Source: a candidate division Kazan bacterium RIFCSPHIGHO2_01_FULL_44_14
GTDB lineage: Bacteria; Patescibacteriota; Kazan-3B-28
DNA length: 64,000 nucleotides
NCBI GenBank assembly: GCA_001771185.1
Contig: METB01000001.1
Coordinates: 186,631-250,630, forward strand
Direction of reading: 5' to 3'
Shown here: positions 1 through 64,000 of the stretch, in pieces
Layout: each line of letters begins with the position of its first letter
How positions within the stretch are numbered: the stretch's first letter is position 1
Program-made: the position numbers and the translations under genes
The notes under the pieces: model-generated
What the model saw: only the letters and a program-made list of their open reading frames with translations
Databases searched by the model: none
Told to the model about the DNA's origin: nothing

Positions 1-98
1 CTTTCAACAGTTATATCAGACAAATAATTATCCATGAAAACTGTATCTATATCACTAATGCCGGGACAGAAACTCTCTTGTTTCTTATTTCTAACAGG

Positions 99-524
99 AT
101 GAATAAAACCAGGGCAGATTTTGCGGACTTTACCAACCCCGACACGATTATCGGGGACGAGGTGAGTGTCGAAGGCACTCTTAAGACCGGCGGTGATATT
201 CAGATTAATGGCCAATTTAAGGGCAAACTGATAACTGACGGCGATGTTGTAGTTGGTGAACGAGCCACCGTTACTGCCGATATCAACGGTCAGAATGTCT
301 ATGTCGCCGGCGAGGTAGTCGGCAATGTGAATGCAATCGGTAAACTGGAAATTTTAGAAACTGGTTGTTTGAAAGGCAATGTCAGCAGTTCAGCCCTAGT
401 CATCGAGGCCGGTGGGGTTCTAAAAGGTAGTAGTACCATGCATGATACCGAGCGGGAGAAACCAGAAATTACTCCGACTTATGAAGTTGAGACCGGGACT
501 AAAGTCGAAGAAGGAGTCAACTAG
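99..524 (+). CDS. Bactofilin-family cytoskeletal protein (DUF583 beta-helical repeats). Start chosen at the ATG at 99, which is directly preceded by the TTTCTAACAGG motif; the ORF track offers 78.
   Basis: Repetitive G/V/N-rich beta-helix sequence (GDIQINGQFKGKL, GDVVVGERATVTADINGQNV, GEVVGNVNAIGKLE) typical of bactofilin/CcmA. Confidence 0.7.
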   Translation: MNKTRADFADFTNPDTIIGDEVSVEGTLKTGGDIQINGQFKGKLITDGDVVVGERATVTADINGQNVYVAGEVVGNVNAIGKLEILETGCLKGNVSSSALVIEAGGVLKGSSTMHDTEREKPEITPTYEVETGTKVEEGVN

Positions 525-529
525 TTAAT

Positions 530-1333
530 ATGTATCTTTTTCTCATCAATCCAGAAGCCGGCCATAAGCGTTTCTTTCGGATTGAGAAACAGATGAAAAA
601 ATTACTTGACCGACAAGCGGTCAAGTATCGGTTTGTGATGATTGACAACCTAGCCAATGTTCCGGATATCATTCAAACCAATTTACGGTCTTCTGACCAA
701 GGAGTAGTAGCCGTCGGGGGCAACGCCACAGTCAATGCGGTAATTAATTCGCTGGTCGGCCAAGACATTCCAGTAGGAATCATTCCGATGAGCCGGACGA
801 ACCATTTGGCAGACAGTTTAGGGTTGAAAGGGTTGCCGACTGCGATTAAGGCCCTCGCCGATTATGATTTACGGTTGGAACGATTAGGCAAAATCGGCCA
901 ACATTATTTTGTCGGCGAAGCCGAGGTCGCGACGCGGTCTAATTTATTAACTCAATATCTACGCAAGACCAACCCCTGGCTAAAGTTCCTTGGACTTAGT
1001 CGAACTACCCTCCCGACCGAGGTCGGCACAAAAGCCACCATTGCCCTGGACGACGATGTTTTGGTGCGCAGCAAAACCCACCGGCTACAAGTGAAATTAA
1101 ATGGCGAACATGGCGACAAAAAACTGAAACTTACTTTATTTGCTTCGCCCGATCCAACCGAAATCAGTATTTTACACAGCAATTCAATTGCAATCGAGGG
1201 CGAGACCAAGATGCCAGTGATTATCGGCAACGAAACTGTTGCCCATACGCCGGTAGAAATTAAAGGACTGGCCAAATACATCCGGTTGATTGTTCCTAAA
1301 GATAATCAGTTGACCGCATCTAAAACTGCGTGA
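530..1333 (+). CDS. Diacylglycerol-kinase-catalytic-domain lipid kinase (YegS/DagK-like).
   Basis: N-terminal FLINPEAGHKR and a GGNATV variant of the GGDGT motif. The gene ends with TGA immediately followed by TAG. Confidence 0.6.
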   Translation: MYLFLINPEAGHKRFFRIEKQMKKLLDRQAVKYRFVMIDNLANVPDIIQTNLRSSDQGVVAVGGNATVNAVINSLVGQDIPVGIIPMSRTNHLADSLGLKGLPTAIKALADYDLRLERLGKIGQHYFVGEAEVATRSNLLTQYLRKTNPWLKFLGLSRTTLPTEVGTKATIALDDDVLVRSKTHRLQVKLNGEHGDKKLKLTLFASPDPTEISILHSNSIAIEGETKMPVIIGNETVAHTPVEIKGLAKYIRLIVPKDNQLTASKTA

Positions 1334-1348
1334 TAGCTTAGAACTAGT

Positions 1349-1888
1349 TTGAGAAGAACATCAAATTACAAACCTCGCATTTTTCAACCTCGCATTCGAG
1401 CCAATGAATGGATTAGAGTGCCAGAGGTGTTTTTGATTGATGAGACCGGAACATCCCGGGGAATTATCTCAACTCGAGAAGCGCTGAACTTAGCCCGAAC
1501 AGCTGATTTGGATTTGGTCGAGGTCTCGCCTAATGCGAAACCGCCGGTCGCCAAAATTTTGGACTTCGGCAAATACAAATATGAACAGACCAAGGCCCAA
1601 CAGCGATCTCGGCGTGGACAGAACGATGGCGCAGTCAAAGAAGTGCGCTTAAGCGTCAAAATTGACAGTCATGATTTTGAGGTCAAAGCCAAGCGAGCCG
1701 AAAAGTTTTTAAGCCAGGGCAATAAGGTCAAGGCGGGAATTTTGTTCAAGGGGCGAGAAATCGTTCACGCCCACCTGGGCGAAGCCCTAATCAACCGGTT
1801 TATTGACAGATTAGTGAACACGGCTAAAATAGAACAAGCGCCCACCAGACAAGGTCGGAGCATTCATACGATTTTATCTCCTAAGTAA
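1349..1888 (+). CDS. infC: Translation initiation factor IF-3.
   Basis: Matches IF-3 (VPEVFLIDETG..ISTREALNLARTADLDLVEVSPNAKPPVAKILDFGKYKYE). The true start may be a non-AUG codon such as AUU, as in many infC genes, so the 5' end is uncertain. Confidence 0.85.
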   Translation: MRRTSNYKPRIFQPRIRANEWIRVPEVFLIDETGTSRGIISTREALNLARTADLDLVEVSPNAKPPVAKILDFGKYKYEQTKAQQRSRRGQNDGAVKEVRLSVKIDSHDFEVKAKRAEKFLSQGNKVKAGILFKGREIVHAHLGEALINRFIDRLVNTAKIEQAPTRQGRSIHTILSPK

Positions 1889-2083
1889 ATGCCAAAAATT
1901 AAGACCCACCAGGGTACAGCCAAGCGGATTAAAATCACCAAAAGCGGCAAAATGAAGCGTCGCCAGGCGATGCAGGCCCATAAATTGACTAAGAAATCTT
2001 CCGCCCGTAAGCGTCGGCTGGGACGGCCAGCTGATGTCGCCAGGGCTGATGAGAGCCGGATGAGACGGCTTTTGGGTAAATAA
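1889..2083 (+). CDS. rpmI: 50S ribosomal protein L35.
   Basis: MPKIKTHQGTAKRIKITKSGK...; conserved infC-rpmI-rplT order. Confidence 0.9.
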   Translation: MPKIKTHQGTAKRIKITKSGKMKRRQAMQAHKLTKKSSARKRRLGRPADVARADESRMRRLLGK

Positions 2084-2116
2084 TCTTTCTAAATTCTAAA
2101 TTCTAAATTCTAAACC

Positions 2117-2461
2117 ATGAGAGTCAAACGAGGCACAACTGTTCGAGCCAAGCATCGTAAACTAATCACTTCAACCAAGGGGTTTCGAACTCTACGCCGA
2201 ACCAACATTAAACGGGCCAGGGAAGCCATTTTAAAGGCCGGCCAATATGCTTATCGAGACCGTCGCAACAAGAAGCGGTCGTTCCGGGCACTCTGGATTA
2301 ACCGTATCAATGCTGCTTTGACTGGCCTGGGAATTAAATACAATTCGTTTATTAAGAAAATAACCGACCAGAAAATTGAACTGGATCGGAAAGTGTTGGC
2401 TCAATTGGCAGTTGAACATCCGACAGTATTCGAACAAATCGCCAAACAGGTTATTAAATAA
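2117..2461 (+). CDS. rplT: 50S ribosomal protein L20.
   Basis: MRVKRGTTVRAKHRKLI...YAYRDRRNKKRSFRALWINRINAA. Preceded by a (TAAATTC)x3 repeat. Confidence 0.9.
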   Translation: MRVKRGTTVRAKHRKLITSTKGFRTLRRTNIKRAREAILKAGQYAYRDRRNKKRSFRALWINRINAALTGLGIKYNSFIKKITDQKIELDRKVLAQLAVEHPTVFEQIAKQVIK

Positions 2462-2480
2462 ACTACGATTCAATAAAAAA

Positions 2481-2508
2481 TACCCCGCCATTTCGGCGGG
2501 GTATTTTA
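2481..2508. terminator. Rho-independent terminator, bidirectional, between rplT and a convergent membrane-protein gene.
   Basis: CCCCGCC-ATTTC-GGCGGGG hairpin followed by TATTTT, with an A-tract on the other side. Confidence 0.7.
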
Positions 2509-2525
2509 AAATTTGAATTCAATTC

Positions 2526-2936
2526 CTAGTACATCGGTACGATAATCTGCCAGAAAAAGATACCCAACAGAATAACAATAATGCCTCCAAATGTAGTCGT
2601 ACTGCCAGAACGACAATAGGTCTTGATCATCTTGGCACCCGCTTGGGGCCACCAAGTTAGCCAGAGGCCCTTAATTAACCCTGCCCAACCCACTAGTGGC
2701 ATTATCCAGGTATAGCCGGTCCAAGTAATGGTATAGCCAGTCAAATTAAGAATCACTAAACTACAAGCCACCACTCCTAGCCCCCAACTCCATAGCAAAG
2801 TATGCTCATCGGCAAACTCGGCCAACAATTTACAGAATCCCTTATTGTTGAAAGCGAGAGACAACCCTAATCCCACAAACCAGACCGCGAGAATAAATGT
2901 AATAATTCCCAAAGTACTCATCATAATCAGCTCCAT
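2526..2936 (-). CDS. Hypothetical polytopic membrane protein.
   Basis: A 136-aa ORF consisting of 3-4 hydrophobic helices; no recognisable motif. Confidence 0.5.
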   Translation of the reverse strand: MELIMMSTLGIITFILAVWFVGLGLSLAFNNKGFCKLLAEFADEHTLLWSWGLGVVACSLVILNLTGYTITWTGYTWIMPLVGWAGLIKGLWLTWWPQAGAKMIKTYCRSGSTTTFGGIIVILLGIFFWQIIVPMY

Positions 2937-2938
2937 CT

Positions 2939-4954
2939 TTAATTTATTTGTATAATCTCGACCCCAAACTTCAAGTCAGTTTGCAATTTATCGCTAAATA
3001 ATTGTTTAGTTTTGACCATGTCGTTCTCGGCTAACCCCAGCGCCGGAGATAATTTCAAAATACTAGTTAAAGTCGTATTGTTGGCGCCTGGTTGTTTAAA
3101 AACATTTAATTGGTAATAATCAGTCACTTTTCCAGGCAATCTGTAATTTAATTCCACTGTTTTACTCTCTCCAGGATTGGTAGTTAACCAAAACGCCAAC
3201 ACGGTTTTACCGTTCTCGTCGTATTGTTCTACAGTAGTTTCATAATCCTGTCCGACAACTGAAACTTTCACCGTGTCTTTGGGCAAGTAAACCCGAACAT
3301 AATCTTTGTTAGGTCCGTCCGGAAAAATATAACTACCAGTATGAGTGTATTTAAGCTGTAGGGCAACATTCACATCACCAGTCAAATTAACATTGGCAGT
3401 ATGATGGATTTCTTCCTGAACATTTTGACTGCTTTTGCGTCCGCCCAGGTTAGCCCGAACTACTCCTAAAAAGTCCCCTCCCGATGTTGTTTCCGGCAAA
3501 ACCCCAGCCACGCTAAGTCGGTTCATTACTGGTTCAAGTTTAGGATTACGCAAATAAATCAACACATCTTTTTGCTGTAGCCGAGACATTAGGGCTAGGT
3601 TAATCTGTTTTAAGACCGCTCCATTGGCAGTCAGTAGTCGCCCTAATAAAATTGGCGCAAATTCGTTTAATACTTCTTTGGGATTTTCCTTTTGATTATC
3701 AATCAACTCAATTTGGGCTTGGGTTGCCGACACAAAATTGTCAGCAGTTAAGGTAAGCTCCTTGTTTTCTAAATAGACCGGACCCAGGACGGTTAAAATA
3801 TCTTTAATCACTTCGGGATTAATGGCGATAACCCCATCGGCCGTTCCCCCGCCGGCTTGCTCGTACAACTTTTGGAAAGTTTGAGCGGAAGTTGGGAAAT
3901 CGGCATACCAATTAGCATCCCGAGTGCCAAATGAAGTAGTAATCGCTTCTAAGGGTTTGGGTAAGGTCAGACTTGAATTAGGATTTTGCCCATCAATTCG
4001 TTGGGTCATATCAACCAAAACACTTTTTAATTTACCCTTATAAACTTCCACTAACATATAACTGCCCACAAAACCGCCGGTAGCCCGCAGTTCATTATTA
4101 TTTTGATTCAATATCAAATATTGGCGCGGATTATTGAAACCCAAGGCGTCTGGTAACTCTTTGGCTAAAGTTCCCAGGGTCATCACAGTGGACTGAAGAG
4201 TAGCAGTTTTAATTTGCGCTTCACTCAACGCTGTGGCATAAGTCGAGTCAACCGTTTTAGGATTAATCGACGACAACAAAGTATTGGCTTTGGTTACTTG
4301 GGCTAACGCTCGATCCAGGTTATTAGAACTTTGGCCCATCAAACCAACGATTTGTCCAGCCAAATCTTGCGCCTGGTTGCCGCTGGTGCTCAAACCATTA
4401 AAGTACTGCCACAGCGGTGTCATGGTATCAATTAGAGTGATTCCGGCTTGGGCTAAACTTAAACCACTATCAATTAATTTTTGCCCAGCGACAATTTGTG
4501 AACCGTCACTCGCCAGACCCGACATATATAAATTAGTTTGGCCTAAAGCCAAGAGTTCGGTTTGAGCAGTGGCAAACAGATTCTCCGCCGCCACAAAGTT
4601 GTCCCGAGCCCCAGAGATATCTTGGGCCAAAACCGCTGCCGCAGCGGCTTCTAACTTACCAATTCCCCGATTGGCCAAATCGGTAATTTGGCCTTTCACA
4701 TTATTGGCTGATTGATACACCAGTCCGCCACCGATATAAAGCAGCAGAGCCAGCATAACAATCAGGACTAATTTTAACCCAGCCCAAAGCCAAACCACGG
4801 CAGTTGATTGAACCGTTGCTTCGCTAAAAGCCATATTCAAAGTAGACGAAGGGTTAGTAAAACGAGATGAAACCGGGATAACGACAGAGTTACGAGTAAG
4901 CGGCCGACTTGATTTCGGTTTTACATAATAATACTTTTTAGTGTCTGTACTCAT
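2939..4954 (-). CDS. DUF4012-like membrane-anchored protein, a family associated with polysaccharide loci.
   Basis: N-terminal TM helix, then a long extracytoplasmic region with an ELRATGGFVGSY motif recalled from DUF4012. It heads a glycosyltransferase cluster. The family assignment is from memory. Confidence 0.45.
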   Translation of the reverse strand: MSTDTKKYYYVKPKSSRPLTRNSVVIPVSSRFTNPSSTLNMAFSEATVQSTAVVWLWAGLKLVLIVMLALLLYIGGGLVYQSANNVKGQITDLANRGIGKLEAAAAAVLAQDISGARDNFVAAENLFATAQTELLALGQTNLYMSGLASDGSQIVAGQKLIDSGLSLAQAGITLIDTMTPLWQYFNGLSTSGNQAQDLAGQIVGLMGQSSNNLDRALAQVTKANTLLSSINPKTVDSTYATALSEAQIKTATLQSTVMTLGTLAKELPDALGFNNPRQYLILNQNNNELRATGGFVGSYMLVEVYKGKLKSVLVDMTQRIDGQNPNSSLTLPKPLEAITTSFGTRDANWYADFPTSAQTFQKLYEQAGGGTADGVIAINPEVIKDILTVLGPVYLENKELTLTADNFVSATQAQIELIDNQKENPKEVLNEFAPILLGRLLTANGAVLKQINLALMSRLQQKDVLIYLRNPKLEPVMNRLSVAGVLPETTSGGDFLGVVRANLGGRKSSQNVQEEIHHTANVNLTGDVNVALQLKYTHTGSYIFPDGPNKDYVRVYLPKDTVKVSVVGQDYETTVEQYDENGKTVLAFWLTTNPGESKTVELNYRLPGKVTDYYQLNVFKQPGANNTTLTSILKLSPALGLAENDMVKTKQLFSDKLQTDLKFGVEIIQIN

Positions 4955-6119
4955 GTACTGCCTGCTTAATCACCGTCAGAGTACTAGCCGCCGCGTCGGT
5001 CCAATTAAACTGTTTCGCTCGCTCACGGCCTTTAATAATAAGTTGTTGCCTAAGTTCAGAATCGGTATTGAGTTGATGGATGGACCGCGCCAGACCCGAG
5101 ACATCATTGGTCCCAACCATGAGAGCTGCTCCATTGGCTACTTCTGGAAGCGAACCAGCATCACTAATAATGACTGGGCAACCAGTAGCAAAGGCCTCTA
5201 ATACCATTAAGCCGAAACCCTCATAAAACGACGGGAAAACGAAGGCGGTGGCCAGGGACAACAAAGCAATTTTCTCGGCCTCGCTAACTCGGCCAGTAAA
5301 TATCACTCGGTCTTTTAAACCTAAATCCTGAATTTGTTGGTAAAGATCCGACGACAACCAACTTTTACTGCCGGATATAACTAATTTTATTGTATCAGAA
5401 TAACTGGTTTGAAGTTCCTTCAAAGCCCGCACTACTAATGATAAATTTTTGCGCGGTTCAATACTGCCAACATAATAAATATATTTTTCTGGCAATTGGA
5501 ATTTAGTTTGAACCGATTTTGCAAATTCCGGACTAACTGGAACGAAATATTCGTCGCCTACCCCTTCATAAATCCGAATGATTTTTTCAGCTGGTGTGTG
5601 GAAAAATCGAACAATGTCTTGTTTCGTAGTGTCTGATACGGCGATTAGCCGATCAGAAGTTCTGGCTTCGTACGGATAATTCATCTGCCACTGCCAAATC
5701 CGAGACGACAGTGGATAGAACTGCGGGGTAATAAAGAAAATCAAATCGTGGAAAGTAGTAACCTTGGCGCATTTGCGAGATAAGGGCAAAAGCATCGGTG
5801 AAGGCATCCACATCACATCCAATCCGCCACAAACAATATCGGCTTTTGGCCAATTGAGTGGCTTAAAGAAAGCGTGTAATAAAATCGGAAAATTGACCCA
5901 CCGAAGTTTTTCGATTTCTACATTGGGAACTTTTAAATAAGGATAATCATGCAAAAGCTGCTCTAGCCGTTGGTCGAGATCTCGATATGACACATAAAAA
6001 AATACGTAAGTATTTTCCGTATCAATTGTCAGCAGCTGTCGTAAAATCTGCAGAGTGTATTGTTCCACTCCGCTAATTTTGCCAGTTAAAAGACCCCTGA
6101 TATCAACGCCAATCCTCAT
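4938..6119 (-). CDS. Glycosyltransferase family 4 (GT-B fold).
   Basis: C-terminal EGFGLMVLEAFATGCPVIISDAGSLPEV motif of the GT4/GT1 family. Confidence 0.85.
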   Translation of the reverse strand: MRIGVDIRGLLTGKISGVEQYTLQILRQLLTIDTENTYVFFYVSYRDLDQRLEQLLHDYPYLKVPNVEIEKLRWVNFPILLHAFFKPLNWPKADIVCGGLDVMWMPSPMLLPLSRKCAKVTTFHDLIFFITPQFYPLSSRIWQWQMNYPYEARTSDRLIAVSDTTKQDIVRFFHTPAEKIIRIYEGVGDEYFVPVSPEFAKSVQTKFQLPEKYIYYVGSIEPRKNLSLVVRALKELQTSYSDTIKLVISGSKSWLSSDLYQQIQDLGLKDRVIFTGRVSEAEKIALLSLATAFVFPSFYEGFGLMVLEAFATGCPVIISDAGSLPEVANGAALMVGTNDVSGLARSIHQLNTDSELRQQLIIKGRERAKQFNWTDAAASTLTVIKQAVHEYRH

Positions 6120-6152
6120 ATTGATTATTGATTAGTTGTAATGCCCTACCTT

Positions 6153-6203
6153 ATCATGCTGAATTTACAATGTCCCGAGTTTACCGAAGGGGTTCAATAT
6201 CTA
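6153..6203. repeat. Copy of a dispersed hairpin element (CATGCTGAA...GTCCCGAGTTTACCGAAGGGGTT) between the two GT4 genes, followed by a CCGCCAGCTGGCGG palindrome.
   Basis: Near-identical to the segments at 16683-16737, 17015-17065 and 20143-20252, all seen directly. Confidence 0.7.
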
Positions 6204-6298
6204 TCCACTTCTTCGGTGTGAGCGACCATATCTCCACTCTGTTATTGCGAGGAGTTATGCTGTCCGCCAGCTGGCGGAAGCAGAGCGATGTGGCAATC

Positions 6299-7441
6299 TC
6301 ATACACAATTCTTCGTTGGCCGTTGCTGATGTTCTATCCAAGCTTGCTCTGCAAAATTGTTAATCTGCCGTTTAAACTCGGTATTATCAAATTGTTTAGC
6401 GCGTTCACGGCAAACTGTAGACGAGAAAGACATTCTCTCGAACCGACGAACCGCCTCGGCTAACGAAACTACAGTTTGATAATCAAAAAATATTCCGGTT
6501 TGATTGTCCACGACTGTTTCCAAAGCCCCGCCCGCCCGGTAGGCAATTACCGGCTTACCGGCTGCCATGGCTTCCAGGGGAACAATCCCAAAGTCCTCTT
6601 CTTGAGGGAACAGCACGGCTTTGCACCCGAGAAATTGCTGGGTAGTTTGGTCATCGGACAACCGACCCAAAAATTCGATCTTGAATGATTTAGCCAACTG
6701 TTTCAGTCGTGGCAACTCCGGCCCTTCACCAATAACTCTTAACGGCAAATCCAATTGATTGAAGGCCTCAACTGCGATATTGGTCCGCTTGTATTCGATT
6801 TGTCGGCCAACAATTAAATAATAATCGCCGGGGACACTCTCGCCCTGAAATCTCTGATAGTCCACTGGCGGATAAATCACGGACGATTCACGCTCGTAAT
6901 ATTTTTTAATTCGGCCAGCTGTATTTTTAGAGTTGGCCAAAAAGACATCCACCCGATCGGCTGCGACGCGGTCCCAAATTCTTAGCCGATGGACCAATGT
7001 AGGCATCACTGATTTAATCAGCGGATCTAAAATTCCCAACTGTGGCGTTTTGAGATACTCGTGGTAATGACTCCAGTAATACCGAGTCGGAGTATGACAG
7101 TAGCACAGATGCAAGGTCTCGGGTTTAGTCAGCACCCCCTTGGCCTCGGCATGAGCCGATGAAATAACCAAATCATAATCGTCCAAATCAAATGCTTCAA
7201 AAGCCGCCGGCCGAAGAGTGGGAAATAGTTGCTGTTTATAACGAAGCGGTGAATATTGAAGCCGGCTGGTAATTACCCGGCGACCATTAAGTTCAGGAAA
7301 ATTTGGGGCTTTAAACACCGAGGTATAAAGATCGGCTTGCGGAAAAATTTCGGCAAACAATAACACTACCCGCTCGGCTCCACCACGAGCGACTAACCAA
7401 TCAGCCACAATCGCCACTTTTAAATCATTAAACTCTTTCAT
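6299..7441 (-). CDS. Glycosyltransferase family 4.
   Basis: EDFGIVPLEAMAAGKPVIAYRAGGALETV motif. Confidence 0.85.
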   Translation of the reverse strand: MKEFNDLKVAIVADWLVARGGAERVVLLFAEIFPQADLYTSVFKAPNFPELNGRRVITSRLQYSPLRYKQQLFPTLRPAAFEAFDLDDYDLVISSAHAEAKGVLTKPETLHLCYCHTPTRYYWSHYHEYLKTPQLGILDPLIKSVMPTLVHRLRIWDRVAADRVDVFLANSKNTAGRIKKYYERESSVIYPPVDYQRFQGESVPGDYYLIVGRQIEYKRTNIAVEAFNQLDLPLRVIGEGPELPRLKQLAKSFKIEFLGRLSDDQTTQQFLGCKAVLFPQEEDFGIVPLEAMAAGKPVIAYRAGGALETVVDNQTGIFFDYQTVVSLAEAVRRFERMSFSSTVCRERAKQFDNTEFKRQINNFAEQAWIEHQQRPTKNCV

Positions 7442-7480
7442 TCTTCATCATTAATTTTTAATTCTTCATTTTAAATTTTC

Positions 7481-8878
7481 TTAGTAACTCCCCTTTCGCG
7501 TCAACACCGCCCCAACGGTTGATAACAGAATCTTTATATCCAAGAATAGCGACCAATGTTCAATATAATAAGTATCCAGCCCGACATATTCATCAAATGA
7601 GATATCACTCCGACCCGACACCTGCCATGGACCAGTTAGACCGGGTTTAACTAGCAGTCGCCGTTTGGCTACATCCGAATATTGGGCCACCTCATTCGGC
7701 AAAGCCGGCCTCGGACCGACCAAGCTCATCTGCCCAAGTAAAACATTAAACAGTTGGGGCAGTTCGTCCAGCGAAGTTTTACGAATAAATTTTCCTACCC
7801 GAGTTACCCTGGGATCGTCGGCCAGTTTAAATAATGGCCCGTCGGCTTCATTGCGTTGACGCAATTGCTCTAGCATCTGGTCGGCTTTTTCCCCGCCCAG
7901 TCCCGGACTTAACTCGCTGTACATCGATCTAAATTTATAGAAAGTAAACGGCTTGCCCAATTCACCCACCCGGGTTTGAGCATAGATAATTGGCCCTCGG
8001 GAATTCAATTTGACCGCGATGGCTACAATTAACATCACCGGCAAAGCCACCATCATGCCAATGAGAGTAACGACAATATCAAATAACCGCTTAATTATTC
8101 TGCCCCAGCCGGACAACGGAGTGGGACTTAATTCAATGATTGGATAACCAGCCAATGTATCAACGGTGATGTGTGAAGTATATAGACCAGTTAAACTGGG
8201 GACATACTGCAAAGCCACATCATTGTCTTCGCACCAACGAATCAATCTCAACATTTGGTCTCCGGCCAGTTCATGGCCAATAATCACCCGATCGGGGTGA
8301 TAGTCGGCCAGGACAGTTAAATCCACCCCAGTCAAAGTAATGACCAATTTTTGGCTTGGCCGGCTGGCGTGAATCTGTCTGGCAATGTCTTCAGCAATTT
8401 TACCGTCAGCGATTAGAACCACTCGTTCTACTCCAGTCCCGGCATACTGCAGCCATTGTCTAAAATAATTAACTATCGCCCGACCCAACAGCACAAAGAC
8501 CACACTAAAAATCCAGAAATAGCCAATAATTAGCCGGGAAAAGAAACTGGTTTTGGCCAAAAATAGACCAATCACAAAAACCGCTAAAGCCACCGAAGTA
8601 GCAATAATGATTTTTCCAATCAACTCCCAAGGATTTCGAAAGCCCCGGAAACGATACAGCCCAAAACCAAAAAAAGCGACTAGCCAAATCGGCGCTAGTT
8701 CTATCACTAACCGCAAATAATCATCAAACGGCAGAATATAAATAATTGGCACAAATTGCCAATTCAGCCGAAGCCAGTAGGCACCTACAAATGTTAGCAC
8801 CACCATCGCATAGTCGAGCGGAACTAACAGCAGGGTGAAGAATTGATTAAATCGTCGCATAAGTAGATTCTCCCCCAA
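7481..8878 (-). CDS. Undecaprenyl-phosphate sugar phosphotransferase (bacterial sugar transferase, WbaP/EpsB-like).
   Basis: Several N-terminal TM helices and a C-terminal catalytic domain (KRLFDIVVTLIGMMVALPVMLI...KPFTFYKFRSM...DELPQLFNVLLGQMSLVGPRP). Confidence 0.9.
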   Translation of the reverse strand: MGENLLMRRFNQFFTLLLVPLDYAMVVLTFVGAYWLRLNWQFVPIIYILPFDDYLRLVIELAPIWLVAFFGFGLYRFRGFRNPWELIGKIIIATSVALAVFVIGLFLAKTSFFSRLIIGYFWIFSVVFVLLGRAIVNYFRQWLQYAGTGVERVVLIADGKIAEDIARQIHASRPSQKLVITLTGVDLTVLADYHPDRVIIGHELAGDQMLRLIRWCEDNDVALQYVPSLTGLYTSHITVDTLAGYPIIELSPTPLSGWGRIIKRLFDIVVTLIGMMVALPVMLIVAIAVKLNSRGPIIYAQTRVGELGKPFTFYKFRSMYSELSPGLGGEKADQMLEQLRQRNEADGPLFKLADDPRVTRVGKFIRKTSLDELPQLFNVLLGQMSLVGPRPALPNEVAQYSDVAKRRLLVKPGLTGPWQVSGRSDISFDEYVGLDTYYIEHWSLFLDIKILLSTVGAVLTRKGSY

Positions 8879-8887
8879 TTGGTGAAG

Positions 8888-8920
8888 TGGTGACCCATTC
8901 AGATTCGAACTGAAGACCTT
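8888..8920 (-). other. tRNA-like 3' fragment (T-arm TTCAG-TTCGAAT-CTGAA plus acceptor 3' strand) with no matching 5' half; the adjacent 50 nt form a long hairpin carrying a CTGCTGGACAGCAG palindrome. Possible pseudo-tRNA or integration scar.
   Basis: The reverse complement reads ...GGTCTTCAGTTCGAATCTGAATGGGTCACCA, but no complementary 5' acceptor strand lies within about 120 nt. Confidence 0.3.
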
Positions 8921-9013
8921 CCTAATCCTGCTGGACAGCAGGACTCCACCAACCCCGGACCGAAGGTCTCCCGTTGGGAAAAGGGTCCCTTTGGGACTGA
9001 TCCCAGAATATTA

Positions 9014-9089
9014 TGGTGGGCGGTAGAGGATTCGAACCTCTGACATTCACAACGTCAATGTGACGCTCTACCAACTGAGCTAACCGCCC
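9014..9089 (-). tRNA. tRNA-Val (anticodon GAC).
   Basis: Reverse complement is GGGCGGTTAGCTCAGTTGGTAGAGCGTCACATTGACGTTGTGAATGTCAGAGGTTCGAATCCTCTACCGCCCACCA. The cloverleaf closes, the anticodon loop is TTGACGT, and CCA is encoded. Confidence 0.9.
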
Positions 9090-9103
9090 AAACAGAGGTT
9101 ATT

Positions 9104-9745
9104 CTACTGGGATTTGGTCAATACTTCAAGAATCCTAGCCCGAACCGTTTCCAGAGCGTCTTGGAGGTCGGCTTCACTACCGTTATTATTAATAATCAAA
9201 TCGGCCTCATCTTTGCCTGGCTCGACATACAGTTCGTACATCGGTTGAGCCGACGACAAATATTGATTTAAGGATTCTTGGAAACTCCGATCCCGTTCTC
9301 CGACATCCCGCCCTAGCCGACGGGCTAACCGGATGTCCGAATCAACATCGACAAAGATAGTTAAATCGAGCAGGTCACAAACCCGTTTATCGGTCAGAAT
9401 CAGAATGCCTTCAACAATAATTACCGGTTTGGACTCAACCTGCGCCATCACTGGTTTGCGCGTATGGGTCCCGAAGTCGTACTGGGGCATCTCGATCGGC
9501 TTTCCGGCCTTGAGGTCTAATAGATGACGATAAAACAATTCCTCGTCCAGGGATTTTGGTTCGTCATAATTGAGATCTTTGCGACGCTCAAGCGGAACAT
9601 CGCTGCGGTCCTTGTAATAGTTGTCGTGGGAGAAGATTAAAATCTTGGTCGGATTGGCCTTTTGAAGTTCCTTGGCAATATAGGTTTTACCAGAACCAGT
9701 CCCCCCAGCGATACCGATAAAAAACGGTTGGGGAATATTTTCCAT
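9104..9745 (-). CDS. udk: Uridine kinase.
   Basis: P-loop FFIGIAGGTGSGKTYIAKEL and the downstream DNYYKD...IIVEGILIL...FVDVDSDIRLARRLGRD pattern of the Udk/PRK family. Start taken at the internal ATG (MENIPQPF) rather than the longer ORF. Confidence 0.8.
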   Translation of the reverse strand: MENIPQPFFIGIAGGTGSGKTYIAKELQKANPTKILIFSHDNYYKDRSDVPLERRKDLNYDEPKSLDEELFYRHLLDLKAGKPIEMPQYDFGTHTRKPVMAQVESKPVIIVEGILILTDKRVCDLLDLTIFVDVDSDIRLARRLGRDVGERDRSFQESLNQYLSSAQPMYELYVEPGKDEADLIINNNGSEADLQDALETVRARILEVLTKSQ

Positions 9746-9845
9746 GTGTCTATTATGCCATACTTTCCTCTTTACAGAGGAGTTGAACCGGCCTACACTG
9801 GGTCTGCTCTTTGCTAGCGTGTAGTCGCCCCCCACTTTCTGGGCT

Positions 9846-10154
9846 ATGTACTATGTGTACATCTTACAAAGTAGACAGGATGGCAAGTTGTATATTGGCT
9901 ATACAGCCGATTTGCGGTCGCGATTCAGAGAACACAACCAAGGTCTCTCGCAAGCTACTCGCCATCGTCAGCCATTTGATCTCGTCTACTATGAGGCCTT
10001 TAAGGCCAAGAAGGATGCCGTGGTTAGAGAACGGATGATTAAGCAATACAAGCAAGGTTATACCAATCTCAAAAAACGCATCTCAGCAAGCCTTGAACCT
10101 AGAAAGTGGGGGGAGGAAAGTCCGGACACCATTCTAAATCAGGAAAGTCGCTAA
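9846..10154 (+). CDS. Small GIY-YIG nuclease-domain protein (URI/YhbQ-like). Its C-terminal about 20 codons overlap the 5' part of RNase P RNA.
   Basis: MYYVYILQSRQDGKLYIGYTADLRSRFREHN. One of four paralogues in the window. Confidence 0.7.
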   Translation: MYYVYILQSRQDGKLYIGYTADLRSRFREHNQGLSQATRHRQPFDLVYYEAFKAKKDAVVRERMIKQYKQGYTNLKKRISASLEPRKWGEESPDTILNQESR

Positions 10155-10167
10155 CGGCGACCGTTGC

Positions 10168-10297
10168 CAGTGCTTCGCACTGGGAAATTTATCCAATCTC
10201 TCCAATCTGACCAATCTTACCAATCTAAGAAATTAAATTGGCGAAGGTTGGAATAAATTGGATTAAATTGGTTAGATTGACCAATGCGGAGCGTTGG
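10168..10297. repeat. Hairpin element copy 1 inside rnpB (CAGTGCTTCGCACTGG, an AT-rich imperfect palindrome, CCAATGCGGAGCGTTGG).
   Basis: Same architecture and partly identical sequence to 10331-10445 and to the 23S inserts at 42974-43105 and 43741-43893. Confidence 0.7.
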
Positions 10298-10330
10298 TGA
10301 TAGGGAAAGTGCCACAGAGACAATACTAAC

Positions 10331-10445
10331 CAGTGCTTCGCACTGGAATCATCAAATCTCAAAATCCAAATCCCAAACAGATTATTGTTTGATATTTGGT
10401 GCTTGGGACTTGGTATTTCCAACGCGGAGCGTTGGTGAAAGGTGA
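10331..10445. repeat. Hairpin element copy 2 inside rnpB.
   Basis: CAGTGCTTCGCACTGG, an AT-rich palindrome, CCAACGCGGAGCGTTGG; a tandem duplicate of copy 1 with a different interior. Confidence 0.7.
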
Positions 10446-10977
10446 AAAGCAACAGGGTGTTGAAGTGTTGAATGGCGGGTTAATCCCGCCAATCGGCTCC
10501 AAAGCTACCTGTCGGACTCCGTCGTGAGACGGATGTTCTGGCAAACCCTTTCCGGTGCAAGTTGGGCTGGACCGTGTCCGTCAATCGCTTTGGTTTAGAC
10601 GAGGCGGACAAGGACCCTAACGCTTGAGATTAATGGCAACATTAACCCCAGATAGATGACTACTTCACCCACCAAAGTTTTGCTTTCGCAAAATTTAGGC
10701 GGGCAAGACAGAATCCGGCTTACGGCTGGCAAAGAGCATACAAATCAACCACCCTCTGGGGGTGGTTTTTGGTCTAAGACAATTCAGTTTATACTATGGA
10801 TGACTTAATCTTGCTAAAATAACCAAGTTATGCCCCGTAGAGAAATTTAAAATACTCTTGGCCCCAATGTTTTCCTTTGGGCCAAACCATGGGGCAAATC
10901 TCGTCAGTAAATCGTTCTAATATCTGTTAGTGGGCCAATAGCAGAAAAGAAAATATTTCTAAATTCTTCTACGGGAT

Positions 10978-12756
10978 ATGACAAAAACTCAACGCACCAA
11001 AAAGACCGACAAGCATTCTAATCTGTCGCGCATCCGTCATTCGGCTAGCCATATTTTAGCCGAGGCGGTTTTGCGTCTTTATCCAGGAACTAAAATCGGA
11101 TTCGGACCAGCCACTGAAGATGGGTTTTACTATGACTTTGAATTTAAGAAACCAATTACCGACACCAATCTTCCCAAAATCGAGTCCGAAATAATTCGAC
11201 TGATTACCGAAGGCCGGACTTTTAAGCGATCAGTTCAGACCGTTGCCGTCGCCAAGACCTGGGCTAAAAAAATTGACCAGCCCTACAAGGCGGAACAAAT
11301 CGACGAACTAAAACGGACCGGACACAAGCGAATGTCATTTTATACCTCTGGGGATTTTACTGATTTGTGCGAAGGGCCGCATGTAACTTCTACCAAAGAC
11401 ATTGGCGCCCTCAAACTCTTGTCAGTCGCTGGGGCTTATTGGCGAGGTGACGAGAAGAACAAACAGTTGACCAGAATTTACGGGACAGCTTTCGCTACCC
11501 AAAAAGAACTCGAGGAGTACCTGAACATGCTAGAAGAAGCCAAAAAACGCGACCATCGCAAATTGGGCGCCGAGTTAGAACTATTTACTTTTGATGACCG
11601 AGTCGGGCCCGGGCTGCCACTGTGGCTACCGAATGGCACCATTATAGTTGACGAATTAGAACGCTTGGCCAAAGCCACTGAACTGACTGCCGGATACAAA
11701 CAGGTTCGCACTCCTCACATTGCCAAGCAATCAATGTATCTGACCAGCGGTCATCTCCCTTATTACGAAGACAGTATGTTCCCGCCAATGGAATTCGAGG
11801 GTGACCGATACTACCTTAAAGCAATGAACTGCCCACATCATCACACCATTTTTGGGAGTAGTCCAAAAAGTTATCGCGACCTTCCTCTACGGCTAGCTGA
11901 ATATGGCACTTGTTATCGTTATGAAAAGTCCGGGGAATTGTTTGGTTTAATGCGAGTCAGAATGTTATCAATGAATGATGCCCACATTTACTGCACCCCC
12001 GAACAGTTCGCCGACGAATTTCGAGCCGTGAACGAAATGTATCTCAAATATTTCAAACTGTTTGGGATTAAAAAATACATCATGCGGTTCTCAACTCATT
12101 CAAAAGCAGGTTTGGGCAAAAAATATGTAGATGAACCGAAATTGTGGAAAGCCACCGAAGACATGGTGAGGCGGGTATTAAAGGATTCGAAAGTCCCATT
12201 TGTTGAAGTGGCCAACGAAGCCGCTTTTTACGGGCCGAAAATTGATGTGCAGGTTTGGAGCGCAATCGGAAAAGAACTCACTTTAGCCACTAACCAAGTT
12301 GATTTCGCTCAACCTCGGCGCTTCAACTTAACCTACACCGACAAACAGGGTAAACCCCAAACCCCGCTGTGTATTCATCGGGCTCCCCTATCCACCCATG
12401 AGCGATTTATCGGCTTTTTAATCGAACATTACGCTGGGATTTTCCCGCTCTGGCTGGCGCCAATCCAGGCCAAGATTCTCCCGATTAGCGAACGGCATCT
12501 AACTTACGCCAAACAGATTGCAAACCAACTTTTGGCTGGTGGCATCCGAGTCGAAGTTGATACTCGCGGAGAATCAGTCGGCAAACAAATTCGAGAGGCC
12601 GAAATGCACAAAGTCCCCTACATGTTAATCGTTGGAGACAAAGAGAAATCGGCCAAGACCGTTTCAGTCCGGCATTTGACCAAAGATGATTTGGGACCAA
12701 TGGCAATTAGCAAACTAATTAAATTATTGGGGGATGAAATTACCAGCCGGAACTAA
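10978..12756 (+). CDS. thrS: Threonyl-tRNA synthetase.
   Basis: Class II aaRS motifs with the ThrRS signature (NCPHHHTIF, RLAEYGTCYRYE, HRAPLSTHERFIGFLIEHY) and a C-terminal anticodon-binding domain. Confidence 0.95.
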   Translation: MTKTQRTKKTDKHSNLSRIRHSASHILAEAVLRLYPGTKIGFGPATEDGFYYDFEFKKPITDTNLPKIESEIIRLITEGRTFKRSVQTVAVAKTWAKKIDQPYKAEQIDELKRTGHKRMSFYTSGDFTDLCEGPHVTSTKDIGALKLLSVAGAYWRGDEKNKQLTRIYGTAFATQKELEEYLNMLEEAKKRDHRKLGAELELFTFDDRVGPGLPLWLPNGTIIVDELERLAKATELTAGYKQVRTPHIAKQSMYLTSGHLPYYEDSMFPPMEFEGDRYYLKAMNCPHHHTIFGSSPKSYRDLPLRLAEYGTCYRYEKSGELFGLMRVRMLSMNDAHIYCTPEQFADEFRAVNEMYLKYFKLFGIKKYIMRFSTHSKAGLGKKYVDEPKLWKATEDMVRRVLKDSKVPFVEVANEAAFYGPKIDVQVWSAIGKELTLATNQVDFAQPRRFNLTYTDKQGKPQTPLCIHRAPLSTHERFIGFLIEHYAGIFPLWLAPIQAKILPISERHLTYAKQIANQLLAGGIRVEVDTRGESVGKQIREAEMHKVPYMLIVGDKEKSAKTVSVRHLTKDDLGPMAISKLIKLLGDEITSRN

Positions 12757-12888
12757 ACGGGGTGAGATTGTCACCCGAACTGATAAACGCGCCGACAAAA
12801 AACGGCGGGCTCACCATTTGACCGACAACCGTAAATCGGTTCGACTGATTGCCAAGCAGAGTATCCAACCTCGTTCAAAGTAGATTGT

Positions 12889-14745
12889 ATGGCCCGGAAG
12901 AATTCACTAAAATTATCTATTCCCAACAACCTAGTGGCATTAACTACCCAGGAAATTATAGCCATGAGTTTTGGGTTTCTGCTTTTACTAACTCCTTTGC
13001 TTAGTACTGGCCTGGCTCCCTTTTCTGGTGTCTACGATCAGAATATGTGGATACTGGTTGCAACCGGCACATTCCTAGTGGTCGGGCTGCTGCAATGGCT
13101 CCGGTTGTCCCAACGGTCATTTCAATGGAATTTAATTGATCTTTTGGCTCTTGGCTGGGGAATTTGGCTACTAATAACTACTCTCACCTCGATTAATCCA
13201 ACTGACAGTTGGTTCGGCGGTGTCCATCGCACCGGCAGTTTATCGCATTGGTTGGCGCTATTAACCATCTATTTTTTGATGCGCCGATTGGTACCATCAT
13301 TCAGCTCGGTATGGCAGACACTACAAACCACGATTATTTATTCGGGTACGGCAGTTGCTATTGTCGGCTTGGCCAAACTTGCACTTGGGACACAGACCAG
13401 TCCGGAATTAATCGGGTTGCTTGGCAATCAAAACTTCACCGCTTATTACCTAGCAATTACTTTAGTAACCACTTATGTTTATTGGCTGACCAACCGCTTG
13501 AATTGGCGCGACCCCGCCATTCTGGCATTGCTCATTCAAGTAGTTGCTATTTGGTACACCAATGCCAAGTGGATATATTTCATAGTGCCAGTGATTCTAG
13601 TTGTAATTTTAATTGTCGCAATCCGTCATCTCCATATACACCGTGCTAAACAGTGGTTAACTGCTGGTCTCGTAGGTGCTGGCGTTATAACAATATTGGG
13701 CAGTTTTTGGCTGGATGGCCAGGCCTACTTCAACTTTAATTTCTTTTCGTTCACTAACCGGCTCCATGCTTGGGAAGTATCCTGGCAAGCCAGTTTAGAT
13801 CGGCCACTCTTTGGCTGGGGATTGGAAAATTACGATAATGCTTTCCAAGCTAACTTTCAACCGAAGTTTGAAGATGCAGTTGGCTCAACCGAAACTTTAG
13901 ATCGGGCTCATAATTTCATTTTTGATTATCTGGTGTTTACTGGTTGGCTAGGATTAATTTTGTTATTAACTTGGCTAGGGATGGCCATTGCGATTGGTTG
14001 GCAACACATCGGTAAAAATCCTTTAGCCATCTGGGCAATTGGTGTAGTAATAACTTACATCTGCATCAATCTGCTAGGATATGAGACCATCGCCACGACT
14101 GCGCTATTAATGTTAGCGCTAGCTTATTTAGGCACTTTATCTAAACCAATTTTCACGATGCCAACTCGATTAATCCATCCTTATGTTGGCCTAGTTGGTA
14201 TAGCGTTAACCATAGTATTAACAATGCAGTTTGTGATTATGCCGTGGATAGCCACTCGCAGGGCTTGGCAGAGTGCACTCCAATTTGACTTAACTAAGTT
14301 CAATAATGCCCTAGAGATTGCCCCCTATTTAAAACCGGAATTGGCTTACTACTTAATCGTCCCAGCTTACTTTCCAACTGAAGATATGACGCCCGAGTTC
14401 GCTGGTAGATTAGCCAATTACCTAGAACAAATCAAAGGGCATCGCGATGATCAGCCAGGTTATCATCTGGCAATCGTGAAGGCCTGGGAAATGTCTAATT
14501 CACCCAATCGGCTCCAAAAGATGAAGAATAATCTCGTAGCCGGAATGGCAACCTATGACAACAATAACGGTTACTACTGGGCATTCTTGTCGGCAATCGA
14601 ATTAAAACTTGGCAATACCGAATCTGCTTTATCTGCCATCGAGCGAGCCAAACAACTCAATCCCAACTCCAAATTCACAGCCGACACCGAGGCATATATT
14701 CTGTCGACCATCAACGAACAGCCCACCACCGATGACACGACTTAA
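12889..14745 (+). CDS. O-antigen ligase / Wzy_C-family polytopic membrane protein with C-terminal TPR-like repeats.
   Basis: At least ten TM helices, the Wzy_C signature RAHNFIFDYLVFTGWLGL, and C-terminal helical repeats (AIERAKQLNPN...). Confidence 0.65.
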   Translation: MARKNSLKLSIPNNLVALTTQEIIAMSFGFLLLLTPLLSTGLAPFSGVYDQNMWILVATGTFLVVGLLQWLRLSQRSFQWNLIDLLALGWGIWLLITTLTSINPTDSWFGGVHRTGSLSHWLALLTIYFLMRRLVPSFSSVWQTLQTTIIYSGTAVAIVGLAKLALGTQTSPELIGLLGNQNFTAYYLAITLVTTYVYWLTNRLNWRDPAILALLIQVVAIWYTNAKWIYFIVPVILVVILIVAIRHLHIHRAKQWLTAGLVGAGVITILGSFWLDGQAYFNFNFFSFTNRLHAWEVSWQASLDRPLFGWGLENYDNAFQANFQPKFEDAVGSTETLDRAHNFIFDYLVFTGWLGLILLLTWLGMAIAIGWQHIGKNPLAIWAIGVVITYICINLLGYETIATTALLMLALAYLGTLSKPIFTMPTRLIHPYVGLVGIALTIVLTMQFVIMPWIATRRAWQSALQFDLTKFNNALEIAPYLKPELAYYLIVPAYFPTEDMTPEFAGRLANYLEQIKGHRDDQPGYHLAIVKAWEMSNSPNRLQKMKNNLVAGMATYDNNNGYYWAFLSAIELKLGNTESALSAIERAKQLNPNSKFTADTEAYILSTINEQPTTDDTT

Positions 14746-15634
14746 ACTCGTTGCCATCGTTGGCCCAACCGCATCTGGCAAATCGGCGTGGGGAGTTAAA
14801 TTGGCCAAACAGTTTAACGGGGTAATTATTTCGGCCGACTCTAGACAGATTTATAAGGGATGCAACATTGCCACCGCCAAAATTACCCCGGCCGAAATGA
14901 TGGGTGTCCCCCATTATATGTTAAGTGCGGTTCGGCCCAATATCAGTTTTAATGTGGCCTCCTATCAAAAAACGGTTTATCGTTTGCTCGACAAACTTCG
15001 TTGGCGGAACCGACTAACTCGCCGGACCATTGTCCCGTTTTTGGTTGGTGGAACTGGTTTGTATATTTCTGCCATCACCGATGGTTACCGCCTGCCAAAC
15101 ATTCCGCCCAATCCAAAACTAAGAGCCCAGCTCGAATTAAAGTCGTCTGAAGAATTGGTTAATCAACTGCACCAGCTTGACCCCGACTCGACGACTGATA
15201 AGCAAAATAAACGCCGAGTTATTCGGGCGCTAGAAATTTTGCTTGGCGGAGGCAGTCGTCCCCCAAAATCCCAACCCGATTTTGAGGTTTTAAAAATTGG
15301 GATTAAACTCTCCCGAGAACGGATTTATAAAAATATCGAACAACGCATTCGTCAGTTGGACTGGAACGCATTAGTGAAAGAGACGAAAAAATTAATCCGA
15401 GCTAGATTAGATTTCTCAAGTAATCCTTTAACCGCCATTTATTATCGTCCAGTGCGTGATTTCATTGAGGGGAAAACGACTCAAGACCAGACCATTACCA
15501 AACTAATCCAGGGCGATAAAAATTACGCCAAGCGGCAACTAACTTGGTTCAAAAAAGATTCCCAAATTCATTGGGTCACAACTTTAAATCAGGCGGAGCG
15601 ATTGGTGAGGAAGTTTCTGAATGAATCGAATTAG
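14732..15634 (+). CDS. miaA: tRNA dimethylallyltransferase.
   Basis: LKLVAIVGPTASGKSAWGVKLAKQFNGVIISADSRQIYKG. Start taken at the internal ATG (MTRLKL), overlapping the upstream stop by 14 nt. Confidence 0.85.
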   Translation: MTRLKLVAIVGPTASGKSAWGVKLAKQFNGVIISADSRQIYKGCNIATAKITPAEMMGVPHYMLSAVRPNISFNVASYQKTVYRLLDKLRWRNRLTRRTIVPFLVGGTGLYISAITDGYRLPNIPPNPKLRAQLELKSSEELVNQLHQLDPDSTTDKQNKRRVIRALEILLGGGSRPPKSQPDFEVLKIGIKLSRERIYKNIEQRIRQLDWNALVKETKKLIRARLDFSSNPLTAIYYRPVRDFIEGKTTQDQTITKLIQGDKNYAKRQLTWFKKDSQIHWVTTLNQAERLVRKFLNESN

Positions 15635-16400
15635 TTTCAGTCCGCCGAACCGCCGGTGACTGCTGAATGTAACCAACCTTTCGGTACTTACCGTGGAGTT
15701 TATTCCAGGTGATTTTAAATAAGTCCCTCAAGGTCCGCAGGGCTTCTCGGCCGGTTCTGACTCTAGTATCAAAATCGTTGTACCAATTGATTCCCACTTC
15801 TTTAAATTGATAGTCCAATTGACGGGCGATGGCGAAGGCCTCAATGTCGAAACCAAATCGGGTCAGTCGAACATTGGCAAAAATATTTTGACCAGCGTTG
15901 CGTTCAAACAATTTAAATCCACACTGGGTATCCCACACCCCCGGCACGGCCATCGTCCGAATCAATAAATTAGACAAGCGCGAAAGAATAATTCGGTGTC
16001 TGGCTTGGGCAATATGAACCTGGGCACCAAAACAATAACGAGAGCCAAATACGATTGGATATGTTTTGATATATGGCCAAAATTTTTCCAGCTCTTCAAT
16101 TGGCGTAGCGTTGTCGGCATCAGCGAACAGCACATACTGACCGCGAGCAGACAACATTCCGCGTTTTACCACCGCACCCTTGCCCTGGTTGTGTAAAGCC
16201 GTTAGCAACCGAAGTTGTGGCCACCCTTCGGCAATAATATTTACAATTTCTCTAGTCGTATCGCTACTGCCATCGTCTGATACGATTACTTCGTAAGCAT
16301 AATTTTGGGCATCGAAATATCGCCGGAATTTGGCTAAAGTTTTTCCGATTCGTCGCTCTTCGTTATAGGCCGGAATAACAACCGAGAGATAGAGTTCCAT
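15576..16400 (-). CDS. Glycosyltransferase family 2 (Dpm1/GtrB-like polyprenyl-phosphate sugar transferase).
   Basis: LSVVIPAYNEE...VIVSDDGSSDTT. It ends in TGA and overlaps miaA convergently by about 59 nt. Confidence 0.85.
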   Translation of the reverse strand: MELYLSVVIPAYNEERRIGKTLAKFRRYFDAQNYAYEVIVSDDGSSDTTREIVNIIAEGWPQLRLLTALHNQGKGAVVKRGMLSARGQYVLFADADNATPIEELEKFWPYIKTYPIVFGSRYCFGAQVHIAQARHRIILSRLSNLLIRTMAVPGVWDTQCGFKLFERNAGQNIFANVRLTRFGFDIEAFAIARQLDYQFKEVGINWYNDFDTRVRTGREALRTLRDLFKITWNKLHGKYRKVGYIQQSPAVRRTETNSIHSETSSPIAPPDLKL

Positions 16401-16647
16401 ATGTATATTTTATGTCATTCTGAGTCCGTCAGCTGATGGACGAAGAATCTAGGCATGAGCCGTCCCGGATAGCCGGGACTAGATCCCACCGCCTTCAGGG
16501 GGTCTCGCCAGAGGCGGATTACTTCGTTCTGCCCCAATGGGGCCCCTTCGGGGCTAGATAGCAGGACTACGGAAGGATCTGTGATGAAAAGTTATGGTAG
16601 GCCTTCGGTTCTGCCGTACAGCAGGCAGGTCAGCGTCTCATACCTCC

Positions 16648-16737
16648 CGTCATGCTGAACTCGTTTCAGCATCTCATATTTCACGTCATGCTGAACTTGC
16701 GATGTCCCGAGTTTACCGAGGGGTTTCAGCATCTCGA
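16648..16737. repeat. Hairpin repeats (GTCATGCTGAAC...GTTCAGCATC) overlapping the 3' end of the GIY-YIG pseudogene.
   Basis: Same family as 6153-6203, 17015-17065 and 20143-20252. Confidence 0.7.
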
Positions 16738-17006
16738 ACCAAATCTTTCCATTTAGGGTTACTTGCTTCTATTAGATTAATTTTCCACTGCCGGTGCCAA
16801 TTTTTAAGCTGTTTCTCTCTTTGAATCGCTTTGGCAATGTCAGAGTATTCTTCCAAATATACCAAATGATACAGACGATATCTTTGAGGAAAAGATAGGG
16901 TGGTCCTGGAATGTAAATCGAGTCAATTTTCAATTCCGCTGGTCACTCCAATATACAGTGTGCCACGGGGTTTATTGGTAAGAATATAAACAAATCCTAC
17001 TTTCAT
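16713..17006 (-). pseudogene. GIY-YIG nuclease gene interrupted by an in-frame TGA at codon 28 (rc TCA at 16923-16925). The N-terminal 27 aa and C-terminal 69 aa are in the same frame.
   Basis: Minus-strand translation gives MKVGFVYILTNKPRGTLYIGVTSGIEN*LDLHSRTTLSFPQRYRLYHLVYLEEYSDIAKAIQREKQLKNWHRQWKINLIEASNPKWKDLVRDAETPR*. Both halves align to the intact paralogue at 17620-17904. Confidence 0.6.
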
Positions 17007-17014
17007 CGGGTATA

Positions 17015-17065
17015 GATCCCGAAACCCCTCGGCGGGCTCGGGACATCGCAAGTTCGGGATGACAT
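17015..17065. repeat. Hairpin repeat copy (GATCCCGAAACCCCTCGGCGGGCTCGGGACATCGCAAGTTCGGGATGAC).
   Basis: An inverted copy of the 16683-16737 sequence with a few substitutions. Confidence 0.7.
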
Positions 17066-17070
17066 TATAG

Positions 17071-17478
17071 TTATTTCTTAAAAATAAGTAGTTTAGGAGC
17101 CAAAAAGTTCCATAAGAAAATGACTCCAATCGAAAGAATTTTGACAAGATTGACATCCCATCCAAATATTATACTTAGAATATAAATAAAGGTATTTGAA
17201 ATTCCCACTCCCACCGTGACCACGACCAAATAAAACGGTAATTGAGTTTTCCAATTTCCTTCCGTATCACCAAAAGTCCATAATTTATTCCAAACAAAAC
17301 CATTAGTTGCCGCAATCAAAAACGCCACAGTATTAGCAAGAATAATCTGCCAGTGGAAATACAAAAACAAATTCAACAAGCCGATATCAATAGCGGTATT
17401 TACGATACCAACTGTGGCAAATCTTAAAAATTGACGTAGTATGACGGAATTTAGAATTTGGAATTTGGAATTTAGCAT
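17071..17478 (-). CDS. GtrA-family membrane protein (polysaccharide-synthesis associated).
   Basis: FLRFATVGIVNTAIDIGLLNLFLYF...FVWNKLWTF. The 5' end lies in a (GAATTTR)n heptamer repeat, so the exact start is uncertain. Confidence 0.7.
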   Translation of the reverse strand: MLNSKFQILNSVILRQFLRFATVGIVNTAIDIGLLNLFLYFHWQIILANTVAFLIAATNGFVWNKLWTFGDTEGNWKTQLPFYLVVVTVGVGISNTFIYILSIIFGWDVNLVKILSIGVIFLWNFLAPKLLIFKK

Positions 17479-17491
17479 TAGAACTTTATTT

Positions 17492-17610
17492 TTGTCATCC
17501 CGAGCATTACCCTCTTGTCATCCCGAACATTACCTTCTTGTCATTCCGAGTGTTACCCTCTTGTCATCCCGAGTGTTACCCTCTTGTCATCCCGAGCGTA
17601 GTCGAGGGAT
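17492..17610. repeat. Tandem repeat of about 4.5 x 23 bp (TTGTCATCCCGAGCATTACCCTC).
   Basis: Units read directly at 17492, 17515, 17538, 17561 and 17584. The last unit merges into the inverted repeat that flanks the GIY-YIG gene. Confidence 0.85.
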
Positions 17611-17619
17611 CTATTATCT

Positions 17620-17904
17620 TTATTCCCATTGCATTGATATATCCTCCCATCCTGGATTCATCCGTTGAATCAAGGTCTCTTTCTTACTACGACGCCAACC
17701 TTTAAACTGCTTTTCGCGTGCAATAGCAGATTCCACATCCAAACAAGATTCAAAGTAAACTAATTGTTGAGTTTTGTATTTTGACGAGAATCCAGGGATC
17801 AATTCGTGTTCATGTTCGTACGCTCGTCTGTTTAAATCATTGGTAACACCGACATACAACACTCCTGAACGACTGGCCATAATATAGACATAGTATTCTT
17901 TCAT
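17620..17904 (-). CDS. Small GIY-YIG nuclease-domain protein, flanked by imperfect inverted repeats.
   Basis: MKEYYVYIMASRSGVLYVGVTNDLNRRAYEHE. Flanks are GTCATCCCGAGCGTAGTCGAGGGATC (17587-17612) and rc CTTGTCATTCTGAGCGAAGCGTTAGCGGAGTCG (17915-17955). Confidence 0.75.
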   Translation of the reverse strand: MKEYYVYIMASRSGVLYVGVTNDLNRRAYEHEHELIPGFSSKYKTQQLVYFESCLDVESAIAREKQFKGWRRSKKETLIQRMNPGWEDISMQWE

Positions 17905-17993
17905 TATAAGATTCTTCGACTCCGCTAACGCTTCGCTCAGAATGACAAGAGGGACATATTTTTTCCTATATTCTAGATTCTAAATTCCAAATT

Positions 17994-18719
17994 CTAGCCT
18001 TTTCGAGCAATTACCAAAATACTGCTCCCCCATGGGAAATGCCCACCATCAACCAAATAATCGGCTTCAATCCGACTGAGATTAATTAACACTTTGTCCA
18101 TCCGGGAAGTAGTTGCGATGTAAGAAGTTTTTGGTTTGGTACCTTTAGTAAATAATCTAACCAGTACCACCACCGGAAAAGTAAAGAAGAAAAATGGCGA
18201 AATAAATTGGATTGTAAAACCGGCCTTTCGAAATTTAGTTTTCAACTCACCAACCGAATAACGCCGATAATGGTGCAAGGCCTGATCGTGAGCTGACCAT
18301 AACCATTGATACGCTGGCACAGTTATCATCAAGTATCCACCCAACTTGATGGCCTGCCACCAAGATTTTAACGCGGTTTCGTCTTCTTCGATATGTTCTA
18401 AAACATCAAATGCTGTCACCAAATCAAATTGGTCGGGTAATTCTAGATTTGTACCATCAATTTGAACCAAAGTGTCATAGGCCCGTTGCTGTCGACAATA
18501 ATTTAACGCCTCGGGGCTAGAATCAACTCCAGTCACTTTCCCCCATTCCTTCAACCACCAGTAATTAATGCCGGTGCCACAACCAATATCCAATACCTGC
18601 TTATTATCTTGAGGTGGTAGCCATTTAGCCAGCACTCGACGCAAAATTTCCCGTCGACCAATATGCCACCAGTAGTTCTGCTCCTGTTTGTGCATCTGCT
18701 CGTATTCGGCCAGTTCCAT
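17994..18719 (-). CDS. Class I SAM-dependent methyltransferase.
   Basis: Motif I VLDIGCGTGINYWWL and a post-I acidic residue (VTGVDSS). Confidence 0.75.
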   Translation of the reverse strand: MELAEYEQMHKQEQNYWWHIGRREILRRVLAKWLPPQDNKQVLDIGCGTGINYWWLKEWGKVTGVDSSPEALNYCRQQRAYDTLVQIDGTNLELPDQFDLVTAFDVLEHIEEDETALKSWWQAIKLGGYLMITVPAYQWLWSAHDQALHHYRRYSVGELKTKFRKAGFTIQFISPFFFFTFPVVVLVRLFTKGTKPKTSYIATTSRMDKVLINLSRIEADYLVDGGHFPWGSSILVIARKG

Positions 18720-18779
18720 AATCTAATTATACCTGGCTCCCCTTTTTGGGTATAATAAGTCCGTTGTAGACCAGTAAAT

Positions 18780-18935
18780 TCGGTCAGGTAGCGCAGTTGA
18801 AATGGTTGTGGCTTAGGGTCGGGGGCGCCTGCCTGCCGGTAGGCAGGTAGCGCATCCGCCAGCTGGCGGAGGTAGCGCGGTCCGACGCTTCGGTCGGACA
18901 GGTCGAGTTCATTGAATATAGATTGGTTGGTTTTG
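18780..18935. repeat. Degenerate tRNA-like sequence interleaved with three short palindromes (CTGCCGGTAGGCAG, CCGCCAGCTGGCGG, CGGTCCGACGCTTCGGTCGGAC).
   Basis: It starts like tRNA-Pro (GGTCAGGTAGCGCAGTTG) but has no T-arm. GGTAGCGC occurs three times, each followed by a different palindrome. Confidence 0.4.
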
Positions 18936-18937
18936 GT

Positions 18938-19013
18938 CGGGGCGTAGCGCAGTTGGTAGCGCGCCTCGTTTGGGACGAGGAGGTCGCAGGTTCGAATCCT
19001 GTCGCCCCGACCA
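18938..19013 (+). tRNA. tRNA-Pro (anticodon TGG).
   Basis: CGGGGCGTAGCGCAGTTGGTAGCGCGCCTCGTTTGGGACGAGGAGGTCGCAGGTTCGAATCCTGTCGCCCCGACCA. The cloverleaf closes and CCA is encoded. Confidence 0.9.
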
Positions 19014-19211
19014 GAACCAATCAGCCAAAGAATCCTGCCTGCCCACTAACGTGGGGTCGAATAGGTCGTTCTGCCGTACGGCAGAATCGCCCTGACCAAA
19101 AATTAAAAGTTTCATCCAAATAAACCCGGTCTTGCCTAGACCGGACAATTTCGCTACAGTGGGTGCGGGTTTTTAACCCGTACTTTAACATGTTCAAGGA
19201 GTTGATGCCAA

Positions 19212-20018
19212 GTGAAAGAAGAGACAAGAGGAACATCAGAATTGTCAGACGAAAGTGGCGACGAAACAAAGGCAGTCCTCCGTAGGACACCAGAAAACAA
19301 AGAGGATGACCTCCGGACAGCCCTCCGCGAAGCATTGATGTCGGACCCACCTAGGAAGGTGCTAATCATTGGCACGATGAAAAACAAAAAATCGTGCCCG
19401 AGTCCAGAGGGTGTACGGTTCATGGACGAGAAATCGCTAGCAACAGCAAAAACCCTCCCAACGTCGTTCGAGGTATTGGTATTTTTGACGTCAATTAATC
19501 ACAAATCTACGTTCAAGATGCAGGAGAATATTCCCGAGGGAGTCAAAGTATTCTCTCTAGTGTCCGGCAATCAATTACGAAGTGTCCTGAAAAATTTAGG
19601 GTACAAAAGCCCGGTACTAGAAGCAATCACACCAACTCAACAATTTTCTGTTCCGCCAAAAACACCAGCACTTGCGCAGCCTAAATTGCAACAATTCGGC
19701 GAAAAACGAATTCGCGCCACCGTCAATGCTAATCCAATTTGCAACGATCTGGCAATCGAACAAGCCATCGAGTTCATCTTGGATTGTATTAACAGGCTCG
19801 GTGGCAAAGCTAACCCGAAAGTGGTTCGCGATGTGATCGAAACGCTTCGAGCCAACGCAGATACCACCACATTGGCCAAAGCACTTGATGCCGACCAAGA
19901 GTTAGAAGAATGTTTTAGATTATTGGATAAAGCTGTTGGTCAAATCAAGCGTCGCTTCCGCGAGATCGTAACTGAACGTAACGGATTTAAGCGTAAGCTC
20001 TTTCGTGTTTCTGATTGA
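19212..20018 (+). CDS. Hypothetical protein (268 aa) with an acidic N-terminus; no recognisable domain. It lies directly downstream of tRNA-Pro.
   Basis: A long ORF with an upstream AAGGAG and a strong terminator after it. Confidence 0.45.
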   Translation: MKEETRGTSELSDESGDETKAVLRRTPENKEDDLRTALREALMSDPPRKVLIIGTMKNKKSCPSPEGVRFMDEKSLATAKTLPTSFEVLVFLTSINHKSTFKMQENIPEGVKVFSLVSGNQLRSVLKNLGYKSPVLEAITPTQQFSVPPKTPALAQPKLQQFGEKRIRATVNANPICNDLAIEQAIEFILDCINRLGGKANPKVVRDVIETLRANADTTTLAKALDADQELEECFRLLDKAVGQIKRRFREIVTERNGFKRKLFRVSD

Positions 20019-20027
20019 TTGCTCCTT

Positions 20028-20059
20028 AAAACGCCCCTGGCCAGGGGCGTTTTTCTTTT
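20028..20059 (+). terminator. Rho-independent terminator.
   Basis: CGCCCCTGGCCAGGGGCG hairpin followed by TTTTTCTTTT. Confidence 0.8.
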
Positions 20060-20142
20060 ATTCAGACCTTACTTCCAACCTACCCCCACATCCAGATATC
20101 CTGTAAAATACTCTTGTCCCCACTACTTCCATAATTCCTCTC

Positions 20143-20252
20143 CCGTGTCATCCTGAACCCCTTCTCGTGTCATCCTGAACTTGTTTCAGGATCCCCGCCG
20201 GAGATGCTGAAATCCCTCGGCTGGTTCGGGACATCGTAAATTCAGCATGACG
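20143..20252. repeat. Hairpin repeat cluster (GTGTCATCCTGAAC x2 ... GTTTCAGGATCC ... GATGCTGAAATCCCTCGG...TTCAGCATGACG) just upstream of proS.
   Basis: Same family as 6153, 16683 and 17015. Its core also occurs inside argS at 25380-25510. Confidence 0.7.
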
Positions 20253-20262
20253 AATAAAAAAC

Positions 20263-21567
20263 ATGCGCTACACTCAATCTTTCCTCAAAACTTTCAAAGA
20301 TGCCCCGAAAGAGGCCGACCTAGTCAGTCACAAATATCTCTTGCGGGCTGGTTTCGTTACTCCCCTAGGCGCTGGCATCTATACTTACCTGCCAATGGGT
20401 TTTCGGGTAATGCGCAAAATTTACAATATTATCCAAGAAGAATTAAATAAAATCGGCGTAGAAGATATTTTGATGCCAGTCGTCCATCCGGCTCGGGTCT
20501 GGAAAGAAACCGGACGCTTCTTTGAGGTTGGCCCCGAACTCTGGAAAATTCAAAATCGAAGCGAAGAAGATTTTGTACTGGCAATGACTCACGAAGAAGT
20601 TATCACTGACGCGGCCAAAAAAATAATCCAGTCGTATAAAGATTTACCCAAATTGGTCGGTCAAATTCAGTTGAAGATTCGCGATGAAGCCAGACCGCGG
20701 GGTGGATTACTGCGATTGCGCGAATTTACAATGCAAGACGCTTATTCGTTTGATAAAGACGAACAAGAATTAGAGATGTCTTACCAAAAATTTATTGGCG
20801 CCTACAAAAAAATCTTCGACCGCGTTGGAGTTAAAACCGTCATCATCGAATCCGATACTGGTGCCATGGGTGGACTGGGGGCGCATGAATTTATGATGGT
20901 GGCTCCAACTGGAGAAGATTGGTTCATAGAAAGAACTTATGCAGACACCGGCAAAAAGGAGTATGTTAATGCGGAAAAAATTGGCGCCACCAAGGACATG
21001 CCTCTTGAACAGATTGAACAATTGGCTGCTAACAATTGGCTAAAAAGCGACCAAGGGTCAACCATTGAGATAATTCAAAAGGGCATCGAAGTCGGCAACA
21101 TCTTTAAACTGGGAACCAAATATTCTATTCCTCAAAAACTGTATTATTCGGACGAGAATAATCAACTCAAACCCGTGATTATGGGCAGTTATGGGATTGG
21201 CCTGGATCGGCTAATCGCCTCAATCATTGAAGCCAGTCACGATGATAAAGGCATGCTCTGGCCCAAATCTGTCGCCCCCTACCAAGTTCACCTTATCCAC
21301 ATCGGAGATGATAGGAAAGTTTTGGATTTAGCCAATGAGTTATACGAAAAACTTTGGGAAGCCGAAGTGGAAGTTTTTTATGATGACCGAGAAGATGTTT
21401 CTGTCGGTGAAAAGTTCGCCGATGCCGATCTTATCGGGATTCCTTACCGATTGGTGGTGAGCGATAAAAATCAAGACCAGGTAGAGTTCAAAAAGAGAGG
21501 TGCTGCCAAATCAATTAGGATAGACAAAGACAAGATTGTGCAGTTCTTGCAGCACACCTCTGACTAA
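20263..21567 (+). CDS. proS: Prolyl-tRNA synthetase (short form without the editing insertion).
   Basis: Class II motifs plus GIEVGNIFKLGTKYS and a C-terminal anticodon-binding domain; 434 aa. Confidence 0.9.
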   Translation: MRYTQSFLKTFKDAPKEADLVSHKYLLRAGFVTPLGAGIYTYLPMGFRVMRKIYNIIQEELNKIGVEDILMPVVHPARVWKETGRFFEVGPELWKIQNRSEEDFVLAMTHEEVITDAAKKIIQSYKDLPKLVGQIQLKIRDEARPRGGLLRLREFTMQDAYSFDKDEQELEMSYQKFIGAYKKIFDRVGVKTVIIESDTGAMGGLGAHEFMMVAPTGEDWFIERTYADTGKKEYVNAEKIGATKDMPLEQIEQLAANNWLKSDQGSTIEIIQKGIEVGNIFKLGTKYSIPQKLYYSDENNQLKPVIMGSYGIGLDRLIASIIEASHDDKGMLWPKSVAPYQVHLIHIGDDRKVLDLANELYEKLWEAEVEVFYDDREDVSVGEKFADADLIGIPYRLVVSDKNQDQVEFKKRGAAKSIRIDKDKIVQFLQHTSD

Positions 21568-21643
21568 TTTATCCCCATAAGTCAACATGCCCGATTGTCC
21601 GATAAACGGGGATTTTACTGTCCCAGAGTATCTTATTGTCCAT

Positions 21644-21672
21644 TGACAATCCGGACGATATGTGGTATAATG
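21644..21672 (+). promoter_or_regulatory. Near-perfect sigma70-type promoter (TTGACA, 17-bp spacer, TATAAT) upstream of the WxL-like gene.
   Basis: TTGACAATCCGGACGATATGTGGTATAAT read directly; an AAAGGA RBS lies before the ATG at 21707. Confidence 0.6.
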
Positions 21673-21706
21673 AAAGGAAAGTCGAAATAAAACCAAAACC
21701 AAAAGG

Positions 21707-22327
21707 ATGGAAGTCAAAGCCCACAAACTAATAGGGAGAGAGGTTGAAAAAGCCCGCCAAACTCTGGTGATGGGCGTAGTTTTGTTTGTCTTAGTAACCA
21801 TGTCAACTAGCGTTTTTCAAAGTGTGATGGCCGCTAACTCTGGTGCCACTACTGTTTCAATAAATGTTGACGCAGGTACACTTGACATCACCCAAGTCCC
21901 TTCTACTCTCAATTTTGGCAATGGCGTTCCTGGCGCTAACATCACCGGTAATACTGGCGCTACTTCTGGCAACGCCATTATTGTTAGCGACAGTCGGGGC
22001 ATAGAACCGGGCTGGACTTTGAAAAGTTATTTCAACGCCGATTGGAACGACGGATTTGGTACTACTATGACCATAGCTTCCAAAATGTATTGGTATGCCA
22101 ACAATATCAAAGTCAATAATAATGTCGGCACGGACGGTGATGTCCAGACCGGTGAAAATAATACATTCGCTGGAACTGGTTCAGACAATTCTCTGACTAT
22201 GGCCATTGCCGCCTCGGGAAATGGTGCTGGTATCTTTGACATCTACAACTTAAAGATGGAGTATGATATTCCGATTGATGCCACTCCCACCAGTTATACT
22301 GCTACAATGATTGTCACGGTTGTATAA
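21707..22327 (+). CDS. Secreted WxL-like surface protein (small).
   Basis: Signal anchor; VSDSRGIEPGWTLKSYF matches the V-D-RG-x3-GW-L core recalled from Firmicutes WxL domains. C-terminal beta-strand end ...KMEYDIPIDATPTSYTATMIVTVV is shared with 27808-28434 and 31641-34073. Confidence 0.55.
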   Translation: MEVKAHKLIGREVEKARQTLVMGVVLFVLVTMSTSVFQSVMAANSGATTVSINVDAGTLDITQVPSTLNFGNGVPGANITGNTGATSGNAIIVSDSRGIEPGWTLKSYFNADWNDGFGTTMTIASKMYWYANNIKVNNNVGTDGDVQTGENNTFAGTGSDNSLTMAIAASGNGAGIFDIYNLKMEYDIPIDATPTSYTATMIVTVV

Positions 22328-22436
22328 CAGCCCCAAGTTCTGGTCTCCTGCCCGCCTCAAAATCGGGTGTTTTTAGTTTAGCGCTTTAAAAAGTTTATAA
22401 TGAATCTGAATTATATTCGACTGGTTCTATCCATCA

Positions 22437-23831
22437 ATGAAATCTTTCTTTTGTAAAACAGTTGCTATCGTTATAATGCTAGTTCTCACACTGGCGTTAT
22501 CTTCCCTCCCCGCTTCGGCTATCGAAGTTGGGGGCATTGGAATTATTCCCGCCAATCCAGATCCAGCTAAGCCGTTAACCGTAAGCTGGTTTATTTATGA
22601 GTTTAACCCCGGTGCTACCATCAAAGATGCCGTGCTTTTACGGAACAATCGAAACGAAGAGTTAAAAGTTAAACTTGAGGCAGTCGATGGGAACATTGCT
22701 TCCGACGGTACTTTTGGTCTATTGGATGCCAAATCCTCCAGTGACCATGACATCGCGTCTTGGACCAAGCTGGAGACAACCGAGCTCACCCTTAAACCCC
22801 TGTCCAAGGTCACGGTACCCTTTACTATTACTATCCCCAAAGACGCCGAAGTCGGAGACCATATCGGAGGATTGGTTGTGTATCGAACAGATGATCGGCC
22901 TGACCAGGTTGCCCGCGCCGGCGGAGCACAGGTTAATATCTACACTCGAGTAGGAGCCAGAACCTATCTCACGGTTCTCGGCGATATCACCAGAGGGTTT
23001 AAGCTGATGAACCGCTACTTCTACGGGAGCGACAAAAAAATCGTTTTCCGTTTCCGAGCCAAGGATACTGGGAATGTACGAAATGCCCTAGAAGCCGATA
23101 TTAAGATATATAATCTCTTTGGCCTATTTGACGAGCAAGAAAAAATGGAGATTGGTCAGATTATGCCGGGGAAAGTTCTCTCAACCCGAGTTGTTTGGCC
23201 CGGTAAGGACCGCCCCCTGTTTGGACCATACCTTGCCATTATGAAGGTTCGTGATGCCTACGAACCTTTGAATCACAATGTCATTACCGCCACTCCGCCC
23301 AAAGAAATCACCACTTGGGTCGTTACTTTCTTTATTCCTTATATTGAAACCATCATCTTTGTATTACTGCTTTTCCTGGCTTGGTTTATTTACCAATTTG
23401 TAATCTGGCAACGATTAATCACCCTAGCTCGACAACCTCTAATTACTTATAAAATCAAAAAGGGCGATCATTTAGTAGATATTGCTAGTCACCGCCATGT
23501 TCCCTGGAAGTTAGTTGCCAAGATAAACGACATTCGACCGCCTTATGGTTTAGGCGCTATTAAACAAATATATATTCCTGACGCTAAGGGAGTAAAAATG
23601 ACTGACATCGCCATTCCTTCTTTCTTCACTTTTGTTAGTCGCCCTTTTGAAAAACTTCGCTTTAGAAAGCGAAATTACTACACTATCGTGATAGAGCGGG
23701 GCGATAAAAAGAAAGATGTTGAAAAATTTACCAAAATGACTTGGGTTGCTATCTCCAAGTATAATGGGCTAAGTCCCTCCTTCCGCCTAACCACGGGCAG
23801 AGAACTCAAAATCCCCCGTAATAAAAAATAA
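22437..23831 (+). CDS. DUF916/DUF3324-like cell-surface protein with a TM anchor and two C-terminal LysM-like repeats.
   Basis: Signal peptide, a beta-rich ectodomain (WFIYEFNPGATIKDAVLLRNNRNEELKV, ITIPKDAEVGDHIGGL), a TM helix (FFIPYIETIIFVLLLFLAWFIY), then YKIKKGDHLVDIA...KLVAKINDI (LysM-like) and a second TIVIERGDKKK..ELKIPR LysM-like unit. Paralogue of 28592-30007. Confidence 0.5.
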   Translation: MKSFFCKTVAIVIMLVLTLALSSLPASAIEVGGIGIIPANPDPAKPLTVSWFIYEFNPGATIKDAVLLRNNRNEELKVKLEAVDGNIASDGTFGLLDAKSSSDHDIASWTKLETTELTLKPLSKVTVPFTITIPKDAEVGDHIGGLVVYRTDDRPDQVARAGGAQVNIYTRVGARTYLTVLGDITRGFKLMNRYFYGSDKKIVFRFRAKDTGNVRNALEADIKIYNLFGLFDEQEKMEIGQIMPGKVLSTRVVWPGKDRPLFGPYLAIMKVRDAYEPLNHNVITATPPKEITTWVVTFFIPYIETIIFVLLLFLAWFIYQFVIWQRLITLARQPLITYKIKKGDHLVDIASHRHVPWKLVAKINDIRPPYGLGAIKQIYIPDAKGVKMTDIAIPSFFTFVSRPFEKLRFRKRNYYTIVIERGDKKKDVEKFTKMTWVAISKYNGLSPSFRLTTGRELKIPRNKK

Positions 23832-25808
23832 ATGCATCTATTAATTCAGATACAAAACCAGATCAAGCAGGCCATTACCAAAACCTGGCCAGATTTGTTG
23901 ATACCAATTATCGAGGTAACTCCGGCGCCCAATTCTGTTGGACAGCAGAACAATTTCGGTGACTATTCTTGCGCAGTGGCTCTTAATCTTGCTAAACAGT
24001 TACGAGCCAATCCGCTAGAGATTGCCGAACAACTAAAAAACGCTCTCGGTCAAGTTGAGTTGATTGCCGACACTACCGTAACCGCCCCCGGCTTTATTAA
24101 CTTCCATCTTGATTACCCCACTGTTGCCCAAATCATTCTTGCCCCCGCAACTCGCAACTCGCAACTTGCAACTCGTCCCCGCAACATTGTCATCGAACAC
24201 ACCTCTATCAATCCCAACAAAGCCGCGCATGTCGGACATTTGCGAAATGCCTGTTTAGGCGATTCGTTGGCACGGGTTTTGCGGACTCTTGGTCACCAAG
24301 TTGAAGTCCAAAATTACATTGACGATCTTGGACTGCAAGTCGCCGACAGCGTGGTGGCTTACGAAACTTTCGGCAAACTACCGGAAGGCGTTGCTTGGGA
24401 CAAATGGTTTTGGGAAGTTTACGCTAAAATTCAACCCAAATACGAAAGCCAACCAGAATTGATAGAACGGCGTGAGGCCATTCTTAAAGAAATGGAGCAG
24501 GGTCAAAATCAGACCGCTAAACGGATTGTTAAAGAAATGGTCTCGGCTCATCTGACCACTTTAAAACGATTCGGTATTGCCTACGACAATTTGGTTTATG
24601 AACATGACATTGTCGGTCATCACTTATGGGACAATGTTTTTACTGAACTAAAAAATAAACGACTAATCGTTCAACCCAAGTCCGGTAAGCACAAAGGGGC
24701 CTGGATCGTGAAATTTGGCACAACCGAAGATGAAGATAAAGTTCTAGTTCGAAGTAACAGTGTGCCAACCTATGTCGCCAAAGATCTGGCTTATGCCCTG
24801 TGGAAATTTGGACTGACTTCTACTCTGCCTGGCTATACCCGAAAGTTTTCTCAAGCCGATGAAGTGGTAAATGTAATTGATAATCGGCAGGCCTATCCTC
24901 AAGCCGTCATCAAACAAACCTTGTCCAAATTGGGTTATCAGTCGCAGGCCGATAACTATTTACATTTAAGTTACGGCGTAGTCAAATTGTCAGAGCGCGC
25001 CATGCAAACACTTGGCGAAACCACCACCGGCAAAACCACTTATTCCATGTCTGGTCGGGCTGGCATCGGTGTAATTGTGGACGACTTGTTTACTACCGTC
25101 ATGGAGGCGCAAATTAAAGCTCATCAAACAGAACCCCAAATTGCCGAACAAATAGCAGTGGGTTCGATTCGTTATTATATGCTTAAAACCCGGCCGGAAC
25201 GGGAAATTATTTTCGACTTCGATGAAGCCCTGAAAACTGACGGCAATACTGGAATTTATTTGCAATACGCCTACGCTCGCGCCAATAATATTCTAGCCAA
25301 GGTAGCCCCTTCCCTCGACGGACTCGGGACCTTGCTCACCCTCGGGGAATTAAATATTGTTCCCCCGACGAACGGAGGGGTCACCCCTCGTCATCCTGAA
25401 CTCTTATCCCCTGAGCTTGTCGAAGGGTCAGGATTTATCCCCTCTGTCATCCCGAGTGCAATCAAAGAATCTACTCTGTCTCCTCGTCATCCTGAATTTA
25501 TTTCAGGATCCAATACGAATAAAGCCATCTTCGATAATCTCAACCCGCAGGAAAAAAACTTAATCAAAGTTTTAACTGAATTTGATTTTAATTTATCTCT
25601 TTCGGCTGATGAATTAGACCCATCCAAACTTTGTGATTATGCCTATCAACTGGCCAATGCTTTCGCCAAATTCTATGAGACCAGCCCGGTGGTGGGGGCA
25701 AACACCGAAGCCCAAAAAGAGTTTAGAACCGGATTGGTCACAGTATATGCCAAAGTGCTATCAGAGGTTCTTTCACTACTAGGTATCCCTCAACTCGATC
25801 GGATTTAA
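23832..25808 (+). CDS. argS: Arginyl-tRNA synthetase carrying an in-frame insertion of about 55-60 aa derived from a repeat element.
   Basis: HVGH motif, DALR-type C-terminus (YAYQLANAFAKFYET); 658 aa against about 580 typical. The extra segment maps to 25330-25510. Confidence 0.9.
   Translation: MHLLIQIQNQIKQAITKTWPDLLIPIIEVTPAPNSVGQQNNFGDYSCAVALNLAKQLRANPLEIAEQLKNALGQVELIADTTVTAPGFINFHLDYPTVAQIILAPATRNSQLATRPRNIVIEHTSINPNKAAHVGHLRNACLGDSLARVLRTLGHQVEVQNYIDDLGLQVADSVVAYETFGKLPEGVAWDKWFWEVYAKIQPKYESQPELIERREAILKEMEQGQNQTAKRIVKEMVSAHLTTLKRFGIAYDNLVYEHDIVGHHLWDNVFTELKNKRLIVQPKSGKHKGAWIVKFGTTEDEDKVLVRSNSVPTYVAKDLAYALWKFGLTSTLPGYTRKFSQADEVVNVIDNRQAYPQAVIKQTLSKLGYQSQADNYLHLSYGVVKLSERAMQTLGETTTGKTTYSMSGRAGIGVIVDDLFTTVMEAQIKAHQTEPQIAEQIAVGSIRYYMLKTRPEREIIFDFDEALKTDGNTGIYLQYAYARANNILAKVAPSLDGLGTLLTLGELNIVPPTNGGVTPRHPELLSPELVEGSGFIPSVIPSAIKESTLSPRHPEFISGSNTNKAIFDNLNPQEKNLIKVLTEFDFNLSLSADELDPSKLCDYAYQLANAFAKFYETSPVVGANTEAQKEFRTGLVTVYAKVLSEVLSLLGIPQLDRI
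25330..25510 (+). repeat. In-frame repeat-element insertion inside argS (GGGACCTTGCTCACCCTCGGGGAA ... CGTCATCCTGAAC ... GGGTCAGGAT ... TGTCATCCCGAG ... CGTCATCCTGAATTTATTTCAGGATCC).
   Basis: The first 25 nt match the intergenic GGAACCTTGCTCACCCTTGGGGAAGC at 57818-57845. The GTCATCCTGAAC/GTTCAGGAT hairpins match 20143-20252. The stretch encodes ...GTLLTLGELNIVPPTNGGVTPRHPELLSPELVEGSGFIPSVIPSAIKESTLSPRHPEFISGS... where E. coli ArgRS has about 14 aa. Confidence 0.75.
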
Positions 25809-25853
25809 ATATTGCCATTACTTGGAATAAGATTGTGATAGCATAAAACCATC

Positions 25854-27392
25854 ATGCCAAAGCATGTCAAAACTCATCGAGCCAAGTTGGCCAGACCACA
25901 CTTTGGTTTACTAGAAGGCGGACTGGCAGTTTTGTTGTTCGCTTTTTGCACTCGCGCCTTATCTGACCCCGATTTTGGTTGGCATCTGCGTTCGGGAATG
26001 GATTTGTTGCGCAATCTAGCCATACCACGAGTTGATCCATATTCTTACACCGCTCCCACTTGGCCGTGGGTTAATCATGAATGGTTAGCTGATGGGATAA
26101 TGGCTGCCATTTACCAGACCCTGGGACCGCTGGCTCTCACCTTTTTGTTCGCACTGCTAATTGGCGGGGCCTTTATGTTGGCCGCTTCACTAACCAAGAT
26201 GGAGCTAAAATATAAACTCTTGGCCAGTTTCCTGGCAGTTCTGGCCGCTTTCCCAATCCTAGGGGTTCGGATGCAAATGATTACCTTGCTGGGGATGGCG
26301 ACGCTCTTGTGGCTACTCTATCGTTATCGGGATGGCCAACTCAAACACCTCTGGTGGGTCATCCCGCTGTTTTTGGTCTGGGCTAATTTGCACGGCGGAT
26401 TCATCATCGGCTTTGCCATTATAGCGGTTTGGTTGACTGGCGAAGGGGTTAAGTACCTCTTTGGACGAATTTGGCCCAAATTATATGCTCGACTCAAAAT
26501 AACTGAACCAGTATTCCGTCCGGTTCAGTTTGGACATTTGATTCTGGTTGGGCTTGGGTCGGCTTTGGCTACTTTAATCAACCCTTACGGTTGGGGACTC
26601 TATTACGATTTCTACAAACTATTTACCAATCCCCTCGCCATCAAAAGCATCTCCGAGTGGCAACCGGTAGTGCTAACTAATCTGACCGCCCAAAATTATG
26701 TCGTGTATGCATCCTTGCTGATTTTATTATTACTACTGACTTACCGCCGAATTGAACCGACTCGTTGGTTGTTAATAATAACCTTCTTTTGTATCTCGCT
26801 ATTGTACTGGCGCAATTTGCCGTTCTTTATGGTTATTAGTGTTGGGTTTTTGGCGGAAATCATTTACGAACACACTCATATTGTATTTGAGCAAACTTTT
26901 AAAAATCGGTGGGTAATTTTGATTACGGTTGGGCTAGTGATTATGGCTGTCTCACAACGAATGCTAAATGTAATCCCTCAAACTTTGGACCTGACTAATA
27001 CATTTCGGGCTGGCGGTTATCCAATTGACGCTATTAATTGGGCAAAAAAAAATCCAGACAAAATTGGGACCAAAATGTTTAACAATTACGGTCATGGTGG
27101 GTTTTTAATTTGGCAATTTCCAGAACAAAAGGTCTTCATTGATGGTCGAATGCCGTATTGGACTAATCAAGATAACCGATTACTGTTTGCTGACGAACAA
27201 CAGTCAATGTCAGCTCAACCTGGTAGTATTGAGTTTATGGCTCGTTATTATGGGGTCGACTGGGTCATCGCCCCAGTCGGTCGACCGCTGGATTTGGCCT
27301 TGAGCGGCCAAACCGCCTGGGTTCCCGTCTATCGAGACCGGGTCACTGCCATTTATCGCCAGAAATCGACTCCGACAGCAATTGCCCCTTAG
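25854..27392 (+). CDS. Large polytopic membrane protein, putative GT-C-fold glycosyltransferase (ArnT/PMT-like); paralogue of 30014-31528.
   Basis: About 11 TM helices, a DPDFGWHLRSG acidic motif in the first extracytoplasmic loop, and a conserved C-terminal soluble domain (GGFLIWQFPEQKVFIDGRMPYW). Function is inferred from topology and the DxD-like motif only. Confidence 0.4.
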   Translation: MPKHVKTHRAKLARPHFGLLEGGLAVLLFAFCTRALSDPDFGWHLRSGMDLLRNLAIPRVDPYSYTAPTWPWVNHEWLADGIMAAIYQTLGPLALTFLFALLIGGAFMLAASLTKMELKYKLLASFLAVLAAFPILGVRMQMITLLGMATLLWLLYRYRDGQLKHLWWVIPLFLVWANLHGGFIIGFAIIAVWLTGEGVKYLFGRIWPKLYARLKITEPVFRPVQFGHLILVGLGSALATLINPYGWGLYYDFYKLFTNPLAIKSISEWQPVVLTNLTAQNYVVYASLLILLLLLTYRRIEPTRWLLIITFFCISLLYWRNLPFFMVISVGFLAEIIYEHTHIVFEQTFKNRWVILITVGLVIMAVSQRMLNVIPQTLDLTNTFRAGGYPIDAINWAKKNPDKIGTKMFNNYGHGGFLIWQFPEQKVFIDGRMPYWTNQDNRLLFADEQQSMSAQPGSIEFMARYYGVDWVIAPVGRPLDLALSGQTAWVPVYRDRVTAIYRQKSTPTAIAP

Positions 27393-27483
27393 CTGGTCTT
27401 TATCTGGATTAATGGCCAATATCCGGCTTCCAGAGCCAAGTGTTTGACTATCTGTAGAACCATATTTTGATGCAAAAAACTAT

Positions 27484-27512
27484 TGACAGGCCCCAGGATA
27501 TATGCTACAATG
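27484..27512 (+). promoter_or_regulatory. Sigma70-like promoter (TTGACA, 17-bp spacer, TACAAT); a second candidate TTGCAT-17-TATATT lies at 27750-27778, upstream of the second WxL-like gene.
   Basis: TTGACAGGCCCCAGGATATATGCTACAAT read directly. Confidence 0.5.
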
Positions 27513-27807
27513 GAGTAATTAGTTCGGGTTAGAACCTAGCCGAAATCCCCAACTCCAGATACACTAAGAGGTCAAATCCAGGGGGTTCACCTCATCCTCA
27601 TATCGGCACCCGAAGCCCCTACTCATTAACCCACACCCACCAACCTCCAACTGAACCGCTGAATTGCCTACCGAAAAATTAAAAAATTGTTTATCAACAT
27701 TGTTCAAAGAAATATTTAAACAAATTACATAAAAAATAGTTGCATTAATATTAAAGTAATTCTATATTCAAAGTAAGTTGTTGCGCAAAAAGAAAATAAT
27801 AGTTGAG

Positions 27808-28434
27808 ATGAAAAATAAAGTTACAAAATTCATACAGTTGCAGGCGGAAAGAAACCGCCAGCTGTTAGTGTTGGGTGCGGTCTTGTTTGTGTCAGGCGTA
27901 ATGGCTAGTGGTGTGATTCAAATTACTCGAGCCGGCACAACTGACAACACTAATGTCAATATCGTGGTAACTGCTGGTTCATTATCTATCGCTATGGCCG
28001 ATGTTCAGTTTGATGTCGGGAGTGGCGGACCGGGTACAGCCAATGTTAACAGCATCGCCTGGGATGGGTTAGCCAACGCCATTACGATTGCGGATACGAC
28101 TGGTTCTGGTAGTGGTTGGAGTACTACTGCCTACTTTGTTGACAACTTTATCAGTGCTGGCGCCGAGGAGATGGCTATCGCTTCACTACTCAACTGGTAC
28201 CCAGGGGATATGACCATAGCCAATGGTACTGGCAACAATGCACATATTGGTCCCGGTGCAAACAGCGTCTTTGCTGGCACAGGGGCAGGCAATCCCCTAA
28301 CCTTTGCCGGCAACAATAGTGCTGGTACAGCCGCCGGTTCATTTAATATGCACAATGTCAAAATGGAATACGATATTCCGGTTTCTGCAGTCGCTACCTC
28401 CTACAGCGCCGACCTGCTCTTTACCATTGCCTAA
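27808..28434 (+). CDS. Secreted WxL-like surface protein (small), paralogue of 21707-22327.
   Basis: Signal anchor; IADTTGSGSGWSTTAYF; C-terminal ...KMEYDIPVSAVATSYSADLLFTIA. Start taken at the ATG at 27808 (the track offers TTG at 27778). Confidence 0.55.
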   Translation: MKNKVTKFIQLQAERNRQLLVLGAVLFVSGVMASGVIQITRAGTTDNTNVNIVVTAGSLSIAMADVQFDVGSGGPGTANVNSIAWDGLANAITIADTTGSGSGWSTTAYFVDNFISAGAEEMAIASLLNWYPGDMTIANGTGNNAHIGPGANSVFAGTGAGNPLTFAGNNSAGTAAGSFNMHNVKMEYDIPVSAVATSYSADLLFTIA

Positions 28435-28591
28435 TTTACTCTTTTCAACTTTCCACTAAACACTACCAACCTCGTCCCCGAGGTTGGTTTTTAAAATTCT
28501 TCACCAATCGTCAATCATTTTATTAATTGAATTGTTTACCATTTTGATATTCTTATTTTCTTTCTGCGTCTCCATATTGTAGAATAGGATA

Positions 28592-30007
28592 GTGAAACAA
28601 ACATTGTGCCAAATTCTGCCACTGACCCTAGGGATACTCTGGCTGTTCACTCTGATTCCATCTTCGGCGATAGGACTATCAAGCAATCGGGTTGGCCTGA
28701 GACCCGGAAACACTGAATCTGACTACACTCACTCCGGTGGGTGGTTGGTATATGAGGTTGACCCGGCCAAGGTCACCGAAATTAAGGATACCACCAAGAT
28801 TATGAACCTTAGCGACAACCAAGTTGTCGTTAAGCTTGAGGCAGTAGATGCCATCCTCGCTGGTGGTGGCGGTTTTGCTTTGTTGGATAATAAATCCGAG
28901 AATGAGAATTTAGGGAGTTGGGTGACACTTGAAGAAACCACCATCACTCTGCCACCCCAGTCAGACAAACTAGTTCACTTCACAATTACTATCCCTAAAA
29001 ATGCTGAAGTGGGCGACCACATTGGTGGTTTAACGATTCAAGAGATCGATAGCCCGGCTGATTCCACTCTCAAGTCCGGCGGTACCAGCGTACGCGTACG
29101 CACTCGAGTAGGTCTCCGGGTGTATTTAACTCTTCTGGGAGATATTGAACGCAATTTCAAAATTCGCGACCGTAAATTCTATGGTGTCGGCGACAAAATG
29201 ATGATTCAAACTACGGTTGAGAATCTGGGGAACATTCGCACCGACATGAGAATGGATGCCAGGATTTACGGCATCTTTGGCAGATACGATACAGCCGATA
29301 ATGTTAACTTCGGACAGACCTTCCCGAAAAAGACCGTTACCTATAATATTTCCTGGCCCGGGAAAAAGGATAGACCGCTATTCGGACCGTATCTGGCAAT
29401 CATGACTTTTCGCGATGCTTATGAACCAATGTCCAAAACCGTCGCGATGCCACCGGCGCCCAAACCGGTCACGGTTTGGGCAATTACCTTCTTTATCCCC
29501 TACACTCAAACCATCGTCGTACTAATTCTGGCTTTCTTGGTCTGGTTCTTTATGCAACTTCGGCGCTGGCGTAAGACCGTAGCCCTAGCTCGGATGCGAG
29601 TGGTAGCTTACAAAATTAAAAAAGGTGACCATTTAATGGATATCGCCGCTCACTATGAAATTGGCTGGAAGTTCTTAGCCCAACTAAACGACATTAAACC
29701 ACCTTACAGTTTGCATGGACTAACTACTCTATATGTACCAGACGCTCGGGGCAAGTTGCGCGATATCGCTTCGCCACAATTCTGGGGGTCCTTATTTGCT
29801 CCAATTATCGGCTGGCTGAAGAAAATATTTAAGCGGACCAAACCCTACTTCACTATCGTAATCGACAAAGGCGACACCAAGAAGAGCGTGGAGCAGTTCA
29901 CCAATCTGACTTGGACTGAATTAATGCGCTACAACCATCTTGCCTCAACTACTCGGCCAAAGACCGGGATGGAATTGAAAGTCCCCCGCCGTCGGCGCCA
30001 GAGGTAA
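28592..30007 (+). CDS. DUF916/DUF3324-like surface protein with a TM anchor and C-terminal LysM-like repeats; paralogue of 22437-23831.
   Basis: Signal peptide, ITIPKNAEVGDHIGGLTI, TM (FFIPYTQTIVVLILAFLVWFFM), YKIKKGDHLMDIAAHY...LAQLNDI, second unit TIVIDKGDTKKSVEQFT...ELKVPR. Confidence 0.5.
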   Translation: MKQTLCQILPLTLGILWLFTLIPSSAIGLSSNRVGLRPGNTESDYTHSGGWLVYEVDPAKVTEIKDTTKIMNLSDNQVVVKLEAVDAILAGGGGFALLDNKSENENLGSWVTLEETTITLPPQSDKLVHFTITIPKNAEVGDHIGGLTIQEIDSPADSTLKSGGTSVRVRTRVGLRVYLTLLGDIERNFKIRDRKFYGVGDKMMIQTTVENLGNIRTDMRMDARIYGIFGRYDTADNVNFGQTFPKKTVTYNISWPGKKDRPLFGPYLAIMTFRDAYEPMSKTVAMPPAPKPVTVWAITFFIPYTQTIVVLILAFLVWFFMQLRRWRKTVALARMRVVAYKIKKGDHLMDIAAHYEIGWKFLAQLNDIKPPYSLHGLTTLYVPDARGKLRDIASPQFWGSLFAPIIGWLKKIFKRTKPYFTIVIDKGDTKKSVEQFTNLTWTELMRYNHLASTTRPKTGMELKVPRRRRQR

Positions 30008-30013
30008 TCTCGA

Positions 30014-31528
30014 CTACTTTTTGGTATAGATTACCGCTAACTTGTCCTGATAGACCAACTGCCAGCCGGGCTGGTGGCTAAGCATATTGGCTAACGAAAA
30101 TCCAGGTGGAATTATCACCCAATCTACCCCATACCTCTCTTGAATCATTGAGACGGTGCCTGGTTGGCCGTCATCAATAGCCATTGCATCACGAAAGACG
30201 AATCGATTATCCAATTTCCAATAAGCCATTCGACCATCAATAAATACTTTTTGTTCAGGAAAACGCCAGACCAAGAATCCGCCCCAGCTGTAAGGATTAT
30301 ACATTCGAGTGCCAATCTGGTCTGGGTGGGCTTTGGCCCACTCCACCGCTTGGAGTGGGTAATTCCCCCAATGAATTAGGGTGTTCATGTCTTCATTGGC
30401 CAAGGCAAATTGCATCACTCCGGGCAAGATAGCCAACAGGCCCACTCCGGTGATTATGAGCGCCAACCAGCGCACCCTAATTAACCAGTTAGTCAGTCGT
30501 CTTATCCCTCCATCAATTGCTTCGGCAAACAACCCAGCGCTAATCAGTAAAAAGAGTTCCAGATTACGATCCGCCCACAGAGCCGAGACGAATAGGGCTA
30601 AAGCCAAAGCCCATCGGGTTGGTTCCACCTTTCGGTAGACAAATAAAAGGGCCACTATCATTAGTACTAAATAAACCACAAAAATCTGGTCCGAGAGACC
30701 ATGAAGTCCAAAATGACCCCACTCGGCTAAATGTTGCGCCACTAATGGTTCGGTTAGAGTTTTGTAAATATCAACATACAACTGTAATCCGTATGGATTA
30801 AGCAGAGTAATCACGCCAGACATCAAACCGACCCAGAAGAGATGCCCCAACTGTTTAGGACTAAGAGTGGGTTCGGCTTTGGATTGATACCGATACTGGA
30901 TACCGGCATACCATCGACTCTTCGACTTAATTAATTCGACCACAAACAGCAGCGCTAAAATGGCCAACCCAATCAAAAATCCACCATGCAGATTAGCCCA
31001 GAGCCAGAAGAATGGGATATGCCACCATAAATGTTTAAGTCGGCCACTACGGTAACGAACGAACGACCACAGCACGACTGCGGTCCCCAAATAAGACAGG
31101 ACTTGAATCCGCACCCCTCCTCGTGCCACATTGGCAAGAATTGCGAATCCTGCCACCAGCAGTTTGGATTTGGCACTTACCCTAGGTGACCAGGATGCGG
31201 CAATCAACAGAGCCAAAATCACTATCACAGCAAAAATAAAACTTAATCCGACTCCGCCTAAATGCTGGTAGACAAAGGCCACTAATCCATCACTTAGCCA
31301 CTCATGATTGACCCAGTGCCAGTCCGGCATGGTATAAGAGTAGGGATCGAGTTTGGGAACATGCCAAGTGCGGAGCAAATCTATGCCTGACTTCAGGTGC
31401 CAGCCAAAATCGGGATCTACCACCGGATAAGAGCCGAGCGCCACCACTACCATAAAAACCAATCCATCAATTGAATCGATTCGCCCCCACCACTGCTTTA
31501 TCCAGAGAATTGGGTGCCACTGTCTCAT
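30014..31528 (-). CDS. Large polytopic membrane protein, putative GT-C-like glycosyltransferase; paralogue of 25854-27392.
   Basis: VVDPDFGWHLKSGIDLLRTWHVPKLDPYSYTMPDWHWVNHEWLSDG aligns to the paralogue; C-terminal WGGFLVWRFPEQKVFIDGRMAYW. Confidence 0.4.
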   Translation of the reverse strand: MRQWHPILWIKQWWGRIDSIDGLVFMVVVALGSYPVVDPDFGWHLKSGIDLLRTWHVPKLDPYSYTMPDWHWVNHEWLSDGLVAFVYQHLGGVGLSFIFAVIVILALLIAASWSPRVSAKSKLLVAGFAILANVARGGVRIQVLSYLGTAVVLWSFVRYRSGRLKHLWWHIPFFWLWANLHGGFLIGLAILALLFVVELIKSKSRWYAGIQYRYQSKAEPTLSPKQLGHLFWVGLMSGVITLLNPYGLQLYVDIYKTLTEPLVAQHLAEWGHFGLHGLSDQIFVVYLVLMIVALLFVYRKVEPTRWALALALFVSALWADRNLELFLLISAGLFAEAIDGGIRRLTNWLIRVRWLALIITGVGLLAILPGVMQFALANEDMNTLIHWGNYPLQAVEWAKAHPDQIGTRMYNPYSWGGFLVWRFPEQKVFIDGRMAYWKLDNRFVFRDAMAIDDGQPGTVSMIQERYGVDWVIIPPGFSLANMLSHQPGWQLVYQDKLAVIYTKK

Positions 31529-31640
31529 GAACCCAGTTTAACAGAATGATTTCTACCAAACGAGCAGCCAACTTGCTTACAACAGGTGGCTGATTGACAG
31601 ATAAGGTTAGTTGCCCAGATAATAGAAACATAAAATCAAA

Positions 31641-34073
31641 GTGTGTAAAAATAAATTGATGCAATTTCTCAAACAGAATTTCTACCCTAGGCGTAAGAGT
31701 GGCAAACTGTTTTCGAAGTTGACCCACCGACAGAATATCTTGGCGCGAATTAGTTGGGCGCTGATTTTGGCAATCACTTTCACTAATATTCAATGGAATT
31801 TTAGTGATTTCGATATTCTGCCCGCGCCAACCCCAAAAGCCGAGGCCCAAGCCGCTGACCAGACCATTCTTTACTTTAAAAACGACACTGCCACTTCCAG
31901 CGCCTACTACGACATAACCGGCCCCAACAATGAAGAGAGTTCTTATACTGATGGGAACGCCGCCGACCCAACAGGCAAAACCACCGCTATAGCGATGCAC
32001 CCGATTTTTGGGGCGTTAATTCCTACCACTACCACTGACAATGTGAACCTCACCACCTCCCGCGCCAATATGAATGTCTGGTATCGTACCTTTATTATGC
32101 CGTTGGCAAATAATACGACATTTAATAGCACTACCACTTTTAACATCGGCGTCTCGGCTGATGAAAATAACGCCGCCGCCAACGCTGTCGTGGTGGGCTT
32201 TGTCTATGTCTATGATGGCGATGAGAATCCTTCGGCCAATGTCCAAACCCTGGCCGGCCCCACTGCCAGCTCGGAGGTCGGCACTGGTAACCAAGGGCTG
32301 GAGTGGGACATCGCCAATGGCCTTGGAGCCGGCTCCTACACCACCGACACGGACGACTATCTGGCAGTTGAACTGTGGGTGAACTTCCCCACTACCACCG
32401 CCCGCAATGTGACTCTCCGCTGGGGCGGAAATGTGGTGGTGGCAGCCGGCACTGGCAATATTGCCCCTGCTAGTCGAATTACCATCAATGGAACCAAGAT
32501 TGACACCTTTGACCCGCTATTTTTCAGGGAGACCAGCGCTGACCGACATCCCACCAATGAAACCACCACCGAGTTGACTCCAGAAGGAGGTACATTAGAC
32601 AGCCGCCGAATGGGGACGGTAGCCGGTAGTAGCGCCGAGACCAACGCCCAGGACACCACTGCTAGTGGCGAGTGGTTATTAAATGTGTTTACTTCACCAC
32701 CTCTGGCCGCCCAGACCATACCGGCCAGTAGCAACTTTATTATCAAGCTGGCGGGGAATGAAAGTAATGCCAGCGCTAACGCCCAATTTCGATATAGCAT
32801 TTACACTTGGGACGCCGACGACACGATTGGAGACACCATCGTGGGGTTTGCCAACAGCGGGGTTGAATGGCTCGCTGCTGATACTACCGACAACCAGGTT
32901 GAGATAGTGGTTAATAATGGGGCTGGGGCGATTACCATCTCGGATGGAGAACGGTTAGTGATAGAACTCAACACCACGGTTGTTAACTCTTATACCATTA
33001 CCCACTATTTTGGTGGCGCAAACACCCCAACCACTGCTGCTACCAACAGTGCCCTTATCCCCCCATTAAATTCCGATCGAAGGCCATTGCAGTATCTAGC
33101 CCAAGAATACGACCAAGCCAATTTTTGGTTTGATGAGGATGATGAAGATCACACCAGCAGTGATGTTCATAGTGCCTGGACCGATACAGCTGGATCAATT
33201 AACGAGAATCAATCGGGGACTTATACCGAAGATACTAATTTCCGGGTACGAATCCAAATCGTTAATCTGGGTGGCGAGACCGATACCCTGGCTCCAACTT
33301 TGTATTATTGCGATTTTTTCAGTTGCTCATATGCCCAGGTCACCGACAGTTCCACTGATGTACAAATAGCCCCCACTGCCAATATCGATCAAAATGATGT
33401 TACTACCAGACAGTTAACCGAACAAACTCCTGGCTGGGATTTTTCTGCCGGTCGGATGGTAGACACCTATGGAGTGGCTACCACGTCCGTATCGATGACT
33501 GCTTGGACCTACACCGAATATGAATGGTCGATTACAGCCATCAATCCAGGAATGTACAATCTTAAGGTCAGGGATGGGAGTACTGAACTTACCTATTACT
33601 CTTCAACCGCTTTTTTTACCGCCCAAGAGGGGTCTTCTCTCGGTGTGACTGCCCCGACTAATGTAACTCTGACCACTGGGAATCCCGGGACTACTTCCGA
33701 AACTACTTTTGGGGCTGGTGAACTGGTTGCGGTTACTTACGGCAGTGCTGGTTGGAGTTTGACGGTATCGTCTAGTGTCTTCACGGGATCTCCGACCTTG
33801 TATGTCATCCCGGCAGCTAATGTGAAACTCCGAACCGATGGAATACCACCAGCGGGTGGGAGTGATACTTACACGATCTGGTCAGGAGTTACTACTAATG
33901 TAAGTGAGCCGAGTGCCGGGACATACTCGCTCGATACCGCCAAAACCGTCGGGACCCGAAGTAGTGGCACTGGCGGAGATGTTACTAATGTTCGGCCAAC
34001 TATCCAAATCGTCATTCCGCCTGACGCAGTAGTAGAAGAATACACCGGCGATCTCACTTTCACAGTGGCCTAA
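31641..34073 (+). CDS. Large (810 aa) secreted Thr/Asn/Gly-rich surface protein with a WxL-like C-terminal end.
   Basis: N-terminal signal anchor; low-complexity beta-rich sequence; C-terminus ...IQIVIPPDAVVEEYTGDLTFTVA shares its ending with the two small WxL-like proteins. Confidence 0.55.
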   Translation: MCKNKLMQFLKQNFYPRRKSGKLFSKLTHRQNILARISWALILAITFTNIQWNFSDFDILPAPTPKAEAQAADQTILYFKNDTATSSAYYDITGPNNEESSYTDGNAADPTGKTTAIAMHPIFGALIPTTTTDNVNLTTSRANMNVWYRTFIMPLANNTTFNSTTTFNIGVSADENNAAANAVVVGFVYVYDGDENPSANVQTLAGPTASSEVGTGNQGLEWDIANGLGAGSYTTDTDDYLAVELWVNFPTTTARNVTLRWGGNVVVAAGTGNIAPASRITINGTKIDTFDPLFFRETSADRHPTNETTTELTPEGGTLDSRRMGTVAGSSAETNAQDTTASGEWLLNVFTSPPLAAQTIPASSNFIIKLAGNESNASANAQFRYSIYTWDADDTIGDTIVGFANSGVEWLAADTTDNQVEIVVNNGAGAITISDGERLVIELNTTVVNSYTITHYFGGANTPTTAATNSALIPPLNSDRRPLQYLAQEYDQANFWFDEDDEDHTSSDVHSAWTDTAGSINENQSGTYTEDTNFRVRIQIVNLGGETDTLAPTLYYCDFFSCSYAQVTDSSTDVQIAPTANIDQNDVTTRQLTEQTPGWDFSAGRMVDTYGVATTSVSMTAWTYTEYEWSITAINPGMYNLKVRDGSTELTYYSSTAFFTAQEGSSLGVTAPTNVTLTTGNPGTTSETTFGAGELVAVTYGSAGWSLTVSSSVFTGSPTLYVIPAANVKLRTDGIPPAGGSDTYTIWSGVTTNVSEPSAGTYSLDTAKTVGTRSSGTGGDVTNVRPTIQIVIPPDAVVEEYTGDLTFTVA

Positions 34074-34080
34074 CTCTACT

Positions 34081-34167
34081 AATCTCCGGCCAACCCTCCA
34101 GGCCCACATCCCCGCCAACCAGGTCTCAGGCAACCTCACGGGAACCTTCACCTTCACCGTCGTCTAG
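34081..34167 (+). pseudogene. Decayed duplicate of the last 28 codons of the 31641-34073 gene, placed 8 nt after its stop and in a different frame.
   Basis: Translates NLRPTLQAHIPANQVSGNLTGTFTFTVV* against the gene end NVRPTIQIVIPPDAVVEEYTGDLTFTVA*. Confidence 0.6.
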
Positions 34168-34182
34168 CCCCGCCCCATCCCC

Positions 34183-34217
34183 TGTATGACTTTATGCGGT
34201 CGCTTGAAGTCATACAT
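34183..34217. promoter_or_regulatory. Palindrome TGTATGACTT-N13-AAGTCATACA upstream of the PaaX-like regulator gene; candidate operator.
   Basis: Read directly. A near-identical, perfect copy lies at 34818-34853. Confidence 0.5.
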
Positions 34218-34239
34218 TTAATAGATATACAATAGAGCT

Positions 34240-34767
34240 GTGGTTAAGAAACGTTCAACGTTAACGAGGGATATTTTAGCTGCCGTAGCCGCTACGGGCA
34301 GTTTGATGGTGGTTGTTTTAACCGCTCCGAGCTTACCCCGCACACTGGGCCAATTACTTAATAAATATCAGCGCAATTCACTAGCGCCTTCTCGAATTAA
34401 ACAAAGATTGCGCGATCTCCAGCGTCAGCATTTGGTGGATATTAGCGAACAAGGCAACCGAACTAAAATTCGCCTCACCAAAGCCGGCCGAGTTCGAGTG
34501 CTTGAGTATGAGGCCGATGATATGGTCATTCCCAAACAGACCCCCTGGGACGGTCAATGGCGATATGTTATTTTTGATATCCCAGAAAAGAATAAATTGG
34601 CCCGCAATGTGTTCCGAGAAAAACTGCGGATGTTAGGATTTGTAAAGATTCAACAAAGCGTTTGGCGTCATAAATATCCCTGCAGTCCGGAAATTGAATT
34701 CCTCACTCATCTCTACCAAATTACTCGATATGTTAGTGTTCTGCAGGGACACTCTCTCGGGCAATAG
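34240..34767 (+). CDS. PaaX-family-like transcriptional regulator (N-terminal winged helix, C-terminal Cas2/PaaX_C-fold domain).
   Basis: C-terminal WDGQWRYVIFDIPEKNKLARNVFREKLRMLGFVKIQQSVW matches the PaaX_C / Cas2-like W-G-W...IPE...R...LR..L...GF pattern; the N-terminal 90 aa are basic with helix-turn-helix character. Confidence 0.5.
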   Translation: MVKKRSTLTRDILAAVAATGSLMVVVLTAPSLPRTLGQLLNKYQRNSLAPSRIKQRLRDLQRQHLVDISEQGNRTKIRLTKAGRVRVLEYEADDMVIPKQTPWDGQWRYVIFDIPEKNKLARNVFREKLRMLGFVKIQQSVWRHKYPCSPEIEFLTHLYQITRYVSVLQGHSLGQ

Positions 34768-34817
34768 TCACGCCCCCATCTCAATGATTTCAAATAGTCC
34801 AATCTTAATTTGACTAC

Positions 34818-34853
34818 CTGTATGACTTTAAGCGGCCGCATAAAGTCATACAG
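34818..34853. promoter_or_regulatory. Perfect palindrome CTGTATGACTTTA-AGCGGCCGCA-TAAAGTCATACAG between the regulator gene and capA; candidate operator.
   Basis: 13-bp perfect inverted arms with a 10-bp palindromic spacer, read directly. Confidence 0.55.
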
Positions 34854-34888
34854 TTTGGTGGGGATGTGGGTGTGATACAATCTAAGAC

Positions 34889-35974
34889 GTGAAACAAGTT
34901 AGTTGGCGTGTTTTTATATTGGCGGGGATGGCGCTGGTGGGCGCCGGAGTTTGGTATGCGGTCAATCCAGTGACTGAAGATTTCACTGACAAACAACCAA
35001 CCCAAAACATCGATTCTGAAATTGTGATTATTGTTGGCGGAGACGTGAATATGGGACGGCAGACCGGCCAAAAGATTTTGGCCGGTGAAATTGATTATCC
35101 GTTTCTTAATATCGCCGAAGTGCTGAAATCGGCTGACATCGCTTTTGTAAATCTGGAAAGTCAGCTGGCTGACCTGAATGGCGAGACCCAGTCCCCCACT
35201 AATGAATATCGGTTTGCCGGACCACCCGAAGGAGCCCAGAGTTTGGCCAATGCCGGAATTGATATTGTATCGGTAGCTAATAATCATATGTGGGATTATG
35301 GCAAAGCCCGACTAGAAGAAACTTTGACTAATTTAAACAATGCTGGGGTGATTTATGTTGGTGCAAATATGGACCCGACCCAAGTTTGGACCCCAAAAAT
35401 TATCGAAGTCAAAGGCAAAAAAGTCGCTTTCCTAGCGATGACTAATCTGCTTAACGGCTACGAAAACTCTGGCGCCAATGAGTTTGTCGCCTTCCAAAAT
35501 GGATCTCGGCTAGTAGCAGAAATTCAGAAGATTAAAGATGAAGTTGACTGGGTAATTATATCCCTGCACAGCGGAGCCGAGTACACTGCCAATCCCAGTT
35601 CGGCCATGGTCCAGATGTCCCACGACTTAATCGACGCTGGAGCCGATGCAATTTTAGCCGGACACCCGCATGTTCCGCAGAGAATAGAAGAATACACTGC
35701 AGGTTCAAGTAGCCCATCCTTCACTAAAGTTTCGGAGGGCGAGGGAATAAAAAATCAGAGTAAGGGTATTATTTTTTATTCCCTCGGAAACTTTGCGTTC
35801 TGGCAACCGTTTGATTTTTGGACCCAACATTCATTTCTGGCCAAACTAAAATTAACCATCCCGCATCAAGTCGAGTATGAGATAGTCCCTGTAAATTCGG
35901 GCTGGCAGCCCTCGGTGCTAACCGATACGGATGCCATTCAGCAGTTAATGACCCGACTGAATCCAGAATCGTAG
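34889..35974 (+). CDS. CapA/PgsA-family metallophosphatase (poly-gamma-glutamate capsule synthesis family).
   Basis: Signal anchor; VIIVGGDVNMGRQ...FVNLES...ANNHMWDYG...ISLHSGAEY...LAGHPHVPQ (PGA_cap pattern). Confidence 0.7.
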   Translation: MKQVSWRVFILAGMALVGAGVWYAVNPVTEDFTDKQPTQNIDSEIVIIVGGDVNMGRQTGQKILAGEIDYPFLNIAEVLKSADIAFVNLESQLADLNGETQSPTNEYRFAGPPEGAQSLANAGIDIVSVANNHMWDYGKARLEETLTNLNNAGVIYVGANMDPTQVWTPKIIEVKGKKVAFLAMTNLLNGYENSGANEFVAFQNGSRLVAEIQKIKDEVDWVIISLHSGAEYTANPSSAMVQMSHDLIDAGADAILAGHPHVPQRIEEYTAGSSSPSFTKVSEGEGIKNQSKGIIFYSLGNFAFWQPFDFWTQHSFLAKLKLTIPHQVEYEIVPVNSGWQPSVLTDTDAIQQLMTRLNPES

Positions 35975-35988
35975 TGTAGAATAAATCC

Positions 35989-37506
35989 ATGGGGGTTGTC
36001 ACATTAGCCAAAATCCAGAGTGCGGCAGTGCTGGGACTGTCGGCTGTGCCAGTAGAAGTTGAGGCGGACATTAGTAACGGTCTGCCGTTGTTTAAGATTG
36101 TCGGATTACCAGATAAGGCAGTCGAAGAGGCCAAAGAACGAGTTCGGTCGGCCATCAAAAACTCTGGACTGCACATGCCAGACAAACGGATTACGGTCAA
36201 CTTGGCACCAGCTGATGTCAAAAAAATTGGCCCGGCTTACGACCTACCGATTGCTATCGGGTTGTTGGTAGCTTCTGGCCAAATTACTTTACCGGACGAG
36301 AACTCAATTTTTATTGGTGAACTGGCTTTGAATGGTTCTGTCCGCCATACCAATGGAGTCCTAGCGATTGCCTCATTCGCCGTCAAACAGGGTCAAACAA
36401 CTTTCTATGTCCCCCATTCCAATGCGGATGAGGCCTCTTTAGTTCAAGGTGCGACCATAATTCCCATTGCTACTCTGAAAGACCTGATTTTACATTGCCG
36501 TCAGGAAAAAATAATTTTGCCATATCCGCACAAAGAAATTGTGCCAATCCCGCCAACTCCAATGTTTGATATGTGTCATATTGCCGGACAAGAACAGGCC
36601 AAACGGGCGCTAGAAATCGCGGCCGCTGGCGGACACAATATCCTGATGACTGGTCCACCCGGAAGTGGGAAAACGATGTTAGCCCAGGCCTTACCCGGGA
36701 TTTTACCGGATATGGCGACGGAAGAAATTTTAGAACTCACCAATATTCATAGCGTGGCGGGGATTTTAGGGAATCAACCGTTCGTGTCCACTCGCCCGTT
36801 CCGCAGTCCGCATCACACTTCGTCGTATGTCGCGCTGGTTGGTGGAGGCAATTGGCCTCAACCGGGTGAGGTCTCGTTGGCTCACCGCGGAGTATTGTTT
36901 TTAGACGAACTACCCGAGTTCCCCCGCCATGTATTAGAGGTCTTGCGCCAACCACTAGAAGAAGGGGCGGTCCATATTGCCCGCGCTGCCGGCAAGGTCT
37001 CGTTCCCAGCCAGATTTATGTTGGTCGCCGCCAAGAACCCCTGTCCGTGTGGTTATTACAATGATCCAGAAAGACAATGCACTTGTTCTGCTGGACAAAT
37101 CGAATCATACAACCGTCGTATCTCGGGGCCACTGCTAGATAGAATTGATATTCACATTGAAGTTCCGCGAGTAGAATATGAAAAACTCCGCCGACCAGTT
37201 GAGGCCGAGCCATCAATCGCAGTTCGGGAGCGGGTTAGTTCGGCCAGAGCCATTCAAGCCAAGCGATTTATCAACTCCCCCACCCTGACCAATACCGAGA
37301 TGTCCACGGATGAATTAAAAGCGTTTTGCGCGTTAGATGAAGCAGGGGAGAGTTTACTAGAAAGTGCGGTACGAACTTATTTTCTGTCGCCCCGCAGTTA
37401 CACCCGAATATTAAAATTGGCCCGCACCATTGCCGACCTCGATGGTTCCCATACCATTCAACCTCAACATCTCGCCGAAGCCATCCGGTATAAAATTGTG
37501 GAATAA
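35989..37506 (+). CDS. YifB/ComM-family Mg-chelatase-like AAA+ ATPase.
   Basis: N-terminal Lon-protease-like domain; Walker A LMTGPPGSGKTMLAQAL; Walker B VLFLDELPEF; a C-terminal zinc-ribbon-like CPCGYYNDPERQCTC. Confidence 0.9.
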   Translation: MGVVTLAKIQSAAVLGLSAVPVEVEADISNGLPLFKIVGLPDKAVEEAKERVRSAIKNSGLHMPDKRITVNLAPADVKKIGPAYDLPIAIGLLVASGQITLPDENSIFIGELALNGSVRHTNGVLAIASFAVKQGQTTFYVPHSNADEASLVQGATIIPIATLKDLILHCRQEKIILPYPHKEIVPIPPTPMFDMCHIAGQEQAKRALEIAAAGGHNILMTGPPGSGKTMLAQALPGILPDMATEEILELTNIHSVAGILGNQPFVSTRPFRSPHHTSSYVALVGGGNWPQPGEVSLAHRGVLFLDELPEFPRHVLEVLRQPLEEGAVHIARAAGKVSFPARFMLVAAKNPCPCGYYNDPERQCTCSAGQIESYNRRISGPLLDRIDIHIEVPRVEYEKLRRPVEAEPSIAVRERVSSARAIQAKRFINSPTLTNTEMSTDELKAFCALDEAGESLLESAVRTYFLSPRSYTRILKLARTIADLDGSHTIQPQHLAEAIRYKIVE

Positions 37507-37655
37507 TTCTTGCAATATACAGAACGGCCGTTCATCTAATTGCAAGTTTGTTTTGCCTATTGGCACGAAATAATAATAAAACGGGTCCTCGCCCCTTCCC
37601 CTACCATCTCGTCGAAGCGATAAGATATAAGATTATGGAATGAAAAATGGTCGCT

Positions 37656-38612
37656 TTAAGCGACCATTTTACTTCTAAAGAGCATTAAAGCGTTAACAAC
37701 AGAAGAAGTTGTTAACAACGGTTTTTTGTAGTCCGCATTAATGTGCTGCACATAACGCGGGTCGACAGAATCATGATACGGAACACCCAGAATCGGAAGT
37801 GCTCGCCACGAACCGTCTATCCTTTGACTACCGATCAGGCAATCAATCAACGACTTCTCTACCGCATCGTACTTGGCGTCGTTCATCAATGTGATGGCAA
37901 TGATAGCCATCGCAGTAACCAACGGGTGGTGAAGTATTTCCCAATCGAGTTCCGATTTGGATGTTGAAATTGGCAATGGTGGTAATTGAGACAACCGGAT
38001 ACCAGATTCAATGGCGAAGGTCGCAGCAGTTACTGGCGACCAGTACCAATAGTTGCGATATCCGTTTTCACGAACATGCGACAAGATATACTGTTCCGTG
38101 GTTCCCAACAGATCACCTGCGCCGGGTTCGTTAGCTTGAAGTGTCGTAAGTTTTCTTAGGTTGGTCACGATTTCCGGGTGAGAACTAACCCACCCTTCAA
38201 CCGATTTACCTGGACAAAGTGCCGTTGCATCAGCTAGAGTGTAGGTTCCAAATCCTCCATCTGTATGTTGGATATCACGCAGATTATTTAAATCCACAAC
38301 GACATCGCCCCAGCCATGCAGAAACCTAGCAACTTCCAACGTAGAATCCAAATCACTTACTACCCGGTCATTGTACCCCCAACCACTCCCATAATGGGGA
38401 TGTGGCTGTCGCCGGCTTAGCAGAAACTTCCGAGCGTTGCTGTGTGCGGACTGAAAAATCTTTGGCAGACGATTGCCTACCCACGCAGTAGTCCATGCCT
38501 GTGCCGGACCATGGCGAAAGCCAAAGTCCGCGCACCAACTTCCGTCTGACTCTTGTGAAGCCAACAGGAAATCAGTGCCTTTTTCAATTGCGCCTTGTAA
38601 TGCCGTGAGCAT
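37656..38612 (-). CDS. Prenyltransferase / squalene-oxidase-repeat (alpha/alpha-toroid) protein.
   Basis: Repeated xxDGSW / DGGFG units (FLLASQESDGSWCADFGF; IQHTDGGFGTY; GSQRIDGSWRAL) typical of terpene-cyclase / prenyltransferase beta-subunit repeats. Confidence 0.45.
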   Translation of the reverse strand: MLTALQGAIEKGTDFLLASQESDGSWCADFGFRHGPAQAWTTAWVGNRLPKIFQSAHSNARKFLLSRRQPHPHYGSGWGYNDRVVSDLDSTLEVARFLHGWGDVVVDLNNLRDIQHTDGGFGTYTLADATALCPGKSVEGWVSSHPEIVTNLRKLTTLQANEPGAGDLLGTTEQYILSHVRENGYRNYWYWSPVTAATFAIESGIRLSQLPPLPISTSKSELDWEILHHPLVTAMAIIAITLMNDAKYDAVEKSLIDCLIGSQRIDGSWRALPILGVPYHDSVDPRYVQHINADYKKPLLTTSSVVNALMLFRSKMVA

Positions 38613-38881
38613 TATTTCCTCCTGTAGTAGTGCATCTGCCAGACCAGACCAGCTGACAAAATGAATCCCGGGATATCAGCGGTGATAATAAACACATCGT
38701 GTTTGACCAACCCGTAGGTACCCCAAAAAAAATAAATGACAGCAACTGACCATGCTAGATCGGGCGAGAGGCCTTCGTAACTCTTCCGCTTCCAGTTGAG
38801 CCAAATTTGCTTCGGAAGACCCCAAACAATAATAGTTAGCGACGCGATGGCCGCTAGAGTACCGAAAAATGACACCATCAC
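38612..38881 (-). CDS. Small three-helix membrane protein, SemiSWEET/PQ-loop-like.
   Basis: 89 aa. LPKQIWLNWKRKSYEGLS resembles the PQ-loop motif of SemiSWEET transporters. A good AAGGAGG RBS lies upstream. Confidence 0.4.
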   Translation of the reverse strand: MMVSFFGTLAAIASLTIIVWGLPKQIWLNWKRKSYEGLSPDLAWSVAVIYFFWGTYGLVKHDVFIITADIPGFILSAGLVWQMHYYRRK

Positions 38882-39283
38882 TGGAGTCCTCCTTTTTCAA
38901 ATTGTCAGGGTGCCTACGCCCCCTGCTACCCGCACTATACTTCAATGTTAAAAAATCCGCAACTAGCGCGGGTTTTGCTCCCTGCCATAAGAGAAGGGCT
39001 GTCTTTTTGTTTTTTTGGCCCTAGGACAAGGACTGTTCTGAACTGAACTAAATCTCGGCGGGTGGAGCCGCATGTTTGATCCCGGCTTGCCGGGAGAGTT
39101 CGGCGGGAACACCCAGAGATTTAGTCAGTGAATAAGTCCGAGGACATTGGCCAGCGGTTTACCCCGCTTTGCCAAGACAAAGCGGGAACGGGTCGAGCGC
39201 CGTTATGCGCTCGGAAACAAAAAAAGAAACATTTCTGTTTCTTTCTGGATCCGTCAGCTGACGGATGACGACAAAAAATAGAC

Positions 39284-39592
39284 CTAATTAAACAACCGTC
39301 CCGCGGAGAGTATCCACTGCGTCAATGCAGTATGTTCGACTGTCCACTTGGCCACAAACAGCAAGGCCGTCATTGATACAAGTAATGGGACCAACACCAC
39401 CAAATCCCGCTTGACCGTCGTATGACTATTATTAGCAATCATTTCAGCCGATGGCTCTTTGGCTATAATTGGTGACTGAACAGACGAATCCGCCAGCTGG
39501 CGGACCGCTGTAGGAGCGGATGTATTAGCGGTTTGATGCAAGGCCTGAAGTCGCTGTAACTCTTTCAGTTTTTTGAGATGTTTATTGGACAT
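39284..39592 (-). CDS. Hypothetical small protein with a C-terminal TM helix.
   Basis: ORF only; no motif. Confidence 0.3.
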   Translation of the reverse strand: MSNKHLKKLKELQRLQALHQTANTSAPTAVRQLADSSVQSPIIAKEPSAEMIANNSHTTVKRDLVVLVPLLVSMTALLFVAKWTVEHTALTQWILSAGRLFN

Positions 39593-40183
39593 AATTTCTT
39601 TTATCTGTCATCCCCAACTTGATTGGGGATCCAGACAGAGACACAAACACTTTTCTGTTATTTTCTGGATTCCCTCCGCCAGTTGGCGGATTCGCGGGAA
39701 TGACAAAAAGTATAACTGGATGACGGACAAAATGGATTGAGCGCAGAGTACCCGCGACGGATTCTGCCGTTCGGCAGAACTTTCAGCCCACCTTGTCCTG
39801 CTGGACAGCAGGACGGTCCAACCCCGAAGGGGCCCTGGAATCTTTGGCGCATAATCCCCGCGACGACCTACTTTTGCAGGACCTTGCGGTCCAACTATCA
39901 TCGGCGCTGAGGAGCTTAACTGCTCTGTTCGAGATGGGAAGAGGTGTGACCTCCTCGCTATCATCACGGAGATTATAAGCCAAAGAATCTTACTAGGGTG
40001 CTGTTCGAGATGGGAATTCTGCTGTACAGCAGAATCCGGTATCATCACGAGCCTGCCCGCCAAAGTGATATCTATATTTAAAGTGGCTAATGACCTATTT
40101 TGAATGAGATTGAACGACGGCGGGAACTCTAAACTCAATGGGATAGATCCTGAAACAAGTTCAGGATGACATTTGTAAAAGTA

Positions 40184-40480
40184 CTATTTTTTATCAGGAA
40201 CGAAAAACTCGCGCAATTGCTTCATGTTATCTTCCAACGACAACATCAGCATCAATTGTTCGGCTACTGCCAAAAATAGAATCGTGTACAGTACGCTGGC
40301 CAGCAGAATGCCTAGCGCAGTAATCCACGCCGAACCATTCGTCATTTGAATACCGTAAGTAGACAAAACATTGGGACTAAATATTGCCACGCCGGCTAGA
40401 ATAATTCCACTCGCAAACACTAGCCAACCGATAACGCGCAACACATAAACGAGAGTCCGTAACATTTTGAACTTTTTCAT
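40184..40480 (-). CDS. Hypothetical small membrane protein. Start taken at the internal ATG (MKKFKM), because the longer ORF would overlap the 23S 3' processing stem.
   Basis: Two or three hydrophobic helices. Confidence 0.4.
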   Translation of the reverse strand: MKKFKMLRTLVYVLRVIGWLVFASGIILAGVAIFSPNVLSTYGIQMTNGSAWITALGILLASVLYTILFLAVAEQLMLMLSLEDNMKQLREFFVPDKK

Positions 40481-40740
40481 AAAATCTGAAAGTAAAATTA
40501 TTAACTTACAAGATAAAGATAACCGAAAAATTGTTTTTAGGCAAAATCCGACTCGCTTAAATCGTCGATCTAAAGTATGCATGGCACCGGTCTCCGAAAA
40601 CGGAGAACGAGTGTAAGTAATTAACTTATTAGTACGACTCGGCTGAATCCCTTACGGGACTTACACCTGTCGCCTATCAACCAAGTGGTCTCCTTGGAGT
40701 TTCTTTCCCTTGCGGGTATTTGGAAATCTATCTTGGAGTG

Positions 40741-40773
<33 letters not shown>

Positions 40774-40915
40774 CTTCCATACGTAGCTACCCGACGATGC
40801 GCTTGGTAGCACAGCCGGTACACCAGAGGTATGTTCGCTGAGGTCCTCTCGTACTATCAGTGACTCTCCTCAAATTTCCTTCGTCCACAGCAGATAGAGA
40901 CCGAACTGTCTCACG

Positions 40916-41659
40916 CATGATAATCCATTATTACTAATGGCATAGACTATATCTTCATCCTTTCCGCCCACCGGCGGAGGAGGAGGTGGCGTGTGATTCT
41001 GCGCTACGGCAAAATCTCATCAGTTGTTCTTGCTTTGAACAATTGAATCAGTCGTTACGGGGAACAAGATGATGTGTTTGCAGAAATTGTTTGACCGTTG
41101 CTTGCGTGGTCGTGCGTTTCTTTGAGTAATTATACTTTGCGGTTTCATCCACTAGAGTCGCTCTAGCAAGCAACTCTTGGGGAGTGATTCTCTGGTATGA
41201 AGAACCAATGCCCTTAACGCATAAATCAATAACCTTCTGCGCTAGGACTTGTTTCAGTTGCAGATATGGCAACAATTTGGTTAAAACTTCGTAGACCGGC
41301 TGATACCCAACAATCGTGTATTCAGCCATCTGATCATTACGAACACGAACATATCCATGTTTCAGGTGGCCCTTAAGCCATTCGAGAAAGTGTTTTCTGT
41401 CTTCTTTTTGATAAAAGACAATGCTGACTCGAATCTGATAGCCGTGGACATATCCACTCCGTTTCACCAGTTGCGCCATAATGCAACCATCTCCATCCAA
41501 AAATCCTGCAATGTAAGCAAGTAATGTTTCTGCCATTATCTTGATCTTCCCTCGGGGTTACCCTTTTTCCGTTCGGTAGGAAAGTAGGGTTTCTCCGATA
41601 CAGCCACATTTATTGTACCGCATTTCTGCGGTAGAACGCAATGTGATTTACGTTCTGAA
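40916..41659 (-). mobile_element. Group I-type intron (744 nt) in 23S domain V, inserted between ...GGGTTCAGAACGT and CGTGAGACAGTTCGG (the E. coli ~2586-2593 region), encoding a LAGLIDADG homing endonuclease.
   Basis: Flanking exon sequences align to E. coli ...UAGAACGU|CGUGAGACAGUUCGG; the 5' exon ends in U, the insert ends in G, and it contains the 41048-41536 ORF. Confidence 0.75.
41048..41536 (-). CDS. LAGLIDADG homing endonuclease (single-motif, I-CreI-like size).
   Basis: MAETLLAYIAGFLDGDGCI... motif; 162 aa; located wholly inside the 23S intron. Confidence 0.85.
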   Translation of the reverse strand: MAETLLAYIAGFLDGDGCIMAQLVKRSGYVHGYQIRVSIVFYQKEDRKHFLEWLKGHLKHGYVRVRNDQMAEYTIVGYQPVYEVLTKLLPYLQLKQVLAQKVIDLCVKGIGSSYQRITPQELLARATLVDETAKYNYSKKRTTTQATVKQFLQTHHLVPRND

Positions 41660-41672
41660 CCCAGCTCGCGTG

Positions 41673-41704
<32 letters not shown>

Positions 41705-41718
41705 AACCTGCTCCAGCT

Positions 41719-41749
<31 letters not shown>

Positions 41750-41781
41750 AAACCGCTTCGTCGATATGGACTCTTGGAAGC

Positions 41782-41813
<32 letters not shown>

Positions 41814-42291
41814 TCGTTGAGCTTCGGCGCACCCATGTGCAACCGTCGGATCACTATATCCTGCTTTCGCATCTGCTTGACTTGTAGGTCTCGCAGTTAA
41901 GCTCCCATATACTATTGCGCTATCGTCCCGATTTCCATCCGGGACTAGGGAACCTTTGAACGCCTCCGTTACTTTTTAGGAGGCAACCGCCCCAGTTAAA
42001 CTACCCACCAAACGCTGTCCTCCTGCCAGATAATGGCTAGGAGTTAGAATTAAAAATGCATCAGGGTGGTATTTCACCGTTGACTCGCTGATGGCTAGCG
42101 CCACCAGGTCATTGTCTCCCACCTATCCTACACAAATAAATCTCTAACCCAACGCCAGGTTGTAGTAAAGCTCCACGGGGTCTTTTTGTCTTGCTGCGGA
42201 TAGCCGGCATCTTCACCGGCAATGTAGTTTCGCCGAGTCCCTCTTTGAGACAGTCATCAGACCGTTACGCTATTCGTGCGGGTCGGAACTT

Positions 42292-42578
42292 CATGTTAAC
42301 TCTATTTTTCAATAGAGATCAGACTATACCTTCATCTTGTCGCAAACCGTAGGAGATCGTTTTCGCGATATCCATAGTTTGTTTGCTAGACAAGAGCTGA
42401 CGTGTTGTTCCGCTTTACAGCAGAACCTCGCCTTTCGGCTCAGTCGTTACGGGTCACCTTAATTATAAGGTGTTCCCTCGGTATTAGCATATCCCCATAG
42501 CATAAGGATTTAGCTTTCACCGATATGAGTCAGTTTGCTTTGTAGTGTTACCACTACATTCGGGCAAGTTTCCCACCT
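42292..42578 (-). mobile_element. ORF-less intron-like insertion (287 nt) in 23S at the position equivalent to E. coli ~1931 (GUCGGGU | AAGUUCCGACC).
   Basis: Exon sequence is continuous with E. coli after removing the insert; the insert ends ...GTTAACATG (3' G) and follows an exon U. Confidence 0.6.
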
Positions 42579-42598
42579 ACCCGACAAGGAATTTCGCT

Positions 42599-42787
42599 CT
42601 TAGATTCCTTACACTAAGGACCATGTCTTCACCCCGATTAGTCGGGGGCGTGGTGTATGGCCTCTTGTAGCCACGTATGGACTTTCTTTATGTTGCCATA
42701 AAGTAAGGTAGCATTTTGCGAGTTATCGTATCGCTTATAACAGTCCCAGTCCTTCTCGATTTAACAATTTTAATTGTTCAACCGAGA
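42599..42787 (-). mobile_element. Short intron-like insertion (189 nt) in 23S at the position equivalent to E. coli ~1917 (GGUCCUAAGGU | AGCGAAAUUCC), 20 nt upstream of the previous one.
   Basis: The exon 20-mer AGCGAAATTCCTTGTCGGGT separates the two inserts. The insert contains an exon-mimic GGTCCTTAGTGTAAGGAATCTAAG near its 3' end. It is short for a group I intron, so its class is uncertain. Confidence 0.5.
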
Positions 42788-42823
<36 letters not shown>

Positions 42824-42973
42824 AGGGCTTAGTGTCAGAGCTTCGCCTTGCGGCTAACCCCTCTACGTGACCTTCTGGCACCGGGCAAGCGTCAGTCCCT
42901 ATACTTCCTCTTTCGAGTTAGCAGAGACCTGTGTTTTTGCTAAACAGTCGCCTGATGTCTTTAGCTGCGGCCC

Positions 42974-43105
42974 ACCTCACGCTCCGCGTGAGGAAATCTA
43001 ACCAATTTATTCCAATTTATTCCAACCTTCGCCAATTTATTTTCATAGATTGGTAAGATTGGTGAGATTGTTTAGATTGACTAAATTTACTCGTGCGAAG
43101 CACGA
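42974..43105. repeat. Hairpin intervening-sequence element in 23S helix 63, same family as the rnpB inserts.
   Basis: On the rRNA strand: CGTGCTTCGCACG, then an AT-rich segment (CCAATCTTACCAATCTA..TAAATTGGCGAAGGTTGGAATAAATTGGA) about 90% identical to 10200-10290, then CCTCACGCGGAGCGTGAGG. Replaces the E. coli helix-63 variable region. Confidence 0.75.
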
Positions 43106-43740
43106 TGTGGGCAGTCCTTATTCCGAAGTTACGGACGCTATTTTGCCGAGTTCCTTAAAGAGGGTTCTCTCGTGCGCCTGAGGCTACTCGCCCTATCCAC
43201 CTGTGTCGGTTTAGGTACGGATGCTTAATATTCTCGTTAGAGGTTTTTCTGGTCAAATTAGATCAGCCAAGTCGTATTGTCCCGAAGAACTCAACTTCCA
43301 TTCGTAGCTCACGGTTGCTCAATAAATTGAACAGTCCCCCGGATTTGCCAAAGGGACCCCATTAACTACTTAGACCAAGAAACCTATCTTGGCTCGGCCT
43401 ACCAACTTGCGTCGCCCCATCACTAGACGTGCAGACCGGTAAAGTCAGCATCCAGCCTACCTTTCGGCAGGTTGATCATCTGATCTACCAATTTGCTTGT
43501 CTTGGGCGAATATCAAGCAGTACAGGAATATTAACCTGTTGTCCATCGCCTACGCCTTGCGGCCTCGGCTTAGGACCGACTAACCCTGGGACGAAAACCG
43601 TTACCCAGGAAACCTCGGATAAATCGGCGTCAAGGTTTTTCACCTTGATCTCGCTACTCGTGCCAACATTCTCACTTCTGCGCGCTCCACCCAACCTCAC
43701 AGTTAAGCTTCACTGCTGCGCAGAACGCTCCCCTACCACA

Positions 43741-43893
43741 CCACTGCTACGCAGTGGAAGCACTAAATCCTAATTACTAAATTCTAAACAAGCCCCAAAT
43801 CCTAATGTCCCAAAAAATGTTTGGAAAATTGAATCATTGGAATTTGTTTAGAGTTTATGATTTCGAATTTCGTATTTCCATTGCGGAGCAATG
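43741..43893. repeat. Hairpin intervening-sequence element in 23S helix 45.
   Basis: CCACTGCTACGCAGTGG, an AT-rich palindrome, CCATTGCGGAGCAATGG. Inserted between ...GATACCGAAGATGCGGATG and TGTGGTAGGGGAGCGTTCTG (E. coli ~1164-1185). Confidence 0.75.
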
Positions 43894-43979
43894 GCATCCG
43901 CATCTTCGGTATCTAGCTTAGCCCCGTTACATTTTCGGCGCAGACACACATCGACCAGTGAGCTATTACGCTATCTTTA

Positions 43980-44010
<31 letters not shown>

Positions 44011-44518
44011 TTGTTAATGTGTCTCCACTTCCTTTCACACTTAGCTAGATTTAGGGACCTTAGATGGCGGTTTGGGCTGTTTCCCTTTCGACATACGACG
44101 CTTAGCCGCCGTTTTCTGACTCCCATGCTTTAACCAGACAGTATTCGGAGTTTAATTGGATGCGGTACGGTAAACCGCCCGAATCCATTCAGTAGCTCTA
44201 CCACTGCTGGGAACGCTATGAGGCTATACCTAAATATATTTCGGGGAGAACCAGCTATCTCCGGGTTCGATTGGAATTTCTCCGCTAACCACAGCTCATC
44301 ACCCCACTTTTCAACGTAGGTGTGTGCGGCCCTCCACTGCTTCTTAGGGCAGCTTCAGCCTGGCCATAGTTAGGTCACCCGGTTTCGGGTCTAATCCCTG
44401 CTACTTCAGTCGCGCTATTCGCACTTGCTTTCGCTTCGGATACGGATTAAAAATCCTTATCCTTGCAACAGAAATTAACTCGTTGGCTCATTCTACAAAA
44501 GGCACGCCGTCACCCCAT

Positions 44519-44676
44519 CAGCACACAATGCTGGATGAAATAACCAAATTCCAAATCACAAATCACAAACAAACTCCAAATTTAAATTTCTAAACAAAAA
44601 AAACAGAAAAATTATTATCTGGTGCTCATTTGATGATTGATTATTGGCGTTTGGTTACTCCAGCACTCTGTGCTGG
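44519..44676. repeat. Hairpin intervening-sequence element in 23S helix 25.
   Basis: AGCACAGAGTGCT, an AT-rich low-complexity palindrome, AGCATTGTGTGCT. Inserted just 5' of GGCGTGCCTTTTGTA (E. coli ~530-545). Confidence 0.7.
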
Positions 44677-44739
44677 CGGGGCTCCGACTTTTAATCGGGC
44701 ATTCGGTTTCAGGTACTATTTCACTCCCCTCACAGGGGG

Positions 44740-44779
<40 letters not shown>

Positions 44780-46062
44780 GAGAAATGATATTTAGCCTTA
44801 CCAGATGGTCCTGGCACATTCCGGCAGGATTTCACGGGTCCCACCGTACTTAAGAAATAATGTTCAGAGTGATTTTCTTTTCGCTTACGGGACTTTCACC
44901 CACTATGGTTGCCCTTTCCAGAGACCTTCAGCTAAGAAAATCATTGTTAACTCCTAATTTGGTCTACCGCCCAAAAATACATCACCCTTATAACCCTCTC
45001 CTACACAACGCCAGTAGGCTTTAACATGTAAGAAAGTTTAGACTCTTCCCTTTTCGCTCGCCACTACTTAGGGAATAACATTTGTTCTATTTTCCTCGTG
45101 CTAATAAGATGTTTCAGTTCACACGGTTCCCTCCTCATTGTCTATGTATTCAACAATGGGTTCCCGCCAATTCAAAGCTTGTATATCGCTACTACCCATT
45201 CGACTAATCAACTAATTATTTATCGATTGGAATGTTTGATACACCAGCCCTAAATTGGCGGGAGGATTGCTCCATTCGGACATCCCCGGATCACAGGTTG
45301 TTTGACACCTACCCGAGGCTTATCGCAGTCTACTACGTCCTTCTTCGGTCATTTCTCCCAAGGCATCCACCGCATGCCCTTGAGTAACTTACGCTCGTTT
45401 CTCCAAGAGACGAGTGCCTTGCACTTTAAATCGACGATTCAAGAAAGCGATTTTGCTTTCTTTATCTTTCTTTTCTTTCAGTGCATGTTGTCAACGAACT
45501 AAAAAATTCAAAGAATAACTGGAAGGGGCTAAAAAAATGATAATCCCTCGGCGCTGCTCGGGGTAAATTTTACTGCGTAAAAATTAAAAAGCAGGGCGTT
45601 CATCCCTGCTTGAAGTCAACAGTTAACGGATGAACTTAGATTTGAAGCGAATTTTGTAAATATAAAATAGCCAAGTCGTCTAGGCCAGAAGTTAAATTGG
45701 ATATTAGTTTCCTCAAAAGCTTATAAATAGTGTTATATGTGGTCTCACCAAAGTGGCAGAAGCACTAGTTGCAACGATACTATATATACCAGTTGCCCGC
45801 AAGAGATATTTTGCCATTCTGACCTGGAATAGTCAACCCCGTAGAGAATTTTGGACAGGCGCCTCTTGCCGGGTGCCTCCTGATACCAATCATCCAAAAT
45901 CTTCTACAGGGTCAAGGGGGGCCTGTCAATGGGTTATAATCAGGTTATAACTCCTATTCGTCCCGCCTGCCCCGTGCGAATGAAATGAGTCCTTCGGGGT
46001 TAGAAATCACCTACCGGGATAATCGAGGAACGGATAGAAGTAATTCATAAATATACGCTAGG

Positions 46063-46347
46063 TTGATTTTCAACTGGATGGAAGACCTCAAAACCACTCT
46101 TAAACAGGTTCAGCCCAAGACCCGCAATCCCCACCTCCATTCCGAGCTTCATATGCTAGTCGATGAGGTGCGTCGTCGGTTCGGTGAAACCGCCCAAAAA
46201 GGGCCTGGTTCATTCTCTTTTTATCTGGGATTCTTCAAGCGACTTGGGACCCAAAAAATCCGCCAGATTTTGGGTGAGATTAATGAGTCCAATGTGAGTG
46301 ATCCGAAACGACTCTTCTGGTGGAAAATTAAGCAAGAATCAAAGTAA
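46063..46347 (+). CDS. Hypothetical small basic protein upstream of def.
   Basis: ORF only (94 aa, or 89 from MEDLK). Confidence 0.35.
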   Translation: MIFNWMEDLKTTLKQVQPKTRNPHLHSELHMLVDEVRRRFGETAQKGPGSFSFYLGFFKRLGTQKIRQILGEINESNVSDPKRLFWWKIKQESK

Positions 46348-46387
46348 GTTGCGTAAACGACTATTTATTAGTAGAGTACGAACAATT

Positions 46388-46966
46388 ATGAAGCGAAAGA
46401 TATATTTAGCCGAGCATCCGAAAGAACTAACTGTCCTGCGCGAAGTTAGCACTCCCGTAACCAAAGTTGACGATAAAATTCGCCAACTGATTTTAGATAT
46501 GTTCGATTCGATGCGCGCTGATAATGGCATCGGCTTGTCCGCCCCACAAGTCGGAGAATTGAAGCGGATTATCATTGCCGAATATATAACTGGCAAACCC
46601 GCCCGCAACGCTTCGCCAGCCCGCAGTAGTTACAGCGTTTCTGGCGGGCGTAGCGATGCGGGCGAGGGACCAGTCCCTCGGACTGCGATTATCAATCCTG
46701 AAATTATTTGGACATCAAAAAAACAAGTGCTGGACGAAGAGGGCTGTTTGTCTTTCCCGAATTTATTTGGGATGGTAAAACGGCCGGAAAAAATTCGTTA
46801 TCGGGGGATAGATGAAACCGGCAATGTGATTGAAGCCAAAGCGACCGGACTATTGGCTCGAGTAATCCAGCATGAATACGACCATTTAGATGGAGTGCTG
46901 TTTATCGATAAATTAGAGGGCCAACTTTACACCTACGAGACACAAGATGATGCAGAGAAACTCTAA
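46388..46966 (+). CDS. def: Peptide deformylase, with an in-frame insertion of about 28 aa between motifs I and II.
   Basis: GIGLSAPQ, EEGCLSFP and HEYDHLDG motifs. Start taken at the internal ATG (MKRKIYL). The insertion maps to about 46598-46688. Confidence 0.9.
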   Translation: MKRKIYLAEHPKELTVLREVSTPVTKVDDKIRQLILDMFDSMRADNGIGLSAPQVGELKRIIIAEYITGKPARNASPARSSYSVSGGRSDAGEGPVPRTAIINPEIIWTSKKQVLDEEGCLSFPNLFGMVKRPEKIRYRGIDETGNVIEAKATGLLARVIQHEYDHLDGVLFIDKLEGQLYTYETQDDAEKL

Positions 46967-46967
46967 A

Positions 46968-47097
46968 TCCGAAACCCTAAATCCTAAACAAATCCCAAGT
47001 CCTAAATCCCAAATTCAAAACAAAAACCAAAGCTAACTGTTTGAGATTTAGAATTTATAATTTGTTTAGAGTTTAGATATTAGGATTTAGAATTTCT
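46968..47097. repeat. 130-nt low-complexity imperfect palindrome (CTAAATCC-type units) filling the def-fmt intergenic spacer.
   Basis: Left half CTAAATCCGAAACCCTAAATCCTAAACAAATCCCAAGTCCTAAATCCCAAATTC mirrors right half GAGATTTAGAATTTATAATTTGTTTAGAGTTTAGATATTAGGATTTAGAATTTC. Confidence 0.7.
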
Positions 47098-48057
47098 ATG
47101 AAGATGGCCACAAGACATCGAATAGCATTTATGGGTACACCGGAATTCGCAGTGCCTTCACTCCGGGCGTTATTAAGTGATGCTCAATTTGAAGTGGTCG
47201 CAGTCGTTACTCAACCAGACAAGCCAGTCGGCAGAAAGCAGACCATTACTCCCTCCCCTGTTAAAGCAGTAGCCCAAGAACAGGGGATTACTGTCTTGCA
47301 ACCAAGCAAAGTAAAAACTAATGCTGATTTTTGGGCTGAACTCCGAGAATTAAATCCGGATGTAATTGTAGTAGTGGCTTATGGCAAGATTCTGCCACAA
47401 GAGATTTTGGATATTCCACCAAAAGGCATTGTAAATGTTCATGCTTCGTTATTACCAAAATACCGCGGGGCTTCGCCAATTTCGGCTTCGATTTTAAATG
47501 GCGACAGCGAGACCGGCGTTACAATTATGAAAATGGACCTTGAGATGGATACTGGTAGCATCATCGCTAAAAGCCAGCCGGTATCAATCTCCCCCACCGA
47601 CACCACCCAGTCGCTAACTACAAAACTGGCAGAAGTGGGAGCGAAAACTTTGATTGAAAATTTGTCAAAATATTTAGACGGCGAAATTACGCCAACTCCA
47701 CAGAATGAAGCGGAAGCGACCTATGTAAAAATGCTCCAGAAAGAGGATGGGTTGATTAATTGGCAAAATGACGAAGACCTTATCTCTCGCCAAGTTCGGG
47801 CCTATACCCCCTGGCCGTCGGCTCACACACGGTTACCCCTCGACTCCGCTCGGGGTGACAATTGCATTGTCAAAATAATCTCTGCCGAAGTAGCCCCTGA
47901 TATCGATAATCCTAAGGGCAAAATCCAAAAAATTGGTCAAGAGATGTTTATTGGCAAATTAAAAGTTAGTCAATTACAACCAGCCGGCGGTAAACCAATG
48001 TCTGGTAGTGCATTTTTGGCTGGTCACGCCGATTTAATTGGCATTTCCGTGCTATAA
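47098..48057 (+). CDS. fmt: Methionyl-tRNA formyltransferase.
   Basis: RIAFMGTPEFAVPSLRAL...VVTQPDKPVGRK...HASLLPKYRGASPI; def-fmt operon order. Confidence 0.9.
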   Translation: MKMATRHRIAFMGTPEFAVPSLRALLSDAQFEVVAVVTQPDKPVGRKQTITPSPVKAVAQEQGITVLQPSKVKTNADFWAELRELNPDVIVVVAYGKILPQEILDIPPKGIVNVHASLLPKYRGASPISASILNGDSETGVTIMKMDLEMDTGSIIAKSQPVSISPTDTTQSLTTKLAEVGAKTLIENLSKYLDGEITPTPQNEAEATYVKMLQKEDGLINWQNDEDLISRQVRAYTPWPSAHTRLPLDSARGDNCIVKIISAEVAPDIDNPKGKIQKIGQEMFIGKLKVSQLQPAGGKPMSGSAFLAGHADLIGISVL

Positions 48058-48122
48058 TTAAAGCGGTTTTATTGACAAGTTTGTTAATAAGAAGTTATAT
48101 CATTAACTTCCAAGGAGGAGAC

Positions 48123-48266
48123 CATGGCGTATCTCTATCTCCTAATCGGTATCGTGGACCTGATTCTGGTCTTCATTAACCGGGACTGGGGTTTCACGCT
48201 GGCCGTGATCCTCGGTATTGTCTATGTGGTGTTCGGCCTCTATGAGGTCTTCATGCCACGCAAATA
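48123..48266 (+). CDS. Putative 47-aa hydrophobic small membrane peptide (not in the supplied ORF track because it is under 60 aa).
   Basis: GGAGGAGACC ATGGCGTATCTC...; translates MAYLYLLIGIVDLILVFINRDWGFTLAVILGIVYVVFGLYEVFMPRK*; followed by a terminator at 48301-48326. Confidence 0.4.
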
Positions 48267-48300
48267 GGATTCGTTCTGTTATTATCTTTTGGATCCACAA

Positions 48301-48326
48301 AAGCCCCTGCTTCGCGGGGGTTTTTG
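48301..48326 (+). terminator. Rho-independent terminator.
   Basis: AAAAGCCCCTGCTTCGCGGGGGTTTTT. Confidence 0.65.
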
Positions 48327-48399
48327 ATACACAAGTTGTAGAACAATCTGTTCTTATTGGGACCCATCGAGCAAATTTTCTCTCTTCTTGCCCGAGCAT

Positions 48400-48515
48400 T
48401 GGAGTATGTGTAATTTTGAATGATGAATTTTGAATTTTGAGTGAATATCTTAATGCCTTAATTTTGAAACATTCAGTCATTCGAGTTTGATTCGAAATTC
48501 GAAATTAAGAATTAG
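48400..48515. repeat. About 105-nt dispersed element (TAATTTTGAATGA..AATTTTGAATTTTGAGTG..CTTAATTTTGAAACATTCAGTCA..TTGATTCGAAATTCGAAATT); second copy at 51890-51995.
   Basis: The two copies align at about 90% identity along their length. Confidence 0.75.
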
Positions 48516-48617
48516 AAATTGTCCCAACGGATGGGGTGGCAAAAGAAACAGCCGTCAGTAGACGGCTTAGATTCTTCTTCTGCTGGACAGCAGAATCAGA
48601 ATGACAAGAAAATAAAA

Positions 48618-49064
48618 TTACCCTCTTAAAAAATAAATCAGAAAAGCAACTAACACTACTTGCGGTAGCAACCCAATAACCCATGTTTTTGGTTCACAGG
48701 CATATTGGAGGACAGCCGTGTGCCAATGGTTAAATTGTTTTACAATCGGCAGAGTTATCCATTTGGGCCAGAGATATTTTGGCGCAATCAAAAAATCAGG
48801 TAGAACTGCAAAGCCACCAATCAAAAGCCCGTACCAACGAAGCTCGGTCGGAACCAGCCACCACCACAGTCCAAACGCTAACAGACCATCGGCAACGGTC
48901 AGAATAATATTGGTCAATGTGGGCATCGGTTTACCGATGTAATCCCAGTGCGGAATTGAGTCCAACACGAAATGCGAAGTTACCGCGGCAATCGCGGCCG
49001 GGACGGCTTCTGGAATACCTTTGGCAATCACCACTCCGGCTAAGAGATGTGGAGTAATCAGCAT
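48618..49064 (-). CDS. Membrane-bound metal-dependent hydrolase-like protein (DUF457/YdjM-like).
   Basis: SHFVLDSIPHWDY His/Asp motif at the N-terminus, then three or four TM helices. Confidence 0.4.
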   Translation of the reverse strand: MLITPHLLAGVVIAKGIPEAVPAAIAAVTSHFVLDSIPHWDYIGKPMPTLTNIILTVADGLLAFGLWWWLVPTELRWYGLLIGGFAVLPDFLIAPKYLWPKWITLPIVKQFNHWHTAVLQYACEPKTWVIGLLPQVVLVAFLIYFLRG

Positions 49065-49324
49065 TACTTCAACAGGGTATGGTTCATCACTTCACTAATC
49101 CTAGCAAAAAAGTCGCCTACAACTGGTAAGACCCCCAATTTTTCCAAAGTAAATCCAATTAAATACAACACCAATGCCAAGCCAACCGTGGCACCGAGGG
49201 CGGTAAATAACCCACCCACAAATGAGCGGGCGATTAAGTTCCCCCAACTGTTGTAGTATTTCTCAAGCGCTTTCGAAAAATCCCCCAACGCTCTGTCCTT
49301 AACCGTCAACGACTGTTTTTTCAT
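49064..49324 (-). CDS. Hypothetical small membrane protein.
   Basis: ORF with two hydrophobic helices. Confidence 0.35.
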   Translation of the reverse strand: MKKQSLTVKDRALGDFSKALEKYYNSWGNLIARSFVGGLFTALGATVGLALVLYLIGFTLEKLGVLPVVGDFFARISEVMNHTLLK

Positions 49325-49341
49325 CTCCCATATTATATCAA

Positions 49342-49812
49342 CTAAACCGTCATGTGTTGATTAATATCATACAGTGAGTACGCGACATTATTCACCCAAT
49401 GTCCATACGGCTTCACATATTTCCAAGTAGCCACCATGGCTTTGGGGTCGGGCTTACCGTCCTTGGAGTCATATTTGAACAAAAGTTCTGAAGTGTATTT
49501 TATGGATTCTTCCCACGAAGCGAAGTCACGAGTTCCACCATACTTCTTACTCCCGGATTGATAGTCCTTAATTCCCCATGCGTTATAAGTTCCACCCAGG
49601 TGTTTGCCGTATCCACTTTCGGCAGCAGAGAGAGCCACAATCATTTCCCAGTTAGGATATTCAATCAACACTTCGGCTGGCATTGGACTACTTTTTTCGG
49701 CTAGGAAATTTTGCAATGCCAAAGTCGCCGGATCCGTAATCGGAACCGGACTGTGGATACCCATAATTGTGGATGCAAAAAGGGCCACTAGGGCCCCCAA
49801 TAATCCATTCAT
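49342..49812 (-). CDS. Peptidoglycan hydrolase, glucosaminidase (FlgJ/GH73-like) domain.
   Basis: Signal peptide; IVALSAAESGYGKHLGGTYNAWGIK matches the GH73 ESGWG...NN-FGIK core. Confidence 0.55.
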   Translation of the reverse strand: MNGLLGALVALFASTIMGIHSPVPITDPATLALQNFLAEKSSPMPAEVLIEYPNWEMIVALSAAESGYGKHLGGTYNAWGIKDYQSGSKKYGGTRDFASWEESIKYTSELLFKYDSKDGKPDPKAMVATWKYVKPYGHWVNNVAYSLYDINQHMTV

Positions 49813-49900
49813 AGGCGGTTTTTAAGTAGCCGCCCCCAGATATTCGACTGGTTTGAACTCTACCTGAAAATGGGCTTTTGGTCAAGAGCGAGTAGGAAGA

Positions 49901-50146
49901 TTAGGTTAACAAGTGTTTATTGGCAAATGCTTTCCCAGAACCAGCTTTTAGATAGGTTTCGAACTTTTCAGCTTGGGCTTTTGTCTTGAATGCTATGTAG
50001 CAAATCATGTCCCACGGTTTGAACTTGCTAGTATGTGGCGATTGACCAGCGTTGTGTGCAACAAACCGAGATTTTAAATCGGATGTACTACCAATATATG
50101 TTTGCATTTTATTCTTATGACTGCGAAGCAGATAAACGTAATACAT
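49901..50146 (-). CDS. Small GIY-YIG nuclease-domain protein.
   Basis: MYYVYLLRSHKNKMQTYIGSTSDLKSRFVAHN; start at the internal ATG; lies next to tRNA-Ala. Confidence 0.7.
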   Translation of the reverse strand: MYYVYLLRSHKNKMQTYIGSTSDLKSRFVAHNAGQSPHTSKFKPWDMICYIAFKTKAQAEKFETYLKAGSGKAFANKHLLT

Positions 50147-50272
50147 AATTTTATTATGCCCTACTACGCTAAAGCTACGAAGGGCAACCTTCGCTGTTTT
50201 CTCTACATTAAAATCTGTGCCATAAGCACACCTTGAGCGGCGCAGCCAACCGTAGCTCGATAGAGCGAAGGT

Positions 50273-50346
50273 TGGTGGACCTAGGCAGAATTGAACTGCC
50301 GTCTCAGCAATGCGAATGCTGCGTACTACCGCTGTACTATAGGCCC
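50273..50346 (-). tRNA. tRNA-Ala (anticodon CGC) with the G3:U70 identity pair.
   Basis: Reverse complement is GGGCCTATAGTACAGCGGTAGTACGCAGCATTCGCATTGCTGAGACGGCAGTTCAATTCTGCCTAGGTCCACCA. Confidence 0.85.
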
Positions 50347-50464
50347 TCGTCGGAATGGATTCGCCTTGACGCACATCCCTCGGCTAGCTCGGGCCGGCTC
50401 TTGGGGCTCATCATTCCTCCTCTCAAAATCACAAACAGAAGATTAGTTCGTGATTTTGTTTTTT

Positions 50465-51805
<1,341 letters not shown>

Positions 51806-51816
51806 TCAATCTCTTG

Positions 51817-51883
51817 TCGTCATTCCGGCGAAGGCCGGAATCGTATAAGATTCTGGATGCGCTTCGCTTACCAGAATGACGGG
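51817..51883. repeat. Hairpin element (GTCATTCCGGCGAAGGCCGGAATCGTATAAGATTCTGGATGCGCTTCGCTTACCAGAATGACGG); second copy at 63064-63162.
   Basis: A 45-nt core identical in both copies. Confidence 0.8.
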
Positions 51884-51889
51884 AATTCT

Positions 51890-51995
51890 AGCAAGTAATT
51901 TTGAATGACAAATTTTGAATTTTGAGTGGATTACCTAATGTCTTAATTTTGAAACATTCAGTCACTTAGATTTGATTAGAAATTAGAAATTGGGT
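51890..51995. repeat. Second copy of the about 105-nt element seen at 48400-48515.
   Basis: Direct alignment. Confidence 0.75.
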
Positions 51996-52104
51996 TACCA
52001 TAACTTTTCATCGCAGATCCTTCCGTAGTTCTGCTGTACAACAGAACGAAAGAGGACTTTTTACTTATAACTTTTCACTTCCCCAGTTCTATCATACCTA
52101 ATAA

Positions 52105-52150
52105 AAAACCCTCGGGCTAAACCTGCCTGCCGGTAGGCAGGACCCGAGGG
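52105..52150 (-). terminator. Rho-independent terminator of the surface-protein operon, containing a nested CTGCCGGTAGGCAG palindrome.
   Basis: Minus strand reads GCCCTCGGG...CCCGAGGGTTTTTTATT. Confidence 0.65.
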
Positions 52151-52172
52151 CCAGTATGAGTTAGGATTTAGT

Positions 52173-53471
52173 TTAGGTCAAGTCAGAGTCAGTTGTGGCT
52201 GTGACTGTGGCCATCTTGCGGTAGGCCAACCAGGAGGCACCTAGTGCCATCAGAACTACACCAACCCATAGAATGTCCTCTGGACCATTATTGGGTAGTG
52301 TTCCCATTGTATAGGTATAACCCACGAAACTGGCTTGGGTGTCGCTAGCGGTTAGCACTCGCACCGTCAGGGTGGCTTGGGCAGTCAATGAAGAGTTGGC
52401 CGGAACCTGGACTAAAATTTGATTGTTGTTCCAGTCCAAGACCGTGGCCTCTAATAATCCAACAAAGACCTTGCTCTTGCTGGTATCGTATTCACCGAAG
52501 TTACCACCAGAAATTGTTACCTGTCTGGCGACATCTTTGTTGCCATAACTTGGTTGAACACTGGAGATGTATGGGTTAGAACCAATTGGGCCAGGATTAA
52601 AACCGCCACCGACCGTAACAGTAGCAAAGCCATTTTTTGTGACCGCACCCTGTGTTGCTGTCACAGCGACCTGTGCAGAACCGGTTGCACTTCCAGCGGT
52701 AAATGTAGTTGAACCACCGGAGATCGGACTGACGGTTCCGCCGATACCGATACCACCAGCGGGTTGTACCACGCTCCATGCGAATGTAACACCAGAAGCA
52801 ATTGTTGCTCCACTAGCATTCAACGCTGTCGCCGTAAACGATTGTGTACTATTAACAGCCACCGAAGCTGAAGTCGGAGAAATCGTTACTGAATTCAAAA
52901 CCTGATCGGTTGGTTGAGAACTGGTAATGGTAATATTGGCGGTACCACCACCATTGCTGGCCAAGATATCACCCTGGCTTGGGGTCTGATGAGCGACATT
53001 GGATTCTGACTGGCTGATACCAATCGTGGTACTACCAGTGTGTAATGTCTTGAAAGTTAGAGTAGAAACCTTGGCACTAGCCGAATTAACCGCAGTCGTA
53101 CTCCCCGGAGCAATCAACCCAGTTATAAGTTGTTTCCCACTTCCCCGCGCAAGGACGATTGGAATAGTAAATAAACTACCAGCATTATTAGCGCTGACAA
53201 ACTGCAAGTCGGTTGGAGTAAATGTGACTACCGCATCAACTCCGACTACCGGTTGACCGCCGGTATTAACCATCAAGTCAATTGTAAATTCGTTAGTAGC
53301 ACCCGCTACATAACTGGCGGTCTTGGTTGACGGACTAAAGAAAAGCGATGCTACAGTCGTACTTGATTGAGCGATTACCGGCATTACGCCCATCAGTGCC
53401 AATCCGGCACCGGTGAGTCCGCTTACTAATTTAACGATTTGCTGTTTCATTTTTGATTTTAAACCGGCCAA
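52173..53471 (-). CDS. Cell-surface protein with Ig-like (BIG2-type) repeats and a C-terminal TM anchor.
   Basis: Signal peptide; VTISPTSASVAVNSTQSFTATALNASGATIASGVTFAWSV repeat; C-terminal hydrophobic helix. Confidence 0.55.
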   Translation of the reverse strand: MAGLKSKMKQQIVKLVSGLTGAGLALMGVMPVIAQSSTTVASLFFSPSTKTASYVAGATNEFTIDLMVNTGGQPVVGVDAVVTFTPTDLQFVSANNAGSLFTIPIVLARGSGKQLITGLIAPGSTTAVNSASAKVSTLTFKTLHTGSTTIGISQSESNVAHQTPSQGDILASNGGGTANITITSSQPTDQVLNSVTISPTSASVAVNSTQSFTATALNASGATIASGVTFAWSVVQPAGGIGIGGTVSPISGGSTTFTAGSATGSAQVAVTATQGAVTKNGFATVTVGGGFNPGPIGSNPYISSVQPSYGNKDVARQVTISGGNFGEYDTSKSKVFVGLLEATVLDWNNNQILVQVPANSSLTAQATLTVRVLTASDTQASFVGYTYTMGTLPNNGPEDILWVGVVLMALGASWLAYRKMATVTATTDSDLT

Positions 53472-53508
53472 CCTTATTACTTCATTATACTACATTTAGC
53501 ATTTTTTG

Positions 53509-54123
53509 TCAAGAGGTAGGTGTAGTCGTCTCAACAGGGATAGAACCGGCTGTAGCCGACTCCTGCATCTGTCTCAAAAACTCGGAATAATCGCGAGAAT
53601 CGACTGCCCCGTCTCCGTTCAAGTCAGCTGAACCCTCGGAGCCGGACTCGCCTGTGACAGTAACTCCATCAGCACTAAAACTATTTAAAGAGAATTCATA
53701 AATCGCTTTGTCGGTAGCCACAAATTCAAATTGAGCATCTTTTTCTGGTTGACCAGAGACCGTCATTTTGATGATGTAACTTTCGCCAGCCAGTAGTCCC
53801 ATACCACGGAAAGTAATCATTCCGCTAGCATCAGTTAAAGCAACTGTCTTTTTCGCAAAACTTTCACCGCTGGCTTTGGCAATAAAGTCAAAATTGGCTA
53901 CATCTGGCGCAGTTGCTGGATTATAAGTAAGTGTAATTGAACTATCAATTACTGAAGCACCGGCACCAATTAGTTTCAAAAATCCCTCTAAGAAATTGCT
54001 TTGAGTTAGTAAGGTTACAGCTACCACTAAACCAGCCAACGAGACCAAGGCCGTAACGACCCAACGATAATTTTTTGGTTGGGGTTGGGGTTGAAGTTCT
54101 GGTTGTGGGGTTAAATCTTCCAT
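53509..54123 (-). CDS. Membrane-anchored protein with a dockerin-like Ca-binding motif.
   Basis: N-terminal TM; C-terminal DLNGDGAVDSRDYSEF. Confidence 0.45.
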   Translation of the reverse strand: MEDLTPQPELQPQPQPKNYRWVVTALVSLAGLVVAVTLLTQSNFLEGFLKLIGAGASVIDSSITLTYNPATAPDVANFDFIAKASGESFAKKTVALTDASGMITFRGMGLLAGESYIIKMTVSGQPEKDAQFEFVATDKAIYEFSLNSFSADGVTVTGESGSEGSADLNGDGAVDSRDYSEFLRQMQESATAGSIPVETTTPTS

Positions 54124-54126
54124 GGT

Positions 54127-57100
54127 TTATTGAGGTTGAGGATTAGATATACCATCGGTGTGCATAGCACCATCGCTCCACCAGTTGCTGTAGAACCAAG
54201 GAGTATCAAGAGCGTTGATTTCAGTATCGTTATTAAAATCGGACAGCTTGGTCAAAAATGTCTCAACCATTTCACTTATAAATTGGCCCCAGTCAGTCGA
54301 GTCAATTGTGTCCCAAGAGTCATAAGCATTGTCTCCAGTAGTTGCACCATAAGCGATATCTCCGGCTGGAAGTTCTGGGAACTCTAAACCGACTGCCAGA
54401 GGGGCGTTGTTGATTGTCTGGGTAACGATGAAACTGCTCCCAGTGACACCATTAACCTTGCTCGCTTTCTGCGAAAGATGTTGAGGGGTCTTGATGTAGG
54501 CGTTATAACTCTTACCCAACTCTAAATTGGACTGCACAGATGGGATTGTCATGCTCCCGTGATCGGTGGCATCAGTGACTAATGTAGAGTCCTGATAAAC
54601 GGATTGTAGGCCTTCGTATAACGCAAGAGTAAATCGCAAGTCAGGGTTCTTAATCTCGCCACGCTGGACTGGAGCGGTGAAAGCAATATTTACTTGCGGG
54701 ACAGTTCCATCGGGAGGTGTGACAGAGCCGACTATTAATGTAGTAACTGTGCTCCTTGCAACAAATTCACCGGCAGTCGCACTGACAATAAATGTATAGG
54801 TACCCGGAGTGGTGGAAGTAAGTTTTAGAGTTGCACCCCCCGGAACATTGGTGGTGACTGAATCAAAAGTAATCGCGACTTGACCTTCTGCCCAGCTTGG
54901 GTTAGCGATAGCAAGTGTTACTGAACCAGTAAAGGTCGGGCTATCGACTGGGATAACTGTGATAGTGTAATCCGCACTAGCACCAGTATCGATCGTTTTG
55001 GTATTTGGTGTAATGGTGATTTCAAACGGGGCATTAACAAAGTCGGTGCTGTAATTAATCGTCACACTAGTGACTGACGGTAGTTCAGTATCGAGAATAC
55101 TGTCTGTGATTTCGAAGGCAACCACTAATTGAATTTTAGTGGCTGAATTTAATACTCCTGCACCAAACTGACTGGCACGGTCAGCATCCAAAATTGACAA
55201 TGCGCCAGTATCACTCCGCTGTAACGGGAAAGCGTAAATAAGTTTGTCTTGACCACTGCCGTCTACCATATACAAGCTCAACCAATATTTAATAGTGGCG
55301 GTTTGGGAAAAGTTGCTTTCTGCCGCAGCCCCGCCAGTAATGTCGGTTAAGCGCGAATTGGTCTCACCGACTCCAAACAACGGTTTAATCGCAGACGCAA
55401 ATCGCATTTGATAATCAGATGGATTAGTGCCATCACCGGTATGACCGGCAGAGATTACTGAAAATGGGTCGGAATCTCTAGGGGTTGTTCCGCCACCCAA
55501 AGTTGCAATGAGATGAATTTTTTCATTAGCCAGTTCAGTAGGAACAGTCCATGAAAAATCATATTCTAGCCGATCATCCGGATTGATACCTTCTATGTTT
55601 TTAGGCGTCCCACCCGTAATGGCGTACTGGATAAACATAATATCGAACTTCGACATATCCCAACCATTAGGAGTGATTTGAATATGAATTGGCAAAATTT
55701 TACCAACCACCGCTACGGTTCGTGCGGTAGGAGTAGTGAAATTGATGAATGGGCCGTCACTAGAGGCAACAGTAAAGTCCACGGCTGGGAAACTACTTTT
55801 GGCATTTGCGGTTCCAACCGATAACTTATAAACCCAGGTGAAACTGAACCGATATTTCTTGCCTGCCGTTAAGACGGAGGTTTTATCACCGCTCCAAGTA
55901 TAAGAATCAGTTGGTCCCGTCGTGCTTGGTTCTAGTTGCACGATTTCTGTCCAATTATCTACTTTTTCTTGTCCGTCTGTACCCTTAACCACTTCACCAT
56001 AATGAATCTGTAAATATCGAGTATTTTGATGGAACTCTGGCTGTTGAGAAGTGTAAGCCGGTGGATAGGTCCACTTAATCGTATACGGCTGTCCAACCAT
56101 AACTTCGTTAGGTTGCGGTTGAGTAACGGTCAACCGTCCACCAAAGACCACTGGATAACTAGTGTAAACAAATGAGTTATCTCTAGAATAAAACACTAGG
56201 TTGGCTGCTTTACCAATCCAGAAAGCTGTATCCTTTTCACTAGTTGCCTCCAATGGATTTCTCCAATCATATGAGCCATCAGATAAGTTCACTGAACCTA
56301 CATCCATGGTTTCAGAGTCATCGGCCAACGCATATTTAACATGTGCTACTAGGTCTAGATTGGCAGGAACATTATCGGCCATACTCCATTTCAAAGTAAA
56401 AGACCGATATTCTTTACCATCGCTAAGAGTAACTAACTTTGGCTTAATCACACCATTGTCTGGCCCAGTTCCAATTTTCGTCGGACTGGTTAATTCGATT
56501 GGGGCAGTAGTAGAGTTAACTTTCAGATCGCCGGAGTTGGTTTTACTGTACTCTACGCTACCCTGGAGAGTACTTAATTTAGTGGTAATCAAAAACTTGA
56601 TCGTACTGCCGAGTTTGACATCTGTCGGAATGGTCCATTCTTTACTAGTAATAGATACTGGATCGATGTCTGGTGCAACTACCTGGCTCTTCCATGTCTT
56701 ACTTACAGAATCATAATTGTAATAAGCCGTGACATCTGCCTTAAGACCACTTGGAGGATTAGCTTTAACATTAACTGCCCATTTTAATATATATTTTGCT
56801 CCCGGATAAACTGGCCCAGCAGTTCCGACAGGAGCCGACCAAGTAACAAAACTACTTAGTGGCATAGATATCCTGTCGATTGCGCCAGCTACGGGCGTAC
56901 CGCGTCCTTCAGGATATTCGCCGTCAGCGGCATAACTAATAATCTGCATTCCTAGTGTCGGGCCAGAACCGCCGGTATAACTCCAAAATTGGGACCCAAT
57001 ATGGCTCCACAAAAAAGATACGACGCCATATGTGGTGGCGAGGTAAGATCCAAAATGGCCACCGGCCATCCACTCGTCAATTTTGAACAAATCCGGACTG

Positions 57101-57762
57101 CCATTGACGAAATGTCCCATTAACACATGGGCTTGATTATAAAAATCTGTTGCTCCACTGCTACTCGGTGGCGCAAAGTTCCCACCCTTCCAAGCAAGGT
57201 CTAACGCAAGTTGATCGCTTCCAAATTCTTGTTGAGGAATTGGTTTCTGCCAGTCAGTGGGCCCGGCGGCGCTGTTAATTATAGATCCAGACTTCATCCG
57301 CCATACTTTTACTGTATGACTATAAACCTTAGCCCCGGCGTCATATACCTCCAATGTGAGAGTAGTAAATCCCTGATTCAAGAAATCAACATTGGTCAAT
57401 AGTTTAGTTAAATCCCAAACAAAAGTATATTTACCCTTTTGGTTAACCCCAGATGTATAGATTGAGATTAACACCCCAGAAGGATTTTTGACCAAGAATT
57501 CTATCCCAGAGCTAGTTGTATTGGTCAACACTTCGTACTCCCCCTGATAGGTGCTATTAGCCAAAAGCAAATCCCCACTAGTCGGATAATTGATTCTGAT
57601 ACTTTGTGGAATGCTCTGTGCCTCTACCTTTTGACTGACACCCTGATAGACCATCCAACCAGTGAACGACATCGCCAAGACCAAGACCAACGCCCAATGA
57701 ATATAGGCGGTGTTTGATTTTGGTTGATGATTCTCTAATTGTTTAGTTAGACGTTCGAGCAT
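54127..57762 (-). CDS. Giant (1211 aa) extracellular beta-rich protein, N-terminally anchored, with a C-terminal dockerin-like motif.
   Basis: Continuous ORF; signal anchor (WALVLVLAMSFTGWMVY); C-terminal DFNNDTEINALD. Confidence 0.6.
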   Translation of the reverse strand: MLERLTKQLENHQPKSNTAYIHWALVLVLAMSFTGWMVYQGVSQKVEAQSIPQSIRINYPTSGDLLLANSTYQGEYEVLTNTTSSGIEFLVKNPSGVLISIYTSGVNQKGKYTFVWDLTKLLTNVDFLNQGFTTLTLEVYDAGAKVYSHTVKVWRMKSGSIINSAAGPTDWQKPIPQQEFGSDQLALDLAWKGGNFAPPSSSGATDFYNQAHVLMGHFVNGSPDLFKIDEWMAGGHFGSYLATTYGVVSFLWSHIGSQFWSYTGGSGPTLGMQIISYAADGEYPEGRGTPVAGAIDRISMPLSSFVTWSAPVGTAGPVYPGAKYILKWAVNVKANPPSGLKADVTAYYNYDSVSKTWKSQVVAPDIDPVSITSKEWTIPTDVKLGSTIKFLITTKLSTLQGSVEYSKTNSGDLKVNSTTAPIELTSPTKIGTGPDNGVIKPKLVTLSDGKEYRSFTLKWSMADNVPANLDLVAHVKYALADDSETMDVGSVNLSDGSYDWRNPLEATSEKDTAFWIGKAANLVFYSRDNSFVYTSYPVVFGGRLTVTQPQPNEVMVGQPYTIKWTYPPAYTSQQPEFHQNTRYLQIHYGEVVKGTDGQEKVDNWTEIVQLEPSTTGPTDSYTWSGDKTSVLTAGKKYRFSFTWVYKLSVGTANAKSSFPAVDFTVASSDGPFINFTTPTARTVAVVGKILPIHIQITPNGWDMSKFDIMFIQYAITGGTPKNIEGINPDDRLEYDFSWTVPTELANEKIHLIATLGGGTTPRDSDPFSVISAGHTGDGTNPSDYQMRFASAIKPLFGVGETNSRLTDITGGAAAESNFSQTATIKYWLSLYMVDGSGQDKLIYAFPLQRSDTGALSILDADRASQFGAGVLNSATKIQLVVAFEITDSILDTELPSVTSVTINYSTDFVNAPFEITITPNTKTIDTGASADYTITVIPVDSPTFTGSVTLAIANPSWAEGQVAITFDSVTTNVPGGATLKLTSTTPGTYTFIVSATAGEFVARSTVTTLIVGSVTPPDGTVPQVNIAFTAPVQRGEIKNPDLRFTLALYEGLQSVYQDSTLVTDATDHGSMTIPSVQSNLELGKSYNAYIKTPQHLSQKASKVNGVTGSSFIVTQTINNAPLAVGLEFPELPAGDIAYGATTGDNAYDSWDTIDSTDWGQFISEMVETFLTKLSDFNNDTEINALDTPWFYSNWWSDGAMHTDGISNPQPQ

Positions 57763-57866
57763 TTTTGGTTTTTATTTTTGACTAATTGTAATTGAATTTT
57801 TGGTAGTCCCTTTCCTCGGCAAGCTCGGAACCTTGCTCACCCTTGGGGAAGCACTATTTAAAATTA

Positions 57867-58097
57867 TTAAGGCAATTTGATGGTCAAGTTGTTGCCATCC
57901 ACCTTGGTACCAGTATGAGTTCCACCAGCCCAATCGGTGCCATTAAAGATAACCTGCGGACCAGTCACTTCGGCCTTGGAGCCAAATAACTTAATCCAAT
58001 CAACTATCTGCCGACCGAACAAAACAAGCAAAATTACCGCAACGGCGGCAAAGATAGTTAGTCCAATTTTGAACCCCCTGGTTTGGAAAAAGAACAT
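57867..58097 (-). CDS. Small secreted/membrane protein, first gene of the surface operon.
   Basis: 76 aa with an N-terminal TM helix. Confidence 0.4.
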   Translation of the reverse strand: MFFFQTRGFKIGLTIFAAVAVILLVLFGRQIVDWIKLFGSKAEVTGPQVIFNGTDWAGGTHTGTKVDGNNLTIKLP

Positions 58098-58227
58098 ATT
58101 GAAAGGTTGATTTTTATTTTAGGTATTAAATTATAATACTACAAAATCTGGTTTTTGTCAAGGGGAAGTCCGTAATCCCCCAGTTGACTCAACCCTGCCA
58201 TTTATAGTAGAGTTAGCCAAGTATGAG

Positions 58228-58347
58228 TCCCGTTGGAAATCACCTAACGGCACCCTCACTGCCCTGTCAAACAGGCACTTACTATAAACATACACTCATG
58301 ACACTAATATCGGACTAAAAACGCTAGGTCCCTTATTTCTAACGAGA
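58228..58347. mobile_element. MITE-like element (about 120 nt) with 13-bp terminal inverted repeats TCCCGTTGGAAAT / ATTTCTAACGAGA.
   Basis: About 90% identical to 59839-59968. A solo TIR lies at 58352-58364. Confidence 0.7.
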
Positions 58348-58486
58348 TGAATCCCGTTAGAAACTGTCCAGCCAAGGAGAAATTGGGTTCATCTAGTCAA
58401 CCAATGTTTACCACTAATACCTTCCATACCAGTTTTGCGAAAAAGAATTCCTGGAGAATTATTTTTCGCGTAAGGTTTCTAACGGG

Positions 58487-58729
58487 ATGAAGAAGGATAT
58501 CCATCCAACTTATTTCCCGAAAGCCAAAATTGCCTGCGCCTGCGGGAATATCTTAGAGGTGGGCTCAACTCAAGAGTCGACCAGGGTTGATATCTGCTCC
58601 AAGTGCCATCCGTTCTATACTGGGAAGCAAAAACTGATGGATAAGGCCGGACGGGTAGAAAAATTCCAGGAACGGCTGGCTCGAGCCAAGGCCGGGGTTA
58701 AGGCCAAAGTAGCCAAAAAGAAGGCCTAA
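58487..58729 (+). CDS. rpmE: 50S ribosomal protein L31.
   Basis: [28 protein letters not shown]...[13 protein letters not shown]. The ATG is directly preceded by TTTCTAACGGG. Confidence 0.9.
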
Positions 58730-58778
58730 CAGTTTCAAACTGGTCTGTTTATGCCACAATAGGAGTGGCAATTTTAGT

Positions 58779-59834
58779 ATGAAAATAGATGAGATTAAAA
58801 CCGAGTATGCCACCATCCGACATCAGTTGGCTAATTTGAGCCGACTCTCCCCTACCGAACAGACCAAACTGTTGAAACGGGAAGGTTATTTGAAAGAAAT
58901 TGTTTCGCTTTACCAAGAGATAGAACGACTAAAAGCAGAAATTTCCGAGCATGAGCAAACTGCGACGGGAGCCGACCAGGAAATGGCCGAACTAGCTCGT
59001 GAAGAATTGCCCATTTTGCAACCCAAACTAGCCCAGTTGATTGAACAATTGGAGGTCTTGATGTTACCAAAAGACCCCAATGATGACCGAGACGCCATCG
59101 TCGAAATCCGGGCTGGGGCTGGCGGGGACGAAGCCGGAATTTTTGCTGGCGAACTCCTAAGAATGTATAGCCGATTTGCTGTCGAACAGGGCTGGAAAGT
59201 AGAAATGATTGATGGTAGTCCAACCGAGAACAATGGTTTCAAGGAAGTCATCTTTCAAGTCACCGGACATAATGTCTATGCTACCCTTAAATTTGAAAGT
59301 GGAGTTCATCGGGTTCAGCGCGTTCCAATAACCGAGGCCAAAGGCCGAGTCCACACCTCGACTGCTACAGTTGCGGTTTTGCCGGTGGCTGAAGAAGTCG
59401 ATTTAGAAATTAAACCCGATGATTTACGGATTGATGTGTTTCGGTCTGGCGGACATGGCGGTCAAAGCGTTAACACTACCGACTCGGCCGTCCGAATTAC
59501 TCACATTCCAACTGGAACTGTGGCAACCTGTCAGGACGAGAAATCGCAGACCAAAAACAAACTGAAGGCAATGGGAGTGCTTCGGTCCCGGCTACTGGCA
59601 TTGGAGGAAGAAACCAGACGCCAGACATTATCTCAAGAACGCAAGTCGCAAATTGGGACTGGTGACCGAAGTGAAAAAATTCGAACATACAATTTTCCTC
59701 AAGATCGAATTACCGATCATCGAGTTAACATCAGTTGGCATCACATTGAAAATGTTTTGGCAGGCCATCTGGAACCAATTGTGGAAGCATTAAAAACCGA
59801 ACAACTCCGACTCGACCGCGAGGCGAATCTATGA
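58779..59834 (+). CDS. prfA: Peptide chain release factor 1.
   Basis: GGQ motif ([25 protein letters not shown]), RVQRVPITE (PxT-type, RF1-like), N-terminal domain. The gene ends in TGA. Confidence 0.9.
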
Positions 59835-59838
59835 TTTA

Positions 59839-59968
59839 TCCCGTTAGAAATCACCTAACGGCACTCCTACTGCCCTGTCAAACAGACACTTACTATAAAC
59901 ACTACATTCACAACATTAATATCGGACTAAAAACGCTAGGTTTTTATTTCTAACGGGACTTATTCCCT
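59839..59968. mobile_element. Second full copy of the MITE-like element (TIRs TCCCGTTAGAAAT / ATTTCTAACGGGA), starting 5 nt after the prfA stop.
   Basis: Direct alignment with 58228-58347. Confidence 0.7.
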
Positions 59969-60081
59969 GAGTGAGCGGAGCGAATCGAAGGGACACATTT
60001 GGTATGGCCTTCAACGAAGTTTTTATCCTGAGCGTAGCCGAAGGGCTCAGGCAATAATTTCAATAGAAGATTTCTAACGGG

Positions 60082-60909
60082 ATGAAAATCAAAACTGCCC
60101 TCAATTGGGCTACTAAACAATTGCCTGCTAGTTCCACTCCTCGGCTAGATGCCGAGGTGCTTTTGGCCCACATTCTAGGCGTCAGTAAAACCGACCTATA
60201 TATAAATAGTGAACAACGGTTATCACCGATAGTGGAAGTTCGTTATCGTTGGCTGATTGCCAGACGACACAGTGGCGTACCAGTAGCTTACTTAACTGGC
60301 CAAAAAGAGTTTTTCGGACTCAATTTTATTGTTAACCGCCAGGTTTTAATCCCCCGTCCAGAGACCGAGACAATCGTTAGACGAACAATAGAATTAATTG
60401 AACGGCATAATTTATCAGTCGTGCATGAGGTGGGAACCGGGAGTGGCAATATTGCAGTTGCCCTAACCAAAAATCTACCCACTTTACGAGTAGTGGCTAG
60501 TGATATATCCGAGACCGCCCTGAAAGTGGCTCGACGCAATGCCATCCAGTACGGAGTCGATGATAGAATTGAATTTATTTGTGCTAATCTGGGCGAACAC
60601 ATCCCATCGGTCGATTTGGTCGTCGCTAATCTTCCTTATGTTCCAACCGACTACTATCCAACTAGAGAAGTATTCCACGAACCGTCGATGGCAGTTTTTG
60701 TCCCAGACGACGGCCTGGGATTGTACCGACAGTTCTTCTTAAACACCAAGTTCCGGTTTGCCGTAGTTGAACTGGGCCCTTGGCAAATGGATATATTGGT
60801 ACCCTGGCTCAAAACCAACTTCCCCGGAACGACGATTGCTCCAGTCAAAGACGACAGTGGCTATGTGTGTGGATTAGAAATAACCAAGAAAGTAATGAGT
60901 AACGAGTGA
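60082..60909 (+). CDS. prmC: Release-factor glutamine N5-methyltransferase.
   Basis: VGTGSGNIAVAL and NLPYV (NPPY-type) motifs; prfA-prmC order. The ATG is preceded by TTTCTAACGGG. Confidence 0.85.
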   Translation: MKIKTALNWATKQLPASSTPRLDAEVLLAHILGVSKTDLYINSEQRLSPIVEVRYRWLIARRHSGVPVAYLTGQKEFFGLNFIVNRQVLIPRPETETIVRRTIELIERHNLSVVHEVGTGSGNIAVALTKNLPTLRVVASDISETALKVARRNAIQYGVDDRIEFICANLGEHIPSVDLVVANLPYVPTDYYPTREVFHEPSMAVFVPDDGLGLYRQFFLNTKFRFAVVELGPWQMDILVPWLKTNFPGTTIAPVKDDSGYVCGLEITKKVMSNE

Positions 60910-60964
60910 TGAGTGAGGGAAGAGTTAGTTTTTCCACTCGCGACTCGCGACTTGCCACTCGCGA

Positions 60965-61534
60965 CTAACCTTCTATCTTCCCTCTAATAATTTCCGCCAC
61001 CTCCGCCACAATTTTTGACAGTTGCCCATCATAATTAATCACTCGCACATCATACTTGGGGGCCTGATCCAATTCAGATCGGGCGATTTTTAGTCGGCGG
61101 CGAATATCCGCCTCGGCCATCCCCCGCTTTTCCATCCGAGTCCGCAAGATATCAAACGCACTCGGAACCAAAAAAATTACATAAGTATTTTTATAATGGT
61201 CCTTCAAAAAATCCGCGCCCTGTGAATCCAACACCCACAGGGGATACTGATTGTGTTCAAAAATTTTTTCTACATCCGCCCGCTGACTGCCGTAAAAATT
61301 CCCGGCATATTCGGCCCACTCGAACATTTTGTCGTCTCGGACCAAGGTCTCAAATTGTTCTTGACTAACAAAATGATAATTTACTCCATCAATTTCTCCG
61401 GCTCGGGGTACTCGCGAAGTAGTAGTAATGACTTTGTCCACCGGAATGTTGCTTTGTAGGATACCGGTAACCACGGCGGTTTTGCCAACCGCTGATGGTC
61501 CGGTGATGATAAACAAGGGTTTATTTAAGTCCAT
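60965..61534 (-). CDS. gmk: Guanylate kinase.
   Basis: FIITGPSAVGKTAV...TTTSRVPRAGEIDGVNYHF. Its ATG is preceded, on the minus strand, by GATTTCTAACGGG. Confidence 0.9.
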   Translation of the reverse strand: MDLNKPLFIITGPSAVGKTAVVTGILQSNIPVDKVITTTSRVPRAGEIDGVNYHFVSQEQFETLVRDDKMFEWAEYAGNFYGSQRADVEKIFEHNQYPLWVLDSQGADFLKDHYKNTYVIFLVPSAFDILRTRMEKRGMAEADIRRRLKIARSELDQAPKYDVRVINYDGQLSKIVAEVAEIIRGKIEG

Positions 61535-61608
61535 CCCGTTAGAAATCTGTATTCAATATAGTTATACTTATGTTTTACTCCGTACTAACCAGCCCGTTTC
61601 CTAAATTT

Positions 61609-62283
61609 CTAACGGGACAAGTCATCTAAAAATTGGGTTAAATCATCTGGGAGTGGCGCGATGAAGGTTTGGCGTTTGCCTAATAAATCAACAAAAGAGA
61701 TTTTGTGTGAATGCAGAAATTGGCGAGCCAGTGAATCCGGTTTACCGTAGGTTTTGTCTCCCACAACCGGATAGCCCAAACTGCTAAAATGGACTCTAAT
61801 TTGATGCGTTCGGCCGGTAGTAGGTTGAGCTCGGAGATAGGTAAAACCGCGATAGTAGCCAATGACTTCATAGCCAGTTTCCGAGATTTTACCGGAAGCC
61901 CGGGGCACAACTTGGGTCCGTTTAACCAAATCTCGAGACAATGGGATTTTAATGATTCCCCGCTTGGGAGTGAGATGACCATGAACTAAAACTAAATACT
62001 CTTTATGGATTTCGCGCTGACGAAATAAAGTTCGAAGATAAGTAAAATTATCCTTGGTCTTAGCCACTAACACTATTCCAGAAGTATCTTTGTCTAACCG
62101 ATGCACGAGGCCGTAATGCTCGGTTTTAAGCGGTGACTTAGGCAAATGATGGGCCAATAAATCAACCAGGGTAGTAACGGCTGGTCCACTACCTTCATGC
62201 ACTACCAACCCGGCCGGTTTATTAATCACCAGTAACTCGTAGTTCTCAAAAATAATCTCCAATTTATTTATTGATGATTCCAT
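61609..62283 (-). CDS. RluA-family pseudouridine synthase.
   Basis: HRLDKDTSGIVLVAKT catalytic-Asp motif. Confidence 0.85.
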   Translation of the reverse strand: MESSINKLEIIFENYELLVINKPAGLVVHEGSGPAVTTLVDLLAHHLPKSPLKTEHYGLVHRLDKDTSGIVLVAKTKDNFTYLRTLFRQREIHKEYLVLVHGHLTPKRGIIKIPLSRDLVKRTQVVPRASGKISETGYEVIGYYRGFTYLRAQPTTGRTHQIRVHFSSLGYPVVGDKTYGKPDSLARQFLHSHKISFVDLLGKRQTFIAPLPDDLTQFLDDLSR

Positions 62284-62675
62284 ATTCGCTTCAAAGCCAG
62301 TCCAATCCCAACCACGATTACTAAATCGGCTAAATTGGTAGTGGTTAGATTGAAAAAGTTGATGTAATCCGCCACCTTACCGTCAAACATAAATCGTTCC
62401 AGTAAATTGCTGGCTCCCCCGCCAAAAATCATACCGCCAGCTACTGCCCAAATTGGCCCTAACCACCGATAAGTATAAAACCACCAACCCACTAGTGCTA
62501 AAAATCCGCCCGAGACAATTAAGACAGCCAAGCTCGGCAACTGCCAACTGAAAGCCAAACCAGGATTGTAAAAAATATCGCCCGGCCAAAACCAGCGCAG
62601 GACTTGGGCTACGCCGATGGTCAAAACCGCCGTTAGAATGAACCGGTTTAAAGTTGAGAATGGTCGTCTGCGCAT
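62268..62675 (-). CDS. lspA: Lipoprotein signal peptidase (SPase II).
   Basis: Four TM helices, GGGASNLLERFMFDGKVADYINFF, and a C-terminal DLVIVVG box. Confidence 0.75.
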   Translation of the reverse strand: MRRRPFSTLNRFILTAVLTIGVAQVLRWFWPGDIFYNPGLAFSWQLPSLAVLIVSGGFLALVGWWFYTYRWLGPIWAVAGGMIFGGGASNLLERFMFDGKVADYINFFNLTTTNLADLVIVVGIGLALKRIWNHQ

Positions 62676-63028
62676 GTTCTGGCCGCTGGATAAACTTTTA
62701 ACCGCTCTTCATCAATCCAGTCGCCAGTGGACTCGCACCGGCCATAATTGCCCTCATCGATTTTCTTGAGGGCTAATTTAATCTCGCTAAAAGATTTTTC
62801 TAAATCAGAAACTTGGGCTTCTCTTTGTTGAAAGATTTCTGATTCAGCACTATCGTCGGCCTGATCCTCCACCGTACCAGAATCAAAATCCGGTTGCAGA
62901 GCGATATAGGTGCCCGAAGATTCATCATAGCGAGAAATGCTACTTAGGTCCTGCTCGATGGCAGCTTTATTTTTGAGCAGTATCTGTTGTTGTTTATCTA
63001 TAAATTCTTGGGAATAACGAGAGCGCAT
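62648..63028 (-). CDS. DksA/TraR-family zinc-finger protein.
   Basis: Coiled-coil N-terminus with acidic tip; C-terminal GRCESTG...ARTCADD zinc-finger-like end. Confidence 0.6.
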   Translation of the reverse strand: MRSRYSQEFIDKQQQILLKNKAAIEQDLSSISRYDESSGTYIALQPDFDSGTVEDQADDSAESEIFQQREAQVSDLEKSFSEIKLALKKIDEGNYGRCESTGDWIDEERLKVYPAARTCADDHSQL

Positions 63029-63063
63029 ATCTAGTTCCTTTCTTCTTGATTACCGTATTCATC

Positions 63064-63162
63064 GTCATTCTGGCTCCCGTCTGCAACGATGTAGCATCTT
63101 CGGGCAGGTGACCAAAATCGTATATAAGATTCTGGATGCGCTTCGCTTACCAGAATGACGGT
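63064..63162. repeat. Second copy of the GTCATTCTGG...CCAGAATGAC hairpin element.
   Basis: 45-nt identity with 51838-51882. Confidence 0.8.
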
Positions 63163-63182
63163 TGAGTATAATATTAAAACCG

Positions 63183-64000
63183 TTACCTAGCCCCTAATAA
63201 TTTTACCACCGCGGATAGTTTTTCTTTGGTCCCTAATAAAATTAGTCGATCACCGGCCTCTACCACGGTATCCCCGATGGGATTAATGATAGCATGTCCG
63301 TCTGGCTTATGGATAGCCAGAATCGAAACTCCATAGGTCCGATTGGATAGTTTAGTAGCGATACTATGACCAGCAGCCAGAGAAGTATTGGCTACGATTA
63401 CATCATCGATTTGCACTTCTCGGTTGCCTAAGTCCTGAACATCATCCAAAAAGTCGGCCACTTCTGGATTAAGCGCAAAACTGGCCATCCGAAATCCACC
63501 AATCTGATGAGGAGAAACTACTCGGTTAGCCCCGACCTGAAGCAGTTTGGCCGCGGTATTATCTCGGTTAGCCCGAGCCACAATAAATAAATCATTATTT
63601 AGCGATCGAGCCGTAATAATCGTTAAAACCGTATCGCTGTCCCGCCCCAGACAAACAATTAGTCCTTTCGCATTCATCACTCCGGCTCGTTTCAGGACTG
63701 CCTCGTCGGTCGTATCACCAGCCACGCACAAAAAACCCTCCTGCTCACATTCGGCGACAATAGTATGCTCTCGTTCGACTACTACAAACTCGGCTGGTTC
63801 TTTAGTCAATTCATGAGCCACCTGACTACCGACTCGACCAAACCCACAAATGACATAGTGCCCCGATAGCGCTTTTAAACTTTTTTCCATTTTCTTACTC
63901 TTTAAATGCTCTTCTAGTTTATCCTCAATCAGATATTCTCCCAAGAGTCGGACTACATAATAAACCGTAATTAAACCAAAGACAATCAGTAAAATCGTAA
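63183..64000 (-). CDS. K+ channel / transporter subunit with TrkA-N (RCK) and TrkA-C domains; the 5' end runs off the window.
   Basis: HYVICGFGRVGSQVAHEL Rossmann motif; C-terminal RCK_C (DVIVANTSLAAGHSI...). The frame continues upstream of 63944 as a TM helix (ILLIVFGLITVYYVV) to the window edge. Confidence 0.75.
   Translation of the reverse strand, partial: TILLIVFGLITVYYVVRLLGEYLIEDKLEEHLKSKKMEKSLKALSGHYVICGFGRVGSQVAHELTKEPAEFVVVEREHTIVAECEQEGFLCVAGDTTDEAVLKRAGVMNAKGLIVCLGRDSDTVLTIITARSLNNDLFIVARANRDNTAAKLLQVGANRVVSPHQIGGFRMASFALNPEVADFLDDVQDLGNREVQIDDVIVANTSLAAGHSIATKLSNRTYGVSILAIHKPDGHAIINPIGDTVVEAGDRLILLGTKEKLSAVVKLLGAR

Follow-up and report, generated by a model that had tools for sequence, protein, structure and literature searches.

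The argS gene and its insert

The window, by which we mean the whole 64-kb stretch of DNA that was analysed, holds an argS gene whose product is recognisable as arginyl-tRNA synthetase (ArgRS) by its matches to the Pfam families Arg_tRNA_synt_N, tRNA-synt_1d and DALR_1 and to TIGR00456; its HVGH motif occupies residues 133-136, the family-invariant residues are all kept, and the length of 658 residues given by a preceding sequence-only reading was borne out. Embedded in this gene is an insert of about 208 nt, or some 69 codons, which runs in frame and without a stop between two flanks of argS sequence and consists of a module termed element A followed by three GTCAT-tagged hairpin units (Table 1); either end may be off by a few nucleotides. 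The sequence-only reading had described one element at 25330-25510, lying ahead of the DALR domain. The in-frame repeat DNA is indeed there, but it extends over about 25305-25512, is probably a composite of more than one event rather than a single element, and lies inside the domain, after its first helix, given that YLQYAYARANNIL corresponds to positions 1-23 of DALR_1 and precedes it.

Table 1. Positions of the features discussed, counted from the first letter of the window
Feature	Position	Strand	Basis or comparison
argS, arginyl-tRNA synthetase, 658 aa	23832..25808	+	host gene, intact
Whole in-frame insert block, residues ~492-560 (APSLDG...EFISGS)	25305..25512	+	linker comparison
Element A, low-copy A-type module; no CGTC tag	25305..25385	+	67/83 match to P0006 insert
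Unit 1: CGTC tag at 25389, 7-bp stem ATCCTGA/TCAGGAT, tail TTT	25389..25437	+	
Unit 2: TGTC tag at 25445, decayed or chimaeric hairpin GTCATCCCGAG...AAGAATC	25445..25471	+	
Unit 3: canonical CGTC-REP, CGTC-ATCCTGAA-TTTAT-TTCAGGAT-CCA	25485..25512	+	published definition
A-type module, intergenic copy	57806..57850	+	DNA match to element A
Intergenic cluster, upstream of proS, resembling an 'empty' inverted pair	20147..20251	.	
Single intergenic unit GTCATCCTGAACTTGTTTCAGGATC	40146..40171	-	
Tandem array: four 23-nt 5' half units (GTCATCCCGAGYRTTACCYTCTT), then one complete hairpin unit	17494..17613	+	
Single-domain GIY-YIG gene, 94 aa, intact, Ssn-like	17620..17904	-	
Second GIY-YIG cassette, gene frameshifted at about 16713-17006	16685..17063	-	

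Alignment to orthologues and to solved ArgRS structures places the extra segment at the DALR linker, where residues 491-564 correspond to residues 521-536 of 2zue and 487-498 of 1iq0, i.e. 58-68 residues more than in these structures. The linker after the first DALR helix comprises 79 residues here and 11-19 in 69 of 78 homologues; the earlier estimate had been about 60 extra residues where E. coli has about 14. The AlphaFold2 model of the enzyme is otherwise confident (pTM 0.87), yet the insert has a pLDDT of ~30, and residues 498-556 form the sole long low-confidence stretch (pLDDT <50), drawn as coil between helices 474-495 and 562-568. The model thus predicts a disordered surface excursion, consistent with the earlier suggestion that the insert is tolerated as a surface loop, and the product is predicted to be an ArgRS with a disordered surface loop of ~69 residues, rich in Pro, Ser, Gly and Glu, with GTLLTLGELNIVPPTNGGVTPR and HPEFISGSNTNK among its predicted peptides. 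Folded as single-stranded DNA, the insert as a whole scores only marginally (z = -1.85); unit 3 has a clear hairpin, and the remainder is not unusually stable.

Hairpin units and GIY-YIG cassettes in the window

Element A carries an inner hairpin, CCTCG-N6-TCGGGAC, at 25313-25330, with CTTGCTCACCCTCGGGGAA as its 3' part; this inner motif occurs seven times where 0.38 occurrences would be expected, including in units that adjoin GIY-YIG genes. The match with an intergenic site that had been placed at 57818-57845 is real, with a small shift in coordinates (25323-25349 against 57824-57850, 25/27), and can be extended to about 25305-25349 against 57806-57850. Only three copies of element A are known. 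Apart from a Clostridia collagen-like Gly-X-Y coding repeat, which was rejected as a chance match, the only hit when a genome collection was scanned with its core was the copy in the argS loop of P0006 (at locus L006, which coincides with L004); a metagenome scan with this pattern gave only an unrelated high-GC rpsO leader. Neither collection yielded the copies of the window, the source genome being apparently absent from both. Because element A is so low in copy number, the case for its being a mobile element depends on the arguments from orientation and conservation given below.

The three hairpin units share one orientation. Unit 1 has a loop enlarged to 28 nt that holds a nested partial unit, reads as RHPELLSPELVEGSGF and is related to the insert in another argS gene (P0002); units 2 and 3 read as (S)VIPSAIKES and RHPEFISGS, respectively. 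That the segment is built from units also found between genes, as the sequence-only reading had it, is confirmed by counts over the 64-kb window: the unit motif GTCATNCNGA occurs 18 times (1.9 expected), 15 times in intergenic DNA and three times in argS, and GTCATCCTGAAC occurs nine times at no more than one mismatch (0.28 expected). The likeness of the argS hairpins to 20143-20252 and to the ends of the GIY-YIG genes was equally sound, since the unit 3 region, 25486-25511, matches 20169-20194 at 24/26 and the unit family brackets these genes; the same region also matches 40146-40170 on the minus strand at 23/25. Inverted unit pairs lie at 20169/20242, 51819/51850, 16685/17054 and 17586/17937, and the cluster upstream of proS is made up of a (+) unit at 20168-20195, a long (-) one at 20204-20251 and one half unit. 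Counting with a general GTCA[TC]-anchored hairpin finder proved too noisy (32 found, 19 expected), and only those of its matches that end in ATC and have a stem of 8 bp or more were treated as leads. A hairpin in fmt (47834-47860) corresponds to seven extra residues against one solved Fmt structure and to none against another.

Inverted units flank both GIY-YIG cassettes: those around the intact gene lie at 17586-17613 (+) and 17910-17946 (-), and those around the frameshifted one, both long, at 16685-16733 (+) and 17015-17063 (-). The intact 94-residue protein matches PF01541 over residues 4-75 and has 1zg2, a UPF0213 protein, as its nearest solved structure (E = 7e-4); no NCBIfam model matched it, and it can be classed no finer than superfamily. 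The hairpin sequence CGTCATCCTGAACTTGTTTCAGGATCC is a candidate single-stranded DNA substrate of this protein. Among the relatives compared, GIY-YIG cassettes occupy differing positions within an otherwise syntenic neighbourhood.

These units bear a clear resemblance to the CGTC-tagged REPs of Di Nocera, De Gregorio & Rocco (2013, BMC Genomics 14:522; PMC3733652), a class that takes in dRS3/NTS of Neisseria and RPE-4 and RPE-6 of Rickettsia, whose members have been known since 2013 to lie in frame within ORFs, including tRNA synthetase genes, and whose recorded clusters encode 43-82 amino acids. Shared with that class are a (C/T)GTC tag, a stem of 8-9 bp starting with AT, a loop of 4-5 nt and a CCA tail, and also the habit of a multi-copy, mostly intergenic family that often forms opposed pairs or clusters and is at times found in frame in ORFs, a habit that the window counts reproduce. 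The class is marked by an unpaired 5' CGTC tag, with TGTC and CCTC as variants, and within argS the tag is CGTC at 25389 and 25485 and TGTC at 25445; stem, loop and tail agree exactly in unit 3 and partly in unit 1, while unit 2 is decayed. On the other hand, CGTC-REPs were reported from Proteobacteria, Chlorobi, Bacteroidetes, Spirochaetes and Thermotogae, whereas the host here is a Kazan member of the Candidate Phyla Radiation (CPR); many of the present units have enlarged loops with a nested second hairpin, element A is without the tag, and recurrence at one ArgRS loop across lineages is not part of the 2013 description.

Rickettsia palindromic elements (RPEs; Ogata et al. 2000, as cited in PMC3733652) are likewise palindromic repeats in frame in genes that still function, forming tolerated surface segments, and the argS block shares with them the in-frame palindromic repeat, the intact ORF and the absence from orthologues. 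The analogy drawn earlier with these elements is in fact closer than an analogy, RPE-4 and RPE-6 falling into the same CGTC-REP superfamily by the statement of Di Nocera et al. (PMC3733652), on which this link rests. The hosts differ, the present one being a free-living or episymbiotic groundwater bacterium and the other an obligate intracellular alphaproteobacterium. Classic RPE-1, by contrast, is an unrelated and longer palindrome of ~100-150 bp.

Described in 2013 as lacking a transposase (PMC3733652), the CGTC-REP class has since 2025 been linked, by association, to Ssn GIY-YIG single-strand nucleases, and such proteins cut single-stranded DNA beside their flanking hairpins (Chenal et al. 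2025, Nat Commun 16:2388; PMC11893778). The window cassettes share with the NTS/SRM-Ssn arrangement the order hairpin-ssn-hairpin, in which a single-domain GIY-YIG protein of about 95-110 residues is bracketed by inverted GTCAT-tagged hairpins, and a C that follows the palindrome. The window variants (GTCATCCTGAAC..., GTCATCCCGAGCG...) nevertheless fail the strict published SRM pattern, HGTCWYN(0-2)YYVSBRHN(0-5)WNVSBRGN(0-2)RNCYNB: none of the argS or GIY-YIG-flanking units of the window matches it, and its two matches in the window look like chance (0.2 expected). Intragenic or in-frame copies are, moreover, not discussed in PMC11893778. An Ssn nuclease is recognised by assignment to CDD cd10448 or homology to N. 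meningitidis SsnA, and by site-specific cleavage of single-stranded DNA upstream of the hairpin; for the putative Ssn of the window, Pfam GIY-YIG is the assignment that could be shown. REP/RAYT systems and BIMEs (REPtrons related to IS200/IS605) are alike in that short hairpins flank a small nuclease or transposase gene and form mosaic clusters, but they have a GTAG tag and an HUH tyrosine transposase in place of the CGTC tag and the GIY-YIG enzyme seen here.

ArgRS and ThrRS genes of relatives

Is the block an insertion or an ancestral part of the enzyme? The nearest ArgRS relatives, at most 60% identical, have linkers of 12-16 residues without the block, and no unrelated ArgRS was found to share a homologous peptide at the site, which would have spoken for ancestry, nearly all linkers being short. 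The 9 expanded linkers among the 78 ArgRS are spread over five or more separate branches in the tree, and at least five other Kazan lineages have independent insertions, with different units, at the same loop. In P0006, the loop contains element A in the opposite orientation, encoding an unrelated peptide; reverse-complemented, it is 81% identical (67/83) to the element here, although the two argS genes are 59.5% identical overall and 37% at third codon positions. In P0009, a sister lineage of P0006 with unrelated loop content, the loop is filled by an inverted unit pair, one arm of which is identical (34/34) to an intergenic copy 1.6 kb away. The P0007 loop holds a literal NTS (CGTCATTCCCGCGAAGGCGGGAATCCAT), which matches the published SRM pattern and Neisseria NTS, as do the units flanking the GIY-YIG gene at locus L002. 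One relative, L008, has an in-frame TAA at this linker, where its argS may be interrupted.

The ThrRS genes of relatives hold similar in-frame blocks. In the comparison, which covered loci L001, L002 and L004, the L002 thrS gene carries an exact 222-nt unit block that is absent from the L004 gene (91% identical DNA). No target-site duplication is recognisable at the filled and empty junctions of this pair, and no defined target emerged. A MITE would combine terminal inverted repeats with a target-site duplication; inverted unit pairs occur at intergenic sites and in the P0009 argS gene. A window ORF at 12889-14745 that had been considered as thrS was rejected, as it encodes an unrelated membrane protein.

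Origin, mobility and significance of the block

Taken together, the absence of the block from orthologues, the other Kazan units at the same loop and the reversed element A at 81% identity argue for insertion and not ancestry, and it is very probable that 25305-25512 is a palindromic repeat cluster of CGTC-REP units and element A that was inserted into argS and is translated with it. The event is inferred from orthologues of at most 60% identity, because the databases searched hold no insert-free allele of this argS; a candidate for one (P0121, 582 aa, in the same 90% cluster) was rejected, since it is a C-terminal truncation in which the insert is present. This gap, and the direct repeat CCTCGTCATCCTGAA that occurs twice within the insert, 96 nt apart, are what could be said for the view that ArgRS expanded long ago within this lineage, by slippage or duplication at the site itself, the likeness to intergenic repeats being coincidental or the intergenic copies derived from the insert. 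Such an origin is largely refuted and most improbable, as the units belong to a dispersed, mostly intergenic family that brackets GIY-YIG genes, the nearest orthologues are without the segment, and other orthologues hold different family members, among them the reversed module whose identity so far exceeds that of host third positions. Least credible of all is an assembly artefact in which short-read assemblers misjoined repeat reads inside argS. The source is a metagenome-assembled genome (MAG) and the block is made of repeats, but the identical 658-residue protein is found on 10 contigs in NCBI (two MAG accessions and a third record), JGI and ENA records, a variant from the separate read set SRR3989344 has four substitutions elsewhere and the same insert, and the frame is kept over 69 codons between argS flanks. 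Intervening sequences are a known feature of CPR rRNA genes, and hairpins could in principle serve as processing signals, which lends some appeal to a block that is removed before the enzyme matures, by intron-like RNA excision or intein-like protein splicing. We nonetheless regard removal as highly improbable: no Rfam family matches the insert, a Pfam scan of ArgRS found no intein or Hint domain, some 208 nt are too few for a group I or II intron, and all full-length argS and thrS inserts examined are in frame and free of stops, as expected only if they are translated, an argument somewhat weakened by ascertainment through called full-length proteins.

How, then, did the block arise? Small palindromic units would insert into the linker that follows helix 1 of the anticodon-binding (DALR) domain. 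As an essential gene, presumably present once in so small a genome, argS would there retain only insertions that are in frame and free of stops. As the units leave at least two of the six reading frames open, in-frame survival would be fairly likely. Growth was probably stepwise, with units already in place offering landing pads to later arrivals, as in the intergenic arrays. It is, in our estimation, an even chance that the units move by way of single-stranded DNA, mobilised by the small GIY-YIG nucleases (Ssn type) whose genes they bracket. ArgRS would be active with the loop present, and the recurrence at this loop would reflect tolerance more than targeting.

Alternatively, a real insertion may have been co-opted, the loop serving as a tether or interaction segment of the anticodon-binding domain or the mRNA hairpins as a translational or mRNA-stability signal, and recurrence at one loop may reflect positive selection or site-specific targeting instead of tolerance. 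The clustering of all nine expansions at one linker on several branches, the same module at the same site in both orientations and the unrelated loops of the sisters P0006 and P0009 could be read in this way, as could the differing REPs near one recB site in Xanthomonas campestris and X. oryzae (Di Nocera et al. 2013; PMC3733652). The loop contents are, however, unrelated between lineages and share no conserved peptide, the loop is predicted to be disordered, most relatives lack it, the decay of the unit 2 hairpin fits neutral drift, and the thrS inserts likewise resemble tolerated passengers, so that co-option, with selection or targeting behind the recurrence, appears improbable. A more specific proposal, that the argS linker is a preferred landing site, beyond mere tolerance, of an actively transposing CPR hairpin/Ssn system, draws on the 83-nt module in both orientations, the unrelated sister loops, the filled and empty thrS genes and the shifting cassettes; it is somewhat less remote, though still unlikely.

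The argS block is a new example, in the Kazan phylum, of Rickettsia-type repeats within genes (so-called selfish DNA), and it extends in-frame palindromic repeat insertion to the CPR and into a core translation enzyme. The first linker in the DALR domain of ArgRS and one site in ThrRS thereby stand out as places where insertions are naturally permitted. Inserts of this kind lengthen MAG-derived proteins and give them segments that look 'lineage-specific' but are spurious, and the published SRM search pattern misses the variants that this genome uses. The filled-versus-empty and orientation comparisons suggest recent movement of hairpins and Ssn-like GIY-YIG cassettes in very small genomes. Should the argS linker prove to be a preferred landing site after all, the present comparisons would be the earliest evidence from nature for true mobility and target specificity of CGTC-REP/SRM elements.

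The inserted block and its host protein

Structure-sequence alignment pairs residues 491 to 564 of the window ArgRS with 521 to 536 of the P. horikoshii enzyme (2zue), and residues 491 to 570 with 487 to 498 of the T. thermophilus enzyme (1iq0), leaving some 58-68 surplus residues. These start right after the YLQYAYARANNIL helix, identified as the first DALR helix by the Pfam DALR_1 match, whose positions 24-116 pick up again at residue 564. The sequence-only reading was thus right about some 60 extra residues but not in placing them before the DALR domain; the structural alignment it proposed locates the anomaly precisely, after the first helix of that domain. An AlphaFold2 model (78 sequences; mean pLDDT 86, pTM 0.87) contains one long low-confidence stretch, residues 498-556, which lacks secondary structure and has block means of 29-45; it is located between helices 474-495 and 562-568 and followed by DALR helices with pLDDT >90. 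In this model the insert fits a disordered surface excursion, consistent with the surface loop presumed earlier.

The block has four parts, element A and units 1, 2 and 3, and is compatible with translation, as it keeps the frame and has no stop. The inner hairpin of element A has seven copies in the window against 0.38 expected, and three of the seven form the cores of long units located either next to GIY-YIG genes or in the proS-upstream cluster; since it recurs in long units, element A belongs to the same repeat system, within which its 3' half (CTTGCTYACCCTYGGRGAA) sets apart a low-copy subtype.

Features of the repeat system in the window and at related loci (P, ArgRS homologues; L, DNA loci of relatives)
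Locus	Feature	Position	Strand	Details
Window	argS ORF	23832-25808	+	658-aa ArgRS; N-terminal, catalytic, DALR domains; TIGR00456 match
Window	whole in-frame block in argS	~25305-25512	+	
Window	element A	~25305-25385		inner hairpin CCTCG-N6-TCGGGAC
Window	unit 1	25389-25437		CGTC-ATCCTGA-(28-nt loop with nested partial unit)-TCAGGAT; reads RHPELLSPELVEGSGF
Window	unit 2	25445-25471		TGTC tag, 3' arm decayed; reads VIPSAIKES
Window	unit 3	25485-25512		CGTC-ATCCTGAA-TTTAT-TTCAGGAT-CCA; reads RHPEFISGS
Window	tandem array	17494-17585		four 23-nt copies of unit 5' half (GTCATCCCGAGYRTTACCYTCTT), then one complete hairpin
Window	'empty' inverted unit pairs	20169/20242; 51819/51850		
Window	GIY-YIG gene, intact	17620-17904		94 aa; PF01541 match
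Window	GIY-YIG gene, frameshifted	~16713-17006	-	still bracketed by long inverted units 16685-16733, 17015-17063
Window	GIY-YIG cassettes			between GT2, GtrA, methyltransferase genes
L001, L002, L004	GIY-YIG cassettes			between thrS and miaA
L008	GIY-YIG cassettes			around proS and argS; three GIY-YIG genes
L001 (P0007)	argS loop			CGTCATTCCCGCGAAGGCGGGAATCCAT with duplicated 5' half units
L002 (P0009)	argS loop			inverted pair GTCATCCCGAGCGCAGTCGAGGGATC-TAATACCA-GATTCCTCCACTACGGTCGGAATGAC
L003 (P0002)	argS loop			unit related to window unit 1; score 41.5 vs shuffles 14.5 +/- 2.5
L004 (P0006)	argS loop			element A, orientation opposite to window
L001	thrS block, in frame, smaller	~3255-3325		site as in L002
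L002	thrS block, in frame	2032-2253		(+) units, (-) units, half-unit repeats
L004	thrS hairpin, in frame	~4492-4527		own 36-nt hairpin near 3' end

Recurrent insertion at argS and thrS

Is the segment ancestral, or was it inserted? The window protein matches the ArgRS of candidate division Kazan bacterium RIFCSPHIGHO2_01_FULL_44_14 at 100% identity, and its next relatives, with lengths of 578-604 aa, reach at most 60%. The linker measures 11-19 residues in 69 of 78 aligned ArgRS and at least 22 in the other nine, the longest (79) being that of the window. In a rough, loop-masked NJ tree, of which the conclusion uses just the interleaving of expanded and unexpanded ArgRS, expanded linkers fall on at least five separate branches (P0001; P0002; P0006+P0009; P0007; P0016+P0021; P0017). 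The argS insert is not ancestral, in keeping with the earlier proposal. The same 658-aa protein is on record from several sources (10 contigs), and a separate read set yields a variant that has four substitutions elsewhere and an identical insert; a 582-aa cluster member proved to be merely a truncation.

The nearest relatives are short-linkered. In the DNA of four syntenic orthologous loci (L001-L004) the argS loop was inspected, and these carry different units there. The right arm of the P0009 pair agrees in full (34/34) with a copy from the intergenic proS-argS spacer of its own contig, its left arm matches a unit beside a window GIY-YIG gene at 28/29 positions, and the P0007 unit has intergenic copies in the related L002 contig that are up to 31/31 identical. 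Element A aligns with its P0006 counterpart without gaps over 83 nt (67 identities; score 102 reversed vs 33 in the same orientation), being 81% identical, yet the encoded peptides are unrelated. Because host argS DNA is only 59.5% identical between window and L004, and third codon positions only 37%, both vertical inheritance of a neutral segment and protein-level conservation are excluded; the comparison points instead to element A having been acquired recently from a shared pool, or being constrained at the DNA level. The same alignment runs on at one end into CCAAGG / CCTTGG (window 25297-25302; L004 11538-11543), the window bases coding for the conserved Lys that ends the ...ILAKV helix; this extension may be due to chance or may hint at a short target or junction sequence.

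At thrS, an exact 222-nt block separates L002 (ThrRS 667 aa) from its close sister L004 (604 aa; 91% DNA identity). Comparison of insertion sites, including this pair, found no target-site duplication and no common target motif. In L008 (P0078 genome, GCA_964363095.1; 4576-4652), the argS ORF stops at an in-frame TAA right after ...NIFRKV, in the same linker, and the frame goes on beyond it (HWEPLVSKPVWAVTASEETKQLIK) as far as the contig end; argS could be split or interrupted here, or the stop could be an error.

The repeat family and its GIY-YIG cassettes

The DNA matches claimed between the insert and intergenic sites are real: 25323-25349 matches 57824-57850 at 25/27 positions, and 25486-25511 matches 20169-20194 at 24/26 and 40146-40170 (minus strand) at 23/25. 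With at most one mismatch, GTCATCCTGAAC occurs nine times in the window (0.28 expected), and the broader motif GTCATNCNGA 18 times (1.9 expected), which together with these matches bears out the view that the segment is built from intergenic repeat units. Of the 18 tagged units, 15 are intergenic; the other three, all in argS, are the only ones inside ORFs of 150 aa or more, although such ORFs make up 72% of the window.

Half-unit duplications similar to the tandem array occur in P0007 argS and L002 thrS, and suggest that clusters grow via a replication- or repair-linked route. The NTS-like unit at 51819-51841 is GTCATTCCGGCGAAGGCCGGAATC, and its counterparts in relatives (L001 11497-11524; L002 copies) are GTCATTCCCGCGAAGGCGGGAATC; the two changes compensate each other and preserve the stem, which indicates selection on the hairpin. 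A 27-nt minus-strand hairpin, GTCACCCCGAGCGGAGTCGAGGGGTAA, lies in frame in fmt (47834-47860; ORF 47098-48057), where it encodes LPLDSARGD within the C-terminal domain of Met-tRNA formyltransferase; it shares 22/24 positions with an L002 argS unit, and its region has 0-7 extra residues depending on the solved Fmt structure compared. Two small minus-strand ORFs without Pfam match (39284-39592; 39608-40138) have units around or overlapping them, at 39249-39269 (-), 39607-39630 (+) and 39669-39704 (-), and the C-terminal end of the second ORF is composed of unit sequence.

Both small GIY-YIG genes of the window are flanked by inverted units (5'-GTCAT...ATC - gene - GAT...ATGAC-3'), the frameshifted one being of a different subtype (YILTNKP.GTLY), like the L002 gene. 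Cassette sites differ among loci; they are intergenic, and the neighbourhood is otherwise conserved. The 3' ends of GIY-YIG ORFs enter the flanking hairpin (window 17620-17904; L001 5020-5328; L002 4198-4530; L004 4882-5190), so that the proteins end in tails such as ...DSSLRSE and ...MDSRLRGNDS; the repeat therefore either supplies the stop codon or adjoins it.

As defined by Di Nocera et al. (2013; PMC3733652), a CGTC-tagged REP has CGTC or TGTC as its tag, a stem of 8-9 bp that opens with AT, a loop of 4-5 nt and CCA as its tail, and unit 3 is an exact fit. The same authors equate this class with Neisseria dRS3 and with RPE-4 and RPE-6 of R. conorii, report copies inside genes, those for tRNA synthetases among them, with clusters that code for 43-82 aa, and know of no dedicated transposase (PMC3733652); the likeness to Rickettsia palindromic elements is thus one of class. 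Chenal et al. (2025; PMC11893778) showed that such hairpins (NTS/SRM) also flank single-domain GIY-YIG proteins (Ssn, cd10448), which cut ssDNA just upstream of them in an orientation-specific manner, and noted that the hairpin-ssn-hairpin layout is IS-like; their main text is silent on intragenic or in-frame copies. Their strict SRM pattern matches the P0007 in-gene unit and those on either side of the L002 GIY-YIG gene; it matches no true window unit, two window matches looking like chance. Because it misses the window variants, these are filed as SRM-like CGTC-REPs, not strict SRMs. It does find NTS-type units in related Kazan contigs, and surveys using it will under-count these elements in CPR genomes.

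Proposed spread of the units

The argS block is repeat-derived and absent from orthologues, and insertions recur at the argS loop; the in-frame insertion described by the sequence-only reading is confirmed as an observation, and its RPE-like interpretation is supported. The units may spread via single-stranded DNA, aided by Ssn-type nucleases, and resident units probably draw in further units, which would explain why the block is composite and how the intergenic arrays and the thrS cluster arose. Because argS is essential, selection would screen for frame-preserving, stop-free insertions; two to five of the six frames of the units are open. Recurrence at the argS linker may reflect tolerance or targeting. 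Insertion of the intragenic CGTC-REP / RPE type is already known; the present case comes from a CPR bacterium and involves argS. Specialist interest lies mainly in its recurrence at one loop, in both orientations, which provides comparative evidence for the mobility of these hairpins.

Follow-up and report, generated by a model that had tools for sequence, protein, structure and literature searches.

A gene for a small PaaX-like protein flanked by two palindromes in a Kazan bacterium and in related loci of Patescibacteria

In E. coli and Pseudomonas, the paa operons are controlled by the repressor PaaX, which responds to phenylacetyl-CoA; a helical C-terminal domain, PaaX_C, binds this inducer. 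Cas2 forms dimers, which in complexes with Cas1 are positioned along the DNA duplex. Further systems comparable to the locus described here are autoregulated repressors, such as GalR with its OE/OI looping and the controller C-proteins with their C-boxes, and units in which a small gene lies between palindromes, such as REP-RAYT units (REPtrons) and dif/lox modules. PaaX is built of a winged helix-turn-helix domain (wHTH), a motif for dimerisation and the C-terminal domain; the protein represses its own promoter, and the operator reported for E. coli PaaX consists of widely spaced inverted half-sites, TGATTC-N27-GAATCA, spanning ~39 bp (PMC9493321).

The stretch of DNA analysed in this study, 64 kb of the genome of a candidate division Kazan bacterium (hereafter the window), encodes a 175-aa protein whose gene is located between two palindromes. 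The ORFs around this gene are a surface-protein-like ORF, capA and comM, and paa genes are absent nearby. The 64 kb were scanned for sites, and the locus was compared with ~80 homologous loci of Patescibacteria (81 upstream and 77 downstream flanks, ~6 kb per locus). The features of the locus are the following:

34182 to 34217, no strand: upstream palindrome, an imperfect copy with centre GCGGTCGC; proposed as the main operator and lying across the -35 region of the promoter of the 175-aa protein gene
34204 to 34233, plus strand: promoter-like TTGAAG-18-TACAAT, a consensus match (1 site vs 1.4 expected in shuffles) with its -35 within the right arm of the upstream palindrome
34240 to 34767, plus strand: gene of the 175-aa protein, a two-domain protein, with a GTG start
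34818 to 34853, no strand: downstream palindrome, 17/18 pairs, centre GCGGCCGC, beginning 51 nt past the stop codon; putative second operator and 3' RNA hairpin
34873 to 34881, plus strand: possible extended -10 TGaTACAAT, recognised by eye, 20 nt past the downstream palindrome and 7 nt before the GTG start of capA (34889)

The 175-aa protein compared with PaaX and Cas2

The 175-aa protein possesses a PaaX_M domain (PF20803) at residues 101-173 (5.9e-20, 71.6 bits vs a cut-off of 24), and the same domain was present in 28 out of 28 homologues. The Pfam N-terminal domain of PaaX gave no match to the protein at E <= 0.1. In the AF2 model (pLDDT 83), the N-terminus has a helix-helix-helix-wing topology and is followed by a linker helix (residues 81-93) and a Cas2-like ferredoxin-fold domain (residues 106-171), the latter formed by strands 106-112, 135-138, 141-144 and 165-171 and helices 116-131 and 149-158. 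The C-terminal motif reads WDGxWR-VIFDIPE...R..FR..L..GF..IQ.SVW. A Foldseek search with the AF2 model found E. coli PaaX as the best match (PDB 8A39; E 5.2e-4, 171 columns), followed by Rv0674 and 3l09, and Cas2 structures matched the C-terminal domain with a probability of 0.99-1.0.

A profile comparison with PaaX and Cas2 had been suggested in an earlier note made from the sequence of this DNA. The protein from residue 51 aligned with residues 55-171 of E. coli PaaX in hhalign (probability 86%), and the Cas2 models stayed below their cut-offs (Pfam PF09827, 16.6 vs 23.8; TIGR01573, 21.1 vs 24.5). The alignment with TIGR02277 spans residues 37-168 of the protein, at 35.2 bits vs a cut-off of 264.55. 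The winged helix and the Cas2-like PaaX domain proposed in the earlier note are therefore retained, whereas its label PaaX_C has to be replaced by PaaX_M. PaaX_C gave no match, and the protein stops at residue 175, directly past the Cas2-like domain.

Similar to PaaX, the 175-aa protein combines a predicted N-terminal winged helix with a following central Cas2-like PaaX_M domain, and the WDGKW motif is common to both proteins. In PaaX, this central domain serves as the dimerisation module. It differs from PaaX, a protein of 316 aa, in the absence of the PaaX_C ligand domain, and it keeps FDIPE and Q-SVW where E. coli PaaX has LLSEGLD and APSLM. The members of the family, here called mini-PaaX, are uniformly ~170-240 aa long.

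With Cas2, the protein shares a ferredoxin-like beta-alpha-beta-beta-alpha-beta domain, an Asp at the end of beta1, an R in alpha1 and the sequence Q-SV(F/W). The Cas2-type residues FDIPE (with D113 at the end of beta1), R122, R126, Q138 and S140 are invariant in the family and, judging from this conservation, may possibly be more than parts of a dimerisation scaffold. Unlike Cas2, the 175-aa protein scores below the cut-offs of the Cas2 models and is fused to a predicted winged helix. No CRISPR-like array or array-like direct repeats were detected in the 64-kb window, and no Cas1 was found in the ten mid-sized ORFs of the window that were tested, which carry housekeeping domains. Cas1 is likewise absent from the frequent neighbour families among 128 neighbours of family loci. 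The protein was thus rightly described before as distinct from a CRISPR Cas2. In the Pfam search, no HUH/Y1 or tyrosine-recombinase domain was found in it. A phage or defence origin of the module was considered and rejected, since the protein has no IMG/VR relatives and no PHROG match, and the PADLOC models of Cas2 match it weakly (E 2e-5 to 1e-2 over ~35 residues).

Two palindromes in the window and in related loci

The upstream 36-bp palindrome, CTGTATGACTTTATGCGG followed by TCGCTTGAAGTCATACAT, has perfect 10-bp arms (34183-34192 and 34207-34216), and its 16-nt arms are 88% complementary. The downstream 36-bp palindrome, CTGTATGACTTTAAGCGG followed by CCGCATAAAGTCATACAG, has perfect 13-bp arms (34818-34830 and 34841-34853); the sole mismatch among its pairs is A:A at 34831/34840, and its centre occupies 34832-34839. 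Both copies are in register, with 87% identity over 39 nt and a spacing of 636 bp, which confirms the previous observation of two copies bracketing the 175-aa ORF. The half-site is confined to these copies, as the four exact matches of TGTATGACTT in 64 kb all correspond to half-sites of the two palindromes. With up to 3 mismatches allowed, GTATGACTT-N14-AAGTCATAC gave 2 matches in 64 kb vs 0.00 expected. A search for further half-sites and for a DNA-binding fold in the N-terminus had been proposed as a check on the regulatory reading; the fold was predicted in the form of a winged helix, whereas the window contains no palindrome copy beyond the two flanks of the ORF.

Two other sequences in the window were rejected as parts of the module. 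The sequence TATGAC-N19-GTCATA at 57315-57345, considered as a third site, is regarded as a chance match (p ~0.06); it has the wrong spacing, lacks the core motif and lies within a 1211-aa ORF. An outer 16-nt inverted repeat (34103-34118 and 34855-34870), considered as the ends of an element, is absent from relatives.

Palindromes with at least 13 out of 16 pairs were present in 41% of the upstream and 43% of the downstream flanks of the Patescibacteria loci, vs 1.3% of 1575 control windows. Under strict criteria, 51 out of 52 family-type sites lay 260 nt or less from a family gene, and none was found in shuffles. The family-wide centre of the sites is GCGATCGC, GCGGCCGC and similar (GCGRYCGC). 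While this centre is conserved throughout the family, the outer arms are locus-specific and family-wide uninformative. The upstream and downstream copies match within a locus (median arm identity of 0.83, vs a mean of 0.32 between loci), and paralogues within one assembly carry different arms. The complementarity of the sites is tripartite, with 0.82-0.98 at positions 1-4, 0.59-0.69 at positions 5-8, and 0.79-0.90 at positions 9-16. Tandem upstream sites, 112-116 bp apart, were found in two loci (L010 and L024). The distances between upstream and downstream sites showed no significant helical phasing (best period 10.2 bp, single-test p 0.023 over 31 periods).

Other candidates from related sequences were discarded. 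A metagenome-wide scan with TGTATGACNNNNNGCGGNCGC for further copies returned at least 120 single-strand chance matches, the pattern being too degenerate, and among the matches listed none was palindromic or adjoined a homologue. An apparent third copy in locus L002, at 6637, is not palindromic. Two short contigs with the same gene (L204 and L206) were considered as assembly breaks at invertible or mobile ends, and their ends do not coincide informatively with the palindromes.

The predicted transcription start of the 175-aa protein gene lies close to its GTG start codon, so that the mRNA looks leaderless. Across the family, -10-like hexamers show a peak at 25-28 nt past the centre of the upstream site (13 out of 48 loci vs a mean of 3.7), so that the -35 falls within the palindrome. 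The offsets of +28 in the window and +26 in the Kazan relative L005 both fit this peak. Negative autoregulation via the upstream palindrome, as proposed in the earlier note, is plausible on these sequence grounds.

Proposed self-repression and competing readings

We consider it rather probable that the module encodes a dimeric mini-PaaX which represses its own gene and has two operators; the downstream one probably also forms a 3' RNA hairpin. A mini-PaaX homodimer would bind the 36-bp palindrome as duplex DNA; its two winged helices would recognise the outer arms that differ between loci, at 9-17 bp from the centre (TGTATGAC in the window), and the conserved part of the dimer would be placed over the family-wide centre. 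Since the -35 region of the gene and the upstream site overlap, binding there would repress transcription and result in negative autoregulation. The downstream site would serve as a second cognate operator, with cooperative binding, looping or a roadblock closing the module, and, since it is transcribed, would form a strong hairpin at the 3' end of the mRNA as well.

Similar to PaaX, the putative operators are built of spaced inverted half-sites (here TATGAC-N18-GTCATA within 36 bp, overlapping the promoter-like site), and their geometry appears compatible with that of the longer PaaX operator. Differences to PaaX are the conserved palindromic centre, the presence of sites on both sides of the gene, and the lack of paa genes in the vicinity. 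With GalR and the C-proteins, the module would share a dimeric HTH protein and a palindromic operator that covers the promoter of its gene and, as far as the tandem sites and the differing arms suggest, extra operators nearby and paralogues of distinct specificity. It differs from them in that the second proposed operator follows a monocistronic gene, past its stop codon, and becomes part of the transcript, and in that no conserved regulated cargo gene accompanies it. A regulator with its own flanks as sole detectable targets has no obvious benefit for the cell, which counts against the autorepressor reading. Further points against it are the absence of a ligand domain through which repression might be relieved, the promoter match in the window, which is no better than in shuffles, the invariant Cas2-type residues, and the lack of helical phasing between the two sites.

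It is conceivable, though unlikely in our judgement, that the palindromes act chiefly as hairpins of RNA or extruded DNA and not as duplex operators, be it as 5' and 3' stabilisers of the mRNA, as a terminator/insulator pair without U-tract, or as substrates which the Cas2-like domain, of an RNase/DNase-type fold, would bind or cut for post-transcriptional self-control. Both copies indeed fold strongly as RNA (-17.5 kcal/mol upstream and -22.8 kcal/mol downstream, z about -5, with z -4.7 for the downstream hairpin), the downstream copy lies 3' of the stop codon regardless of the neighbour, and the invariant Cas2 signature residues would suit a domain acting on hairpins. Mismatches compatible with G.U pairs on the sense strand are in excess in the downstream copies (G.T:A.C 55:26, p 0.0017; composition-based expectation 1.08), but not in the upstream copies (47:42), which the phasing of the -10 places 5' of the likely transcription start. 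Compensated double changes, too, are more numerous between the upstream and the downstream copy than expected, with 60 vs ~9.5 expected overall and 15 vs 3 expected in loci whose copies are at least 70% identical. Such an excess is not predicted by a pure duplex-operator model and would point to selection for a hairpin or cruciform, or to mutational templating. However, positions 5-8 are complementary in merely 59-69% of cases, and 89 out of 131 central 4-mers (68%) are self-complementary, a property which is predicted by two-fold duplex recognition and needless for a hairpin loop. No terminator-like site was found in 34050-34950, no T-tract follows the downstream palindrome, and family-wide a TTTT occurs within 12 nt after just 12% of the downstream sites. 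The palindromes have no Rfam match at E <= 1, and the precedent of PaaX is binding to duplex DNA (PMC9493321).

The earlier note had further assigned the downstream palindrome to the control of capA (PGA_cap) and comM/yifB, so that the protein would regulate this operon and itself. While the autoregulatory part of that proposal stands as plausible, a dedicated capA-comM operator seems quite improbable to us. A protein at the downstream palindrome could reach the -35 region of capA if the TGaTACAAT element between them is real, and a weak family peak of -10-like hexamers 37-40 nt past the downstream centre (7 out of 50 vs a mean of 2.6) would go along with this. The promoter scan, however, did not call the element, and its arrangement is not conserved in L005. 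In this relative, capA is also found downstream, but the site is ~150 nt from the capA start and its arms differ from those of the upstream site; in L002, PGA_cap is one gene further downstream and separated from the site by that other gene. Throughout the family, the palindrome-gene-palindrome layout recurs beside unrelated housekeeping neighbours; all-against-all clustering of neighbours revealed no conserved partner gene, and the Pfam content of the 128 neighbours corresponds to diverse housekeeping functions. The downstream copy is present in 62% of the loci with a convergent neighbour vs 65% of those with a co-directional one. Since it is equally common in either orientation, and no neighbour is conserved, the copy is to be regarded as part of the module and not of capA-comM. 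Rather than a switch dedicated to capA/comM, the locus is thus probably a gene module that represses itself; a local side effect of the palindrome on the capA promoter may occur, and would be incidental rather than the reason for the site. A monocistronic gene that recurs in unrelated surroundings, always together with its two sites, would also fit a selfish or mobile cassette, in which the palindromes are recombination or cleavage sites of the kind known from lox/dif, REP-RAYT units or elements with hairpin ends, and the wHTH-Cas2-like protein is a site-specific factor or nuclease at the centre, a reading to which we give very little credence. Several paralogues with different arms per genome, arms around an 8-bp centre that resemble recombinase core sites, a third identical site in L027 that brackets an additional 136-aa ORF like a second cassette, and the invariant acidic Cas2-type residues are consistent with it. 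Nevertheless, the locus is syntenic between the window and both L002 and L005, with protein identities of 60-66%, and the arrangement is identical in L205, an independent assembly of 99.995% identity. Integrases or transposases are not enriched among the 128 neighbours, no dispersed palindrome copies were found in the sequence sampled, the orientation of the two copies to each other varies (20 direct, 16 flipped, 18 ties), and relatives in IMG/VR or a PHROG match are lacking. We know of no nuclease or recombinase activity of PaaX_M domains. REP-RAYT units and dif/lox modules resemble the locus in their small gene between two palindromes that co-vary with the encoded protein; the absence of an HUH/Y1 or tyrosine-recombinase domain, the undispersed palindromes and the syntenic position set the locus apart from them.

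It is similarly far-fetched that the winged helix guides the Cas2-type domain, in which acidic and basic signature residues are invariant, to its own flanking palindromes of ~36 bp, where it would nick, cleave or recombine the GCGRYCGC centre or bind an extruded hairpin. If this were true, the module would be a selfish cassette or an addiction module, and the protein would be the first relative of Cas2 that by itself recognises palindromes of repeat size, which would bear on the origin of repeat recognition among CRISPR adaptation proteins.

Size of the mini-PaaX family and its meaning

The autorepressor reading, which we favour, concerns a family that is very large and apparently undescribed. 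It comprises 3,989 clusters (50% identity, E <= 1e-10), and the species-representative genomes contain at least 593 family matches, often several per genome. A literature search found no paper on the mini-PaaX family or its palindromes, and to our knowledge the regulators of the candidate phyla radiation are almost unstudied. One source annotates the family member P0023 as 'Cas2'. As at least one member has received this name, systematic mis-annotation is likely, and it may have altered the number of orphan cas2 genes counted in these phyla.

The family raises the question of why a small genome keeps several regulators with their own flanks as sole visible targets. As the cognate site is apparently written twice beside each gene, the loci together would represent a large natural protein-site table for the recognition code of winged helices, and the members of the module are candidate orthogonal repressor-operator parts.

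A two-domain protein between two palindromes

The window encodes a 175-aa protein (mini-PaaX) bracketed by two palindromes. This arrangement had been described in the earlier note, and the sequence confirmed it.

34182-34217: upstream palindrome CTGTATGACTTTATGCGG/TCGCTTGAAGTCATACAT, perfect 10-bp arms at 34183-34192 and 34207-34216
34204-34233: promoter-like TTGAAG-18-TACAAT, -35 within the right half of the upstream palindrome, predicted start at GTG
34240-34767 (+): 175-aa ORF, mini-PaaX
34818-34853: downstream palindrome CTGTATGACTTTAAGCGG/CCGCATAAAGTCATACAG, perfect 13-bp arms at 34818-34830 and 34841-34853

Both copies share 87% identity over 39 nt, in register and with a spacing of 636 bp, and the downstream palindrome is complementary at 17 of 18 pairs around the centre GCGGCCGC. 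Four occurrences of the 10-mer half-site were counted in 64 kb, all within these two palindromes, and the arm pair at fixed spacing matches twice (0.00 expected). The half-site search proposed earlier, covering 64 kb, revealed no site beyond the two flanking copies, and the window possesses a single gene of the family. TATGAC-N19-GTCATA at 57315-57345 was rejected as a third site; it lies inside a 1211-aa ORF (-), its spacing is off by one, it lacks the GCGRYCGC centre, and it probably arose by chance (~0.06 expected).

Outside both palindromes, a 16-nt inverted repeat (34103-34118 / 34855-34870, CCCACATCCCCGCCAA / TTGGTGGGGATGTGGG) is 94% complementary, with a C-rich left arm and a G-rich right arm adjoining the downstream palindrome. 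The same left region also pairs over a shorter stretch (34107-34118 / 34919-34930). No counterpart of the 16-nt repeat was found in five related loci.

Pfam assigned residues 101-173 to PaaX_M, the central Cas2-like domain of PaaX (5.9e-20), and Pfam Cas2 scored under the cut-off. With the NCBIfam PaaX model, residues 37-168 align to PaaX positions 21-149 at 35 bits (cut-off 264); NCBIfam Cas2 reached 21.1 (cut-off 24.5). The AF2 model, built with 24 homologues as input (pLDDT 83), comprises an N-terminal three-helix winged helix (H2-18, H34-42, H50-62, wing 66-79), a linker helix and a beta-alpha-beta-beta-alpha-beta domain. Its top PDB match in Foldseek is E. coli PaaX 8a39 (E 5.2e-4, 171 columns); the PaaX-like Rv0674 and 3l09 come next, and numerous Cas2 structures align with the C-terminal domain. 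In hhalign, residues 51-170 align onto 55-171 of E. coli K-12 PaaX, with the WDGKW motif in common. The Cas2-type FDIPE and Q-SVW motifs, invariant in the mini-PaaX family, are replaced in E. coli PaaX, and mini-PaaX lacks the C-terminal ligand domain of PaaX. Because of these results, the fold proposed earlier is right in substance, the domain being PaaX_M and not PaaX_C.

Palindromes in homologous loci

The first three homologous loci inspected showed the same palindrome-gene-palindrome layout with other sequences; locus L003 carries a perfect 40-bp palindrome, TAGCGCACCAGGCTACGCTA/TAGCGTAGCCTGGTGCGCTA, on both sides of the gene. A best 16-pair palindrome of at least 13/16 was present in 41% of 81 upstream and 43% of 77 downstream flanks, compared with 1.3% of 1575 control windows drawn from the same set of loci. 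By strict criteria, 518 kb contain 52 family-type sites, of which 51 are no more than 260 nt from a family gene; shuffles gave 0. Stacking 131 sites on their centres gave a tripartite profile.

Profile of 131 family sites by distance from the centre
1-4: complementary 0.82-0.98; conserved family-wide, C at -3 in 91%
5-8: complementary 0.59-0.69; A/T-rich, weak conservation
9-16: complementary 0.79-0.90; conservation across loci nearly nil

The commonest centres are GCGATCGC (22), GCTATAGC (11), ACGATCGT (11), GCGGTCGC (8) and GCGGCCGC (7), and the central 4-mer is self-complementary in 89 sites. Within a locus, the arms of the two copies have a median identity of 0.83, versus a mean of 0.32 between loci. 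Arms differ among paralogues of one assembly and are similar where the proteins are closely related. The palindromes of L005 (Kazan bacterium CP011216.1; 2942-2979 and 3529-3568) share the centre AAACGGCCGTTT and have quite different arms, the downstream ones resembling those of the L002 orthologue; this may reflect cross-regulation by another paralogue or fast turnover of specificity. Loci L010 and L024 possess two upstream copies each, 112-116 bp apart.

Probable autorepression and its alternatives

Taken alone, the TTGAAG-18-TACAAT match is no better than chance. Strong -10-like hexamers were found 25-28 nt right of the upstream centre in 13 of 48 loci, against a mean of 3.7, and downstream copies showed no comparable peak. 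In L005 the geometry is the same: TATACT lies at +26, and an ATG is 10 nt further on. The position of these hexamers therefore places the -35 over operator positions 4-10, which broadly match the least palindromic segment, slightly more so in upstream copies. PaaX is a repressor of its own promoter; its reported binding site, TGATTC-N27-GAATCA (PMC9493321), is similar in length to the family site and has half-sites at the ends. The best-supported reading, which we consider fairly probable, is that mini-PaaX is a two-domain autorepressor. A putative dimer would bind two cognate 36-bp operators around its own gene; the upstream operator would cover the -35 and so confer autorepression, and the downstream copy would act as a second operator and as a 3' RNA hairpin. 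Before both the regulator gene (34228-34240) and capA (34873-34889), TACAAT ends 7 nt before GTG with no obvious Shine-Dalgarno, which suggests, from these motifs, leaderless mRNAs.

The earlier note also had the repressor controlling the downstream capA-comM genes. The -35 within the palindrome and the PaaX precedent agree with the autorepressor part; the capA-comM target was not supported. CapA lies downstream in both the window and L005, and the upstream neighbour is common to the window, L002 and L005, so the module is old and syntenic in this lineage. No conserved neighbour gene was found across the family, and Pfam annotation of 128 neighbours gave diverse housekeeping functions (aminoacyl-tRNA synthetases, PBPs, ribosomal protein L21, DprA, deformylase, others). 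Of 72 loci, 29 have a convergent gene downstream, and the downstream palindrome is equally common next to convergent (62%) and co-directional (65%) neighbours. Since neighbours are not conserved and their orientation makes no difference, the downstream copy is part of the regulator module and not a capA-comM operator by design; a dedicated capA-comM operator is quite unlikely. The same arrangement is found in an independent assembly of 99.995% identity. A selfish or mobile cassette is very improbable. The sole exception among the strict sites, L027, has a cassette-like repeat-gene-repeat-gene-repeat layout, with three cognate palindromes in series (centres 2807, 3589, 4194), the third identical to the second and bracketing with it an unannotated 136-aa ORF (3728-4138) just downstream; no integrase, transposase or Cas1 was found among the frequent Pfam families of the 128 neighbours.

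A mechanism centred on the hairpin rather than on duplex operators is unlikely. Both window copies are predicted to fold strongly if transcribed, and no T-tract was found after the downstream copy. On the sense strand, downstream copies (3' UTR) show G.T versus A.C mismatches of 55:26 (p 0.0017), whereas upstream copies show no such excess (47:42); the ratio expected from base composition is 1.08. Where copies differ within a locus, the change frequently involves both arms of a site at once, with 60 compensated double changes overall (~9.5 expected), 15 (3 expected) in loci with copies at least 70% identical, and striking cases in L005, L006 and L020. These changes are outside the prediction of a pure operator model and fit selection for pairing, at least in the transcribed downstream copy. 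Quasi-palindromes tend to be corrected by templated mutation, and we infer that the compensated changes fit such correction as well.

Other features of the window and spread of the family

At 3819 nt, the 23S rRNA gene (41576-45394, -) is longer than its 2925-nt model and harbours a group I intron; immediately beyond the 3' end of the gene come a LAGLIDADG ORF and then the 5S gene (further coordinates of this group of features: 42300-42588, 41048-41536, 39855-39971). Such interruption of rRNA genes is a typical feature of candidate-phyla-radiation bacteria. The class A RNase P RNA (10083-10733, +) matches the whole 367-position model over 651 nt and therefore has a large insertion. In a tandem array at 17466-17603, a 23-nt unit (TTGTCATCCCGAGCATTACCCTC and variants) is repeated five to six times without spacers, and the array is not a CRISPR. 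The stretch of roughly 95 nt that follows the stop codon of the 810-aa upstream ORF (34077-34170) repeats that ORF's last coding segment (33975-34073) and resembles a C-terminal repeat unit that was duplicated and has since decayed.

Homologues of mini-PaaX, 170-240 aa long, come from Patescibacteria/CPR. Scanning species-representative genomes with a degenerate pattern revealed at least 593 stretches encoding a relative (593 of the 600 matches listed), and an assembly often had several paralogues; among the matches listed, the closest complete genome is that of a Kazan-group bacterium (60% identity). The full HMM search of 1.84 billion representatives detected 3,989 clusters at E <= 1e-10. 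No description of this family or its palindromes was found in the literature searched. One homologue, P0023, carries the source name 'CRISPR-associated endonuclease Cas2'. Counts of orphan cas2 genes in Patescibacteria may be inflated by the mini-PaaX family.

Follow-up and report, generated by a model that had tools for sequence, protein, structure and literature searches.

The window analyzed here, a 64,000-nt stretch of contig METB01000001.1 (assembly GCA_001771185.1, positions 186,631–250,630, forward strand), comes from a groundwater bacterium with a tiny genome that belongs to the Kazan lineage (CPR/Patescibacteria). An earlier note on this DNA had described four tightly packed minus-strand ORFs and all four are present, encoding, in order, small76, the giant, p204, and p432 (76, 1,211, 204, and 432 amino acids, respectively), with intergenic gaps of 104, 3, and 37/58 nt. 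Both sequence and structure models predict the membrane helices that had been proposed, at the N-terminus of small76, the giant, and p204 and at the C-terminus of p432. The neighbors of the locus are housekeeping genes (obg, rpmE, prfA, and prmC). Searches of NCBIfam returned no meaningful match for any of the four proteins, and neither Pfam nor NCBIfam identified a catalytic domain in the quartet.

Predicted transcription signals suggest that the quartet is more than a simple operon. The strong intrinsic terminator that had been proposed for the end of the quartet is present as a compound, GC-rich hairpin with U6 after it (52103–52152, minus strand; dG −32.7 kcal/mol, z −4.7). Upstream of small76 is a promoter-like site (TTGACA-17-TATTAT, 11/12; 58133–58161, minus strand). 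A perfect sigma-70 consensus promoter (TTGACA-17-TATAAT; 53484–53512, minus strand) is located directly upstream of p432, such that the stop codon of p204 falls within its −35 hexamer, and this internal promoter is also kept in two related loci (L004 and L010). The quartet is tightly packed and has one terminator, but two promoters are predicted. Because the conserved internal promoter precedes the fourth gene, the quartet is probably organized as two nested transcription units with a common terminator.

The product of the fourth gene, p432, has the domain organization of an anchor. Its ORF (52173–53471, minus strand) counts 432 amino acids from a TTG, but all orthologues start with MK(K/Q)QIV and the promoter ends at 53484, so the true start is probably the ATG at 53450 (52173–53450; 425 amino acids). 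From N- to C-terminus, the protein is predicted to have a Sec-type signal peptide (..VIAQS), a cohesin, a Big_2-like Ig domain, a TIG/IPT domain, a GPE motif, a transmembrane helix, and YRK. The description of p432 as an Ig-like-repeat protein with a C-terminal anchor was thus correct in its anchor, whereas the repeats are more precisely these three types of domain. Residues ∼40–185 in the 432-amino acid numbering (52917–53354, minus strand) are modeled as the nine-stranded flattened β-sandwich (jelly roll) of a cohesin, and the best structural matches in fold searches are cellulosomal cohesins. The p432 of the window has no match to Pfam Cohesin (PF00963) at E ≤ 1, but PF00963 matches two of six orthologues (best E 3.6e-6) and the orthologue in L010 has a precomputed match at ≤1e-5. 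Likewise, the 10 best PDB matches of a profile of eight p432 sequences are all cohesins (best E 8e-4), and membership in the cohesin profile is accordingly assigned at the level of the family only. The TIG/IPT domain (residues 300–387; 52311–52574, minus strand) matches PF01833 with an E-value of 5e-10. Exactly one cohesin is found in each locus, and p432 is predicted to be a single-cohesin membrane anchor.

The C-terminus of p432 in the window (LPNNGPED, a hydrophobic helix, and YRK) superficially fits a fiber assembled by sortase, in which p432 is linked to the wall via the LPXTG-like LPNNG and the other proteins are pilus-like subunits. ScaE, the single-cohesin anchor of Ruminococcus flavefaciens, is sortase-anchored (PMC12484212). 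The LP..G motif is not conserved, however: some orthologues have LPGSG, the one in L012 has VASGPE, and the one in L010 has no motif. What recurs is limited to GPE, the helix, and Y(R/K)K, and the tail extends 10–25 amino acids beyond the basic residues, unlike the short basic tail that follows an LPXTG-type pentapeptide. Additionally, a scan of 20 ORFs in the window revealed no sortase, and the giant and p204 lack a sorting signal or pilin motif. We consider sortase assembly very unlikely and rejected the LPXTG reading of p432.

The giant (54127–57762, minus strand) begins with a conserved leader/transmembrane segment (residues 1–49, ending in VYQGVSQKVEAQ), continues as a string of β-sandwiches, and ends in a dockerin-like module. 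Structure prediction, which had been proposed as a check, fits the β-rich character claimed for the protein, as the modeled fold consists entirely of Ig/MG-like β-sandwiches. A single-sequence search of the PDB with the giant had no match, and a Foldseek search of the PDB with its model returned only generic multi-Ig/MG chains (titin-associated, alpha-2-macroglobulin, complement C5, mastigoneme, and GhpA; TM ∼0.1) that provide no functional lead. The most conserved stretch, residues ∼156–310, is modeled at pLDDT <50 and could hide another activity. Relatives of the giant were identified with a single-sequence phmmer search of residues 12–1211 against a library of 1.84 billion representatives. 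The sole part it has in common with the shorter proteins that occupy the same slot in related loci is a conserved C-terminal module of ∼300 amino acids (residues ∼910–1200; 54163–55035, minus strand; pLDDT 62–92), composed in order of Ig-like domain(s), a β-sandwich with a Y.AY.KT..HL..KA motif, and the dockerin.

The dockerin-like module of the giant spans residues ∼1128–1200 (54163–54381, minus strand) and has two segments, with helices modeled at residues 1155–1167, 1184–1191, and 1199–1202. The first loop is atypical (GDI...DSWDTIDSTDW); it has a 10-residue insertion and is without the canonical D1/N3, but its segment retains the GD start, I8, D9, D12, and an aromatic residue at 13. The second loop, DFNNDTEINALD (54205–54240), is canonical and followed by a helix. 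This motif had been placed at the very end of the giant; it is present, but ∼30 residues before the end. Pfam Dockerin_1 (PF00404) matches 11 of 14 members of the family (best E 1.8e-5) and the giant of the window weakly (E 0.17). When a profile of the dockerin family (A5) was searched against the PDB, 27 of 28 matches were dockerins (best E 3.5e-7). By this profile of the family, the C-terminus of the giant is a significant match to dockerins.

A second loop of this kind occurs in the adjacent protein, as the earlier note had observed. In p204 (53509–54123, minus strand), a conserved SNFLEGFLKLIGAGAS motif adjoins the N-terminal transmembrane helix and is followed by a small β domain and, near the C-terminus, by a dockerin-like segment, DLNGDGAVDSRDYSEFL, with its loop DLNGDGAVDSRD at 53590–53625. 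The loops in p204 and the giant are the only matches to the dockerin/EF-loop pattern in a six-frame translation of the 64 kb (triplet-shuffle mean of 0.075; P of two or more ∼0.005). The p204 protein of the window has one segment, as do all orthologues (L003, L004, L010, L013, and L015), and this segment aligns with the second segment of the dockerin family HMM. Its match to Dockerin_1 (E 0.0014, below the cut-off) covers only positions 27–51 of 57; because there is a single segment of this extent, p204 is classified from its sequence as one F-hand rather than a complete dockerin. We know of no single dockerin segment that makes a working dockerin.

The smallest protein, small76 (57867–58097, minus strand), has an N-terminal transmembrane helix followed by a conserved LF..QIG.LL.LFG.KA motif and no dockerin. 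Orthologues are present in six loci (L001, L002, L003, L010, L013, and L015), and in P0019 a dockerin-tailed protein carries a small76-type N-terminal module as a fusion. Comparison of small76-type and p204-type N-terminal modules with hhalign yielded a suggestive, low-probability match (probability 25%, P 8e-4). We also considered a resemblance of the small76 N-terminus (..TRGFKIGL..) to type IV pilins but rejected it, as the G/F-x-x-x-E signature is absent and p204 shares the motif after the helix.

Conservation across relatives bears on whether these modules dock. A check of co-occurrence in related genomes had been proposed, and all of the ∼9 loci have a cohesin fold adjoining dockerin-family modules, at identities of the giant down to 27%. 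This argues against the alternative of ordinary EF-hand-like loops, each a structural Ca site, in four independently anchored neighbors that do not dock. In favor of this alternative, every member of the quartet has a predicted membrane anchor of its own, matches of the window proteins to Pfam Dockerin_1 and Cohesin fall below threshold, the dockerin-like part of p204 is a single segment, and Dockerin_1 often catches isolated Ca loops. However, the dockerin module lies at the very C-terminal end in every case and is better conserved than the remainder of the protein, which is variable. Its invariant residues are the D12 positions of the loops (D1157 and D1186 in the giant) and the GD start. 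We consider an absence of docking unlikely.

Cohesin and dockerin modules are a hallmark of cellulosomes, known from cellulose-degrading bacteria, and a minimal, polysaccharide-degrading complex on a scaffoldin would agree with the cellulosomal cohesins among the structural matches of p432. Yet no glycoside hydrolase, CBM, or catalytic domain was detected with Pfam or NCBIfam in the quartet and ten relatives, and a single cohesin in place of a multi-cohesin scaffoldin, together with a giant built of β-sandwiches throughout, makes a cellulosome extremely improbable.

Rather, the locus is, on balance, probably a non-cellulosomal cohesin–dockerin module for surface display that is conserved in the Kazan lineage, in which the giant would dock on p432 and act as a ligand-binding adhesin. 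The cohesin fold, the similarity to the dockerin family, and the conserved quartet support the surface scaffold that the earlier note had suggested. In the topology we infer, the Sec signal peptide would export p432 and the C-terminal helix would hold it in the membrane, presenting one cohesin at the distal N-terminal end, lifted on the Ig-like and TIG domains. The giant would be an exported string of ∼10 β-sandwich domains without a catalytic domain, and its end, a β-sandwich plus the two-segment dockerin-like module, resembles an X-module/dockerin dyad. Docking of this module into the cohesin of p432, predicted to be Ca2+-dependent, would display the giant on the cell surface; if its leader is uncleaved, the giant would arch between its own N-terminal helix and p432. 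With N-terminal transmembrane helices, the giant and p204 may need no tether. Both p204 and small76 would be membrane-embedded accessory subunits with a common motif after the helix, and p204, through its one dockerin-like segment, could either complete the interaction with the cohesin or compete for it.

Variation among lineages suggests a role for the giant. Proteins in its slot range from 491 to 1,351 amino acids and differ in domain content; the dockerin-tailed body is swapped and fast-diverging, in contrast to the leader, C-terminal module, and cohesin anchor, which are retained. This pattern suggests, from architecture and evolutionary rate only, a ligand-binding adhesin under diversifying pressure that most plausibly attaches to another cell or surface. 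Alternatively, the giant could be a structural, S-layer-like component tethered by cohesin and dockerin, that is, a core feature of the envelope. The locus is located among housekeeping genes and conserved vertically within the lineage, a strong promoter is predicted for the cohesin gene itself, and the S-layer proteins Sap, SbsC, SbsB, and EA1 appear among the Ig-chain matches when p432 and the giant are used in fold searches. But these matches reflect generic Ig-domain similarity (TM ∼0.1–0.2), and such changes in size and domains are unusual for a lattice former, making an S-layer role distinctly unlikely.

Known systems share parts of the predicted adhesin display module. The GH33 sialidase and GH84 NagJ toxins of Clostridium perfringens use non-cellulosomal cohesin–dockerin pairs to join secreted enzymes, whereas the Kazan module has no enzymes, a membrane-anchored cohesin carrier, and one conserved locus. 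In R. flavefaciens, the X-dockerin partners of the anchoring scaffoldin ScaE are ScaB and the cellulose-binding adhesin CttA. ScaE has a canonical LPXTG/sortase signal, in contrast to the GPE-TM-YRK tail of p432, and belongs to a large enzyme-bearing cellulosome; the TM proteins p204, with its half dockerin, and small76 are without counterpart in that system. Non-cellulosomal cohesin and dockerin modules also occur in Archaeoglobus fulgidus and further prokaryotes that do not degrade cellulose (Peer et al. 2009, cited in PMC10066038). These cases are mostly scattered single genes, unlike the fixed, syntenic four-gene unit in Kazan with its variable dockerin-tailed slot and single-segment dockerin partner. 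Two further cases resemble the Kazan locus in having dockerins, with a proposed role in adhesion, borne by envelope or giant proteins of ultrasmall bacteria that depend on a host: SEML1_0315 of the saccharibacterium Southlakia epibionticum, an essential dockerin-domain envelope protein (PMC10633639), and an Omnitrophota giant ORF with nine dockerins (PMC10066038). The portions of these accounts drawn on here describe no cohesin partner or conserved cohesin–dockerin locus, and the likeness is by description only.

In a more elaborate version of the adhesin model, Kazan-type CPR would have a plug-in cassette of their own for host attachment, with a cohesin socket, a swapped dockerin adhesin, display gated by p204, and self-polymerizing chains. 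As a split or competing dockerin, the half dockerin of p204 would dimerize into a full F-hand pair or occupy the cohesin. In some lineages, proteins (P0018; P0024, of 491 amino acids; and P0025) have cohesin-like and dockerin modules within one chain and could self-polymerize into surface fibers. We regard this cassette as quite unlikely. Because the dockerin-tailed family has only 14 clusters among the 1.84 billion representatives, the biological reach of the module may be limited to one lineage; the matches listed in a scan of genome contigs include at least a Kazan genome and one MAG labeled Saccharibacteria.

Little is known about how CPR/Patescibacteria outside Saccharibacteria attach to partners or surfaces, and we know of no cultured member of the Kazan lineage. 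The cohesin of p432 and the X-dockerin-like tail of the giant are a clonable pair of modules and a candidate Ca-dependent tether, and the variable "business end" of the slot protein could carry partner specificity. As a natural single-segment dockerin, p204 has a behavior that current dockerin rules do not predict. If the adhesin display model is true, the use of cohesin and dockerin would widen from the assembly of enzymes to the display of adhesins in bacteria with reduced genomes.

The four minus-strand ORFs proposed in the earlier note lie exactly where it placed them and encode small76 (57867-58097), a giant protein of 1211 aa (54127-57762), p204 (53509-54123) and p432 (52173-53471). One end of the set borders obg (50465-51751), and the other borders rpmE, prfA and prmC, which are encoded on the opposite strand from 58487 onward. 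The strong terminator described after the set is a compound hairpin followed by U6 (52103-52152, minus strand; dG -32.7 kcal/mol, z -4.7). Tight packing also holds, with intergenic gaps of 104, 3 and 37 nt, but the proposed operon probably has an internal promoter because a consensus promoter is conserved upstream of the cohesin gene p432. This perfect TTGACA-17-TATAAT sequence directly upstream of p432 is kept in three lineages (window 53484-53512, minus strand; related loci L004, 10886-10914, and L010, 15203-15231) with a common -10 context, GTAGTATAAT, in intergenic DNA that has otherwise diverged. In the window and L004, the upstream gene's stop codon falls within the -35 hexamer. From these sequence features, the predicted promoter probably drives the cohesin anchor gene separately. 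For p432, the ATG at 53450 is a likelier start than 53471 because all orthologues start MK(K/Q)QIV and the promoter ends at 53484.

Other features surround the set. Four copies of a 15-17-nt motif (TTTCYAACGGGAYTCAT or its complement), some of them arranged as inverted pairs, lie in the divergent small76/rpmE intergenic region (58223-58239, 58336-58351, 58347-58363 and 58476-58491), and a fifth copy lies between prfA and prmC (59949-59963). The strict pattern has three matches versus 0.07 expected and could be a regulatory site or small repeat element. The 420-nt spacer between the terminator and obg has a palindromic stretch, CGTCATTCTGG...CCGGAATGACG (51800-51900). Beyond obg, the C-terminal half (YVYLLRS...) of a 157-aa ORF (49901-50374, minus strand) has a candidate GIY-YIG-like look; its listed length is probably too great, as the N-terminal part overlaps tRNA-Ala (50273-50346).

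Dockerin-like loops had been claimed in two adjacent proteins, and both loops are present. Across all six reading frames of the 64-kb window, a dockerin/EF-loop pattern matches nothing but these two Ca-loop motifs (triplet shuffles, mean of 0.075 matches; P(>=2) ~0.005). The C-terminus of the giant protein is a dockerin-like module, as judged from an alignment of the last ~75 residues of 14 family members. The first segment starts with GD, followed by a variable-length insertion, ..D.[IV]N..D[YFW] and a helix, and the second is canonical (DFN.DG.[IV]N..D[IL]); the G of GD and both loop D12 residues are invariant. With the family profile, dockerins account for 27 of 28 PDB matches, led by that of CelS (3.5e-7), and 11 of the 14 members match Pfam Dockerin_1 (best 1.8e-5); the window's own module scores only E 0.17. 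In p204 and every orthologue there is a single dockerin-like segment (in p204, a sub-threshold Dockerin_1 match at E 0.0014 and a match to PDB 6kg9 at E 0.0026), which aligns with the second segment of the family dockerin HMM. Therefore, p204 does not qualify as a dockerin, which by definition has two segments. No Ca loop is found in small76. In both small76 and p204, an N-terminal TM helix precedes a short motif that looks alike in the two (LF..QIG.LL.LFG.KA and ..SNFLEG.LK.LG.GAS, respectively); profile-profile comparison is at most suggestive of a relationship (probability 25%, P 8e-4). In locus L012 a small76-type N-terminus is fused directly to the dockerin-tailed protein P0019.

The loops on their own could be read as belonging to independent Ca-binding surface proteins. 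The scaffold of cohesin-dockerin type suggested earlier has in silico support, to which the identification of p432 as a cohesin anchor adds. Described earlier as an Ig-like-repeat protein with a C-terminal anchor, p432 does have those parts but also a cohesin; its order is signal peptide (..VIAQS), cohesin, Big_2-like Ig domain with a weak match to Leptospira Lig, TIG, a conserved GPE motif, TM helix and Y(R/K)K. In the window protein, TIG is the sole Pfam match (residues 300-387, E 5e-10), whereas two of six orthologues match Pfam Cohesin (best 3.6e-6), and an unmarked match to Cohesin is also present in the more distant orthologue from L010. The closest structural matches of the cohesin are C. 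perfringens toxin cohesins. A sortase-assembled fibre would accord with the LPXTG-like LPNNG of p432, but this motif is not conserved in orthologues, and a scan of 20 ORFs of the window turned up no sortase. A mini-cellulosome would likewise combine these modules; the set is not a cellulosome, because searches of the four proteins and ten relatives gave no CAZymes or CBMs and there is one cohesin only.

The earlier note proposed testing for co-occurrence in related genomes. The quartet lies between rpmE/prfA and obg in at least nine or so separate loci: the window, L002, L003, L012, L015, L001/L004-L007 (Kazan GW2011), L008/L009 (a MAG labelled Saccharibacteria), L010/L011 and L013/L014. Gene order differs in L003 and L013: the half-dockerin gene comes first, then the genes for the small protein, the slot protein (the dockerin-tailed protein in the giant's place) and the cohesin. 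Local HMMs detect exactly one full dockerin, one half dockerin (the p204-type single segment) and one cohesin per sufficiently complete locus, and none further elsewhere in the window. Slot proteins range from 491 to 1351 aa, vary in domain content and diverge much faster than their neighbours (window versus Kazan GW2011, 43% identity against 69-88% for Obg, L31 and RF1; versus L010, 27% against 55-56% (Obg, RF1) and 70% (L31)). P0021 has a Calx-beta domain. P0025 has an internal cohesin-like domain matching the p432 cohesin HMM at 8e-8; P0018 and P0024 (L013 1194-2669) have one that is recognised by eye and in alignment only. Head-to-tail self-association of these slot proteins is conceivable in principle.

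The giant protein has no curated-family match. Only three relatives occur in a 5.8-billion-sequence index, and exhaustive phmmer over 1.84 billion representatives returned 14 proteins, three of them full-length relatives; the others match the giant solely across its final ~300 residues and, in many cases, the N-terminal leader (..L..QL...P....WA..L.LA...GW.VYQGV.Q.V.AQ). As first described, it is beta-rich: the AF2 model (mean pLDDT 61; C-terminal 420 residues at 62-92) shows one beta-sandwich after another, with two to three short helices at its end. A structure search with the model returned generic Ig/MG-type chains only. An S-layer-like envelope component is a rival, less likely reading. 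Residues ~156-310 (window ~56833-57297, minus strand) are the most conserved part among full-length orthologues, are W/G-rich (GSDQ.AL.L.W.GG...PP, WS.IG.QFW, DGRGT) with AF2 pLDDT <50, have no family match and may form a functional domain of their own, distinct from the Ig type. Immediately before the dockerin lies a beta-sandwich under strong conservation (Y.AY.KT..HL..KA ... FP.L.AGDI), which, by analogy, would resemble the X-module of X-dockerin dyads.

The guess of a small-genome bacterium is sound. Among named relatives of p204, the nearest belongs to candidate division Kazan bacterium GW2011_GWA1_50_15 (CP011216; complete genome, 602,646 bp; Obg 82%, L31 88% and RF1 69% identical), and the window's rRNA insertions and unlinked rRNA genes are CPR-typical hallmarks. 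The 23S rRNA (41576-45394, minus strand) is 3819 nt versus a 2925-nt model, contains a group I intron match (42300-42588, minus strand) and has no adjacent 16S gene; the 5S rRNA (39855-39971, minus strand) is unlinked, ~1.6 kb away with a 162-aa ORF (41048-41536) between. RNase P RNA (10083-10733, plus strand) is 651 nt versus a 367-position model. Elsewhere, two paralogues with WxLIP_PGBD (peptidoglycan-binding) and LysM domains (22437-23831 and 28592-30007, plus strand) flank or adjoin ORFs of 512, 504 and 810 aa without Pfam matches (25854-27392, plus; 30014-31528, minus; 31641-34073, plus), and together may form a second cell-surface gene cluster. Envelope polysaccharide genes (2939-8878, minus; 12889-14745 and 34889-35974, plus) encode a DUF4012 protein, two GT4 glycosyltransferases, a Bac_transf priming sugar transferase, a Wzy_C/O-antigen-ligase-like protein and a PGA_cap capsule-synthesis protein.

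CttA, an X-dockerin partner of R. flavefaciens ScaE, is an adhesin. The ScaE anchor with its X-dockerin partners is the closest functional analogue of the quartet (PMC12484212 for ScaE). Two reports already note that envelope proteins in other ultrasmall bacteria carry dockerin domains: essential envelope protein SEML1_0315 of a saccharibacterium (PMC10633639) and a giant Omnitrophota ORF with nine dockerins (PMC10066038). The searchable literature, incomplete in coverage, yielded no account of CPR bacteria with a conserved locus of cohesin-dockerin type. The four-gene set best fits a predicted non-cellulosomal cohesin-dockerin tether on the Kazan-lineage cell. On this reading, the cohesin and the dockerin-like tail would bind in a Ca-dependent manner, and a membrane-anchored single-cohesin protein would display a variable, enzyme-free beta-sandwich protein, a putative adhesin, at the cell surface.
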